DNA from: Cyanophora paradoxa CCMP329 | Taxonomy: Eukaryota; Plantae; Glaucophyta | DNA length: 64,000 bases | Direction of reading: 5' to 3' | NCBI GenBank assembly: GCA_004431415.1 | Contig: QPMI01000679.1 | Coordinates: 1-64,000, forward strand | Position numbers and translations under genes: made by a program | Shown: positions 1-64,000 of the stretch, in pieces | How positions within the stretch are numbered: position 1 is the stretch's first letter | Layout: every line of letters begins with the position of its first letter | Notes under the pieces: generated by a model | The model's input: only the letters and a program-made list of their open reading frames with translations | Database searches by the model: none | Told to the model about the DNA's origin: nothing

Positions 1-70
1 ACTAGCATGGCAGCGCAGCGCTGGCTAGGCTCGTAGCCCGCGGAGTTGGGCGGGCGGCTTCCGCTAGCCG

Positions 71-1875
71 CTAGCTGGCTAGCGGAGAGCACGGACCTCC
101 TCGTCCCAGGCGGCCCGAGGGTCCACAGCCCCCCGCACCGCCGCGCCCCGCGCCGCCGCCCGCGCCGCCTCCACCCGCCCCGCCGCCCCCTCCTCCCCCA
201 GGAATCCCGCCTGCGTGCGTGCAAACAGTTAGCTTTACTTCATCCTGGGCGGCGGGTGGCGGAGGGGGGTACGGGTACCTGGAGGAGCTCGCCGAGGATG
301 TCCACTCCGTTCTCCTGCATCGCCGCGTGCCCTGCCGCCGCCCTTGAGAACGAAGGGGGTACGGGGAAGGGATGCGGGAGGGGGGTACGCGCGCACCGGC
401 GCCGGGGAGGACGCGGCTCTGGGCGCTGGGGTACCGCCGCACGAGCAGCCGCGCCTCTGCCGTCGAAGGGAGCAGCAGGTCCCGCTCGCTGTGGGGGTTA
501 CAGGAAATTGAGGATTAGCCGGGAGTACCGGGTACGCGGATGGGAGGGGGACGGGGGGGGTACCTGGCGAGGACGAGCGTCGGCTGCTGCAGCTCGTGCG
601 GCTGCGGCAGCGAGAAGTCCTGCGGGGAGGGGGGGGGGAAGTCGGCCCCGGGTACGACCAGCGAAGGGGGGGTACGCGGGGCGGGCGGGCCTGGAGGAGG
701 GTGATGCGGTGCGCGAGGGTCGCGTTGGGGAGCACGCGCGGGAGGCGCATAAAGGACCGAATGGTCCGCACGGGGTCCCGACCCAGCTCCTGGGAGTACG
801 GGTTCAGACTAGAAGGGGGGTATGCATGCAAGGAAGCGCGCCTGGGGGCTGATGAGGATTGGGGTCATGGCGAGGGGTATGTTGTTGTAGACTTGCTCCG
901 GGAGGCGGGGAAGGGCCTGCCAGATCGCCGCCGTCGGCATGTCCCTGCGTGGGTTCGAACCGGGTCCCGAGCGTGCCAGAGCCGGGTACGCGCTCACTTG
1001 TACGAGGAGCCGGGGTTGAGGAGGAGGAGGCGATCGACGAGGGAGGGGTACGCGGCCGCGACGCGCATCGCGAGCGCCCCGCCGAAGCTCTCGCCGAAGA
1101 CGTAGACGGCCCGTGGGGGTACGGCCCCGTCCCGCTCGCGGCCGGCCTCGCGTTCGATCACGGCGCCCACGCCGGCGACGAGCTCGTCCCAGCCCGCGCG
1201 GCTCTCCACGGGGTACCGGATGCTCACCACGTCGAAGTATGTCTGCGGAGAGCGCAGTCAGAGGCGCGGCGGAGCGCGGCGGAGCGCGGCGCACGAAGAG
1301 GCTGCGCTGCGCGAAGCAGCTCTTGCCGGTGCCGTCGATTCCGGGGATGTAGAACAGCAGCGGCTTCGAGCTGCCCTTGTTCGGAATCGCGCGGAACGAC
1401 TCAATGGCCGGCACGCCCGCCGGCGCCGTCGCACGCGCCGCCGACGCGGCCGCGGCAGGCGCCGGAGTAGGCGCCGGAGTTGGAGCTCCAGCCGGGCGGG
1501 CAGCGCCGTTGCGCATGGCTCCCGGGACCGCAGCGGGGGCCTCCGGTGCCGCTTCGAAGGCCGCGTCGCTCTCGGCGACGAACACGGGGCGCGCGTGCCG
1601 GCGCACTCGGCCGTGCGGCCGTGCGGGCGCGGCCGTGCGGGCGCCATTGAAGGAGCTGTGCGAGGCACTGAGGGCAATTGGCCGGCGGCCAGCGCGCGCC
1701 TGGCCCGAGGGGCCTGCCGACGGCGCGCGTGAGACCAGGGGCCGCGCGCCGCGCGCCCGGCTAGTACCGACAGCTAGCGGGAGCGCATCGAAAGTGTGAG
1801 CAACGGCGCACCGAGGCCCAGGGCGAACGCCTGCATCGCTCTTGATTTTGGTGTACCCAGGGCGAACGCCTGCAT
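71..1875 (-). CDS. Plastid-targeted alpha/beta hydrolase resembling the N-terminal domain of phytyl-ester synthase/ELT proteins (multi-exon; 3' end approximate)
   Basis: Exons encode KPLLFYIPGIDGTG and VYVFGESFGGALAMRVAAAYPSLVDRLLLLNPGSS (GxSxG nucleophile elbow). N-terminus MQAFALG...SSFNG looks like a transit peptide. No acyltransferase domain seen. Confidence 0.75.
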
Positions 1876-1881
1876 CGCTCT
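1817..1881. repeat. Exact 26-bp direct repeat (39-bp period) duplicating the start codon of the hydrolase gene
   Basis: cccagggcgaacgcctgcatcgctct at 1817-1842 and 1856-1881; minus strand reads MQAFALG-TPKSRA-MQAFALG in frame. Confidence 0.9.
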
Positions 1882-1896
1882 CTTCAGCTTGACTTG

Positions 1897-2465
1897 ATGA
1901 AGCGGGTGCGAATTCCGGCCCGCCGGCCGCCCGCGCGCCCCGTCTGACGCCGCACAGGTCTACGTCGAATATTGGTTCGCCTTTCGCGCCTCGCGCTGCG
2001 CCTGCGACCGTCCTTGTTCACGCTCGCTCCCAGCCCGACGAGCGGATGCTCCGTTAAGTTCCACGAGCTCTGCGATGCTCTGCGGTGCTCTTTCGCGGCG
2101 ATTGGTTGCCCGATTTCGCGCGACGGCCGCGCGCAGGGACCGCAACGTCGTCGTTGTGGGGAACGCGAAACCGCCACGACGGGACGCATTCGAGGTGACA
2201 GACGAAGCGGGACATCTGCTCTACAGCAAGGTGCGTCTCAAAATTCGACAATTCTCCTTCGGGGCGGTCCGCGGCGCGGGTGCCTAACGACGCGCACGCG
2301 CAGCTTGCGAGGGCTGAGTTCCCGGATGTGACAGATCTGTGCCAGCGCATCATGACGGGAAGGCGGGACTCGGTCGTGGCGCGGGCCGCGGATCCGATGG
2401 AGCAAGAAGGCGGGGAGTCCGTCGAGACTGGCTCCCGCACCGCCGGCGCTGAGCACTCTGCCTAG
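1897..2465 (+). CDS. Rdx family (SelW/SelH/SelT-like) thioredoxin-fold protein, 5 exons
   Basis: Spliced product MKR|VYVEYC|PTSGCSVKFHELCDALR|DRNVVVVGNAKPPRRDAFEVTDEAGHLLYSK|LARAEFPDVTDLCQRI... matches the Rdx pattern V.IEYC...FEV...LYSKL...FP. All introns are GT-AG. Confidence 0.75.
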
Positions 2466-2861
2466 GCCTAGGCCTAGACGCCGACTTTGAAACAATTAAT
2501 CGAGTTCTAAATCTAGATGGCCGCGGCCGTGCTTTGAGAATGCAATAAAATCTGAGCTATCACGTACGGTACTCGACCAACAGCTGTAAAAATAAACGTG
2601 GGGGCTCATGCGATCAAGAGCAGTGAGTCTACAGCTGCAAGCCACATCCGATGGGCGAGATGCACGGGCGGGAAGAGCGAGCGGAGCTAGATGCAGAGCG
2701 GGAGTAGCGGGCGAGCAGGGCTCAGGTGCTTGCTCCGGATTCGCGTCCAAGAAAGCGGAGGGCGCGCGCTCCCACAGACAGGCCGCCGACGACCAGGGCC
2801 GCGGGAAAGGCCGAGGAAAGCCAGGGAAGAAGCTGGGAGCCGGGGTGACGTGGAGGCCTTC

Positions 2862-3593
2862 TCAGGAGTCACGGCGGGTGAGGCCGGATCCCGAGCCGCC
2901 GCCCGGATTGACAATGAGCCGCCCCGGGGGCGCCCGCATCGTGTTCCTCATGCGCCGATCGAACTCGATCACGTCCTGGGCCGCCGCGAGCGGCAGGCAG
3001 AAGCTGTACGCCAAGCAGTCGTTCACGATGTCGCCCTGAGGATCGCGAATCAAATACATACTCGACGACCGCTTCGAAAAGGAAGAGGGGCACCTTGATG
3101 GAGAACGTGTGGCGGAACTTCCTCCTAACGGAGGCGCCGTAGCCTGAGCAGCAGCGGGAGCGGCCCGGCGGGTCAGCTGCAGGCGGGGGAGCGGGCCAAG
3201 CTGAAGGCTTCGGGCTCGAGGGGCGCGGGCGGACAGCAGGGGAGGCAGACGCAGGCGAAGCAGACGCTGCAGCAGAGCACCTCGCCACGCGGCGCCAGGT
3301 CCCTCTCCAGCTTCCCTGCGGCGTGTGAGCACCTGCATCTGCAGCTGGAAATCGATCGGAGGCCGCGGCCGCGCACCGATGACGTAGCATGGGCAGAGGC
3401 AGGCCAGCGACGCCGTCTTCGGGGAGGTGCAGCAGTCGGTGAGCTCGGTCTCGTACTCCTGCGGGCCCGGCCGGCTCGAGCGCGAGCGAGAGAGTAAAAA
3501 ACGAGCGGCAGGCCTAGGCACCTCGACGCCGACGTCGATGCCCTCGAAATCGTTGTTGTCGGAGACGAAGACAGATGCGAACTGCGCTGCCAT
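2862..3593 (-). CDS. PLAC8 / Cys-rich (DUF614) family protein
   Basis: Exons EYETELTDCCTSPKTASLACLCPCYVIG ... RRKFRHTFSIK|GDIVNDCLAYSFCLPLAAAQD match the PLAC8 consensus. Confidence 0.85.
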   Translation of the reverse strand: MAAQFASVFVSDNNDFEGIDVGVEVPRPAARFLLSRSRSSRPGPQEYETELTDCCTSPKTASLACLCPCYVIGARPRPPIDFQLQMQVLTRRREAGEGPGAAWRGALLQRLLRLRLPPLLSARAPRARSLQLGPLPRLQLTRRAAPAAAQATAPPLGGSSATRSPSRCPSSFSKRSSSMYLIRDPQGDIVNDCLAYSFCLPLAAAQDVIEFDRRMRNTMRAPPGRLIVNPGGGSGSGLTRRDS

Positions 3594-3946
3594 GCCAGGC
3601 GGCTGGCCCGCAGGGGCAAGCTAAGCTGCACGCTGGTGACGAGCTGGCTCAAGCGCGCATCCGGCTCTGCATCTGCACGGGCGCATCAGCAAACGAAGCA
3701 GAGGCCGACAGCGAGGCAGCGATCCCGCGTACGCCGGGGTTTTCGAGGCGAGGTTGCTGAAGCGCTCGCTGTTCGTGTGACGCTTGTGCCGGGAGCGCTC
3801 GGTCGAAGCGCTCGTACCCTACACAGCCGCTAGGCAGAGTCTACGCCGTCAGATTCAGGCGAAGCGACCCTTGAAGCGACTTTAAGCGAGTCGTCCGGGG
3901 TAGAGGGTGAATTGGGCGGCTTCGTGGCGCTGCTGCAGCCGGGAAA

Positions 3947-5885
3947 ATGAGCTTCTGCGCGGTTCCCCCCGCCTCGATGGCTGCCCAAGGCGGTGCGGGA
4001 GCCCTCCGATCGCCTCCGGCGACGCGCCTCTTCAGATTCTTCCTGATCTCGCCGCAGCAGTGCGGGCCCTTCGAAATCACACGCTGCGTGCCACATGCGC
4101 GCAGCTTTCATTAGCTGCAGCATCGTACGTGGCCGCCCCTGCCCCCCCGAGCGCTGCCCGGCGAGCCCGACACACCACGCCCAGGCCTGCCCAGCTGCAG
4201 CCCCGTGTCACGCACGCGTCCCGGCGATTCTTCTCGGGAACCCTGCGCTTGGAGGCACTGTCCTCGGATCGCAGCTTCGGACTCGCGGGATCGGCCGGCC
4301 CGCGGGCCGCGTACGACGATGAGGAGGAGAGCAGGCCCGATGACCGGCGCACCGGCTACGGCCCGCCGGGACGCGATCGGGACTCTTTCGGGGACCGGCG
4401 CTACGGTTCAAGACCGCGTAGCGACTCGTACGAGCGCGGCCCGCCGCGCCGGCCGGGCGGGTGGGGCCAGCGCGACTCGTACCAGCGGGACTCGTACAGC
4501 CGCCCCCCGCGCTTCGGCGAGGAGGAGGGCGACGAGCGGCGGCCGCCGCCGCGCGACCGCTTCGCCGACCGCGGCTCGTACGGCGGGGCGCGGCGCCCGG
4601 CCGGCGACGGCTGGCGGGGCGCCCGGGCGGCGCGGGCGGCGCTAGCGCCGGCGGCTGGCGGCCGCGGGGCGACGTCGACGATCGCGCGGTGGCCGATGAG
4701 GAGGGCGGCGCCCGTGACGATGCGTACGCCCCCGGGACTACGGAGCCCGGCGCGGCGGCTACGGCGGCGGCTACGGGGCCGGCCGGGGGCGGCGCGGGGG
4801 CGAGGAGACGGAGCGGGCGGACACGTACGAGGAGGCGCGGATCCGGCTGCGGCGGGCCGAGCGGCGGCGCGTGCCGCGGCCCCGCTGGGAGGAGCGCGAG
4901 CGCGAGGAGGGCGGCGAGGCGGAGCAGGAGGAGGAGCAGGAGGCGGGGGGTCCCCTGCGGCTGGACCCCTGGCGCGAGGTGCGGCGCGGGCCGCGGGGCG
5001 CCGGCGGCGGCGGGCGCCGGCGGGGGGGCGAGGAGGGCGAGGAGGAAAGGGAGGAGGGCGAGTTCCGCAGCGGCGACGCCGTCGACGTCGAGATCATCGA
5101 GGTGTGAAATGACGCGATCACTCTGCGCCTTGCTTCGACCATTCCCACACCCCGGTCTTTCGATCCGGCCAGTTTACGCGCCTCGGGGTCCGGGTGCTCG
5201 TCAACGGAACCGCCGACGGCCTCATCTTCGACAGCGACGTCCAGCGGTGCGGTCGTACCCCCCTCCTGGACCCCGCACCCCCTGCTGAAGCCCCGGCAGA
5301 GGCGACCTGCGCGTTGGGGACACGATGAAGGGGTACGTGAGGATGGCGCGACCCGACGGGAAGCTCGACATCTCGCTCCGCAAGCCGGGGTACGGCCGCT
5401 GGTTTCCATCCCGCCGCAGTACCCTCTGAGCCCGCCGCAGGCTCGCTGGGGTCCTGGACGCCACGCGCGCCGTGCGCCCGCCCGCGTACCCCCATTCCTT
5501 CGTCCCAATCAGTATCCATGTACCCCCGTACCCGCAGATCCTGGCTGTGCTGAAGGATGCGGGGGGCGAGCTGCCGTACGGCGACGACTCTACCCCCGAG
5601 GAGGTGCGGCCACCCTGCTACCACGCTGTACCCCCCTAACCGCTCACCCGCACGCAGGTGAAGCGCGTCTTCGCGATGAGCAAGGTCGTGTTCAAGCGGG
5701 TGTGCCGTACCCCCCCCTGCGCTTCGCCCCCCCTCCACCTCCGACTCGGCTGCAGGCGCTGGGGAACCTGTGGAAGGAGGGGCGCATCGAGTGGACCGAC
5801 GACGGCGGCATCCGCCTCGTACCCCCCCGCGAGCGGGACCCGCGCCCTTAAGCTTGAGCCCGCGGCCGGAGAGGGCGCCCCTTAA
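3947..5885 (+). CDS. CvfB/YitL-like S1 + winged-helix RNA-binding protein with long Arg/Gly/Asp-rich N-terminus, probably plastid-targeted
   Basis: C-terminal exons LRVGDTMKGYVRMARPDGKLDISLRKPGY ... ILAVLKDAGGELPYGDDSTPEE|VKRVFAMSKVVFKR|ALGNLWKEGRI match the CvfB C-terminus. Putative start MSFCAV with a Ser/Ala-rich leader. Apparent frameshifts in the GC-rich middle. Confidence 0.8.
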
Positions 5886-6086
5886 GCTACTCTGTTGCGC
5901 TCCCACCTCGGCTCGCTTGTGTGCCACTTCATATATAGTACTAATTGATTGAATTACCCCTACATATGCACCTGTGTACCTTGTAGGTAAGCTACGTATC
6001 AAAAGAGCTGGACACCGAAGTCTATCTAGCTTAGGACGTGCGATGGAAAGATAGCATAAAAAGGCATTCGTACAGGGCCGCCCCTC

Positions 6087-8363
6087 TCAGCCGACGACGA
6101 CGCCGGCGGACTCGAGGGCGCGGGCGAGGGAGGCGCGCCGGAAGACGGGGGGCGGCGGGGCCGCCCGCGCCCCGGGCGGGACGTCGGCGTCGGGCGGCGG
6201 GGACGGGCTGCCGAGGTCGGAGCCGGGGCCGACGTCGCTGGGGAGGCGGCGGGAAGGGACGGCGGCGAGGCGGCGCTGGACTAGCTCGGCGAGCGTGCGG
6301 GCGATCTCGAAGTGGGCGTGCTGCGCCCGCGCGATGCTCGCCTCCTGGAAGGCCGACGCGCGCGCGAAGGCGTCCATCCAGAGCGGGTTGCACGCCAGCG
6401 AGCGCATCGGGACGAGCTCGTCGTGGCGCAGGCCGGCGACCACGCGCCCCGCCGCCCCGTCGAGCTGCTGCAGCGTCCGCATGAAGTCCATCTGGCCCTC
6501 CAGGAGCCGCCGGCGCTCGGCGGCCTGCTTGGCGGCGATGACGGCCTTCTTGCGGCCGACCATGCGCTGCCGCATGGCGTGGAGGCGGTCGACCTCCTGG
6601 CTCTGGGCCTCGTCCAGGTTCTCCACGACGATGCCGATGAAGAGATTCGTGAAGACGAAGTGGCCGACGGCGATGTACGCGATCGCAAAGAAGCGCGCCG
6701 CGTAGTTGCCCGCCTCCTCCATAGGCTCCACGAAGGCGCCCCAGTTGTCCGCCGTCGTCCAGTCGAAGAGCGAGAAGAGCGCGTTGGGAAGGGAATTCCA
6801 GTAAGAAGTCTTCGTCTCCTGGTCCCCGAAGAACTGCGCCCGCCCGCCCGCGCGCCCGCGTGAGGACGGAAGAAGGAAGGAAAGGAAGAGAGGGGCGAGA
6901 GAGGAAGAAAGCGCGCACGTTGAAGGCCATGATAGCGAAGACGTACATGATAAGGAAGAGCAGGATGAGCAGGTGCACAGCGCTCTGCATCGTCTTCACG
7001 ATCGCTGCGAGCCGCCGGCGCGCGCGTGAGCGAAGCAAGGCGAAGCAGACAGGCAGACAGACAGAGAGTGCACGGACCGGATATGAAGACCTGGAGGGGT
7101 TCGACGAAGGAGATGCCTCTGAGTGCGCGGAGGGCGCGCAGGCCTGCGGGGGGAGGGGCGCCGTGAGACGAGGGAGGAAGGAGGGGGCAGGGCGGGGGCG
7201 GGGGCGGGGGCAGGCCTCGGAGGACGCGGAGGAATTTGACGTTCCCGATGGAGGAGAAGAGGCCGGGGAGGAAGAACTGGATCAGATCCAGGTACGAGAG
7301 CGAGAGGATGCAGAGCTGCGCGGAGGAACCGGATCGGACACGGGTCAGAGCGGGCGGGCGCGGCGCGGCGCACGTCGAATCGGTTGTAGCCGCTGGACCA
7401 GTATCCTGCGAGGCGGAGGATGAGGCGGGGAAGGGCGCGCTGGGGCTCGGGGCCCGGGGAGGAGCGGCGGGCCTTTGGGCCAGACGTAGAGCTTGATGAC
7501 GAACTCGGCGGTGTATACTACAAGGGAGACCAGATCCAGAGTGATGAAGAACGTCTGGTTCGACTCCGCGAACTTCTTGTCGGTCTCCATCGCCATGCTG
7601 ATCATGTTGACCTGCGCGGCGCGTGCGCGCTTGAGCGGGCGGAATGCGGCGGGACGGCTGGAGCGATGCGGGGGATGGTGATAGAAGATAGAGAGTTCTC
7701 TAGGCCGGAAAAGAGGCGCCGTAGCTAAGGATGAATGCGGCTAGGGTCGCGCTGCTTTCAAGGCGGCGCGCTGCGGATGGGCGCTTGGGCGCCAGAGCGA
7801 ACTCACCAGAATGGTGCACATGACCACCGACTCGAAGCTCTTGTGCTGCGCAGGCGCCCGGGGGCTAAGCGGTCGCACACGGGGCCAGACCAGGATAGCA
7901 GATATGGGGCTGCTTGCTTGCGGGGAGGGGCACCTCTGCAACAAAGTGCATGAAACGGTGCAGCCCGCTCCTGCACACCGGTCAACAAGAGGTCGCGAAC
8001 CACCATGCCTGAAACAGCACCAGACCTGAAGCGAACTATGTCGGCGTTCCGCCTGCGCCGCCGCCGCTTGCGGCCCTCATCCTGCTCCGCAGCTTTCGCA
8101 CGATCTACAGCTTCGTCTCCAGCGGTGTAGGTGGTGTATGCCTCGCCAGAGACGCCGGTCCTCCCAGTTCTGCCACTCCACTCACTACCACTGTAGACGG
8201 ACTCGCTGAACACGCTGCCCGCTGATCCTCTGCGCCCTCCCCGCGCGCTAGGGGCGGGCGGGTTGAGGCGCCCGCTCGCAGCTCCGTTCGCAAGGGGTTT
8301 GCGGGGCGGCGGAGCCTCGCGGGCTGACCGCAGCTCGCCTGTCTCCTTTGCTGCCGGAGCCAT
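6087..8363 (-). CDS. CATSPER3: CatSper3-like 6-TM cation channel alpha subunit
   Basis: S2 AEFVIKLY, S4 FLRVLR|GLRALRALR, pore FDWTTADNW, S6 FVFTNLFIGIVVENL. The tail RKKAVIAAKQ...LRHDELVPM...QEASIARAQHAHFEIARTL resembles the CatSper3 C-terminus. Confidence 0.8.
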
Positions 8364-8531
8364 CCCAGCGCAGGATGCCGCTACCTGTCAAGGCCGCCCA
8401 CCATGTTCTGCGTCTGCCTCTACCCCTCCTGCCAAGGTCCCCCCCCCCAGTCCGATCGGCCGGTGCGTTCGATCGTTCGATCAGTCCGCGCCGGTGTGCT
8501 AGCTCAGCAGGACCGAGATCTGTTCGTGGCG

Positions 8532-11500
8532 ATGGAGCAGCGGGCCTCGCCGCCGGTCCCTGTGCCGGGCCGGTCGGCCGTCCTACCTCCGCTCGTGCGC
8601 TCCTGGCCCGCCAGCGAAGCTGGCGCTGCTCACGCGGCGCGCGAAAGGACGTAAACCCTGGGTCGACTGATGGGGAGCCGTCTCCCTCCCCGTCGCCATC
8701 TCCTGCGTCCACGCCTTCCAGGCACGGGTCCTCGCTCGGCCGGTTCGGCAGCTCGGTCAAGAGCAAGAAGTGGGTTGCGTTGTACCAAAAGGGTTCGAAC
8801 CTGTCGCGTTCTGCCCCCCCTGGCGCTCGGCTAGGCCTACGCAGTCGCTGACCGCTCCGCACGTCATCCGCGCGCGCAGCGGCGGCCAAGTCCGATCCGT
8901 ACAGTGACTTCGATATTGAGCATATTCCGGCAGAGACCGCGGTGCGCTCCCCCTTCGTGTGAACACTTCACGCAACCGCTGCCGCTGACCGGTTGGGCCG
9001 TTGGGATTAGATCCGGCACTTCTACGGTCGGCCCCTTTGCCCGCCGATCCCGACCCCAGCCCCCTCTGACGCGCACCTCTGTCCCGCACAGACCCTCAGA
9101 AGAACGAGTGGTGAGCGGGACCCGCGGGGCGGCGCCCTCCCCTCCCCTCCCCACTCTCGCACCCCCCGACCGACGCCTTCGGGTCCGGTCGGACCGGCGC
9201 AGGCGGCAGAGCGTGACAAAGATCAAATTGGAGCCGAAGGCGTTCGGCAAGGGCGCCATGCGGAGTGCGTCGGGCCCCGGCCGGCGCCGGCGCGCGGCCG
9301 AGCGGGGCGGCGCGCAGGCTGCTACCGGATGAAGAAGCTGAGCAACTGGGTGCACGAGGAGAGCTGGCTGCACGCCTCCGACTACGTCGCCAAGTGCTAC
9401 ACCAAGACCCAGGCCCGCCGCCCCGCCGCCCGCGCCCCGCCCGCCCCGGCCTGACCCCGGCGGGTACGCGGCAGGACCCGGAGGTGAACCGGACGCTGTG
9501 CCTGACGGACATCAAGGCGCAGCAGACGGCCAAGCTCTTCGCCGAGCTCTACAACAAGGCGCACCCCCCCAAGGCCATCGACATGATGCAGGTCTACCCC
9601 CTCACTTCTTCTCCCCCCCCCCCCGCTTCGTTCTCAGGTGCGGGCAGGTATTCGGGGTGGAGCTGACGGACCGGCCGGGGAACCCGTTCTACTGCGTGGA
9701 GCGCTACCTGGAGGGGGAGTACATCAAGTACAACTCGAACGTGGGGTACACGGACGAGCGGCGGAACACGCCGCAGGCCTTCTCGCACTTCACCTTCGAA
9801 AAGTCGGGCGGCCGCCTCCTTGTCGTCGACATCCAGGGCGTCGGCGATCTCTACACGGATCCACAGGCTCGAACCCCGCCGGGGCCCCTTTCGGGGGGCG
9901 CCAAACCGAGCGGGGCGGGGCGGCAGATCCACAGCTACTGCGAGCCGGAGGAGTTCGGGGAGGGGAACCTCGGGATCCGCGGCTAGTGCGCGCGTACCCC
10001 CCCCTTCCCCGGCCCCGGATCGAACCCGACGCGGTGTGGGGGAAGCGTGTACTTCTTCCACACGCACAAGTGCAACCACATCTGCGAGCACCTCGGCCTG
10101 AAGCCGTTCGAGCACTACCCGGGGGAGCTGAACGTGACGATGTCGGCGGGGGAGCACTCGACGACGGCGTGGCGCTCGGCGGTGCACTTCGCGCAGACGA
10201 TGCGGCAGCGCGCCTCGGCCCTCGGCCAGACCGTCTCCCGCAGGCTCCACTCCCTTATGGAGGGGCCAGGTCCGTTGCCCCCGCCCTCCCGCCCTCCCGG
10301 CCCGCCCGGCCGCGCCTTCCGACGCCGCCGCCGCCGCCGCCGCCGCAGCGACGGCGGGCGAGCGGCCGGCGCCGCTCGCGCTGCCGATCTCGGTCGCGCC
10401 GCCGACGAAGCGGAACAGCAACGGGGCCCGCTCCGGTTCCGTGCCCAAGTCGGCGGCGGGGGCGGCGCCTGCGGCGGCGGAGGCGGCGGCGGGGGCGCTG
10501 CCGGCCGCGCCGGCGAAGCCGCCCACGCACCACTCGCCCTTCCACAAGGGCCTCATCTGCGTCGGCATCCTCACCGGCGCGCCCCCTACGCTCCCTCCGC
10601 CCCGGCCCCGACCTCCCTCCTGAGGCGCGGCCGGGCGGGGCGGGGCAGACATGCTGCAGGGGCTCGCGGCGGAGCACCGGCTGCGGGGCCGGCTGCAGGC
10701 GGCGGCGGACGAGGTCAAGAGCATCCTCGAGGAGCTCACGCGCGACGTCCGCCCGCCCGCCCGCCCGCCCGCCCGACCTCCTTGTCCTTCCGGGGCGGGC
10801 CCGCCTCACTCAGTCTTCTGCAGGACGAGCCGGCGGCGGCGGCGGCCGAGGCGGCCGCGACGGCGGCGGCAGCGGCGGCGGCGGCGGGCAGCTCGTCGCC
10901 GCCGAAGGGGGCGGCGGGGGCGGCAGGGGCGGCCGCGCCGGCGGCGGGGGCGGGACAGTCGGCGCTGGCGGCGATGATCGCGGCGAGCCGGGATGCGGGG
11001 GGCGCGGCGTCGCCGCCGCCGGACGCGAGCTCAGACGCGACGTCGAACGCGTCGGCGTCGGTCTCGCGGAGCGACCTGGGGGCCGTCGTGCTGCCCCCCA
11101 ACTCGCCCTACGCCGAGCGCCTCCTCCCGGACGGCTCCCCCGCCCTCCACGGCCACCCCGCCCCCCACCACACCCTCCCCCAGGCCCGCCCGCCCGCCCC
11201 GCCCCCCTCTTCCCTTCCCGCCGCGCCCTCTCACCCCGTACTCCCCTTCCTCAGGTCCTGGGCCTCGTGCACCGGCAGCTCGCCCTCATGTACGACGTGC
11301 GCCGTACCCCCCTCCCGGTGTTCCCCCCCTTTCCCCACCAGCTCCCCGCAGAGCGAGGCCCAGAACCCGAACTTCGTTCGCCCGGCCGACGACGCCCTCC
11401 CCAAGGCCGTCATCTTCCACTACGGTGCGGTACCCCCCGGCGGGGCCGCCCCCCGTCCCTCCCGACGCCCCCCGCAGAGAAGGCGGCGGAGTACGGGTGC

Positions 11501-12155
11501 GTGGCAGCTCAGCTGGCGCTGGCGAACGCGCTGGCGGGCCTGCCGACCTCGGAGCTCGCCAACGCCGGCCTCGGGCGCGACGCTGCCGCTGCCTTCCGCT
11601 GGGCCCACGCCGCCGCCGAGCTCGGCTCGCGCGTGGGCGCCATCAAGGCGGCGCGGGCGCTCGAGGCGGGCGAGGGGGCGCCCCGCAAAGACTACGCTGC
11701 GGCCGCCGCCATGTACGAGCGCGCCGCCGGCTGCGAGGTGCGGCGCTTCCCGCCCGGCCCGGCCTTGCCCGGCCCAGGCCTGAAGCCGGCGCAGAAGCTG
11801 GTGGACGACGACGTCTCGGGCTCCTTTGAGCTCGAGGTCGACGACCACGAGCTCTGGGCCGCCGGTTCGACTCCCGCCGGGTCCGCTTTCCACGCGCTGA
11901 CGGGGGGCGGGGGCGGGGCAGTGGGGGCGCTGCACGGGAAGGGCGGGCACGGGCTCGGGGAGGGCCCGGCGTACGACAAGGCCCAGGAGGCGTACCTCAA
12001 GGCCGCCGAGGCCGCCGAGGCCGTCATGAAGGCCCGCCACGCCCCCGCCCCGCCCCGCCCGTGGACCTTTGAATCTCCCCTGATCATGAGCGCAGGCAAA
12101 GAAGGCGGCGACGTACTACGCCCTCGCGGAGCAGATGGAGGCCAACATGGGCTGA
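8532..12155 (+). CDS. EEF2K: eEF2 kinase (alpha-kinase + C-terminal SEL1-like repeats)
   Basis: KKWVALYQK|AAAKSDPYSDFDIEHIPAETA|IRHFY|DPQKNEW|RQSVTKIKLEPKAFGKGAMR; YCVERYLEGEYIKYNSNVG; RNTPQAFSHFTF; VVDIQGVGDLYTDPQ|IHS; GEGNLGIRG..FFHTHKCNHIC; SEL1-like helices ending AKKAATYYALAE. Confidence 0.9.
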
Positions 12156-12920
12156 GGCCCGCCCCCGCGAGCGCCCGCCGGCGCCGCCGCGGCCCGTGGC
12201 CAGCTGCACTGTGGCAGCTTTGGCGATGCGGCGCTGATGCAGCGACTGCTAGCCGAGCTTTTTCGATATATCGACATCGATGCTTTGTTTCGCGAATTTC
12301 AATTCGATGCTGCACACAGCTCCGCGGGGCCGCGGCAGGCCGCGCGCGGCCGGCGGCTGCGAGCTCCAGCTCGATCGCGAGCTCGAGCTCGCCTCCGAGT
12401 CTCGCCCCCCCCCCCCCTCCCCCCCTCCCCTTTTTTTCCCGTGACGCCGTCAACCCCAACCAAGCTGCCGCCTCAACGACCGTAGACGCCCGGCCGGACT
12501 TTCCCATCTCTCTCCGAGCTCCTCGCCGTGCTCTCAAGGCCAGAAGCACGGAATTCGAACAGAGGATAGCGCGGGCGCGCCCTGTGCAAGCGCAGCTCGG
12601 ACAAGTTCCACCAAGCTGCAGCTGCTCGTCCGCAGCACCGCGAGGCACACTTTTCGAGCCAAGAGCAGCGATTTCAAGCAGCTTCTAGACAGCGCAGCTC
12701 GCGCAGCCCGATCCCTGATGATCTCTCCTTCGAGCTCCGGCCGCGTACGCGTGCGGCGAGGGGCGGACGAGACGCACAGGCCTAGGCACTGGAGAGCGCG
12801 GAGAGGAGATGCCTGCGTCGTTCATTAGCCCAGCGCGCGCCAGCTGGCCCCCGCTCGTCGGGCGCGTCGAAGCGGGCGGAGTACTAGTTTCCCCTCGAGC
12901 TCGGTGGCGCGCGGCGGCCG

Positions 12921-15900
12921 ATGAGGGACGCGGAGAGCGGTGACTGCCACGGCGGCCAGCTTGCGGAGCGGAGAGCCTGGCAGCGGGCGCGTGGCGGCCC
13001 AAGCCCCAGCGCCCGGGCCCGCCGGCCGCCGCCGGGGGAGAGCGCTAGCTCGAGGCGGCCGCGAGCTGGAGAGCGGCCGGCGCGAGCGGGCGGCGCCGCC
13101 GCGCTCCTGTGCCTTCTGGCGCTGCGGCTGCTCGGGTCGGCGCGGGCGGGGGCGCCGGTGATGCCGGAGGGCCGCGCGAACCTGCGCGTGCTGATGCTCG
13201 TCCACCCGAGCCGGGCCGACGTGAACTACGCCGGCCTGCCGCTCTGCGTGGGGCGCACCGTCAGCAGCGGCACGTACCTCGTGATCTCGGAGAGCACGTG
13301 CTTCTCGGGCGCCTCCGACCTACCCCTGTACTTCACCCTGGCCCCCGGCACCACCGATCTCTACTACATCGTGCGCGCGCCCCGCCGCCCCGTCCCGCCC
13401 CGCACCGCACCGCCCCGCCCCGCCCCGCCGCTGCTCGAGAGCTCGCGCTGAGCTTTCGCCGCAGCGCTTCGGACTCGACGACTCGGTGGTCAACGGCGGC
13501 TGTGCGCGCGCGACGCCCCCCCCCCCCCCCCCCCCCGCCCGCCCGCGCGCCCGCGCCGCGCGCCCAGCGATCGCGAGCGCCTCCGATCCGCAGGGAGCAT
13601 GTACCCCACGCGGTCCGAGTTCACGGGGGTGCCCCTCCAGCAGCTGCGCGTCGCCTGGTGGCGGGGTAGCCCCAGCTCCGAGGCGAACGGCTGGGTACCC
13701 CTCGCGGCTTCCCCTCCCCCTCCGGCCCCTCCCTGAAGCCGGCGGGCCGCCAGCTCGAGATCGAGTACGGTGGCGCCTACTGCATCGAAGCGGTCATGGT
13801 GCGGTACCCCTCCCCTCCCCTCCCCCCCCCTCGAGCTCGCCCCCCCGGCCGACGGCGAGGGGCAGCCGTACTACGGGTGGGCGGTAGAGTGGAAGGGCTG
13901 CACGGGATCGGAGCTGCAGCGGTGGCAGATCGCGTTCCCCTCCGGCGGCATCGACTACCCGACCAAGCCCCCCGCCGTCCCCGCCACCGGCCCGCCTCGC
14001 CTCCGACCCCCCGCCTGTTTTTCGAATTCGCCACTTACCCCCACGGTGCTCATTCTCCGCAGGGGTCCTTTTCGGAACGGTGGGCGGCACGGCCGGGCCC
14101 CGCTCCATCAGGTACCCCCCTCCCCTCCCCCCCACCCCCCTTTCCCCCCATTCGGGGCCCGCGTGCTGAGGGGGGTCGGGCGGCGGCAGCGTACCCCCCT
14201 TCGCCCTGTCCCCGCCGTTCACGATGGAGGTGTGGGTAGCCCCCCGCCAGAACCAGGCCTACGGCAGCCGCCTCTTCGGTGCGCCCCGCGGCCGGCCCGC
14301 CGGCCCCCGCCCGGATCCCGGGAGGATCGGCCGGGCCCGGGTTCGAATCCCGGTGCAGACTTTGCGGACCCGGATCTCTACTCGCGGACGAACATCCGCG
14401 CCCTCTCCGCCGCCTTCTGCCCCGCCGAGCGCCCCGCCTGCAGCGTCCGCCCCCGCGCCGCGCCCGCCCCGCACGCCGGCCCCGCTCGAGCCGGGCCGGG
14501 GCTGGCCGGGGCGGGGCAGGTGGGCGCCGGCGGGCTGGCGCTGGAGGTGCGGGCGCACGATGCAGCGGGGGCTCTCCTCGCCTCCAGCGTCCTGTTCACC
14601 GGCGCCAGCGCCATCCCCGTCCGCCCCGCCCCGCCCGCCCCGCCCCGCCCCGCCCCGCCCCGCCCCGCCTTTACATCTCTCTCCCCATCAGATCTCGGCG
14701 GCGCCCTCGCACGTGGCGATTGCGTGGGGCGCCCCTGACGCCTCCGGCCTCTGCCCCCTCTCCGCCTTCCTCAACGGTACCCCCCGCGCCCACGCCCGCG
14801 CTCGCGCCCCGTCGGCGCTTCCCTCTGACGCCGGCGGCCGTGCTCTCAGGGGTGCTCGTGCACTACGGGACGGTGGCCTCGCCGCCGGCGGCCGCACGCG
14901 CCAGCGGCCTCCTCGGCGGCCCCAACGAGTGGGCGCGCTCGCCCCGCTTCCTACGTTGCCGCGCCGGGCGGGGCTGAGGCCTGGGGCGCGGGCCCGCAGG
15001 GGGCGCCGCACGCGACGGACGTGCTGCTGGCGGAGCTGCGGGTGTGGCCGGCGGCCCTCTCGCCGGCGCAGGTCGACGGCTCCTACCGCGGGACGCTGCC
15101 CCCAGGGGCTCCCCTCCTCCGCTACCGCCTCGACGACTGCGCCGCCGCCGGCGTCTGCCCTCGCCTCCGCCCCCGCTTCAGCTTTTGCCCTCTGAACTGA
15201 GTGAGAGCAGCTGGCGCGGGTGGCGGTGGACAGCTCCGGGGCGGCGCTGCACGGGGCGCTCAGCGGCGACGTCGAGTTCGTGTGCTCCGGGGGCTCCCCG
15301 CCCCCGCCCCCGGAGCGCCTCTCGGCCCCCGCCATCCTCTCCCTCGCCGCCACGGGCCCCCTCTCGGTCGCAGCCGTTCTGAAGTTCACGGCGGGCGAGG
15401 GCGCCGCCCGGCTCCAGCTCTCCTGCACGGCCCCGGGCTACGCCCCCCTCGTCAAGTCCGTGGCGGTCTCTGACGCGGACGCGGCGGGCGGCGGCGGCGG
15501 CGTGGCGGTGGCGCTGGCGGTCGAGCCGTCCTTCGGGGACGACTACCGCCTCACCTGCGGCGCCGTCGCCGTCAAGGCCCGCCCGCCCGCCAGCCGCCCG
15601 CCAACCGCTCCGCTCCGCTCCAGGCCTGACGGACACGCGCACGGTTTCCTCGCAGGCCTCGGGCTTCTCGTCGACGCCGTCGGTGGCGGTGGCGGCGACG
15701 GTCTTTGGGAGCGCGTCGCTGTCGGGGAAGGCGCAGTCGGCCCTGCTGCCATCGGGCAGCGCCGCCGCCTCCAACGCCCTCCCCCGCGTCGGTGCGCACG
15801 CGCGCCCAAAGAAGCGCCGGCTAGGCACCGCTGAGCCGAGGGAGGGCAGGGACGGGCCTGCCGCTGGGCGGGGGCGGCGGGGCGGTGCTCGTCGCCGCGA

Positions 15901-18900
15901 CGGCGCTGCCGGGCTACCCGCTGGGCGCCCGCCCGGCCTCGCGGCGGCTCGCCCTCGTGGCGCGGCGCGAGGGCGCGCTGCTGCTCTGCGAGTACGACGT
16001 CGACGCGGGGGCCTGCGGGGCCCTCGTACCCCTCCCCTTCCCCGGCCTCTCAGCCGAGACCCGCCTCGACTTCTCGTTCGCCTCCCTCTCCCCGTGGCCC
16101 GCCAAGGCCCGCCCGACTCCGTACCCCCATCCGTTCCCCCCCCCCCTTCTTTCTGTTTACACTCCGCAGGACCCGGACGTGTTCCTTCCCCCCTGGGACC
16201 TGGCGGCGGCGCAGGGGGACTGGGGCTGGGGTACAGACGCCTACGCGCGGCGGGCCTCGCTCCTAGGGCGCGAAGTCGCCCGCCTGCTCCTGCCCCCCTC
16301 CGAGTGCCGGGGCGCCGCCTGCCTCGGCTTCGCCCCGCGCCGCTGGGCGGGGTACGCCTACTCGTCCGGCTGCGAGGAGGGCGCGCGGCGGGGCGCGCTG
16401 CGTGCGTGGCCGGCCGGCGCCTGTCCCACCGCCTCGGCGCTGGAGCGGGCGGTCCCGGCGGCGGCCTTCGCGCACGACTTCCGCCACTTCCGCGCCGCGT
16501 ACGAGCGCCGCCTCTACGAGTCCCTCTCCGGCCTCTCCTCCGGCGACGACGAGCGGCGCGCCCCGTCTAAAGCTTGTCCTTGACCTTCGAATTTTGCCTT
16601 AAGCTGTTCTTGACTTTCGCGCAGGACGGGGTGGCTGGGGCACCTCTCGTCCTTCTACCTGCACTCCCCCTCGGTGCCTTCAAATTCAAATTCGTTCGCT
16701 TCAACGCTTCGGTTCGGTTTCTGAGGCCGCCCGGGCAGCCGACGGGGAGCGGGGGCAGCGCGGGGGCGCACGCGGGGCGGCACCGGCAGCTGCAGGCCGA
16801 GCGGCTCGCGCGGGCGGCCTCCGCCTCCGCCTCCGCCTCCGCCTCCGCCGGGGACGGCGCGGCCCTCGGGCTTGACTCGCACGCCTTTCACGAAGCCACC
16901 GCCTGCCTCGACTGTGAGTTTCGGCCGCCCAGGCGGACGGACGTCTTTAAGCTGAAGCCTAAGCGTAATGAATTAGAGGCCCCTGCGCGCTCTTGCAAGC
17001 TTCTGCGCGCGCCCGCTAAACTTGAGAGATTCCCCAGCTTTCATTCTTGAGCTTACTCTAGCCTTTTCGGCGCAGTCTACGACGCGGAGCCGGTGGGGGC
17101 GGGGATGCAGCTGACGCCCGAGGGGCGGGAGACGGCGGCGGAGGTGGCGTGGGCGACGGGCGCCGGGCACGCCGCGATGCTCCTGCAGGAGACGCGCGCC
17201 TTCGCCTTCTGGGGCCGCGGCGCCGCCCTCTTCGCCTCCTGGGCCGCCTCAGGCCCCGACGAGGTCGTACCCCTCGCGAAGGCCCGCCCGCTCGTTTTCG
17301 AATTTGATCCTTTCGATCGAATTGAGCCGTTCTTAAAATGGATTGCAGGCCTGCTCGCTGTTTCACGGAGTGGCCTTCCTCCTGTTCGACGCGGCGGCCC
17401 TCGCCCCGCCGGGGTACTCGCCCTCCACGGCCTCCACGTACCCCCCGCCGCGCTGGCCGGCGGCCGACGGCGCGGCCTCGTTCGCGGACGTGTACCCCCC
17501 CGGGGCGTCGGCGCAGGCGATGGCGGCGGACGGGCGCCTCGCGGAGGGGGGCCCCCTCATGTACCACGCCGTCGTCCGGTTCGAATCAGCTTCGAGCCGC
17601 TTGAATTCAATTCCCGTGTATCCTAGTATAAGATCCGGTGCCCGCAGGGTTCCCTTTTTCCCGTTCTCGCCGCCGGCGTGCGGGGCGGCGCTCACGGCCG
17701 GCCTCTGCCCCACGCGCCTCATCGCGCACGTCACCGCCCTCCTCTCCTGGCCCGCCCCGCCCCTTTCGAGTCTTTCTTGAGCTCGTGTGATCTGTCGTGC
17801 AGGGAGGTGCGGCCGGAGACGGCCGTGGAGCGGGCCTCGGGCCTGCGGGCGGCCAACGCGTCGTTCCCCTCCCCCGCGACGTACCGCGCGAGCCGGGCGG
17901 CGCCCTCGGCGCCCCGCGTCCTCCGCACCGACTTCGTGCCCCTTGAGGACCAGTGGATCGTGCAGAACGAGCGGCCCCTGCAGAGCGGCCACGGCCACGG
18001 CGTGCGCCCGGCCCGCGCCTCGAATTCCGACTCGCTCTGATTTGATCCGCTAATTCGATCCGCTCGCAGTACCTGGAGGGACGCTTCGTGGACCCCCCCG
18101 AGGGCCGGCGCGCGCGCTCGCGGCCCCGCTCCTCGAGCTCCGCTCCGCCCCGGCTATTTATAACTCGGGAACGTACCCCTTGCAGGTTCGCCTTCTACGT
18201 CACGGGCGACCAGATCGTCCGCGTCCGGTGCGCCTCTGCTTCTACAACAGAATATCCGGCTGCCAGTTTTTCGCGCTGAGGCCGGCCCTGCAGGAAAGTG
18301 GACTCGTACCAGAGCGGGATGGCGGGCTCCGTCGACGGCGCGGCGCGCATCTACGGCGGCGACGGCTGGCGCCCCAGCCGCGCCGAGTGGACCAGCGTCG
18401 CCGCCGCCGCCTACAAGGACGGCGCCCTCTTCCTCTTCCGCGAGGTGAAAAACACATAAGAAGGCCGTTCTGGAAGGATTAAAAACAGCTATAGTGACTT
18501 CGACTTCGGCCGCAGGTGCACACGGCGGGGAACACGCGCTCGTTCGCGTTCGGGACGGCGGGCCCGCGGCCCGTGCTCCTCCTCGCGCGCCGCCTGCAGC
18601 GGGCGGCGGCGCGCGCGCCCTCCTCGCAGCTGCTGCGGGTGCGGGGCGTGGACGCCGAGTACCCCCCCGGCTCCTTCTCCCCCCTTGTGGACGTCCTCCT
18701 GCCCGACGCCCCCGCCGGGGTACTCGCCCTCGCCGCCGTCGACGACTTCGCCGGCTCCTCGGAGCCCATGTTCGGGTTCGATTCGGAGGGGGGGGAGAAG
18801 GCGGACCCGGGCGCCCCGTACCCCCTCATGGACGCCCTCCTCTTCGTCGTCTCCGAACCGTGCGCTCTCTCTCAATTTTCAAACTGAATCGTTTAAATTT

Positions 18901-21900
18901 GAATTTTCTGGGGCGGGTCCAAGCTGAATTCGAGTTTCTGGGGCGGGTCCAAGCTGAATTCGAGTTTCTGGGGCGGGTCCAAGCTGAATTCGAGTTTCTG
19001 GGACGGGTCCAAGCTGAATTCGAGCCGTATACGTAGCTTTAAGCTTTTGGCTTCGAATTCTAATTCTAAGGCCCCCGCCGCGCGCCGCAGGCCGGGCGTC
19101 TTCAAGATCCACACCAAGTGCCCGCCGGGGACCCGCTGGAACTGGGAGCAGGCCCGCCCCGGCGCTGCGTCCGACGACGCCGGCGGCAACGCGGCGCCGT
19201 GCCGCCCGCTGCCGGCCGGCCGCTACTCGGACCGCGCGGGCCTCCTCCTCGACGCGGACGCGCCGCTCTGCTGGGCGGGGAGCTGGAGCGGGCCGGGCAG
19301 CACGGCCTGCACGCCCTGCAGGCCCGGCACGAGCTCCGCCGAGGGCGCCTCCGCCTGCTACGGTGCGCCCCGCGCCGGTAAGTTGCCAGCTCATGATCAG
19401 CTGACCCGCCGCCTTCTTGCAGCGTGCCCGCAGCACACGGCGTCGATCGCGGCGGGGGGCGCCTGCACCGAGTGCTGGGCCATCTCAGGGTACGAGCAGT
19501 TCCGCTACAGCTACTTCACCCCCCGTGCCGGCTGGGACATGACCTGCGCCCTCTGGTACCCCCCTTCCCCCCTCCCCTTTCGATGCACGCTGATGGGTGA
19601 TGGGTGATGCGCAGCCCGCCGGGGTACTACCTGAGCGAGCCGGGGGGCGCGCAGTGCCTGGCGTGCCCGAGCCACCAGTTCAGCTTCATCTACGGGGCCG
19701 TCTCGCGCTGCGAGGACTGCCCGTGGGGCATGACCCCCTCCTCCGACCGCTCCACGTGCCTCCCCTGGTCCGAAGCTCGAGCAAAGCTGTCGCGGTCGTT
19801 CGTCGTCTTCTTTCGGAAGCTTTAACTTCGATCTCGCAGCCCGGAGGGGACGTACCAGGCGGTGCCGAGCGGGCCGTGCGCGCGATGCCCGGCGGGGACC
19901 ATCGGGCGGCAGCGCGCCCTCGAGCCGCCCGTGCTCGTCGGGCCGGCCTTCCGCCAGCTCGTGCTCGCCCGCGTCGGCCAGACCCTCGCCTGCGAGCCCT
20001 GCCCCCCGGTGCGCGCGCCCTCGAGCTCCCAGCTGGACTTCACTCGATTTCATCTTAGCTTGACTTAAATAAATAAACTAGCTTGGCTGAACTTAAATAA
20101 ACTCTATTTGATTTTAGCTGGGCTTAGCCTACAATTGTATTAGCTTAACTGAACTAAATCAAACTCGATTTGATCTTAGCTTTACTTGGCTCGGCTTACT
20201 TCACTTTGCTGCAGGGGACGGTGCCGACGCGGGTCGGGGAGGCGTGCGCCGCCTGCCCGCCGGGGACCGAGCGGCCCTCGCTCGGGCAGCTCGCCTGCGC
20301 GCCCTGCCGCGTGGACTTTGCGGCCCCCGCGGGGGGCCTCTGCGCCCCCTGCCCCCGCGGCTTCGTCTCCACCGCCGACCGCCTCCAGTGCACCCCCTGC
20401 GCCCCCGGTTCGACTACGGCTCGATGAATCCGATCCCATCGAAACCCCTCACGCTCCGGCCGCGGGCAGGGACGTACGAGGCGGAGGATCGGCCCGGGGT
20501 GTGCCTGCGCTGCCCGGAGAACAGCGTCGCGCCGTACCCCGGGGCCGCCGCCTGCGCCCCCTGCGACCCGGGCCACGTCTCCTCGTCCGACTCGCGGTGC
20601 GCGGCGACTCGCATAAAATCTTAGCCGAGCTCTTAAGGAGCAGATAGAAATAAAGAGCGGGTCTCTTAATATGCGAGAGAGCAGGTCTTAAGGAACAGAG
20701 AGAAAGCTTAAGAGCGGGTCTCTTATAATGCGAAATCAACTTGGTTCATGATCACGGCCCCGCCGTTGACCATGGTCCCCCCCGTCGGCTTAAACCCGCG
20801 GCCAGCCTTCGAATTCGCCGCCTGATCCCCCGCCGCCGCCCGCAGGCTCTGCCTCCCCTGCAGCCCCGGTCCGACGCCTGCACCTCGCGCCCTCGACCTC
20901 GACCTCGCTGACTGGTCCCGGGCGCCACTCCAGGGACGGTGCGGGGGGCGAACGAGACGGCGTGCCGGCCGCTGGGGCCCGGCCTCGTCTCCCCCGCCGG
21001 GGCGCGGGCGGCCGCCGGCTGCGCCAACGGGAGCGTGCCGGCCCTCTCACGCGACTCGTGCCTCCCGTGCCCCAAGGGCCCGCCCGCCCGCCCGCCCCCC
21101 CGCCCCCTCCGCTCCCGTCGCCGCCGCTCTTCTTCTTCTGATCGATATCGACGTGCGCAGGGACCTACCAGGGCGGTGCCGACGGGCTGGAGTGCCTCAG
21201 GTGCTTCCATTTAGATTCCTCGACCGAAATTGGCCGAAATTGCGCTCCGCAGCTGCCCGGCGAACCACGCGTGCGGCCACGAGGGCTGCCTCGCCTGCTC
21301 CGCGTGCCCCGCCGGCTCCGTCGCCGCCGCCGACCTCCAGAGGCGCCCCCTTGTTTCTTCTTCAGACCCCTTACGCTTCTTACTTCTTCTTCTTTCTGAG
21401 TCGCGTTCTATATTTAGCTGCGTGGAGTGCCCGGCGGGGAGCTACCGCTCGGCGGCGATGGCGCGCTGCGAGCCGGCGCCCCGCGGCGCCGTCGCGGCCC
21501 GCGGCGCCGCCGCCTTCGCGTTCTGCGCGGAGGGAACGGTGCCGAACGGGGCGGCCACAGACTGCGCGCCGTGCCCCCGCGGCACCTTCTGGACCACCAA
21601 CTACACTTGCCTGAGGCGCGCGCGCCCGCGATCCCCGCGCTCGACTCGCTCCGTCTAACTCGTAGCAGCTGCCCCATCAACACGGCGTCTTCGTCCCTGG
21701 GCGCCCTGGCGTGCTCGCCCTGCGGGGCCGGCCGGGCGGCGGCAGCGGACGGGCAGACGTGCGGGCCGTGCCCGGCGGGGACCTACCGCGCGGAAGGGAT
21801 GCCGTCCTGCGAGCCGGTCCCGGAGGGCACCGTCTCGGACCCGGGGCGGGCCACGTACGCGCCCTGCGGCGCCGGCTTCCTTCCCAACGCCGCCCGCGAC

Positions 21901-24900
21901 GCCTGCCTGCCCTGCCCCAAGGGCACGTTCCACGACGCGGCGGCCGGCCTAGGCCTCGGCCTCTGCCGCCGCTGCCCGCCGGCGTCGGTCGCCCCGCGCG
22001 AGGCGATGGCGGCGTGCGAGGCGTGCCCGGCGGGGCAGCTGCCCTCGCCCGACCTCCAGCGCTGCGCGGCGTGCCCAGCGGGGGCGCACCGCGCGGAGAA
22101 CGGGACGAGCTGCACGCCGGCGGCGGCCCGCGAGGTCGCCCGCGGCGGCTTCCTCGCCGCCTGCCCCGCGGGCCACGTCCCCAACGGGCCCCGAGACGCC
22201 TGCGAGCCCTGCCCCGCCGGTCAGCCGGCCCCCCGCCTCCCCTTTGCGCGATCTTGAAGAGCTTTGCTGAAGATTTTAAGCGAGATCTAAAAATCTAAAG
22301 CTCCGATCAAGGTCTTAAAAAGGATCCAAATTAAAGGTCTTCGCTCATGATTGAATACCGGCGTGCAGGGAGCTACCAGGCCGGGGACGAGTGCGCGGCG
22401 TGCGGGGACAACGCCGTCGCCCCGGCGCCCGGCCTCGCCGCGTGCCTCCCCTGCGGAGAGGGGTACGCCAGCTCCGCCGACGGCCAGAAATGCGTCGGTG
22501 CGCCGGTCGCGGGCCGCATGCCGGGCCCTTCAAAATAAAATGACATGTGTCCGTTTTTTTAACGTTCAGAGTGCATGGCGGGGTTCTACCGGCACGAAGG
22601 CATGCCGCAGTGCCTGCCCGCGCCCGCCGGCGCCGTCGCCCCGCCCGCCTCGCGCAACTTCACCGCCTGCGCGCCGGGCTCCGTGCCCAACGCCGAGCGG
22701 AGCGCCTGCGTGCCGTGCCCCGCCGGCACGCGCGGGGCCGAGCCCCCCGGCACCCTCTGCCTCCCCTGCCTCGGTGCGCCGCCTCGCATCCCGGCCTCAG
22801 CTTCATTACAAGCGTCTTCTCATGCGCTTTCGCCGCAGGGAACTCGTACACGCCCGCGGCCGGCATGACCGCCTGCATCGAGTGGTGCGCCCGCGCCGCT
22901 TCAATTAATATAATATTCGTCCTCGCGCCATGTCGGATCAAATTGAGTAAATTAAACGCCGTCTTCTTCTTCTTCGCAGCCCGGCGGGAGCGGTTGTGGA
23001 CGGGGTCCGCCAGGGCTGCAGCCCGTGCCGCCCCGGCAGCTTCCGCCCCGCAAACGCCTCCTCCTGCCAGGAGGTCCCCCGCTCCCATTCCTTCGGCCTT
23101 TCCCTCAATACAATTTGACTTCGTTCGCAATTCGGCTTCGTTCGCAGTGCCCCTTCGGGACGTACGCCGGGGCGTCCGGAGCGAGCGCCTGCGGCCTCTG
23201 GTCAGCTGCTCGGCGCCCTCTCTCCGCTTAGAGCTCCTAGGCCTGTGCTGAGCGCCGCCCGCCTTCGTTCTCAGCCCGCCGGGGACGGAGGCGAGGCGCG
23301 ACCGCGCCGGCTGCGCGCTGTGCCGCGCCGGCTCCGCTTCCCGCAACGGGACGTGCGAGGCGTGCCCCGACGGGGCCGTCTCGGCCCCCGGCGCCCTCGC
23401 TTGCGCCGCCTGCCCCGCCGGCTCCGTCAGCAACGGCCACCGCTCCGCCTGTGTCCCCTGCGGCCCCGGCACGCACCAGCCCCAGGGCACGGTGCGATTT
23501 CGAGCTGAAATCTAATCTTCGACTCTGGTTTCTGAGCCCAACGCCTCAGAACGCGTGCCTGCCGTGCCAGTCGGGCACGTGGGCGCCGGCCGGCTCCGCG
23601 CGGTGCGAGCGCTGCCCGCCCGGCAGCGTCGCCTCCGCCAACGGCGTGCGCTGCATCCCCTGCGACCCGGTGCGCGGAGGACGTGGCGGCGCGCGCGCCT
23701 CTGCTCTTCCCTCCAGCGCCGTCGACGCATACGCCTTCGCAGGGCACCTACATGCCCGACGGGGCCTCCACGTGCGTCCCGTGCCCCACGCAGCACTACG
23801 CGCCGCGGGCGGGGGCCGCCGGCGCGTGCCTGCCGTGCCCGGGCGGGCACCAGAGCTCCGGCGGCCGCGCCGTCTGCTTCCCCTGTGACGCCGTGCGCCC
23901 TTCGCGCCTTAGATCTCCTCGACCTTGCCCTACCTTCAAATCCACTCTGAAATAATTTGGTTTGCTTACTCGCAGGGGTTCTTCCGCCCGGCGAATTCTT
24001 CCCAGGGCTGCCGGGCGTGCCCCGTGGCCGGGGTTGCCCGCCTGCCCGGCGCCACCTCCTGCCACGCCTGGTGCGCCGCCCTCTCCCCTTCGTCTTGATA
24101 GATGATCGGTTCCCGGATTTTAGATCAAAAATAGCAGAAGAAAGCGAAGTAAGCAAAAGAACTCAAAATAATTTTAACAATGAGAGTGCAATAAAGACAG
24201 CCAAAGATCGGCGGTGTTCTGAAGAAAGTATCTCTAGATCTGTGCAATGTGGTTTCCGCTTTCTGAGGCGTGCGGCAGCCCGGCGGGGACGGTCCCCGAC
24301 GAGAGGCACGGCGGCTGCCGGCGTGCGTGCCCCGCCCCGCCCCGCCCCGCCCCGCCCTTCTCTGTCTTCTCTCTCTCCCGTCTTAGACCGCCCCGCGCGC
24401 AGCGTGCGAGGCGGGCTTCTTCCCGCTGGACGGCCAGTGTGCGCCCTGCCCTCCCCGCTCCATCTCCACGCCGGGGGGTACGTGTGCAGACGCGACCCGC
24501 CTCCCCCGGCGCCGTAGGCTCCGGTCCGCCTCATGTAAACTCGCTCGCACGCGCAGGCGCGGCGTGCGAGCGGTGCCCGGCGGGCCACGTGGCGGACGCG
24601 GCGCGGGCGCGCTGCCTGCCCTGCCCCGCCGCGCAGTACGTCCCCGAAGACAGCGACTCGCCCTCCTGCCTCCGTGCGCCCCCCGCTTATAGCTGCTTGT
24701 AACTATCTTAACATGCGTTTCACCGTTTGTTACCTTGGATTGGCGCACACAAACGACGCTGACGCCCCGGCTCGCGATGGCGCGCAGCGTGCCCGGCGAA
24801 CCACGTGTCGGAGGGTGGGGCGGCGGCCTGCGCGCCCTGCGGGGCGGGCTCCGAGCGCGACGTGGCGGGCGTCCGCTGCCTCGAGTGCCCCCCGGGCTCC

Positions 24901-27900
24901 TTCCGCAACGCCTCCCTCCCCTCCTGCACCCCCTGGTGCCCGCTTCTCCTTCAAAAGGACCTCTTGAGCTTCTAATATTTAATAGAGAGCAAGAGGTCCA
25001 ATCTAAGCTGAACCGAATTAAAAGTCCTTGGTTTCATTGAAGTCTAGGCGAATCCTACGTCTAAGTCGAAGTCCAAGTCCAATCCTATTCTAGAGGACCG
25101 GCCATATATACCTCTTAAGCTTCTGCGGCTTACTTTGGGCCCCGGCCCCCGGCAGCCCGCAGGGGACGTACGCGGCGGGGCGGGGCGCCGCCGCCTGCGC
25201 GGTGTGCGCGGCGGGGCGGCAGCTGTGCCCCGTGGCGACCGGCGAGCCGATCGACCTCCCCGCCTTCGACTCCCTCCTCGCCCGCCTCCAGGCCGAGGCG
25301 GGCGGCACCGGCAGCGGCGAAGCCGGCGCCAGAGCCGTTTCTCGGCGGGCTCTCCGCGGTCTGGAACCCGCATCCGTATCTGAAGAACCTGCCGCCGGCG
25401 CCGAGGCCGTGGCTTCCGATCCCGCCTCCGGATCCCGCCGCCGGGCACTCCTCCGGTTCCGCGCTCTTTTGGACTCTGCCTCCGCGTCTGAGCAGCAGCA
25501 GCGGACGGAGCGCGACGCCGTCGTCCTCGGCACGACCACCGCCGCCCTCTCCCAGCCCGTGCGCATGCACTAGAGCCTAAGAACGTCGATTCTAAGGCCT
25601 CGTGCCTGCGTTCACAAAGAACGCCCGGGACGGTTAGAGTTGATAAAGGACAGAGTCTTAACTTTACCGCCACACCTAAGCCGCCTAAGGCTATATCTCT
25701 CCACCGCCAACGCCGTCTCCCAGCCCAAAGATCCCAAGCTCATTGTTCCGGATTGCGCGCGCGCAGGCGATCGAGGCGGGCCCGCGGGGCGTCGCCGACG
25801 CCTACCGCGCCTTCGCCCTCGCCGCCGGCGCCGGCGCCGCCGCCCTCCTCTCCCTCGCCGCCGCCCTCTCTGCCTTCCTCGCATCGGCCCCCGACCCGGC
25901 GGCCCGCGCGGCGCGCGCGGCCCGCGTCGCCCGCCTCGACCTTTTCTTCAGGGAGGAGGTCGATGCCGCCCGCCGCGGCGGCGGCGGCGGTGGAGGCGGC
26001 AGGCGCCGCCGGCGGCAGCGCCGCCACGCCGCGCACCCTGCGCCTGCCACGGCGCGGCGACGACGAACGCGCCAGCGCCGGACACGGCCGCGGATGCGGA
26101 CGTCGATGAGATTAAGAAGAAAGGCGAGGAGCTGGAGCTGGAGGAGGGCCGCCTGGGGACGGTGGGCGAGGCGCTCGCCTCGCGGCTCCTCTACGAGCGC
26201 GGCCGCCCGCTCCTGCCCCTCCCTGCCCCGGCCCCGGCCCCGCCCGCTCGTCCTCCCTTCCGCCCCCGCCGCCCCCGCCGCCCCGCCCGGGCTCCCGCTC
26301 CGGCCGCAAGGGCGCCGGCGCCGCGTCCCCCTGCCAGTACCTCGACCTCGAGGCACGTCTTCGTACCCCCCGGCCCTGGCCCCGCCCCCGCGCCTCCCAC
26401 CCCGTCCCAGTCGGTGACGTACGCGTCGGCCCGCGCATGCGCAGGTCCGGGTGGTGCGCCCGGCGAGCGCCTGCCGCCTGCAGCCTGTGGAGAAGGAGGA
26501 GGAGGGGGAGGAGGGGGCGGTGCGGGCGCCGCGGACGGTGGCAGGGGCGGTATTTTCGGTGCTGGCGCTCGTCCTCGCCGCCGTCGCCGCCGCCTTCGTC
26601 GCCGCCCAGTTCGTGCGCCCCTAATATTTTCTAGAAGGATTAGAAATTCTAGAGAGCTTCGTCGCCGCTAAGTTCGTGCGCCCCTTGATTATGAGCTTTC
26701 CGACGTTTCTCTGCGTCGGATCCGGATGCAAACGCGCTGTGAGGCCTTGAAGCTTAAGAGATATCGATAGCTTGTTGGGCGCCCTTCAAATTCTCCCAAC
26801 TTGGCCTCGAGCCAAGCCAAGCCTCACTCGCTCCCTCCCTCCCTTCCTTCCCCCCGCGCAGGCGCTGGCGAACGAGGCGGTGGTGGCCTCGCTGGCGGCG
26901 GGGGCCTCGCCCTCGGCGGGGGCGATCGCCGGCGAGTTCGCCGCCGAGGCCACCTTCTACGGCTACGCAGGCGCGCCCTGTACCCTTCCTTCCTTTCCTT
27001 CGTTCCCTCTTTGTTCCCCTCTGACATTCCCCTCTGGGATCAAATTCGAAGGACCCTGCCGCATAGAGCGGGTGGACCTGGACGCGCAGCAGGCGGCGGC
27101 CGAGCTCGAGAACGCCACCGGCACCGGTCTCGAGGACTTGAGCTCGGGCGTCGCGGCGGTGGAGGCGGCGGGGGCGTACGTGTCGGTGGCGCACGTGACG
27201 GCCGAGCTCGGGGCCGGCGCCTCCGCCGCGGCCGAGTACAGCGCCGCGAACCGCACCTGCCGGTCCGCTTTGATTTTGATTGATATTTCTTCTTTCGAAT
27301 TTTTCTTTGTATTTCTGTCTTCTGACCTCGTCTCCTCTGCCCGCCAGGGTCTCGTGGCGGTGCGGGCGGTGCCGGGTGGCGGCCGGTGCCGGCGCCAGCG
27401 TCGAGCTCCGCCTCGCCGCCCGCCTCGCCCTCGCCCACGCCCTCTCCTTCCGCCTTGTCGTCCGCCCCGCCCGCCCGCCCGCCCCGCCCGCCCCGCCCGC
27501 CCGCCCGCCCGACCCGCCCGCCCGCCCGCCCTGCCGACCCGCCCGCCCCCCGCCACGCCCCGCCCGCTCCCGCCCGCCCGCCCCGCCCCGCCCCGCCCCG
27601 CCCCGCCCGCCCGCCCCGCCCGCCCGCCCCGCCCGCCCCGCCCCGCCCGCCCGCCCCGCCGCCCGCCCCGCCCGCCCGCCCGCCGCCCGCCCGCCCCGCC
27701 CCGCCCCGCCCCGCCCGCCCCCCGCCACGCCCCGCCCCGCTCCCGCCCCGCCTTGCAATTGGCTTTTTATGTAGCTTTAGAATTTCGATCTTCGGCTTTC
27801 TTTATCGCCGTCTCTTAGCTTCCATCCCCTACAAAACCAGTTAGCCTCCTTAGCTTCCTTCCTTCCTTCCGTCCTTTAACTGGCTATCTACAGCTACAGC

Positions 27901-29556
27901 TTCCCCTGTCCATCCTCTAAGCTTAAATTTGCGTCGGCAGGTGCCCGGCGGGGCGGTGGTCGAGGGCGCGGTGGTGCCCCGCGGGCGGGGGCGCGCCGCC
28001 GTCCTGCGGGGCGCCCGCCCCGTCGAGGCGCCCCTGCTCCTGACCCCCGCCCACTTCCCCGACCCCCGCGACGGCTCCCCGGGGTACCGCGTCTCCCTCC
28101 GCCCCGCCCCCAACCACCTCTCCGAGGCCGACGAGGCCTCCTTCGTGCGCAAAACAAACACCGCGTTTCTCGAAGAAGTTCTACTTCTGACTGCGGGGGC
28201 AGGGCCTGTGCGCGGCGGGGCGGCCGCTCTCGGACGCCGCCTGCGCCGGCGAGCGCGTCGCCTTCCGCGCCTCCTTCGCCGTCAGCCCCCTCCACCTCCG
28301 CGTGCGCCCGAAATCCAAATTTCCAGCATTTCAGCGGCGTTTCCCCGGAATTCGAAGAGCTTCGTTCGCGATCGCAGGTGGCGCGGGTGCGGCGGGCGGC
28401 GCCGCTGGAGGCGCTGGCGGACGCGGCGGCCTTCGCCGGCGCCGCCTTCGCCCTCGTGGCCCACCTGATCGCCGCCCGCTCCCTCCTCGCCGCCCTCCGC
28501 GGGCACCGCCGCCCCGCCTTCCTCTGGGGCCTCCTCGGCGCCGCCCGCCGCCGCGGCTCCGCGACCCCCGCCCTCGGCTCCCACGCCTCGAATTCGGCCA
28601 AGCCCCGCGGGGGCGGGGGCGCGGCCGGCGTGCCGGTGTACAGCCTCGGGTTCGAGCCCGAGGAGGAGGTCGAGTTCGAGACCGAGGGGCCGCCGCCCCG
28701 CTTCGGGTTCGAGTCCGAGCGGACCCGGGCGGTGCCGCACCCGTTCCCGGACGCGCACGGGCGCCGCGGCGACCCGCTCGACCTCGCGATCGCCCTCGGC
28801 GCCGGCGCCCTCGGCCTCGGCGGGCCGCGGCCGGAGGGGCGCGGGGCCGGAGAGCTGCCGCGGCCCCGCGCCCGCCGCGTCTCCCTCGTCTCGGGGGGCG
28901 CGGCCCCGGCGTCCGGGTCCCCGCGGGGCCGCCGGCACTCCCACTGCGCCCGCGACTCCCCGCGCCTCGCCACCGGCATCGGCGCCGCCCGCCCCTCCTC
29001 CAGAATCAAAGCTCGAGACCCTTTGGATATCGATATCGATGCGGCGCCGGTGCCCTCGGCCGTTGTGCAGCGGCCTCGCAGCCGCTCCCTCGCCCCCTCT
29101 TGGCGCTCTGTCGGCGCTGCTGCTGTCACCGGCTCCGCCCCGCCGCCGGGCGAGGCCAAAGCGGTACCCATCTCTCTGGAGGGCCTCACGATCGAGGTGG
29201 GGACGGGTACGGGCGCCGCCGCCCTCAGCTTCCCGCGGCTCGCCTCCCTCGCCCGCGGCTCGCCCCGCCTCCCCCCCAGCGCCCCCCGGACCCCCGCGGA
29301 CGGTCTCGCGATGGTCCCCGCCTCCCGCGGGCGAGCCGGCGCCGGCGCCCGCACCCCCTCCGCTTCTGCCGCCGCCCCCGGCCGACGCGCCTCGGAGCCT
29401 GGAAGCTTAAGCCCGCGGCCGCCCGCGGCGCCTCCCCTCGCTGTACAGACGCCGGCCCCCGCCGCGGGCCGCTACAGCTTCGCCTTTGGGGACGCGCGCT
29501 CGGGCTCCGCCTTCGCCGACTACCGCCACGTGCACGCCCGCCGCGGCTCCTCCTGA
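12921..29556 (+). CDS. Very large multi-exon membrane/secreted protein: signal peptide, LamG-like segment, dozens of CxxCxxG (ephrin-receptor-like/GCC2_GCC3) repeats, several C-terminal hydrophobic helices and a low-complexity tail (may be more than one gene)
   Basis: Hydrophobic leader AAALLCLLALRLLGSARA; LAELRVWPAALSPAQV motif near 15030; CxxCPxG repeats from ~19100 to 25230; TM-like segments near 25810, 26550 and 28430. Confidence 0.65.
18905..19024. repeat. Intronic minisatellite, 4 x 30 bp
   Basis: Unit tttctggggcgggtccaagctgaattcgag repeated 4 times, one substitution, no spacers. Confidence 0.9.
27462..27751. repeat. Intronic (GCCC/GCCCC)n low-complexity tract
   Basis: About 290 nt composed almost entirely of ccgc/cccgc units. 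Confidence 0.9.
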
Positions 29557-30274
29557 CGGCCCCCGTCGCTTTAATTTCGCTTTTAATTTAATTTGCTGAA
29601 GACCCGAAATCGTAGTCGACGTCGCTCTGGATCTGGATCATCGATATCGGATATTGATACTTAGAAGTTCGTGACTAGATCTAGAGCAGCTCTCATTTTA
29701 ATCCAGAGATTACATATTTCCATCTTTCAGTTATCTGTTCTTTTCAATTGCAAATTCCGCAGCTGCTGCTTGCTTGTAATTTCCATCATGATGATGATCA
29801 TGATCAGCTGAGTCTATGCTATTGCAATCAATGCAATTCAATGGTACCGGTTGCTCACTAAAGCTGTGCCTGCGCTGTCCATGGCCAGAGTCGGATGATA
29901 GAGCTCGAGCATGTGAAGCCTGCAAGTCGGCCCCCGACATGACGCTCGAAATGAAGCGCCGCCGGCGCCGCTAAGATCTAGATCTAGGCTGGTCTGAATA
30001 TCTAGATTTGGCCCCCCCGCGCCGGATCATGATCGGCGGTGAAGCTCTTTTGTTTATTCATTCTACTAGGCTACAGCCAGCTATCAGATCCAGAATGGAG
30101 ATCTAGAATTCGAAAGCGAAAGTGCCGAAAGTTCGGATCCCCGGAGTCGAAATACAATGCCAACCAACTGCACAATGAGTACTAAGCTTGAGGACATGTA
30201 CAATGCTACAAAGAAATGTGCACGTTTAAGTGCGTGAAAGCCAAACGGAAACTGTAAAGAAATCAGTTTCGATA

Positions 30275-32503
30275 TTACATGCGATTGCAAGACCCATGGC
30301 CCATGAAGAGGAAAGCGGCAGTCGCCATGGCCGAAAGAACGATCAGCAGAAGAGATGGGTTGGTATTGTGACCCGAGGAGACGAACGGCCTGTACATATC
30401 GCGATCGACGGCACACGTAAACGGAAGTGCACAAAAGCAAAACATTCCAAAGAAGGGACGTACACAGACGAAGCCGAGGTGCCAGTGGGAATCCAAGCAA
30501 AAGCCTGATGAGGTTTTAATTCCGTTGCAATTTAGTAACGCCTTTGAATTGGATCACCTTTGCGAGCGTCAGATCTGCGAAAGCTCCGTCCGGACTAGAA
30601 ATCTTTAAATCATAAGCAGCTCCAGGGACAAATGCTGCAGATGCCTGCACAGCAAATTCAAACCGCGTTAATTTCAGGAAATTTGGCCCGATCTAGATAG
30701 GATATAAATGCAGTCGAGCACCTGCAGAAGATTGCGCCCCGAAGACTGTCCGCAGTTGGCCGAGAATTTAGGGACCGCTGCAGGATGCGTCAATTGCAAA
30801 GATGGTCGCGAGTTCGAAGTTAGCGACAAGTTCAAATTCGGGCGAAGTCAACCAATGCAACTCACTGAAACGGATCTCTGTCGGGCTGTGAATGCGAGGG
30901 TTTCTTGCGGGGCACTGCACTGTTCCAGACACAATCATGATCAAAATCGTCTTCCCAACTGGTAGATTCTGCGCGCACGAACTACTCAGAAAAGAATTTT
31001 AAGCGCCGGCCGCGGGGTTCGGAATCGGATAAGCAGACCTCTGCGTAAATGATCACATCGCCTCCATCCTGCTCCAGCCGACGTCCCAGCGACGCATTCG
31101 ATCGTTAGAAATTGCCACGAAACACGCTGCAACAGTTAATATATTGCGAGATCTTGAACCCTCACGCACTTGGGGGGTCTGGACTACTGGCTTCTCAAAC
31201 GTAGCAACGCCATCGCTGTTCAGAGAGATTGCAACACCGTTGATGGACGAAGCGCCTGACCCGATTCCCGATATCACAATGCGACTGATATTCTGTGTTC
31301 GTACGCAGACACGCAAATGAGCACAGCACATTACAGGGTCACGGAGTTCAATGATTCAATGATTGCAAGTCGCATTCGCGCACCAGTGCCGCGGGCTTCG
31401 GCGAAGGGGATGGGCTTGCGCCTGCCACAGCAGCTGGAGACGGGATCGGGCTCGGGCTTAAGCTTGGCGCTTGTGACGGGTTCGGGCTCGCGAGTGACGA
31501 CGGCGACGGCGACGGCGGTGGGCTCGGAGTCGCTGCAGACTGAATGCGCATGCAATGTGATAAATTAAAGAGCTCATTGCAAAAATAAATATTAATCAAG
31601 ATTCGCGCGCGCGCGCGCACGCTTGCAATCGGACTCGGAGATGGCGAACTCGAAGGAGACGGCGAAGGCGACGGGCTGGCCTGCGTGGCGCAAGTCCGAA
31701 TGTTAGCTTCAGTAAAAGACTACCCTAGGCCTCGCAGAAGTCGGGAGGGAAGCTCAAGGAACGCACGCTCGCGATATCGATCGGGGACGGGCTCGGGCTG
31801 GCGCTCGGAGACGGGGAAGGGCTCGGGCTCGGGCTCGGCTGCGTCAGACTTATATATGAATATTAAAGAAGACATACATATGTATGGCGTTACGCACACT
31901 GGGCGAGGGCGAGGGCGTCGCTGACACGCAGCGGCCTCCGAAGTCAAACATGGGCGAGCTGCAGGTGCAGCTCGTGTCCGATATGTTCATGTTCTCAGTG
32001 CAAGCAACAGTGCCCGACGCCTGCGGCTTTACATGCAGAATGTCTTGAGATGAAATCTTGATGGGTCTCTTGACTGCTCTTGGTGCGCGAGAAAGGGCTG
32101 AGCGAGAGGGGCGGGGCCCGAGCTCGAGTGTGGCCTTCAACATCTACCGTCGAAGGGGGCAGCATCAACACTTCAAGATCATGATCATGAGCATGCACAT
32201 GATACATGCGCTCACTTTGTTTTCATGGTCATCCTCCAGAACAAGAGAGCATTTCGCCGCCGTACGCGTGGCGCCGGCCGCAGCAGCGCGACTTTCATTT
32301 TCCATAGTAGCGACAAACTTTGATGTTGTCGCCTCAAAGCTGCCGTTGTTTGGACAGACCGCTTGTGCAATTCCGAAATCCGAACTTGGGGATGCGCTTG
32401 CGTTGATAAGAACTGAATTCGCCGCAAACAGGATCGCAGCCAGCGCGGCGACTGCGGCCCCGCGCATTGAGAATGGCATCTCAGATCTAGATATCGATGC
32501 CAT
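30275..32503 (-). CDS. Secreted (Ser-Pro)n-rich surface protein A, probable GPI/TM anchor, possible IPT/TIG-like region
   Basis: Signal peptide MRGAAVAALAAILFAANSVLINASA; Cys-containing N-domain; exons PSPSPSPSPSPSASPSPSP, ASPSPSPSPSSSPSPSP, SAATPSPPPSPSPSS...SPSPSPKP; PTEIRF|TVP...GRNLLQ; C-terminal LLLIVLSAMATAAFLF. Confidence 0.7.
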
Positions 32504-32769
32504 GGTGTAGAGCAATGTCTACAGACTGCAGCACCCGCCGCGGCCGCGGTGTGCAGTGTGCACACCCTCGCCGAGTCGGGCCTTGACTACTAGTAGTGCA
32601 CGCGGTGTGCTGCCCGTCAGTGGGCCGTCACAGGCTCACAGCAGCCGGTGTGCAGTCACACACTGTGACACTGCAGTGTGCACTGTGCACTCTAGATCTG
32701 ATTCACTGAGTCACGACTCCGGCGACTCGGCGAGTCGCGACTCGCGACTCTGATCATTAGTCGCGCACG

Positions 32770-33320
32770 TAGGGGCGTGGACCGGGTCGGGGGGTCGGCC
32801 CGATCGACCCGACCCGCTCGCCCGGCCGACCCGACCGGGTCGACCCGGGTCGGCCCAGGGGGGGTACTTCGATCCCGCCCTCGACCGAAAGAACACCGCA
32901 AACGTGATGAATTACATCAAAAACGTGCTACAATGCAGCAGATACATTATACAGATGCAATAATTGCAATATCTAGATGCATTATGCGCTCCGGAAACGA
33001 ACTTCTGCTGTTTCGGGGGGTACGTATATTCCATCAAGCAGCCACGTCCACTGTACATGTACATCTGCATGCATCTGTGCGACATATAAGTGTAATACAC
33101 ATAGTATGTGTTATATAGACGAAGATCTCAGCATTTATCAACACTTCAGAAAGGTGGAGAACGGTCCCCAAGGGTGTACCCAAGACCCTCCGGCCCGGGT
33201 CGACCCGGTTCGGGCCCGGATCGGGTCTGACCCGGGTCGGGAGGTCGGCCCGATCGACCCGCTTGCCTGGCCGACCCGACCGGGTCGACCCGGGTCGGCC
33301 CGGCCCGGTCCACGGTCCTA
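32770..33320. mobile_element. hAT-type MITE, 551 bp
   Basis: Imperfect TIRs taggggcgtggaccgggtcggg / cccggcccggtccacggtccta; perfect 8-bp TSD cgcgcacg (32762-32769 and 33321-33328); subterminal gacccg/cgggtc arrays. Confidence 0.85.
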
Positions 33321-33495
33321 CGCGCACGCAGTGCCACGCACTGATCATGATGACACGCGGCACTGCGGCAGTACTATAGTATACTCCCGCGGCCGCGATT
33401 CCCGGAGTCCCGCCGTTACGGCGCCGTAGCCAGCCTAAGCCAGCCTTAGCCAGGCCCGTAGGACGCGGCCGTACTGTGGCCCGTACAGGCCCGTA

Positions 33496-34087
33496 CTGTA
33501 AACGTACGAATTTTCGCCAGCGTCTAATTTCGACTATATTCGTCAGACCCTCGCGCTGTCGAATATTTGACGCCGGCGAAATTATGGGGGGGTACCGTCC
33601 CTGCGTCCCTTAGTCGCGCGACTGCGTGTTCCCAGCTCGTCCCTTCACGTCCCCGCGTCTCCCGTCAGCGTCCTCAGTTTGAATTCAAAGCAGCAGCAGC
33701 AGCAGCAGCAGCGCGATGCTCTCCGTCGATCACTGGAAGAGCTTCATCGGCGGCGGCGCGTTCAAGCCTGGCGCGTCGCTAGGGAAGGCGCCCTTGCCGC
33801 CCGGCGTCAGCCCGCTCGAGCTCACGGCGCACGAGATCCTCGTGTGCGAGAAGGAGGGCTATTCCTTGAAAGACCCGGATGCAGACACGGTAGAGAAGCA
33901 GAACGAGCACGTCCGCGTGCTCAAGCAGCTGGTCGCTGACCACGACGCGTCGACCGCTCAGTTCGGCGAAGTCTTAATTTCGACAAAACTTTTTTGTGTC
34001 GAAATCAAGACGCTGTCGGACTAATTTTCGACAGGATTTTCGGGTTTTGTCGAATTAAAGTGCTGTCGGATATTAGTACGTTTACAG
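33496..34087. mobile_element. TA-target (Tc1/mariner-like) non-autonomous element, 592 bp, with an internal ORF fragment
   Basis: TIRs ctgtaaacgtacgaattttcgccagc / gctgtcggatattagtacgtttacag, each flanked by TA; internal ORF 33716-34024. Confidence 0.8.
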
Positions 34088-36258
34088 TACTACGGACCTA
34101 CGGTACTACGGTAACCGTTGAACGTCGGTACTACGGTAAGTAACTTAGTAGTAAGTCCCGCGGTCCCGCCCACGCCTGGCACGGTCCCGGTCCCGCGCGC
34201 GTCTGAGCTAGAGCTGTGCTCGCTGGGGGGGGCCGGGCCCAGCGGCCGCTGAAGCCCGGCGAGCGGCGCCTGTCGCTGGCCCGTCGCTGAGCTGGGGGTA
34301 CCGCCAAAACCTGAAGAAAAACTGCTGGAAACCGACCGAAAACCTATCTGTTCCGTTTAGTTTATTTCGAATTCGTACAAGCTTTTAAGACGCAAATGCA
34401 GATCTAGATTTAATGCTTGGTTCCGCGAGCCATGCGTCAATTTCTGCGGGATAGAGGCCAGCTGCAGGCTGCTTTTAGGCGAAGCGGAGCGCCTGGATGC
34501 TCGAAAACAGTCGAAATTTAGCAAGATTGCTCGGCCACGCCGACTCGTCGCCGAGTCGTCGCCGACCTACGTCGACCATCAGATGAGAAAAAAGCGGGAT
34601 GGAGCTTTTTTTGGCGCCTGTCAGCCATAAAAAACGCTGAGCGAGGAGGCGTCGCTGGCGGAAAACGCCAAGCGTAGCGGCCGCTGGAACCTCGCGAGCG
34701 AAGCGACAACCAGCGACCACAGCCCTAGTCTGAGCGCCGCGGCGGCGCGCGCCGGCGGGCCGCCACTGGGCCAGCCCGGGGCCTGGCAGGCTGCAGGCTG
34801 GCTGCAGCTGAGGCTGCAGCTGGCGCCGCGGCGCCGCGGCGGCGGCAGCGGGCCAGCGGCTCCCGCCGCCGCCGGCGCCGCCCGCCGGACGGCCGCGCCG
34901 CCGCGGACTCCCAGGAGTCTAGCTCGCGGACCCATTGCAAGCTTTTGGGGCCCGGGCCGGTGAAATTAATATTGGGGGCCAATTTGGGGCCGGCCGGCGG
35001 CCGGCGCCGGCCGCGGCGGCGCCGATATCGAGTGCAAATAAACTTAATCGCTCAACCAGGAATTGTAAAACAAATTGTAACCTGAAAAACGAAATCGGAG
35101 TGAGCCGCGTGGCCCGCGTCAGCGGCGTCACCTGCGTGCCGCGCTTATAATTATACAGACCAAAAGTTATACTTATGTTATAGCAATTATCAGACTGACT
35201 TTCATGATTATATTGTTTCTTTCATATTATCGAAATCTCCAACTTTTGCATGGGAAATCGAAATCAAATCCGATCAATTTGAGCAACCGCGACCGATGGA
35301 TCGATATCGAATCATTATCGATCGATCGGAGACTCCCGGTCCGAGTCCCGGATCCGGAGTCCGAGGCTCGCGTCGGAATTGAACCGGACCCCGGGGCCCG
35401 AACCTTTCAAAATTGAACGGCCCAGAATTTGTATCATCATGTATGAAACGGTTTTCTCAAAGTTTCGGTATTTTAAGTTTGTTCAACGTAACGGTTCGCT
35501 GTCCAACGGACGATCGATCGCGACGTCGACATGTGCACGGTCGTAAATTAAATATAGCTTTTATTATTTAATTAAATTTAGCCTAGCACAGGCTAGCAGC
35601 CTGCTACTACTATACTATGATACTATGATAGTAGGCTGCTAGCCTAGTAGTTGCAGCCCTAACTTGCCCTAAGTTGCAGGCCCCACGGGCGGCGGGCCAC
35701 GGCCCACAGGCCCACAGCACCGTGGCACAGGCCGGGGTACCGGACCGTCGGACCACTACCGCTCATCCGGTACCATCGGCCGTCGGGCCAGCTGCAGACT
35801 CTGAGATGCACTGGCACGCCCAGGCTGCCCAGCCGGCCGCGGGCCAGCCCTGGCAGCCCATGGCCAAGCCGCCAATTGCAATTGCAAAGCTCACTCACTG
35901 AGTCAGTGACTGATCCGCGGCGCCCGGCCGAGCTCGAGGCATCACCGCGGTAGACTCTGAGCCTCGGAGAGCTGCAGCTGAGCCCGTGGGCCGTGGCGGT
36001 CACCGGCCCTAGGCCTGACACCGGGTGGCGGCCGGCCAGCTGCAGCCCGGCGGCCTGCAGCTGGCGGCCACCCTCTTGCTATAGCAGCTACCAGTAGTAT
36101 ATATATAGCTACCGCCCCCGGCGGTAGGAGTTCAGGCTGTGCACGCGTGCACGTGTCACAGTGCCACGGTGTATATATAGGTGTGCGCACAGCTACGTAT
36201 ACGTATACAGCTGTATACGTATACAGCTGCAACGCACAGCTGCAGCTGAGCGGGAAAC

Positions 36259-38092
36259 ATGTGGAAGCCCGCATATTTGACTCTTTTGCAATTGGTGATC
36301 ATGATAGGCTTGAGCGTGCGCGTGATCAGCATAACAGTTGCAGCTGGTTCGTACGCGCCGTGTGTGTGACGCGCACGTCTCATTGTATCATATAATAGAT
36401 ACGTATTCGTATCGCGCATGCAGTTCCACGATCGTGAACGCGTTTCTGCGCGCTTTGATGTATGCATATGCGTATACGCAGATAATTTTAGAAGCATACG
36501 AAGCGAAGACTTTGAGAATGAGTACACGAGCGATGTCAAGGATTCTAATTATGATGGGTGATTCATTGGCCTGGCATGTGATGCCTGTGTTGCACATGAT
36601 TTTTAACCGAAACAATCATATACAGATATGCCGACTACGAGGACCCCCAGGTTAGCTATACGCGTGCGTGTACATAGCTATAGGTACCGGTGCTGTCCGC
36701 GATAGGCTGACCGCGACTGAATATGTGCGTGCCTGTTAAACGTTCAGCTTTTCAGCTTTCTAGACTCCGAAGACATTGAACACCTCAACGAGATAGCGGA
36801 TCGGGGTGTCAGTCAAGGTGTTTTCAAGCTGCATCTCAACCCGCATCGTGCGTTCGTTTTTTTTAAAACGCCTGCCACAGCCTCGCGATCTGTGCTTGAG
36901 CTGAAACGCCCGCTCTTTATCCCAGCGCCTTATAATTTGGTCTATTATCACAGATCCTGAGGAGAAGCATTTCAGCAAACATGCTGCAAGGATTCTCAAG
37001 CGTCTGCTTGCAAGGCTCGGGCCTTCGTTCTCCTACACCGACATTCGCAGCAAAATAAGCATCCACACGTGCGTAGATCTAGAGGTGCTCATGGCGTACT
37101 GCGCATGCTGGGCAGCTTGTGCATGTGCATCTTCATCTTTATAAAATATTTTATTAATGATCATCCACGCGCGTACGCGTACGATTGTGATCGCGTCGAT
37201 TCTGCAGAGTGAACAGGGAAAATCAGAAGCCAACCGTGCGTGCCCATGGCCATGATATCGCATAAGTTAATTTGATATTTCTGGACAATATATATATGCC
37301 CTCTACTCTTCACGCTAGCCCTCTCTGCCCTCTTTTTTCTTGCCTTCTAATATTCATGCGTGCACAGGATGGAAGCAGCAGACCTTTCGCATTCGACACC
37401 GATTATCACAACGATGCATGCTGCTTTGAAGGTGCCCATGTTCCGAGAAGTTCAGGATCTTATGTATCATCCAAGCTTGAGCTTTAATTCTTTTCGCGCA
37501 CATACGTTCCCAAAGATTGCGCATCGTGGTATGAGCAGTACAGCGATGGGTTACAACGCCGAGTGGGCGTTATAATCTGGTTGAACTCCGACTACGAGGG
37601 TGGCCACACGACATTTCCGGTGTGCGACAGCTGTCTTCTGAATCCGCGGAATAATGTCTAATTATCTTGCGCATGCAGAATATAGGCCTAAGCATCAGGG
37701 GCCCAACAGGATGGGCTCTCAAATTCAACCTTCTACAAACTGTTCGTCAAATTCTTTCTTTCCCCTCTCATTAACAACCTGGCCGCGGCCCGTGCATTAT
37801 AAAATTTAATTTGACTGGTTCAAGGGCACGCTCTTCTGTCACGACTCTGCCGTGCACAATGGAGAGCTGGTGACGAAGGGTACTAAGAGGTACTTCCGAA
37901 ATTCTGCCTTCAGCTTCATCAATGATCATGAAATGCGATTAATCTCTGTGATGCGATGCCAGAATACTGGTGGTTTTCATCAACGCGCCACCGGAATGGA
38001 TGCAGGCGTTGCCTGGTCCCAAAGGCTACAATGCGTCCTTCGCCTTGAATCGGCGCAGAAGTCTCACGTACGAGACGTATAATTCTTTGTGA
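36259..38092 (+). CDS. Prolyl-4-hydroxylase-like 2OG/Fe(II) oxygenase, paralog 1
   Basis: Signal MWKPAYLTLLQLVIMIGLSVRVISITVAA; LFSFLDSEDIEHLNEIADR; DYHNDACCFE|DCASWYEQYSDGLQRRVGVIIWLNSDYEGGHTTFP|NIGLSIRGPTGWALKFNLLQT|GTLFCHDSAVHNGELVTKGTKR|ILVVFINAPPEWMQALPGPKGYNAS. HxD...H...K catalytic set present. Confidence 0.85.
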
Positions 38093-38409
38093 TTCATAAT
38101 TAACTTCTATCCAGCAAATGAGGAAGGCAAAGTAGTGTTATATAATTACGTGCACGCATGATCATGATCAACAAGGTGCCTGCTCGAGCAGGCGAGGCGA
38201 ATTCGAAGCCGGATCGGAGCTGCGTGTGCGCGAACTCAGTGATTCCTAATATTAATTAATATGTATACGCAACATATAATACCCCCGGCCGCGGGCCCCT
38301 CCCCGAAGAAGGCATTTGCTGCGCTGCGCATGCTGGCATTTCTTCGTAGCTATAGAATTCTAATATCAACATTGATCTGGAAGTGGCGTTTCTTTATAGA
38401 ATTCTAATA

Positions 38410-40264
38410 TTAATATTGATTTGGAAGTGCTACACGGACGTCTGCAGCACTGCGACTCTCGAGCTTGTACACAGCAAGAGTTGCGTTGTACCCGCCAGGA
38501 CCGGGAAGGGATTCCATCCAGGCTATTGGCGCAAGGAATATGATTGTGAGAATCCTGTCGCGTATTTATGAGGGACAGGTGAGGCAAACGCTAGCTACAG
38601 CCCACAACGGCGCCAGCAGACCTCTTGATGCCTCGAGTGACTTCCTCTCCCCTGTGGATGGCGAGATCGTCACAGAATAACGTGCCCTGTAGATGTGTGC
38701 GGGCGAACGGTTTAGCTGTAGTTGGGATGAAGGAGACCATTGATATCGAGTTTACTGGCTTACCTTCGTAAGCAAATCGAATTTAAGGGCCCATCCTGAT
38801 CGAGATCGCCGCGATCATTCATGATCAGCTGTTACATTTGCGTTTGTGTGCTAAATTGTACGTTCTATCACGCACCCACGGGGCCCTTGACGCTGAGGCC
38901 AAGGTTGACGAACTCCGTGTGCCCGCCGTCGTAGTCCGTAGAAAGCCAAACAACGACGCCCGTTCTCCACTGTCGGCCATCTCCGAACCTGTGCATACTT
39001 CAAATTCGAGCTTGGGCGGGGCGCGTGCCGGGGGTTCCGGTGAAGAGCGAACCGGCGATACCATTCGCCGCAGTCCTCCTCGCAACAGGCGTCATTGTGG
39101 TACTTGGACTATGTGTACGACGACAGTCCGACAGTCAGGTCGCGATCGAAAAATCATAACGCTGCAGCTGACTGCAAAACGCGCGCTGTGGAAAATTAAA
39201 AGCGGACCGTCACATGATGCTTTTCTTCTGGGTCGATGCTGTACATGTCCATGACATTGTTAGGTGTTTATATATGTAATTCATTTCGGGGGATATCTAT
39301 TCGCTAGTCATTGAGCGCACGTTATAATAGACGCGTAGCTGCGAAGATCGTCGTAAACGTGGCTTGAGTCCAATTTATCTGCAATTCTTTGCAATGCATC
39401 GCGAGCTTGTGCGTCCAATCCGTTGTCTGTGACAGTGCGTTACGTTAGCCACTGCAAACACATGTCGTTCAAAAATCCGCCATTCGAATTCTTTTAGCAT
39501 GTTTGGTGTACGCGCGCGCGCACAATGCGGATTGAACCACAGCACATGGGAGCCTTTTGTGAGCTCGCTATCGGCGAGCGTGTTAAGGTAGCTCACGTCA
39601 TCCTCGGACAAGACGCTGAAGAACTGCGCATCCGCGGCATGCGCAGTTCAATATATATTTTATATAGGAATAGCACCATAGTGAGCCGTCAAAATAATTT
39701 ATTTGAAATTCGCAAGAAGCTTAAGAGTGCGACGGTACGGGCCTCAGGGTCTCCATAGTCCGCGTCGCCGGAGAGGCCTTCGAATACGCGATTGTGTCCA
39801 TGAGGCCGCTCGATCGCGAGCTCCTGAAGCTCGAGCTCGCCGGACGCATGAGGGGCGCCGTTCATTTCTGCGGTGCAGGGAGGCGCATAATTATAACATG
39901 GCCAGCTCCTCTCCAGTTTAGAACCCCGGACAGCCGGCGCCATGCATGCGCATGCATATGCATATATTTGCTACGCACCGTATAAGTACGCATCGCGATC
40001 GTGGTCGTGTACATTTACATGTTCGTTCGCGTAATCATGTGCGCAGCATGCGCACACTATAGCTAGTACTATCCACGCCGATGCCAGCAGGGCTTGAAGG
40101 AAAGGTAACGATCGCGACGTCGACAGCTGCAGCCGGCGCAGCGGCCGCTCGAAGACTAATGCTCGGAAACTCGTACGCGTGCACGTGGAACCGTCGATCG
40201 CATATGCATGCAAATGCGTGCCTGTGCAAATTTTGCTCGCTTTGAAGCGCATTTGTGTGCGCAT
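38410..40264 (-). CDS. Prolyl-4-hydroxylase-like 2OG/Fe(II) oxygenase, paralog 2
   Basis: Hydrophobic LPFLQALLASAWIVLAIVCACCA; FFSVLSEDDVSYLNTLAD; KYHNDACCEEDCGEWYRR|FGDGRQWRTGVVVWLSTDYDGGHTEFVNLGLSVKGPV|GWALKFDLLTK|GTLFCDDLAIHRGEEVTRGIKR|ILTIIFLAPIAWMESLPGPGGYNAT. Confidence 0.85.
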
Positions 40265-40887
40265 GCCTGAGGCCCAGGCTGAGGGCTAAAACCTATTAGG
40301 CTAAAGCTTATCAGCTGCCGCGAGTGCGCCGGCCTCGGGTCGCGGACTCGCGGCCCGCGGGCCGGCCGCCATCAGTGGCCCATCACTGCGCGCGCCGTGC
40401 ATGACTGCGGGACCCGCGGGCGTGCCCGGGCCCCGGGAGTCTGCGCACTACGGCACTGCGGCATGCGCATGCCGGGCCATTGCCGGCCCACTGGGCCAGT
40501 GCACGCGCGGCGTATACGTATTACGTACCGGTACAGTAACGTACTACGGTACGTGGCAGGCTGGCACCGTGGCCCGTGGGCCGTGGGCCGTACGCGTGGG
40601 CCGTCCACTGCATGGCCATGGGCCATGGGCCACGTGGCACCGGCCCACTGGGCCAGTGGCACGTGCGCACTGTGATAGGCAGCATCATAGGCTGACAGAC
40701 AGAGACAGTGGCCTGTCAGAGACTCAGAGGCTGTCACTGGCTCAGGCTGACACTGGCGTTACACTGGCCGGGCGTACGGTACCGTACAGTCCGTACTACG
40801 GTAGTACGCGTACGGTAGACTACCGGTAACTCAGAGGCGGTACTAGGTACTCTCTGAAACAAAATTAAACTTATAATTTTTAATTAC

Positions 40888-41061
40888 CCGCGCTTTAGCG
40901 CAGTGGTATAAGGTCGTGCTACGACCTCCCGGATTCCCGGGTTCGGTTCCTGCTGTTTCCGCTACGTTGTACTTCGAATCCCTGTGATTCCCGATACCGT
41001 GACTTGTATCCTCGTTGTGTACTACGAGTGGGCACGCCCACCGTAGAAAAAAAAAAAAAAA
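40888..41061 (+). mobile_element. tRNA-derived SINE-like element
   Basis: Pol III A-box-like tagcgcagtgg (40896-40906), B-box-like ggttcggttcc (40940-40950), 3' stem-loop ctacg(a)gtgggc-ac-gcccaccgtag, then A15 (41047-41061). No tRNA acceptor stem and no clear TSD. Confidence 0.55.
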
Positions 41062-42053
41062 GTAGTAAAAATTAATTCGAAGGACGAAGGAGTCGGAAGG
41101 AATCGGAAGAAGGACCCGTGCCGCCATGCATATATATATGGCCAGCGGCCCAGCGCCGGCCCGCGTCGGGCCGCGGCCGGGCCGTGCCGCGGGCCGCCGG
41201 GCCGCGGCCCGCGGCGCGCGGCCCGGCCGCCGGGCCGGCCGGGCCGCCCGGCCCGCCCCGGCCCGCCCGGCGGCGGGCCGGCGGCCCGGCGTTTGGCCAG
41301 CTGCACTGGCAGCACTGGCAGGCTGTGGCAGCTGCACTGCCGCAGACAGGCCCTGACTCAGTGAGGCCCGCTCAGAGGCCGGCGCAGGCCGCTCTGGCCC
41401 CGCACTGGCCCGCAGTGCGCATGCCATGATGCGGCAGGCTGCAGCCTGCCAGGCTGCGCGCAGGCTGCAGCCTGCCAGCTGCAGGGCCAGTGCAGGCCCG
41501 GCCGCCCGGGCTGCAGCCCCAGCTGCAGGCCTAGGGCCCAGACTGGCCCCCAGTCCCTATAGTCCCTATAGCTAGTAGAGCCCCGCCCTCGGAGAAGACG
41601 TACCATACTGGACGGTCCGACGTTGGCGCGTACCGCGGCGCACGTATCCGTAATACGTGTTCGCCGCTAATACGGTCATGATAATTGCCGCTGAGCGCTG
41701 GGCGCTAGCTATGCACTGCAGCATGCATATGCGCGCGGCAGCGCTCTGCGGGTCTGCAGCTGCACGCGCGGGCAGCGCGGAGTTGACGCCGCCTGCGGCC
41801 GACGCCGACTCGCCCGGCGGCCGTCGAGTCGCCTATCGCGAGTCGGTCACGAGTCGGCCCGCGGTAACGCGTACACGCAGCTGCAGCCGGTCGCGATCGC
41901 CGTTGACGCTGTCACACTGTGCACGCCCGCCGCGGCGCCGCCGCCCGGCCGTCACTGCCCGTCAGCTGCCCGTATACGTACGCGTGCATTATGCATATGT
42001 ACACACTGTGACAGTGTTGTAGGCAGCGCGCGGTCGCGCGCGCGGCGCTGATC

Positions 42054-43738
42054 ATGAGCGGCGCCGCACACGCCGTAGGTTATCAGCCCGTACGTGTTTG
42101 TATCCTCGTCACAAGTGCTGTGGCCATTGTTCTTCATCATCATCACGTACGCGTATTCGTTCAGGTGCACATTTGAATGAATTTTCGTTAAAGACGCTGC
42201 GCATGCTGATCATGAGCTCCGGATCCGGGCCCACGTCTGAACAGCCCAGCGCTTGCCGCCACAGGCGCGGACAACAGATACGCTTCGCGCCCTTATGCCG
42301 AGGAGGAAGTAAAAGTGCGATCGCAATTTCTTCCTGGCCCCGATCGATATCGCGAGCTCCGAGCGATCTCTGCGGCTGACGCATGTACGCATATGGATCG
42401 ATAGCTCTTCAGGCTCCTTCCTCTCGGCGATGTCGACTTCATTTTGCAGTGGGCATTCGCAAATGCCACCAATATTGAAGAGAGGCACGTGCACAAATTC
42501 TTCAGCCCGCATGGTAAAACCCTTAATTTTTATAAGTTTATAAGCTGCTGTGTTCTTCTCCGAGCTGAAGGCTCAAGGTTGACCCTTGGTGCACTTGTGT
42601 AGATCCTCGACTCCCTGCCCGATTTCGCTCAGCTATCGAAGCGCTTTTACGACGGGTGGGCCCCGATTTTGCGTACGAAGACCTCGCGCCCCTTGCAGGC
42701 ATCTATTCTCAGCGGTCAGCGGCGGATATATAGCTAGAATCCCGCCATTCCCTTGCAGGCAGTGCAGCGCGCGGCTGCTAATTCAACGCACACTCTTCTG
42801 CACACACGCAGAGCCGGCCCAGGCGGCGTTCACTCTCAGGTACGCCGCATGCTCTCTTTGCACTGGCCCGATAATACTAATATTGCCATAATTAATATTG
42901 TTTCTGCTTTCTTTGTTTCCCAGTACCACTGCGATGCTTGCTGCCACCCTGATTGCACGGAGTGGTACCGGACGATATGGTGAATTCGAAGCCCACTGCC
43001 ACGCCGTCCGCTTTCATCGACATCCGTTCCTTGTTTAATTTACTCATCGAATGACGAATCGAAGGGCTATGGAGGGTCGACAGTATCGTACCGTCTTCCA
43101 CGTTTATCTGAATGATGATTTCGACGGCGGGCACCTCGAGTTTCCGGTGCGTCACGCTTTGTATACGTACTCTGAAACGGTCGATCGATCGAGACCAAGT
43201 TAATTGAGCAAACGTCGGGCGAAACAGAACCTCGGGCTCAGCGTCAAAGCCCCCACTGGCACGGCGTTTATATATTTGTATTGCGGCCAAATATTCGCGG
43301 CTAATTATGAGAGATTTTGAGCTTGCAGGCTGGGTAGTCGCGTTCACATCATTGGCGCAGGTGCCTGTTAAACTGATGAACGTTTGAATGACGATAGAAT
43401 ACGTCTTCATGTACATAACGCCTGCTCAGAACTCGACCTTTTGTCATGAGCACGCCATCCACCGTCTTGAAAACATCAAGAAAGGAACGAAAAAGTGAGC
43501 TAGCGCTGGGCCACACGATTTCCCTGCTGCTGCAAACACATTTCTTTTAATTTATGTGTCTGCGAACTCGAGCTTACTGGATTGCATGCGCAGGTGGCTA
43601 GCTCTGAAAAGTTTGGCTCCAATTTCGTGGATGGAAAGTCTGGAAGGGCCCCCTGGGTTCAACAGCACTTACGTATCGGAGAGGATGGCAGAGAGACCGC
43701 ACGCGCGCATTCCAACTCTTTCGGAACTTTACAGATAA
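42054..43738 (+). CDS. Prolyl-4-hydroxylase-like 2OG/Fe(II) oxygenase, paralog 3 (start uncertain)
   Basis: YHCDACCHPDCTEWYRTIW|AMEGRQYRTVFHVYLNDDFDGGHLEFP|NLGLSVKAPT|GWVVAFTSLAQ|NSTFCHEHAIHRLENIKKGTKK|WLALKSLAPISWMESLEGPPGFNST; N-terminal hydrophobic VRVCILVTSAVAIVL. Confidence 0.8.
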
Positions 43739-43882
43739 TTTATAACACACCGTATACGTAGTACCGCATGCGCATGCGCGCGTTCACATAGTGTGAACGA
43801 CATTTTCAATTCTAGGTCCGGGTCGCAACGAGTCCATAACAGCACACATGCCTCTAGCTATAGTACAACGCATGCGACTCGC

Positions 43883-43977
43883 AGCGATTCGCAGGCAGCC
43901 GGCGCCCGCAGCCGGCGCCGGGCCGAATGTAGATCTAGCGATTCGCACGCAGCCGGCGCCGGGCCGAACGTAGATCT
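43883..43977. repeat. Short imperfect tandem duplication
   Basis: agcgattcgca(g/c)gcagccggcgcc...gggccgaa(t/c)gtagatct occurs twice. Confidence 0.7.
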
Positions 43978-45387
43978 GCAGGCATAACGCCATGGGGCGC
44001 ACGGCGCATCTCACGTGGTGCATCGCACGTGGCCATGGGCGGGAGCGGGCGCACGGGGGGGCTACAGCTGCAGCTGGGAGGGGGGTTGGGGGGGGTGGGG
44101 TGGGTGTCGGGAGGTCGGGGTGTCGGGGACGGAGGGGGGAGGGGGGTCGGGCGATTACAAATTTTCAATGTTAATGCGCTTTGAAGTGTAATTATAAGCC
44201 ACTACGCCTGATCATGAGTTACAGTCACATTTGGTTTCACATTCCAGAGAGAGAAGGGGGCCGAGACGTGCACGTGGTCAGGGGGGGGTCGCAGGCGCTA
44301 GGGAGCTGAAGGGGGGCTCCCGGGGGCGGACTGGGCGCGCTGGCCATGGGGCCCGCTGGGGAGCGCTGCGCGTGTTGGGGCCGAGGCGGGCGGGCGGCAC
44401 GGGGCCGGGGGGCGGGACCGACGTCGACACCGTTCTGGCGCTCGCTGATCATGAGCTGCCAGGCTGCTCAGCTTCATCACGCGTACGGCCGCCCTGCGGC
44501 GGGCGCAGCGGGGCGAGGTGCGCCACAGTCGCCGCGCTCGCTGGCCCTCGAGCTCGCCCGCCGCCGGCTGCGTACCGTTGGGTGGCCATGGGGGGAGCCG
44601 GGGGAGCCCGCAGGGGTACGGTCCGGCGGGGGCGGGAGATCTAGAGCCCGCAGGGGGGTGGGGAGCCTGCAGGGGCCCACTGTGGGCCCGCCGGGGGTCC
44701 GCCGGGGCCGGGGTCAGGGGGCCCATTGGGGACCAGGGCCCTGCCGGGGGCCGACAGGTTGGGCCTACAGCGGGCATGGCCGTCGACGTCGTACGCGTGG
44801 CATGGCCATTCACGGTATGCATGGCCACTCCATGTGCCACTTTGGCGCATGAATTGCAGAGCTGCGTGTCGAGGACGTCATAATTACGCCGTACTGGTGG
44901 TACAGCTGCGCGGACTCGGACGAATTCAAATTCGAGCTAAATTAATATTCGAGCATTTTTGGGGAGGGTACCTTTTTTGCCTCCACGATTTTCAGAGTTT
45001 CACTGACCGATACGGCCCCCCGCCCCCGTCTCATGATCATGATCACGTGGGACGGTCGGGGACCTGGGCGACACTAAGGGCGACACTAAGATCATGATCA
45101 TGAGGCTAGGGGTTGAACGTTAACAAGGGTATATATAGAGAAAGACTGCTCAAAGGCTGACTTGGGGCTTGCAATTGCAATTGGAGCCGGAGGGGCTCCT
45201 GAAAGGCCGAGGAGCGCGGCGAGGCTGCGCTGGACCTTATCCTTGGCGCATCAGCATGTTTTATTATATTAACCGAAATATACACTATAATTATCAGTTG
45301 CAATCCGATATTGTACGATATCCGCTAGCTATTGCGCATATATGCTAGCTATAGCTATAGTAGCTTGCCAAGTTGCAATTGAACAGG

Positions 45388-46255
45388 TTACGACCGCAGC
45401 AGCTCTTCGCAGGCCATCGCGAGCGCCGCGGCGATCGCGAAGGCGCCGAAGGAGAATCCCACGTACACCCAGCGCGCCGGGGAGGTGGAACTGGCGGCGC
45501 CGCGGTTGCGCCATATGAAGACGTCGTCGCCGGTCGCGTACGTCTTGTTAGGGTCGTAATCGGATAAAGAAGGGTCGTAATAAGGGCTGGCAACTTGGAA
45601 CTGTTCGCGAGATGTGTGAGCCACGTGTATATATACGTACTTCTGTATTCGATGTACAGCGTAGAGCCTCGGAGAGCGGCCGGATCTGGAACGCACCGGC
45701 GTTGGCGTCGGCAAGGGCCTCCGCGTTGGCGTGGGCGCGGGCCTCCGCGAGGGGTTCGGGTCCTGACTCGGGATCGGGCGTCTGGTGGGGCTCGGCCGCG
45801 GGCTCGGGCTCGGGCTCGGGCTTGGGCTAGGGCTCGGCCTCCTGCTGGGGCTCGGCGACGGGGTGGCGGATGCGGGGGCGGCTTGCGAGCTCGAGTTTGA
45901 ATTCGACGGGGGCAACGCGGTGGGCGTCGCGGCCGGCCCGAGACCTGGGATCTCCGACGGGGCTGGGCTGGGCGACGGGCTCGGAGTTGGAGTCGGAGAT
46001 GGGCTGCCGAATTCGAATATTCGATGGATGCAAGTAATCAGCTCATATAGCTCAATGAGCATCCGCAGACAAATGCACTTACGTCGCCGTGGCCGGGATG
46101 GGTTGTACGCAGACGCCGGTTTGGAATCCGGTTGGGAAGCACAGTTGAAATCCATACGGTATACAATCGGCACTGTTGGTGCAGCCTATGGCACCTACGC
46201 CGCCCAAGAGGGCGGCCGCCAGCACTGCGACGAGGACGCGCCCGATCATGACCAT
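45388..46255 (-). CDS. Secreted (Ser/Thr-Pro)n-rich surface protein B, probable GPI anchor, 3 exons
   Basis: Signal MVMIGRVLVAVLAAALLGGVGA; 4-Cys module CTNSADCIPYGFQLCFPTGFQTGVC; stalk PSPTPTPSPSPSPAPS...PSPSPSPSPSPRPSPTRRP; tail NRGAASSTSPARWVYVGFSFGAFAIAAALAMA. Confidence 0.85.
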
Positions 46256-46268
46256 ATGCTTCGAATTC

Positions 46269-46568
46269 GTAAACGTACGCGTATCGGCCATGAGCGCTCT
46301 GGTTATCGTAGCTATAGTATTGTTATCGTATACGTAGCTATAGTATGCATATGGCGGAATTCGACCAGGCGGCACTGCGACAGAGCAGCCCGGCGGCCTG
46401 ACAGCCTCAGCTACGTGCTTGGTAAACGTACGTATACGCGTACGCGTATCGGCCATGAGCGCTCTGGTTATCGTAGCTATAAAATGGTTATCGTAGCTAT
46501 AGTATGGCGGAATTCGATCGCGACCAGGCGCCACTGCGGCAGAGCAGCATATAGCTAGGCCTGACAAG
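46269..46568. repeat. Diverged tandem duplication (~140 bp x2) upstream of surface protein B
   Basis: Copies 46269-46404 and 46422-46568 share tatcggccatgagcgctctggttatcgtagctata and further blocks; they differ largely by short palindromic insertions. Confidence 0.85.
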
Positions 46569-47166
46569 TCGTGCAAGTATACGTACGAGTTGAACCGTGC
46601 AACGCGGTATACGTAATCATTGAATTTCTGCGGTACGTACTACACGAGCAGTATACTAGTTGCAGAACTTCGGATTTTACATCGATGTTGGTGATCACAT
46701 CACTGCTTAACATCGATATCATGTCACAGTGTCATGATAATATCACTGCTTGCGACGCCGATCGAATGTTAATATGTTTTGGCCAGTTTTCATTGTTTTT
46801 TCGCCGGGAATTCGAATCGGGGCGATGGAAAAGACGAAGCCGGCGCCGGTTTTTCATAGAAACTTGAAAATTGAACTTTTCAAGTCTCCACATAACATGC
46901 TAAGAGGCTAGTAGGAGTCTATAACCGCTGAGCTAGGAGCCTAGGACCCGGCAAAGACCCGAACTTCGGAGTTCGAACTTCGGATCGGAGTTCGAAATTC
47001 GCGATCGGAGTTCGAACTTCGGAGTTAACGTTAACGTTTGAACGTTCAACGGTTTAATTTACCGTATACGTAGTACTTCGAGTTTGAACTTGGAAAACTT
47101 AACGTACGCGGCGCGTGGATTATCATTCCACAAAGCCCGAGTCACCGAGTCATATCGTGTCCGACG

Positions 47167-47625
47167 GTCACTCGAAGACGTCGACGGGGACATCTTAATT
47201 AATAAGCTTGATCCATAGCCACGTGTGCGGCCGCGGGCGGATGATTCGAGTGAGGCCGCGTAAAAGGGCGTAAAAAATTCGAGCCGCCGGCGCCAGCGCT
47301 AGCACTCGGCGCGCGCGCCAGCGATCGCGACCGGCGCGCTAGCATGCGCATGCGTGTCGAGGACCTTATATATAATTACGCCACGCATGCATGCATGCGT
47401 GCACGTGTGATCTCTAGATCTGAGTCCCTGAGTTAGATTTTCAGAGTCCTAGTTTTAATTTATTCGACATTTCTTATACGAGTCACTCGAAGACGGCCGG
47501 GGAGATTTTGATCTATAGCCACGTGGAAGGGCGGATGATTCGAGTGAGGCCACGCATAAGGGCGTAAAAATTCGAGCCGCCAGCGTTCGAATTCGGCGCG
47601 CCAACGATCGCGACCGGTGCGATAG
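47167..47625. repeat. Decayed duplicate (47167-47343) of the exonuclease gene 3' end (47482-47625)
   Basis: Shared blocks gtcactcgaagac, atagccacgtg, gggcggatgattcgagtgaggcc, aagggcgtaaaaa, ttcgagccgcc, cgatcgcgaccgg. Confidence 0.85.
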
Positions 47626-49054
47626 CTGTAGCGCTCGGCGCGAGTTCGAAGAGGGCGGGGTCGAGGCGGGCGCCTTCGCCCCCGCGGCCGCCCGGCGCCT
47701 GCCGGTCGTTCGCCTCCGGCGCGTCTCTGCCCGCCGCTCCCTCCCTCAGAGAATTTCAAAGGAGAGCGGGTGCTCTGGGTAGATGTAATTAAATCTAAAT
47801 CTACAGCAAGACCGGACCGCACCGGAAGAGGGCGACGTAGCGGGCGGAGGCGCGGCGGGCGAGCGCGAGGTCCTGCGCCTGGAAGCCGGCCGTGAGGTGG
47901 TCCGCCAGTGGCCCCAGGAGCGCCACGTCATAAGCCGCGTACCTGCTCAGATCAGGTCAGATCAGATCGGATCGAAATTTGATCTGGATCTAATTTATAG
48001 ATCAAATCGCGCACTTGACGAGGTCCTCGCCGAGGGGCCGCCGCTCCCAGAGCCGCAGGTCGGAATCGAAGCGGGCCGAGACGCTGTCCTTCAGCCGCTG
48101 AGCCTCCTCGAGGCCGCGCATGAGGCCGGAGTCCGCCAGCACGCGCTTGAGGCCGGCGACGTAGTCGGGGAGCCGGCCCCGCCGCCCGTCCATGCGCCAC
48201 TTCAGCGCGTGGCAGAGCTGCGTGTCGAGGACGTTCTGCAGCGCCACGCCGTGCTGGTGGTACAGCTGCGCGCTCGGGCCAGACGCAGGCATCAGTTGCA
48301 GGCGAATTCAAGTTCAAGAAATATTCCAAAGTTCGAGTAGACGTCTTCAAAACATTTTATAATTTATCCGCGCGCACCGCGTCGCTGTCCCGCCTAGGGC
48401 CTGCAGTCGTGGAAGAGTTTGAGCACGGATGGGTCGGCCAGGATACGGGCGAGGCCCTGCAATAATTCGAATTCGTTCGGATCGCAGCATGCATGTGATC
48501 ATGATAAAGTTCGATTTCGCGCAAGAGACGTTCGCAATTTGCAAGCTTAAGCTTCAAGCGGCTGCAGCCGATCGCGCGCAAGGCCTAATTATATAAATCG
48601 GCTGATCGCGCGCAGCCGATCAAGTTCCGAAGCTCAATTTCGCGCAAGGCCTAAATCATTAGAGCAGCCGAGGGCGCCCGCACCGTGGGGAGGCGCCTGA
48701 GGGCGACGACATCGAAGGCGTACACGCGCAGGGACGGGTCCTCCGGGTCGGCCACCTGCTTCCCCCCGCCCGCACGATCAGATCTAGATCAAGGCCTAGA
48801 CCGTAAACGTAGGCCCGCCCTGTGGCCGAGCTCGAGGCCGCGCGCGCCTGGACGAGGCAGAGGCGCCCGCGGCGGCTGAGGTCGACGCCCTCGCAGTCCA
48901 CCGCGAGCCGCGCGGCGCCCCTCAAATTCCCCAGCGCAATCTCCGCCACGTCCGGCGTGTCGATCAGGTGGAAGAGCCCGTCCGCGGGGGCGGAGATCGA
49001 GGGCCCGCCGGGTTTGCGGGCGGAGACCACGCGAGCGCTGTAGACGCCCGCCAT
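47513..49054 (-). pseudogene. DEDDy 3'-5' exonuclease (EXD1/Egalitarian-like), apparently disrupted
   Basis: ExoI LAVDCEGVDLSRRGRLCLVQ; ExoII KLFHDCR[7-nt insertion with stop]RDSDA; NVLDTQ; WERRPL...YAAYDV (ExoIII). Insertion cctaggg at 48393-48399 frameshifts the ORF. Confidence 0.65.
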
Positions 49055-49314
49055 TCGAAGCGCTATAGCATAGCTAGTCGGGGCCGGCTGCGGAGCTAGT
49101 GCGTGCCGACTCGGTGCAACGTTAACCGAGTCAGTCACCTTCGGACTCGGTCGGAAATTCGACCGAATTCGAAACCGGGGGTACAAGTACGTATACTGCC
49201 CTGCCCTCCTCCCCCGCGGCCCGCCGCGTGGGACTAGCAATTATCAGCAGAAATCTGAAGAGCCCGCTCGAAGAAGTATTCGTCTTATTTCAATTTTAGG
49301 AGAGCCCTAGGCCT

Positions 49315-52300
49315 TCACTCGAAGACGGGGGAGAGGGCGTCGAGGAGGCAGGCGCAGGCGGGGCAGGCGCCCTCCCCGTCGAGCACCGCCGGCCCGCACG
49401 CCCCGCACACCACGTGCCCGCACGGCTGCAGGCACGCCACCGCCGCCGGCGACCGCGGGCCCGCCCGCCCGCACCGCGGGCAGCAGAAGCGCGGCGCCGC
49501 CGGTGCCGCTTGTGGCGGGGCGCAGGCGGCGGCGGCGGCGGCGGCGGCGGCGCGGAGGGAGGCGACGAGGGCGGCGGCGGAGGCGAGGGCGGCCTCAAGG
49601 GCGGCCAGCGCCTCGGGGGAGAGGGCGTCGAGGGCCGCCTCGTCGACGCGGGGCGCGGGGCCGACGGGGGCCGCCCAGTAGAGCAGCGGCGAGATGCCGG
49701 CGAGGGGCGCGCGGCACGCCGGGCACGTCGCCGCGCCCCGCGCGTCAAACACCGCCCTCCCGCACGGCTCGCAGACCTGTCCACGAAGCGGATCCCGGAC
49801 CAAAGTCAGAACTATTCGCAAGGGCTGCGGAGCGCTAGCGCCAGCGGACCGTGTGGCCGCAGGGCTGGAGGCAGCTGCGCTCGTGGCGTCCCGCAGCGTC
49901 AAAGCAGAGGGGGCACTCGGGCCCGCGGGCGGCGGCGGCGGCGGCGAGGCGCCGCTCTGAGACGCGCCAGAGCGCCTCGTGCAGCTCCCGCGCGAGGGGA
50001 CCCAGCGCCTCCGCCGGCAGCGCCCGCAACCGCGCCGCGTCAACGATGACGCGCAGCCCCGCATCGCCGTCGGGCCGCGGAGCCTTCTCCGCCCCCGCCC
50101 CCTCCGCCCCGCCCCCGCCTCCTCCGCCCCATCCGTCTGCGTCGCTGCGCTGCGCGCGGCAGACGTCGTGGACGGCTGCGCCGCCGCCGCGCGCAGCTCC
50201 GAGTCCGTCTGGGCCGCCGCGTCCCGCCGCTCGGGCGGCGCGGGGCCGCCGCCGCCGGCGTCGGCCACCGCGCGGGCGTCTGAAGGAGAAGGCGCCGGGG
50301 GCGCCGTCGAAGAGGGCCCGTCGCCCGCACCTGCGCCGGCGCTGATCATGAGAGGACTTCAAATAAAAGAATCTAAAATCCAGAGGGCCTGCGGGATGCA
50401 GCGGCGCACCGTCAACGTCGTCCGGGCCAGGGGGAGGAGCAGCGGCGGCGGCGGCGGCGCCCTGCTCGGCCCAGCGGGCGCGGAGGCGGCCGAGGAGCAG
50501 CCCCGCCACGCCAGCGCCAGCGCCGCTCAAGCTCTCCGCGGCGCCCTCCTCCAGCTCGGCCTCGAGGGGGTTCCCCGAGAAATCGCACTGGGCCGGGTCC
50601 AGCTCGGCCAGGCCGCCCAGGGCCGCCGGGAGCCCCGCCAGGCTCAGCCGGTTGCGGGCCACGGAGAGGGACCGCAGGTTTGAAAGGCGCCCCAGCGACT
50701 CGGGCAGCGCCTCCAGGAGGTTGTCGGAGAGGTCCAGGAGGCGCAGGCCCGGGTACGAGGCGAAGTCGACGCCGTCGAGGGAGAGGAGCGCGTTGCCGGC
50801 GAGGTGGGCGGCCGCCACGCCCGCCGGGCCCGCCTCCTCGAAGGCGGACGAGGGCCAGACCGCGAGGCCCCGCCAGGAGGCGTCCAGCGCCCCGCTCGCC
50901 GCGTCCCAGCTCCACTCGTCGCCCCAGCTCTGCCCCAGCGATCGGAACGCGGGCGCGGGGCGCGGCGCGAGAGGCTAGGGTAGAGAGAGAACAAGGCTGC
51001 GCGCACCAGCCGGCGGGACGACCCGGTGGCGCCGGGCGAGGCCGGCGCCGGCGGAGGCGCGACGTCGACGGCGACGCTCACGTCCACAGCGGGAGGCGCG
51101 CCCCCGGTCTCCGCCTCGATCACGTGCACAGGCGCAGCGCGCGTCGCCGCCTGCACGAGGCGCGGGTCACGCGACCCGTGAAAGACCTGGCCGAGCAGGC
51201 TCCGGCACCTCTGTTTGCTGCGCCTCCGCACGCTCGCCTGCTGCAGGAGCCGCCGTCTCAGGAGCGAGCCCCGCCTCTTCCGTGACTGCATCGCGAATCA
51301 AACGCGGCGCCGCCCTGGCGGCGAATTCTCGAGGCGGAGCGCACCGGCGGCGGCGGCGGCGGCGGCGGCGGCAGCGGCGCTGGAGCGAAGGTGCGCGAGG
51401 ACGGCGTCGCCCGAGGCGCGGGCCTCGGGCGGGAGGGAGCCGAGCGGGTTGCCCGTGCACGAGAAGACGAGGAGGCGGGGCAGGGCGGCCAGGGCCGGCG
51501 GGAGGGCCTCCAGGCGGTTGTCGTCGAGGGCGAGGTAGGCGAGGGAGGCCGGGAGCTCGGCGGGGAGCGAGGCGAGGCGGTTCGAGTCCAGCGCGAGGCG
51601 CTCGAGGCGGACGAGGCGGGCGAGGGAGGCGGGGAGGGCGGCGAGGGCGTTGCGGGAGAGGACGAGCTCGACGAGGCCGGAGAGGTCCCCGATCGACTCG
51701 GGCAGCGCCGTCTGCGATCGAGGGCCGTGATCGTGAGCCCGAGGCGCAGACAGAACAAAGAAACAAGACGGATCCGGAGATCTAGACCTAGATTGCGATC
51801 TAGATCGGGTCTCGATCTGTTTTTGATCCGGATCAAATCCTCCTCCTCCTCCGGGCCGCGCGCACCAGGAGGTTGTCGTCAAGGCAGAGGGTCTCGAGGC
51901 CGGAGAAGCGCGCGAGGTCGGGGCCGGGCACCGACGGGATGCTGTTCCGCGAGAGGAGGAGGCCCCGGACGTGCTTCGGGTCGACGCCGCCGTTGAGGAG
52001 GAGGAGGGCGCCCGGCCACTCGGCCAGCCCCGCCTCCTCCAGCTCCCACGCGGCGCGGGCGGGGCGCCACCGCCCCGCCAGCCGCTGCCGCTGCTGCTGC
52101 TCGGGCCCGGGGGCGACGGCGGGCGGCGGCGGCGCAGGCGGCGGCTCCGCCCTCGAGGCCGCGGGCTTCTCCGCCTTCGCTTTGGCCATGGAGCGAAGGT
52201 AGCCGAGGAGGGCCCGCGACTCGCCGCGGGCGCTCGCCGGGATCCACCGCAGCGGGTTCCCTGCGCAAAGCGTCACTAGAGGATTTGCTTTGATCTTGCT

Positions 52301-54656
52301 GGGCGGGCAGGCGCCGCGCCTGCAAACGAGGAGAGGGCCGCCTGGAGCTTGGGGAGCGTCCCGAGGGCCGCCGGCAGCGAGTCGAGGAGGTTGTCGTCGA
52401 GGCAGAGGGCCGCCAGCGAGGCGGCGCCCTCCACCGGCGGCAGCGACGCGAGGCGGTTGGCGGGGGCCCGCAGCGCCCGCAGCTGCGGCAGGGCGAAGAG
52501 GGAGGCCGGGAGGGCGACGAGGCGGTTCCGGGAGAGGTCGATCTCCTGGAGGCCCGCGAGACCGGCGAAGGCGGACTCCGGGAGCGTCGCGAGGCGGTTG
52601 TCCGCGAGCAGCAGCGCCCGGACGCACTCGGGCCGCACGCGCGCCAGGCTCGCCTCGAGCTCGGGCCACGCCTCCAGGCCCTTCCTGGAGAAGTCCAGGC
52701 TCACCACGCCCGAGCCGCCGGCGCCGGCGCCGGCGCCACCGGCGCCCGCCGGCGGGTCGCGCTCGGCCTTCCTCGAAGGCTGCGAGCGAGCTCAGAGGCG
52801 GCGGCAGGAACCGGGGCGACGCCCCCCCTCGGGACCGGACCTTCGTCGAGGGAGCGGCGGGCGCCAGCGCTGCCCGAGCAAACCGGAGCGGCGAGCTCGA
52901 GTCAGAGGACGCCCGGGGACCGCGAACCCGGGAGCGGGCGCACCGGGGAGGCCGCACAGCGACCGGAGGTGCGTGAAAAGCGCCCTGCTGCTGGCCCGGG
53001 CCTCGGGGGGTACGCCGTCCAGGGGGTTCGGGAGCAGGACGAAGTCGGGGGAGGGGACACCGTCGGGCCCAACGGAGTGCGGGAGCATCGCCAGCTCGCG
53101 CGGCAGAGTCCTCAGCTGGTTTCCGGAGACGTCGAGGCGCCTGATGCTGCCGAGCCGGGGCACGGTCTGCGCGCCGATCTGCCAGAGCCGGTTGTCGGCG
53201 ACGTTCAGGTACGTCAGGCTGGACAGCTTGGCCAGGTCTTTCGGGAGGCTCTGGAGAACGTTCCCCTCCAGCCTGAGCTCGCGGAGCTGCGCGCAGTCGC
53301 CCAGGGGGGCCGGGACCGAGTCGATGCGGTTGTGCGCGAGATCCAGCACGTAGAGGGCCCGCAGCTGCCCGATGCGGGGCGGCAGCACGGCGATGCTGTT
53401 GTGCGAGAGGTCCAGCAGGCGCAGGTTCGTCAGCTCGCCGATCGCCGGCGGCAGCGCCGGCAGCCGGTTGTGGGAGAGGTTCAGGCTGACGAGGCTCGCC
53501 GCCGCGCCGGCGCGGGCGGTGGCGGCAGCCGGCCACGCGGAGAGCGAGGCGCGGGGCATGTGCAGCTCAGGTGAGCGCTCGCGATCGGCGGCGGCGGCCG
53601 CGGCGTCCGCCGGCCTGGAGGGGACGAGGGCGAGCGCCTGCGAGGGGGATGGGAGAGCCACCGCCTGCGCCCGCGGCCGCTCCCGTCAGCGCCGACGCGC
53701 ACGAGCTCGAGTTCGGGCACCGGCGAGCGTACCGGGGCCGAGGCGGAGGCTGGTGCGTCGGAGGAGTGGCCGCCGGCCGAGGTTGGTCGCGGCGGGGCGG
53801 GCGCGGGGAGCGGCGGCAAGGGCTGGGGCGGGCCGGCGGCGGCCGCGGGCGTCGCGCCCCCTGCGAGGGGCCGTCAACGACGGCCGCGGGAAGCTTCAGC
53901 ACAGACGATCGAACGCGCCGCTGGCGAAGAGTGGCCCGTGGGCCCTCGCGCAAAGGTACTCGAGGAGGGCGGCCGTGGAGGCCCGAGCGGCCTCCGGGAG
54001 GCGCGAGAGGGGGTTCCCGGCGAAGGAGCAGCGGGCGGGGTCGAGGGGAAGGCCCCCGAGCTCGACGGGGAGCCACTCGAGGCGGTTGGCGTCCACGCGG
54101 AGGGCGCGCAGGCTCGCCAGGCGGCCCAGCTCGGGCGGGAGGCTCGCCAGCTGGTTCCCGTGGGCCAGGAGCACTTCCAGGTGGACCAGCCGCCTTATCT
54201 CCTCCGGGATCGCCTGCGCGCGCCGGCGCCGTCAGCGGGCCGGGCCGGCCGGGATGGGGGTACCGGTCTCGGTGTGATTTGATCTGCGCGCCTGCAGCTG
54301 GTTGTGGCTCACGTCCAGCTCGGTCAAGTTGGCAACCCAGTAGAGGCCGGCGGCCCCCGAGCTCGGGCTCCGGAGGTCCCGCAGCCTGTTGTGGGCGAGC
54401 CGCAGGCAGAGGATCCGCTCGGGTCCGATGCGCGCGATGCGCTCCGCAGGCCACTGCTCAAGGCCCGTCGCAGACACGTCAAGCGTTGAGCGCTCCTCGT
54501 TCCAGCGCGGGTCGCCCTGCGCAGCGGATCCTGGTTACATCCGCGCGCGCGCGGTGCGCAGCATGCAGGCAGTTGCAGATGTAGAAGCGCCGCACCGCGG
54601 CCGAGGGTGAGTCGGAACGCTGCATGGCGAAGGACGGCGGCGCGGCCACGGTCCAT
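49315..54656 (-). CDS. LRR protein built of about 5 self-contained LRR cassettes followed by two C3HC4 RING fingers (putative E3 ligase)
   Basis: LxxLxLxxNxLxxLP repeats. RINGs CPLC...CLQPCGHT|VCEPC...CPACR and CPRC...CLQPCGHVVCGAC...CPAC at 49340-49930. Confidence 0.7.
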
Positions 54657-55088
54657 GATGGATTCATTCTCGCGCGCCCGCGCCGACGCTCCCGCAGCAG
54701 CAGCGCTCTCCCGCTCGCCGCCTCCCTGCCTCCGCACGGTCCGCCTGCACCCGGGCTCTCAGTTTGCGCCGAAAGCGAAGCGCGACGTACGCACAGTCCG
54801 CGCAGCCAACCGCACCAGCGCTCGCTCAGGGACCGCTCGGATTCTCCGATCGGCGACCCTACGGAATCAATCACACTCGAAGAGCAGCTCGCGCCGCGCA
54901 CGCCGCTTGCGAGGAGAGCCGACGCTGCTGGCGATGGATAGACGAACGTGTACCCCCCGCGAGTGGTTTGCCAGGTTTGCCTTGTTTGGCGGCGCCGTGC
55001 GGCCGGAGTGTGAACGCTGGCGACCGAGGCCGAGGAGGCCGCACGGCCTAGCGCAGCCGCCGACCCCATCGCAGCCGAGGTCGAAGCC

Positions 55089-56880
55089 ATGGTCCAGAAG
55101 AAGGGCCTGGACATGCGCGGGCTTTCGGCCGCCTTTTTCTATGGTGCTCTCCCTGTTGCCGTAGCGCTCGGGCGCTCGCCGGGATCGAGCGCTCATCGCC
55201 GCCCGCGCGGATGAGTTCGGAGCAGCGCGGGCCCTCCTGCGCTCCTTGCGGGTGGCATAGCTAAGCGGTCGTCTTTCGATGCGCAGCGGTCGTCTCGCTT
55301 GCGATCATCTTCTTCAACAAGGTTAGCCGATCCCCTCTCCCGCAGATACTCCCCGCCCACGAGAGCACGCACAGGCGGTCTTGTCTATCTACAAGTACGA
55401 TGGCGTGGGCACGCTCATGCTCGCGCAAATGATCACAACCGGTGCGCACCCGCCTGCCCGTCGCAGGCAGCCCGCTCTAAGTTCAAACCGCAGTCGGCAT
55501 CGCCATGCTCATGCGGCGGCTCAAGCTGAAGTCTGCGGACTTCCCCGACTTTAACATGAAGACCGCACGAGAGCTCTTCCCGATGGCGATCCTCTTCTGC
55601 GCCAAGGCGGGCACCGACCTGCTCGCGTGCGCCCCGTTCCTTTTTGCGCCGCCGCCAGCCCTTCGCTGACCCCGCTCGCAGCCTCAAGCTCGTGAACATC
55701 GTGCGCGCGTCCCTTTCCGCGCCCTCTCCGCCCGCCCGCCCGCCCGCCCCGCCCTCTCTCCCCGTGGTCGCCGGCGGCTAACCGCTCCCGGCGCGGCGCT
55801 GCATACAGGCGATGTACAGCGTTCTCAAGCGGATGGTGACGCCGATGCTTATCGTTGCGGACTACTGGATCCGCGGGAAGCTCGCGCCCGTGAAGATCCG
55901 GCGCTCCGTGTACATCTGCGTGGCGGGGACGATCCTGGCTGGGTGCACCGACATCCACTTCGACGTGGTGGGGTACCTCTACGCGCTCCTCTCCTGCGTG
56001 GTCACCGCGGCGCACTCGGTCTACATCGCCAAGTCAGCCACGGAGTCGCAGATCGGCTCCTTCGGGCTCCTCTACTACTGCTCCGTCATCTCCATCCCCT
56101 TCCTCCTCATCTGCACCGCCCTCAACGGCGAGCTCGCCGAGTTCGCACACTTCCCCTACCTCACCACCCCCGGCTTCCAGGTGCCCCGTACCCCCGCGGA
56201 AACCCCGTACCCCCCTCCCCGCCGACCGGGGCTCCGCCCACAGGTGTGCTTCGCCGGGAGCGTCTTCCTCGGATTCGCCATCCACTTCGCCATCTACCTC
56301 TGCACCACCGTCAACTCGCCCCTCACCACCTCCATCATGGGTGCGTACCCCCCTCCCCTCCCCTCCCCCCCGCCAGCGGGCGCGCCCCGTACCCCCCGCC
56401 GAGCCGGGCCGCGGCTTGCAGGCCAGGTCAAGGCTGTCATTCAGATCGCCTGCGGCTTCCTGTTCTTCGACCGCATGCAGGTGCGCGGTACCCCCTCTCG
56501 AACCGCGTACCCCCTCCCCCCTGACCACCGACGTTCGCATCCGTACCCTTGCTCAGGCGAAGACGCTGAACATAGCCGGGATGGTCCTCAGCACGGCCGG
56601 GGCTCTCTACTACTCGTACCTGGCGCGTCGTTTGCGATTTGATCCGCGGCGCCCGAATCTGATCCGCGGGGTACAGAAATACGAGCAGCAGAAGGCGGGC
56701 GCGGAGGGCGGCGGCAAGGGCGCCGCGAAGGGCGGCGGGGCGAACGGGGAGGCCGAGGGCGGCGCCGGGGGCGGAGGCGGCGGCGGCCTGCACGGCCGCT
56801 CGCCGAGCGTGACGGGCGCCTCGACCCCCTCGGTCCTCCTGGCGCTCGCCGGGAGGGAAAAAGACGAGCGCTCCGTATAG
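55089..56880 (+). CDS. Nucleotide-sugar transporter (TPT/SLC35D-like)
   Basis: AAFFY|AVVSLAIIFFNK|AVLS; MYSVLKRM; GTILAGCTDIHFDVVGY; FGLLYY; YLCTTVNSPLTTSIM|GQVK. Confidence 0.9.
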
Positions 56881-57211
56881 CATTCCCCTCCCTCTCCTCA
56901 TCACGCACTATTTCATGTTTTTACATGTGCTCTGCATTCGTAAGTATTCAGATCAGATCAGATCAGATCCATTCAGGGCAGTACAATTCACAGCAGTATG
57001 ATCCCCGCCCCACGCCACGTCTACGTCTACGCTACAGCTAGTGAAACTTGCAAGCTGACGAACCCGTCCCCAAACTGTACAGGGGGCCAACAGCGAAGGG
57101 CCCCCAATCCGCCCCGCCCCGAAAAGAAGAAAAAGCCCCAAGCACTGTAGCGAGCTTGAAAAGAAGAAAAAGCCGAAAGATCTAGTCTTGAGAAAGGGGA
57201 GGCGGTACCCC

Positions 57212-58990
57212 TCAGGCCGTGGCAGAGACGGCCGCAGCCGCGGCCGCGGGCTCCTCCGCCCCGGGCGAGGCGGGGCTGCGGGGGGGTACGGGGCTCCCAG
57301 AGGGCGAGCTGGGGGCGAAGAGCGGGGAGACGTCGCCATCGGGGCGGGGCCCGTACCCGGGCGGCTGCAGAAGGTTCCCCGCGCTGGAGGGGCCGAGCGA
57401 GCGCGGGCCCTTGCTGTGCAGCGGGGCCGGGAACGAGCGCCCGTGCCGCGCGCTCATCTCCGCGATCGAAAGCTGCGGCGAGTGAGGAGGCGCCTCTTTG
57501 AAAATAATCTGAAATCTGCGTACCCGGATCTTGGCCCGGACGGCCGGGTTCTCGACAGTTGGGGAGGACGCAGGCGCCGCCATTGAGGCCGGGGCCGGGG
57601 CCTCCCGCCCGGGGCAGCTCCACAGCCGCACCGCCGCGTCGTTCGAGCTGCGCGCGAGGCGCGGCGCGGCGCGCTCGATTCGAAGCCGAGGGAGAAGAAG
57701 GGAAGGGAAAGAGAACGACGTACCCCGAGGCGATGAGCGTGGCGTCGGGCGCGAGGGCGGCGCACGTGACGGCGGCGCCGTGGCCCTCCAGTACCCGTCC
57801 GACCGCCCGCGTGCGCGCGCTCCAGAGTCGCAGCGTTCGGTCCCACGAGCCCGACACGAGGAGCGTGCCGTCCTCGGACAGGCGCAGGCACGTCACGCCC
57901 TCCGCTGCGGGGGGTACGTGAACTCCCGCGCGAGAAGAGAGACCAGACAAGAGCTCACAGTGCCCGGCCATGCGGGCCGTCTCGGCCCCCGTCCGCGCGT
58001 CCCACTCCTTGATCATCTGGTCCTCCGACGCCGAGTAGATTCGCCCGTACCCCTGCAGGCCGTGTCGTCGGGGGGGGGGGGGGGGGGGCGAAGGGCGAAG
58101 GGGGTACGGGCGCGCGCACGAAGGAGAGGGCGACGGCGGAGACGCCGCCGGCGTGGGCGCCCTCGATGGAGATGGCGGGGGCGGCGCGCGCGGCGCGGAC
58201 GTCCCAGGCCCGCACGGAGCGGTCCCAGCCGCCCGAGACGAGGAAGGTGCCGTCCGGCGAGGCCGCCAGCGCCTCTACGGAGCCCGTGTGGCCCACGAGC
58301 GTCAGCACGGGCTCCCCGCCGGCCCTCGCGTCCTGGTTGTTTACTGGGCGTCAGCTCCAGCTGGCGGAGGGAGGGGGAGAAAGAGGATTCCAGCGCGCGC
58401 CCAGAGCCGTATCGAGTCGTCGCCGGCGTCCCCGCCCGTCGCGAGCAGCCGCCCGTTCTGAAGGAGGGGCGGATGGTCGGCGGGGCGGGGCGGGGCGGGG
58501 CGGGGCGGGGCGGGGCGCGGCACCCGGGAGGCGGCAGCGGAGACGACGCCGCTGGCGTGGCCCCTGAGGCAGAGGACCTGCTGGGCCGTCGCCGGGTCCC
58601 ACAGGCGCGCGAAGCGGTCGGTGCCGCCCGAGAGGAGCCGCCCGTCCGCGCAGGCCTCGACGCAGTCGACGCGCTGCGGCTCGGCCTCGGCGGCGGGGCC
58701 GTCGCCGCGGGCGCCGTGCGCGCGGACGACGGCATGCGCCAGCGCGACGTCCGAGATGCGCCAGATTCGAATCGATCCGTCGCTGGAGCCCGAGAAGACC
58801 GCCCTCGCGTCCTGACGGCCGGGCCGAACCGGGTTACTGAAAGGACGAGCTCGAGGGCGGTCTTTGTCGACGGCGGCGTACGCACGCTTGGAATCGCGAC
58901 GCCGCGGACGGCGTTGCAGTGCCCTGAAAGGGCCTGCGCTCGGCCCAAGGGTTTCGATCTAGGCCACCGTAGCTCGGCGTCGAGCCCCAT
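57212..58990 (-). CDS. WD40-repeat protein (3' end uncertain)
   Basis: Several GH...WD repeats, e.g. TLVGHTGSVEALAASPDGTFLVSGGWDRSVRAWD and LLVSGSWDRTLRLW. Confidence 0.85.
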
Positions 58991-59738
58991 GGCTGCCCGA
59001 GGCTGGCTACAGGCTGCGTGAGCCTTGTGACGGCGCTTGCCGTCTAAAGCACGAGTGACGCGGGCGCGAATGCAGCGCGACTGCCGCTGAAGCTTGATGC
59101 TTCCGCTCCGGCCCTGGGAAAGACGGGCAAATACTCGTCGTTGAACGTACGCAACTTCTTCTGCAGCTAATTCAGCTCGCACAGTCGCCGCTGCTTTGCA
59201 AGATCGAGTGGTCGACCGTCGAGGCACTTGGTCCTCGCTCTCTTCGCCGTGGCGTTGCTGATGCGCAGAACAGCTGCAGCCTGCAGCCCGCTGCAGCGGC
59301 CGGCTACCGGTAGCGCTCGTCGACGTCCGAACAAGATCGATATCGATTGAGACACCACTGCAGATCTAGAGCGAGCTCGAGGCAGGAAAAACAAAAGAGG
59401 GGGGGGCGAAAGGGGCCCGGGGGGGGGGGGGGGGGGGGGGAGCGGCGGACTTGCCTGGTGCGCATTCTCCCGGGCCCGGCCGCGGGGGCCGTGCCGCCCG
59501 CGCGCGCCCGCGGCGCCGGCGCGCGGCCGCGCGCGGACACCCCTCCCGGAGTCCGAGGCCTACGGCATGCATATTTACCAAACCTGCGCTACAGCTGCGC
59601 TAAGGGCTAAGCTAACTTCACGCGCTGGCGCTGCAGCTGGCCCTGCCATGATGCACCGATGGCCTGGCCCCTGATCATGACCTGCGCATGCATATCTCGG
59701 GACGAGGGCGCGCGTGCGGTACGAGTCGACGGGCAACT

Positions 59739-62700
59739 CTATGGGTCGACAGTCGACGGGTCGACGGCCCGGCTGCAACTAGCTATAGAGCCGTCCATGT
59801 CCACCATGTCCAGCACACCCAGGTCGAGCTTCAGCTCCGACAAGGGACTGTCGGGCCCGCGACCCATTTGCATCCCTATGCCCGCCGGCGCCGCCTGTGC
59901 CGGCGCCCCTGGGGTCTCGAGCTCGGCGGCGGCTGCAGCTGGCGCTTGCGTGGGTGCGGGAGCGGCAGCTGGGGTGCCCGGCTGCAGCTGGGGAGCCTGT
60001 ACGGGGGTACCGAAGTAGACGAGGGTCACGGGTACCAGAGCGAAGGTGGGGGCCGCCTCCGCCGGCGGCGGCGCCGGCTGCGGCGGTTGCGAAGGGGGGT
60101 ACGGGGATCCGGAGAAGAAGGCGAACTGGGGGGCGAGGGCGCGGAAGCCGGGGTCGGAGGAGGGGAGGGCGGCGGGGGCGAGGGGCCGGGCCCGCGGCGG
60201 CTGCGGGGGCGGCGCCGGGGCCGGCTCCTTTTTCTTCTTTGAGACGCGCTTCTTGCGCCAGGAGGGCATTCCGGACAAGTCCAGAGGCTTCGAGGGTACA
60301 GCCGCCTCCGGCCCCGCTCTGCGCCCGTTCTCAGCCGGTGGGGGGAGCGGGGAGGGGGTACACGCACCGGGGAGCGATGGGCCGAGCCATGCGGAGCGCA
60401 GGGGGCGCGTCGGCGCGCGGCACGGCGGCCGTTGGCAAAGGTGCGGGGGCGGGAGCGGAGGGGCCCGGGGCGGAGGGGACCGGGGCGGAGAAGGGTACGG
60501 GGGCGGGGAAGGGTACGGGAACAGAGGGCGCGGACATGCGGCGCTTCGAAGAGTGGGCGGCTGCGTCCCACTCCGCGCGCTCCGCGTCGGAGAGGCGCGC
60601 CCACTGCCCCGCGACCCGCGCCGCCACAGCCTCTGCATCCAGCCTGCAGGGCGGGTCCGGGAGTGAGTGAGGCCGGGGGCGCACAGGCTGGGGACCCGGG
60701 GCGCGGGGTACGGGCTCACTCCGGCTCGGACTGCAGGATGGCGTCCGCGCGCTCGAACGTGAAGAGCATCCGCCTGCGGGAGTGTATCGCTTGGGCCCCG
60801 GGGGGACCTTCAGCTTGGGGCGGGCCGGGACGCCTGCGCACCCGCCGTCCGACGGGCCGGACTCTGCGTTGGGGTCCCCCTCCTCGGGCCGGGGCCGAGC
60901 GAGGGCCTTGGGCGGGACCACCGGGCGCGGCAGCGTCGGCGGCGGCGGCGGCGCCTCGCCGCCCTCGGCGGCGGGGGCGGGGCCGGCGGGGCGGCGCAGC
61001 TGCGGCACTGCGCGGGCGGCGCTGTCAGCCGCGTCGCCTCAGGTGCCGAGGCGGGCGGGGCGGGGGGGGGGGGGGGGGGGGGGGGCGGGGGGCGGGGCGC
61101 GCGGTCGGCGAGGGACATGGACTCGAGGCGGAGGGCGAGCTCCAGCGACGCCCGCGCCGCCTCCGCAGACTGCTCAGATCGGATCAGATCGGATCAGATC
61201 AGATATGATCTGAGGGGCGGGCGCACGCGGGCGAGGACGCGGGGGGCGATGAGGCCCTCGACCTCGGGGACGGTCCCGTGGAGGGCGCCAGGGCCCGCCG
61301 CCGCCGCCCGCTCCTCCGCCGCCAGTCCCTCTTCCTGCGGGGCGGGGCGGGACGGCGTCGGACGGACGGAAAGCAAAGGGCGAGGGGGAGGCCGAGTGGG
61401 GCGGGGCGCGCCTTTATGCCCACGAAGTCGTAGAAAAGCTCGTTAGTCTTGGGGGCAGGCGCCCGCTCCGGCGGCTCCGGCGGACCCCGGCCCGCCTCCG
61501 GCCTCGGCCCGGGCCCGAGCTCCGCGGCCCGCTGGGGCGAGAAGGCGTGCAGCACGAAGGGCGAGGGGCCGAGGCGCAGGCCGCCCGGGCGCCGCAGCTG
61601 TAAAGGAGGGCCGGCCGAGCCGGAGAGGAACGAGAGGGGCCCCGTGGAGCGCGCGGATCCCGCCGCGGCGCACGCCTTTGCGTACTCCGACAGGACCACC
61701 CGAACCTGCCGCGGGCCGGGCCGGGCCGGGCTGAGAGCTGAGAGGGGGGGGGGGGGGGGGGGGCGCTATGCTAAAACCGAGGGGGCGGCCGCACGGCGCT
61801 CAGGCTGGTCTTGGCCCAGACGCGGGCGAAGAGCTGCGAGTGGAGCGCGTCCGGCAGGAACGCCATCACGTCCCGCCTCCTGTCCAGAAGCGTGCATTTG
61901 ATCCTGTACCCCCTGGTCTTCAGCAGAGGAGGGCGGGGCGGAGCGGGGTACACGGCGCGCCTGCACCCGGGCCCGTCGGGGGCGGGGGCGACCTGATAAG
62001 CCACGATCGAGCGGTGCGTCGATAGGTACTTCCGCATCGTCCTGCGCCAGAAGGGCTCATATGAGCCGCACGGGACAGGGGTACGGGGCGTGCGGCGGCG
62101 CACCAGACGGATCCCCCGCCGGGGTACTGCTCCAGCTCGACTGGGATCTTGAGGAGGAGGCCGGAGCCGTCCGGCAGCCGCCACGTCGTGAACAGCATCT
62201 GCGCGCGCGTCACCGACGTTAGCGCGGTACCCCCGAAGGCTCTAGATCTTAATCCCAGCAGGGGGAGCGCGCACGAGAGCCTGGAGGGACCAGCCGAAAT
62301 AATTGTGCCTGTCCGCCCAGACCTGGATGCGCCCTAGGTCCTCCGGGTCCCCCGGGTCGGGTCCCCGCAGCTCCTCCACCAGCTCCTCCGACACGATGAA
62401 CTGGGGGGGGGGGTAGAGGGGAGGGGGGTAGAGGAGCGAGTCGGTCGGTTCCGGTGGGGGTACAGCAATGCAAGCGAGAAGGAGGGGTACAGGCCCCGGA
62501 CCTCATTGAATTCCTTGGCGCGGTTGCGGGACATGATACCCCGGACGGCGAAGGCGTGGGGCAGGTCGGGGGCGTCCACGACGCAGCGGAAGATGCGCGC
62601 GGGGGCGCTGGGGTCCGAATCCACAGTGACGAGCCTGCCCCGAAGCTCGAAGCTCGCGGGGGCAGGGGCAAAGCGCCGGGCGGGCGCGGCGGCGGACCGG

Positions 62701-62924
62701 GCCTCCACGGCGACGTCGATGTTTGCGTCCTTGTGCTCGACGATGACGCGCCAGTCCGCCGCCGACCCCGCCAGCATCTCCCGCAGCGTGAACCCAAACA
62801 GCTCCTCCAAGTGCTCGACGTCGAGCGCGGCAATCCCCGCCGAGCCCGGCGACGATCCTGCCCCAGCCGGCGAAGAACCCGCCCAGCCCGGCGAAGAATC
62901 GGAACTCGCCTCGTCCGCATTCAT
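59739..62924 (-). CDS. Multi-exon protein with an HMG-box-like domain and Pro-rich tail (model uncertain)
   Basis: DPNA...PKR...MLFTFERADAILQSEP.|LDAEAVAARVAGQWARLSDAERAEWDAAA at ~60560-60870; upstream exons unrecognised. Confidence 0.5.
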
Positions 62925-63330
62925 CGCTGCGCTGCCCAGCCTGCCCTCCGCTCAAGGCCGAATCGCAGGGACGTCGACTTCACATGCTGCATGTAGAGCA
63001 CATATCAGAGCGCTGCCCACGCGCTCGCCCTAGAGGTTCTGAAAGCTCGCAACGAAACGCAACGCTCACCTCGGAGGACAGCTGAACAACGACGGGACGA
63101 CGCAGAACGCTCTTCTTATCTACTCGCTCTGTGCTGGGAATCACGTATACCACGCTGGGCGCTGGGCGGGCCCGACGGCTGTCTGAGATGCTTCTGGATT
63201 CTAGAACGAGCAGAAGCGCAGCTGTGGGAGCTCCCCTCGCAGTGCCGGATCCGGCGCGGCGAGGCCCCAGGTCGACGTCTGCAGCTTACGACGATGCCCG
63301 TACCCGGCCCCAGAGATTTCCCCCCCTGAG

Positions 63331-64000
63331 ATGGTGCTCACCGGCGAGTTCGCCCGCATCGCGGGCGTGGCGGACCAGAAGAGGAAGGTCGAGGAGTACA
63401 AGACGCTCCTTGGCCAGATCTTCGCCCGGAAAGCGGCCCCCGAGCTGAAGTCATTCGTTGAGCACAGTGCGCCCGCCGCCTTCGAGCGCAGCCGCGCGTA
63501 CCGCAACCGCGGTACGCGTGTTCGTACCGCTCTCCCTGACCGCTCCGGCGCAGTGGTCTCTGAGGAAGTCCCCCTCGTCGTCTCGCGCCAGCTGCTACAT
63601 GCATTCGCAAATTCACTCAAGACATTAGACAAGGAGCAGCACAAGGCGGTCGCACAGCACGCGCTCGAGAAGATCCAGGCGCGTGTGGTCTCGTTCGAGG
63701 AGCAGGTCACAGTCATACGGGAGGAGCTGGCGCAACTGCACGAAAACGACGAGGAGTGGGGCTTGGCGGCCAAGGTCCTCGCTGCAATACCGCTCGAGTC
63801 CGGCATCCGGTCGGCCCGGCCCCCTGCGACGCGCTGCCGCGCCTCCGGCCGACCGTCGTGCGCCGCGCAGCGTGGTCGAGGACGACTTCAAGATGGAGAA
63901 GTACGTCAAGATCGCGCAGCTGTACCTCGAGGACGACGAGTCGATCCAGGCGGAGGTGCCCCCCGCGCCGCGCCGGCGCTCCGCTCAGCGCGCCCCGGCC
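63331..64000 (+). CDS. CSN4: COP9 signalosome subunit 4 (5' part, runs off window)
   Basis: MVSEEVPLVVSRQLL...ALEKIQARVVSFEEQVTVIREELAQLHE.DEEW..AAKVLAAIPLESGIR|...KYVKIAQLYLEDD. Confidence 0.93.
   Translation, partial: MVLTGEFARIAGVADQKRKVEEYKTLLGQIFARKAAPELKSFVEHSAPAAFERSRAYRNRGTRVRTALPDRSGAVVSEEVPLVVSRQLLHAFANSLKTLDKEQHKAVAQHALEKIQARVVSFEEQVTVIREELAQLHENDEEWGLAAKVLAAIPLESGIRSARPPATRCRASGRPSCAAQRGRGRLQDGEVRQDRAAVPRGRRVDPGGGAPRAAPALRSARPG

Follow-up and report, generated by a model that had tools for sequence, protein, structure and literature searches.

A putative divergent branch of prolyl 4-hydroxylases in a tandem array between two Ser-Pro-rich protein genes of Cyanophora paradoxa

Five genes in a low-GC island

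The window that we analyzed, a 64-kb stretch of the Cyanophora paradoxa genome, contains an island of low GC content with five genes in the order A(-), g1(+), g2(-), g3(+), and B(-). A and B bracket three oxygenase genes, and the array includes two head-to-head pairs, A/g1 and g2/g3. All five genes had been proposed in a first-pass annotation of this DNA, and each was found where it had been placed. The island, the spacer between g2 and g3, and the two outer genes are as follows.

29500..48000, no strand: low-GC island, delimited by GC composition
30275..32503, minus strand: gene A, Ser-Pro-rich secreted protein (exons 1 to 7 modelled, 3' half sketched)
Gene A exons 1 to 4, minus strand: 32503..32216, 32056..31898 (start uncertain), 31838..31767, 31680..31621
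Gene A exons 5 to 7, minus strand: 31539..31384, 31292..31170, 31126..31039
40265..42053, no strand: g2-g3 head-to-head spacer, mostly 58-72% GC
45388..46255, minus strand: gene B, single-pass surface protein of 230 aa (exons 46255..46083, 46003..45697, 45600..45388)

The low-GC pocket described previously is present in GC-rich surroundings (flanks of 70-78% GC), with a sharp left edge at ~29.5 kb and a gradual right edge, but it is a mosaic rather than a uniform block. Its genes and AT-rich spacers together span 47-61% GC (47-55% in the genes), and spacers of 63-72% GC are interposed. Low-GC islands are common in the C. paradoxa genome.

As previously suggested, A and B both encode Ser-Pro (SP) repeat proteins with a signal peptide and a hydrophobic C terminus. 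Exons 1 to 7 of gene A specify at least 315 aa, including the signal peptide and 30 SP dipeptides spread over four SP exons, and its last open reading frame ends in a hydrophobic, GPI-signal-like tail (stop at 30277..30275). Gene B encodes a signal peptide, a small N-terminal domain with four cysteines, a Ser/Thr-Pro stalk of ~100 aa with 15 SP dipeptides, and a transmembrane helix near residue 205 that is followed by a 6-residue tail. No Pfam domain was found in either protein. Splice donors of the form GTGCG(T/C) occur at five of six sites in gene A, gene B uses GTAAGT and GTGCGT, and GTGCG(T/C) donors are common to A, B, and the three oxygenase genes.

Structure of the oxygenase genes

Exon models for g1, g2, and g3 were built by hand from three-frame displays. 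These revealed intron-rich paralogues, each with 8 to 10 spliceosomal introns, whose frame-consistent models of ~250 to 353 aa contain no internal stops. Pairwise tblastx returned the same six conserved blocks for every pair, so the description of three paralogous and apparently intact oxygenase genes stands.

36259..38092, plus strand: g1, P4H-family oxygenase, 10 exons, 273 aa
g1 exons 1 to 5, plus strand: 36259-36346, 36482-36557, 36626-36650, 36748-36847, 36954-37068
g1 exons 6 to 10, plus strand: 37376-37431, 37516-37619, 37679-37741, 37825-37889, 37963-38092
g1 motif sites, plus strand: HxD His 37407-37409 and Asp 37413-37415; distal His 37855-37857; Lys 37885-37887; sequon 38030-38038
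38410..40264, minus strand: g2, P4H-family oxygenase, 10 exons, 353 aa, transmembrane anchor near residue 55
g2 exons 1 to 5, minus strand: 40264..39979, 39867..39734, 39623..39524, 39426..39321, 39238..39214 (mini-exon)
g2 exons 6 to 10, minus strand: 39108..39053, 38988..38876, 38795..38764, 38686..38622, 38554..38410
g2 motif sites, minus strand: HxD His 39099..39097 and Asp 39093..39091; distal His 38656..38654; Lys 38626..38624; sequon 38487..38479
42054..43738, plus strand: g3, P4H-family oxygenase, 219 aa from the third exon onward
g3 exon 1, plus strand: 42054-42146 (or -42164)
g3 possible linker exon, plus strand: ends at 42308, lacks a canonical partner (5' linker uncertain)
g3 further exons, first five, plus strand: 42405-42513, 42603-42714, 42812-42839 (mini-exon), 42924-42979, 43065-43146
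g3 further exons, last four, plus strand: 43228-43258 (GC donor at 43259), 43329-43360, 43430-43494, 43594-43738
g3 motif sites, plus strand: HxD His 42927-42929 and Asp 42933-42935; distal His 43460-43462; Lys 43490-43492; sequon 43661-43669

The g3 model requires one GC-AG intron, with its donor at 43259; at the 5' end, an alternative canonical model splices exon 1 directly to position 42405.

Homology to prolyl 4-hydroxylases

Single exons of g1 to g3 produced no match in Pfam or the PDB, nor did the 73-column profile of the last exons (A7) or the 72-aa database fragment P0002 when each was searched alone. We rely on two profile comparisons for the assignment of these genes to the prolyl 4-hydroxylases (P4Hs). 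For the first, an HMM was built locally from 43 P4H-annotated PF13640 proteins and run against all six-frame pieces of the window. The six best matches were the exons of g1 to g3 that carry the GG-H-T-x-F block (E values of 4e-8 to 4e-5) and the His...Lys segment (E values of 0.35 to 1.4), at collinear model positions and with the His and Lys aligned, as expected if the proposed P4H-like 2OG/Fe(II) oxygenases belong to this family.

For the second comparison, exon-by-exon profiles were aligned by hhalign with a P4H alignment (A8), whose nine PDB matches are all prolyl 4-hydroxylases, among them Chlamydomonas P4H-1, P4H-TM, human C-P4H alpha-2, and the B. anthracis and PBCV-1 enzymes. Five exon blocks fell on A8 in collinear order, the last three of them contiguous: exon 3 (template 60-79; E, 0.016), exon 4 (107-117; E, 0.18), the HxD exon (140-155; E, 0.0097), the exon after it (156-182; E, 1.8e-12; 97.7%), and the last exons (183-231; E, 7.2e-10; 96.5%). 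Because the A8 set was reached through a motif from one exon, the scores of that exon are partly circular; A7 is independent of that choice.

The catalytic residues agree with this placement. The HxD motif, the distal His, and a Lys ten residues after it are invariant across g1, g2, and g3 (alignments A9 and A3); the His, Asp, and His align to the invariant H130, D132, and H203 of A8, and the Lys, which is also present in P0002, aligns to the invariant K213. In P4Hs a Lys at this position binds the C5-carboxylate of 2OG, whereas most other 2OG oxygenases use an Arg. Taken together, these sequence comparisons support membership of g1 to g3 in the P4H family (Pfam PF13640 2OG-FeII_Oxy_3; SMART P4Hc).

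The N-terminal hydrophobic leaders noted previously were also seen, as hydropathy maxima at the N termini of g1 and g2 (highest 19-residue windows beginning at residues 9 and 55, respectively) and as a 15-residue run in exon 1 of g3. All three copies thus have the N-terminal anchor of type II membrane P4Hs, and all three carry the reported C-terminal N-glycosylation sequon (NAS, NAT, or NST), which is absent from P0002. Residence in the lumen would agree with the sequon and with the conserved cysteines, and together with the anchors these features make it plausible that the enzymes are secretory. Their predicted layout would be that of a small membrane-bound P4H, with a short cytosolic N terminus, one hydrophobic anchor, and a catalytic domain of ~200 aa that presumably faces the ER/Golgi lumen.

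Divergence of the paralogues and a fourth copy

The first-pass annotation had attributed the three copies to local duplication, partly on the grounds of shared intron positions. The genes do form a tandem array, but synonymous divergence between copies is saturated (pS, 0.67 to 0.85), and the duplication was therefore not recent. Values of pN/pS from 0.39 to 0.62 show that g1 to g3 are under purifying selection. The sharing of introns is likewise partial: g2 and g3 have in common a mini-exon of 25 or 28 nt, an intron immediately 5' of the codon for the HxD His, and late exons of identical size (32, 65, and 145 nt), but g1 lacks the intron before that codon and has two introns of its own.

In the protein collections searched, g1, g2, and g3 themselves are absent, and their sole public homologue is P0002, a C. 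paradoxa gene-model fragment that represents a fourth family member on another contig. P0002 spans three of our modelled exon junctions and joins three exons exactly as modelled; its predicted structure has a pLDDT of 48.7.

Relation to viral and plant prolyl 4-hydroxylases

It had been assumed that these genes could be linked to the plant and algal P4Hs that act on hydroxyproline-rich glycoproteins. That bridge proved weaker than supposed, as the closest detectable relatives, given that two comparison sets were sampled, are P4H-like proteins of giant viruses rather than plant or green algal P4Hs. The median score of A7 was 12.4 bits on the giant-virus clade (P0005-P0110) compared to 4.2 on Viridiplantae P4Hs, and hhalign gave an E value of 7e-10 for the former versus 2e-3 for the latter. 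Direct similarity to Viridiplantae P4Hs was weak throughout (hhalign E values of 7e-5 and 2e-3; medians of 4 to 10 bits), and the 35 to 120 Viridiplantae proteins compared scored clearly below the viral clade.

The proteins of this clade, from Nucleocytoviricota and marine metagenomes (PF13640, ~230 aa; loci L010 and L011), resemble g1 to g3 in having an N-terminal anchor, a single P4H domain, HxD...H with Lys at His+10, and a D-Y-(E/D)-G-G-H-T-x-F block. They also share three cysteines, two located after HxD and the third six positions ahead of the distal His, a pattern absent from plant-type P4Hs. The algal genes differ in their 8 to 10 introns, in the longer N terminus of g2, in a conserved C-terminal extension (A-P-x-x-W-M...G-P-x-G-aromatic-N) unseen in the viral proteins, and in being too divergent for exon-by-exon detection by Pfam.

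These similarities raise the question of whether g1 to g3, and perhaps the island, derive from a Nucleocytoviricota P4H gene that entered the algal genome, later acquired introns, and was duplicated. The clade that matches best includes IMG/VR contigs and a gene that shares its 330-kb contig with genes for an NCLDV capsid, a mimivirus-type poly(A) polymerase, and a DUF5899 protein; the shared anchor, similar size, cysteine pattern, and A7 and hhalign scores all point the same way, as does the location of the genes in a low-GC island. However, the genome has many such islands, this one showed no viral hallmark gene, and Viridiplantae were the only one of all eukaryotic P4H groups in the comparison. 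Any transfer must also be old, since the spliceosomal introns use the same GTGCG(T/C) donors as A and B. We consider a viral origin doubtful though worth entertaining; transfer in the reverse direction, with viruses taking a P4H gene from such protists, is possible. A viral origin would be compatible with either functional reading considered below.

Candidate substrates and the neighboring genes

Cr-P4H-1 of Chlamydomonas and plant type II P4Hs (PDB 2JIG/2JIJ/3GZE; AtP4H) act on hydroxyproline-rich glycoproteins, in which they hydroxylate Ser-Pro and poly-Pro motifs, and to our knowledge Viridiplantae P4Hs are the only group that acts on Ser-Pro. Through A8 they belong to the same family as g1 to g3, with an N-terminal anchor, a luminal domain (predicted in g1 to g3), and the same catalytic tetrad. 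PBCV-1 A085R (PDB 5C5T), a small viral P4H of this family that is linked to g1 to g3 through A8 alone, as one of its PDB matches, instead hydroxylates Pro-Ala-Pro-Lys repeats, and we know of no viral member of the giant-virus clade with an established substrate. The residues that we take to be the peptide contacts of Cr-P4H-1 (a Tyr three before the first His, an Arg after GGQ, and a Trp six after the Lys) appear patchily conserved in g1 to g3, and the substrate may therefore differ.

Given these comparisons, g1 to g3 are probably an intact, anciently duplicated, lineage-restricted, and highly divergent branch of the P4Hs, a new subfamily in a tandem array, whose most likely activity would be to hydroxylate proline residues of secretory proteins that are rich in Pro. 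They could plausibly serve the whole class of surface proteins with (Ser-Pro)n stalks in this alga, of which A and B would be candidate, but neither demonstrated nor dedicated, substrates.

A more specific proposal is that g1 to g3 are coregulated with A and B and act specifically on them, building a special, perhaps stage-specific, hydroxyproline glycoprotein coat. All five genes do lie inside one compositional island, 9 of the 12 (S/T-P) runs of at least three repeats in the window fall within A and B, which directly bracket the array, and the head-to-head pairs A/g1 and g2/g3 could share promoters; the 40265..42053 spacer, for example, is a possible promoter region of both g2 and g3. Yet genes in the flanks encode short SP stalks too, an example being a receptor gene that adjoins the island on its left, so substrates appear dispersed and adjacency alone weighs little. 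The fourth family member lies on another contig, and because the paralogues are ancient, there is no visible event in which the array and the genes A and B came together. Comparison of spacers with each other uncovered no convincing common element: an 85-nt, 72% match between the g2-g3 and A-g1 (34739-34820) spacers is of low complexity and probably meaningless. Enzyme-plus-substrate and biosynthetic clusters likewise place genes for modifying enzymes beside candidate substrate genes, but functional clusters are defined by coexpression, conserved synteny, or a genetic link, whereas what this island shares with them is the position of its genes. We judge such a dedicated module to be unlikely.

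It is quite unlikely that g1 to g3 are decaying or silent relics, or hydroxylases of something other than peptidyl proline. Such readings could draw on the absence of these genes from the public proteome (apart from the fragment of the fourth copy), the noncanonical donor and uncertain 5' end of g3, and the seemingly poor conservation of the presumed peptide contacts, but frames have stayed open over 9 to 10 exons and all four catalytic residues are retained despite saturated synonymous divergence, and gene finders trained on genes of 70-80% GC would be expected to miss genes of 50% GC.

Very unlikely, finally, is a history that combines these elements, in which giant viruses and the glaucophyte lineage exchanged a P4H gene that was then domesticated in the latter, gained introns, expanded in tandem, and was joined both in position and in transcription to two dedicated (Ser-Pro)n surface proteins; if true, this low-GC compartment, which annotation has overlooked, would hold a eukaryotic cluster of writer and substrate genes for a coat of hydroxyproline glycoproteins.

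Three paralogous genes in a low-GC island

Base composition in the window runs at 70 to 78% GC, the exception being an island at ~29.5 to 48 kb. At 500-bp resolution this island is a GC mosaic, with genes at 47 to 55% and some spacers at 63 to 72%. It holds three paralogous oxygenase genes of the prolyl 4-hydroxylase (P4H) type, bracketed by two genes for Ser-Pro-rich surface proteins:

30275-32503, minus strand: gene A, Ser-Pro-rich surface protein
36259-38092, plus strand: g1, P4H-type oxygenase
38410-40264, minus strand: g2, P4H-type oxygenase
42054-43738, plus strand: g3, P4H-type oxygenase
45388-46255, minus strand: gene B, Ser-Pro-rich surface protein

The first-pass annotation had described g1, g2, and g3 as apparently intact paralogues, and this description held. 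Pairwise tblastx returned the same six conserved blocks in every pair of loci, confined to the presumed exons. The exon models were built by hand from three-frame displays. In a local check, each model had a length that is a multiple of three, contained zero internal stops, and ended at the stop codon originally proposed.

Exon models of the oxygenase genes and gene B
g1: 10 exons, 273 aa
g2: 10 exons, 353 aa
g3: 219 aa from the third exon to the stop; the first exon separately carries a start codon and hydrophobic run
Gene B: three exons, 230 aa; clean model

Introns in the oxygenase models are 59 to 307 nt long and GT-AG in all but one. The g3 model requires a GC-AG intron, located where g2 has a GT donor, and no canonical splice partner was found for a putative g3 linker exon; an alternative canonical model joins exon 1 directly to 42405, in frame. 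We considered whether g2 might be a pseudogene, given an in-frame TAG before the exon with the HxD of the iron-binding triad (HxD...H) and a phase mismatch, and rejected this because a 25-nt mini-exon restores the frame. Both g2 (25 nt) and g3 (28 nt) have this mini-exon; they also have in common an intron immediately 5' of the His codon, and their last three exons match in size. In g1 that intron is missing and two others are unique to the gene, so the intron positions, initially reported as shared, are only partly so. Many introns of the three genes begin with the donor GTGCG(T/C), which also predominates in genes A and B and looks like a species-typical consensus. Of the 34 introns modelled in all five genes, 12 have it, five of the six in gene A among them.

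Aligned over 96 codons, the three proteins share 38 to 54% identity, with pN of 0.31 to 0.44 and pS of 0.67 to 0.85, which is saturated. The genes are thus old duplicates under constraint rather than products of a recent local duplication.

Membership of the P4H family

Neither ten single-exon pieces of these genes nor P0002, a 72-aa C. paradoxa fragment, had a relevant Pfam match. After MAFFT alignments A4 to A6 misplaced exon fragments, we used A7, a 73-column profile of P0002 plus exon rows, which likewise had no Pfam match and recovered P0002 alone in a protein search. Against the PDB, phmmer with the exons and P0002, and a search with A7, gave only chance matches (E above 1). For P0002 itself, ESM Atlas features were noise (transposase and aldolase fragments), an AlphaFold model computed with A7 reached a pLDDT of only 48.7, and tblastn against phage records returned zero matches.

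P0002 was the one true relative found when a last-exon profile was searched against 1.84 billion representatives, a collection from which g1, g2, and g3 themselves are absent. It is a EukProt model (tig00001177_g7362.t1) and crosses three of our modelled exon junctions exactly as built, which lends independent support to the splicing models.

The family assignment came from viral sequences. When viral contigs were scanned for the pattern of the GG-H-T-x-F exon, the ORFs matched were PF13640 proteins. One of these, at the viral-type locus L010, carries an N-terminal anchor, and a search with it returned 120 homologues; PF13640 was present in all of sufficient length, and JGI labels many of them prolyl 4-hydroxylase. 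A local HMM built on 43 of the homologues was then run against all six-frame pieces of the window, and the six top matches were the two catalytic exons each of g1, g2, and g3, at collinear positions and with the distal His and the 2-oxoglutarate-binding Lys aligned. In hhalign comparisons with the P4H alignment A8, five exon profiles fell collinearly on the template, at 60-79, 107-117, 140-155, 156-182, and 183-231. The last three placements abut, and two are strong (E of 1.8e-12 and 7.2e-10). Searched against the PDB, A8 matched solved prolyl 4-hydroxylases only, with Chlamydomonas P4H-1 at the top (E of 8e-55) and further matches to the B. anthracis, human C-P4H alpha-2, PBCV-1, and P4H-TM enzymes. 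On the strength of the local HMM, the collinear exons, and these P4H-only matches, we accept the three predicted proteins as P4H family members, as the first-pass annotation had called them. The searches behind this were made at the level of exons and exon profiles; exons were strung together solely in local checks of frame, hydropathy, and substitution rates. As judged from sequence, g1, g2, and g3 represent a divergent subfamily of P4Hs that is unannotated and arranged in tandem, which we count among the firm new points.

Likeness to giant-virus P4Hs

Relatives were compared in two sets only, the viral-type clade and Viridiplantae P4Hs, and by profile scores rather than a tree. On 35 Viridiplantae P4Hs, the exon profiles that had been placed on A8 scored much more weakly (E of 6.8e-5 and 2.1e-3); no placement was obtained for the HxD exon. 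The median A7 score was 12.4 bits on the viral-type clade versus 4.2 bits on 120 Viridiplantae P4Hs; because A7 played no role in choosing A8, its score against that alignment is not circular. The three genes also have a cysteine pattern in common with the giant-virus-type clade: a pair of Cys closely follows HxD, and another Cys precedes the distal His by six residues. Plant-type P4Hs lack this pattern. Within the two sets sampled, the predicted proteins therefore resemble giant-virus P4Hs more closely than they do plant P4Hs, a likeness we regard as firm.

A further member of the viral-type clade, a TM-anchored P4H-like gene at 10001-10693 of L011 (an ENA contig of 330 kb), lies near an NCLDV capsid gene, a mimivirus-type poly(A) polymerase gene, and DUF5899, which indicates that the clade belongs at least partly to giant viruses. 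Marine metagenomes contain more than 100 members of the clade when clustered at 90%. An old gene exchange between giant viruses and the algal lineage is one possibility, and the likeness makes such exchange a testable question. It also weakens the step from Ser-Pro hydroxylation by plant and algal P4Hs to the same activity here.

Ser-Pro proteins and the proposed dedicated module

The flanking proteins had been described as having signal peptides and hydrophobic C termini. For B this is complete: a signal peptide is followed by a small domain with four Cys, a ~100-residue Ser/Thr-Pro stalk, a TM helix, and finally a tail of six residues. For A, the frame is consistent through exons 1 to 7, and the model of the 3' half is a sketch only. 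Its protein begins with a signal peptide and an N-terminal region that contains Cys, and the SP stretches are encoded in four short exons that all end at a GTGCG(T/C) donor; further non-repeat exons and a last ORF follow, whose hydrophobic tail behind small residues resembles GPI signals. No Pfam domain was found in either protein.

A dedicated module, in which the three oxygenase genes would be co-regulated with A and B and act on their Ser-Pro stretches, was proposed from gene adjacency and, if real, would be a eukaryotic enzyme-substrate gene cluster of an unusual kind. In its favor, 9 of the 12 (S/T-P) runs of at least three repeats in the window fall within A and B. However, the other runs include a juxtamembrane TPSPSP in a Cys-rich receptor gene directly left of the island, and surface proteins on long Ser-Pro stalks seem abundant in this genome. 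The fourth family member, P0002, sits on a different contig, and the two head-to-head spacers share no convincing promoter element, only a low-complexity 85-nt match (72%). We consider the module improbable; the evidence instead suggests candidate P4H substrates dispersed over the genome.

Glaucophytes are one of three primary-plastid lineages, and we found nothing on hydroxyproline or P4Hs in Cyanophora in the literature searched. The three genes and the fourth fragment elsewhere are candidate writers of hydroxyproline on Ser-Pro surface proteins. The public proteome lacks all three, probably because genes of 50% GC escape gene finders tuned to 70 to 80% GC, which suggests that annotation gaps in the low-GC compartment extend further.

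Other features of the window

Matches to known families were seen in both flanks:

6090-6995, minus strand: ion-transport-family exon, left flank (E of 7e-10)
21418-22254 and 25689-26414, plus strand: large surface-receptor-like gene left of the island, with Ephrin_rec_like/TNFR-type Cys repeats (E of 9e-11), whose short TPSPSP stalk directly precedes a TM-like segment
49838-53685, minus strand: leucine-rich-repeat gene right of the island (LRR_8, E of 2e-31)
55782-56639, plus strand: exon matching the TPT (triose-phosphate/nucleotide-sugar transporter) family, ~8 kb right of the island (E of 4e-7)

Should the last encode a Golgi sugar transporter, it would be relevant to glycoprotein synthesis.

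Within the island, a collagen-like (G-X-Y)n gene in the GC-rich spacer at 44 to 45 kb was considered and rejected as GC-rich noise. Inverted repeats of 42 nt (79% complementary) enclose a ~600-bp segment at 33493-34090, possibly a small TIR element; the stop-free stretch of ~110 aa inside it (33683-34021, plus strand) has no Pfam match. The spacer between A and g1 also carries two copies of an 84-nt GC-rich repeat, 445 nt apart (32773-32856 and 33218-33301), built from short palindromic GACCCG/CGGGTC-type units. A direct repeat of ~95 nt (44829-44919 and 48189-48277; 79% identity, E of 2e-17) lies on either side of the 3.3-kb gene B segment and may mark a segmental insertion or duplication. 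Directly upstream of gene B are two pairs of near-identical short direct repeats, 46274-46330/46439-46495 (95%) and 47235-47276/47529-47570 (93%).
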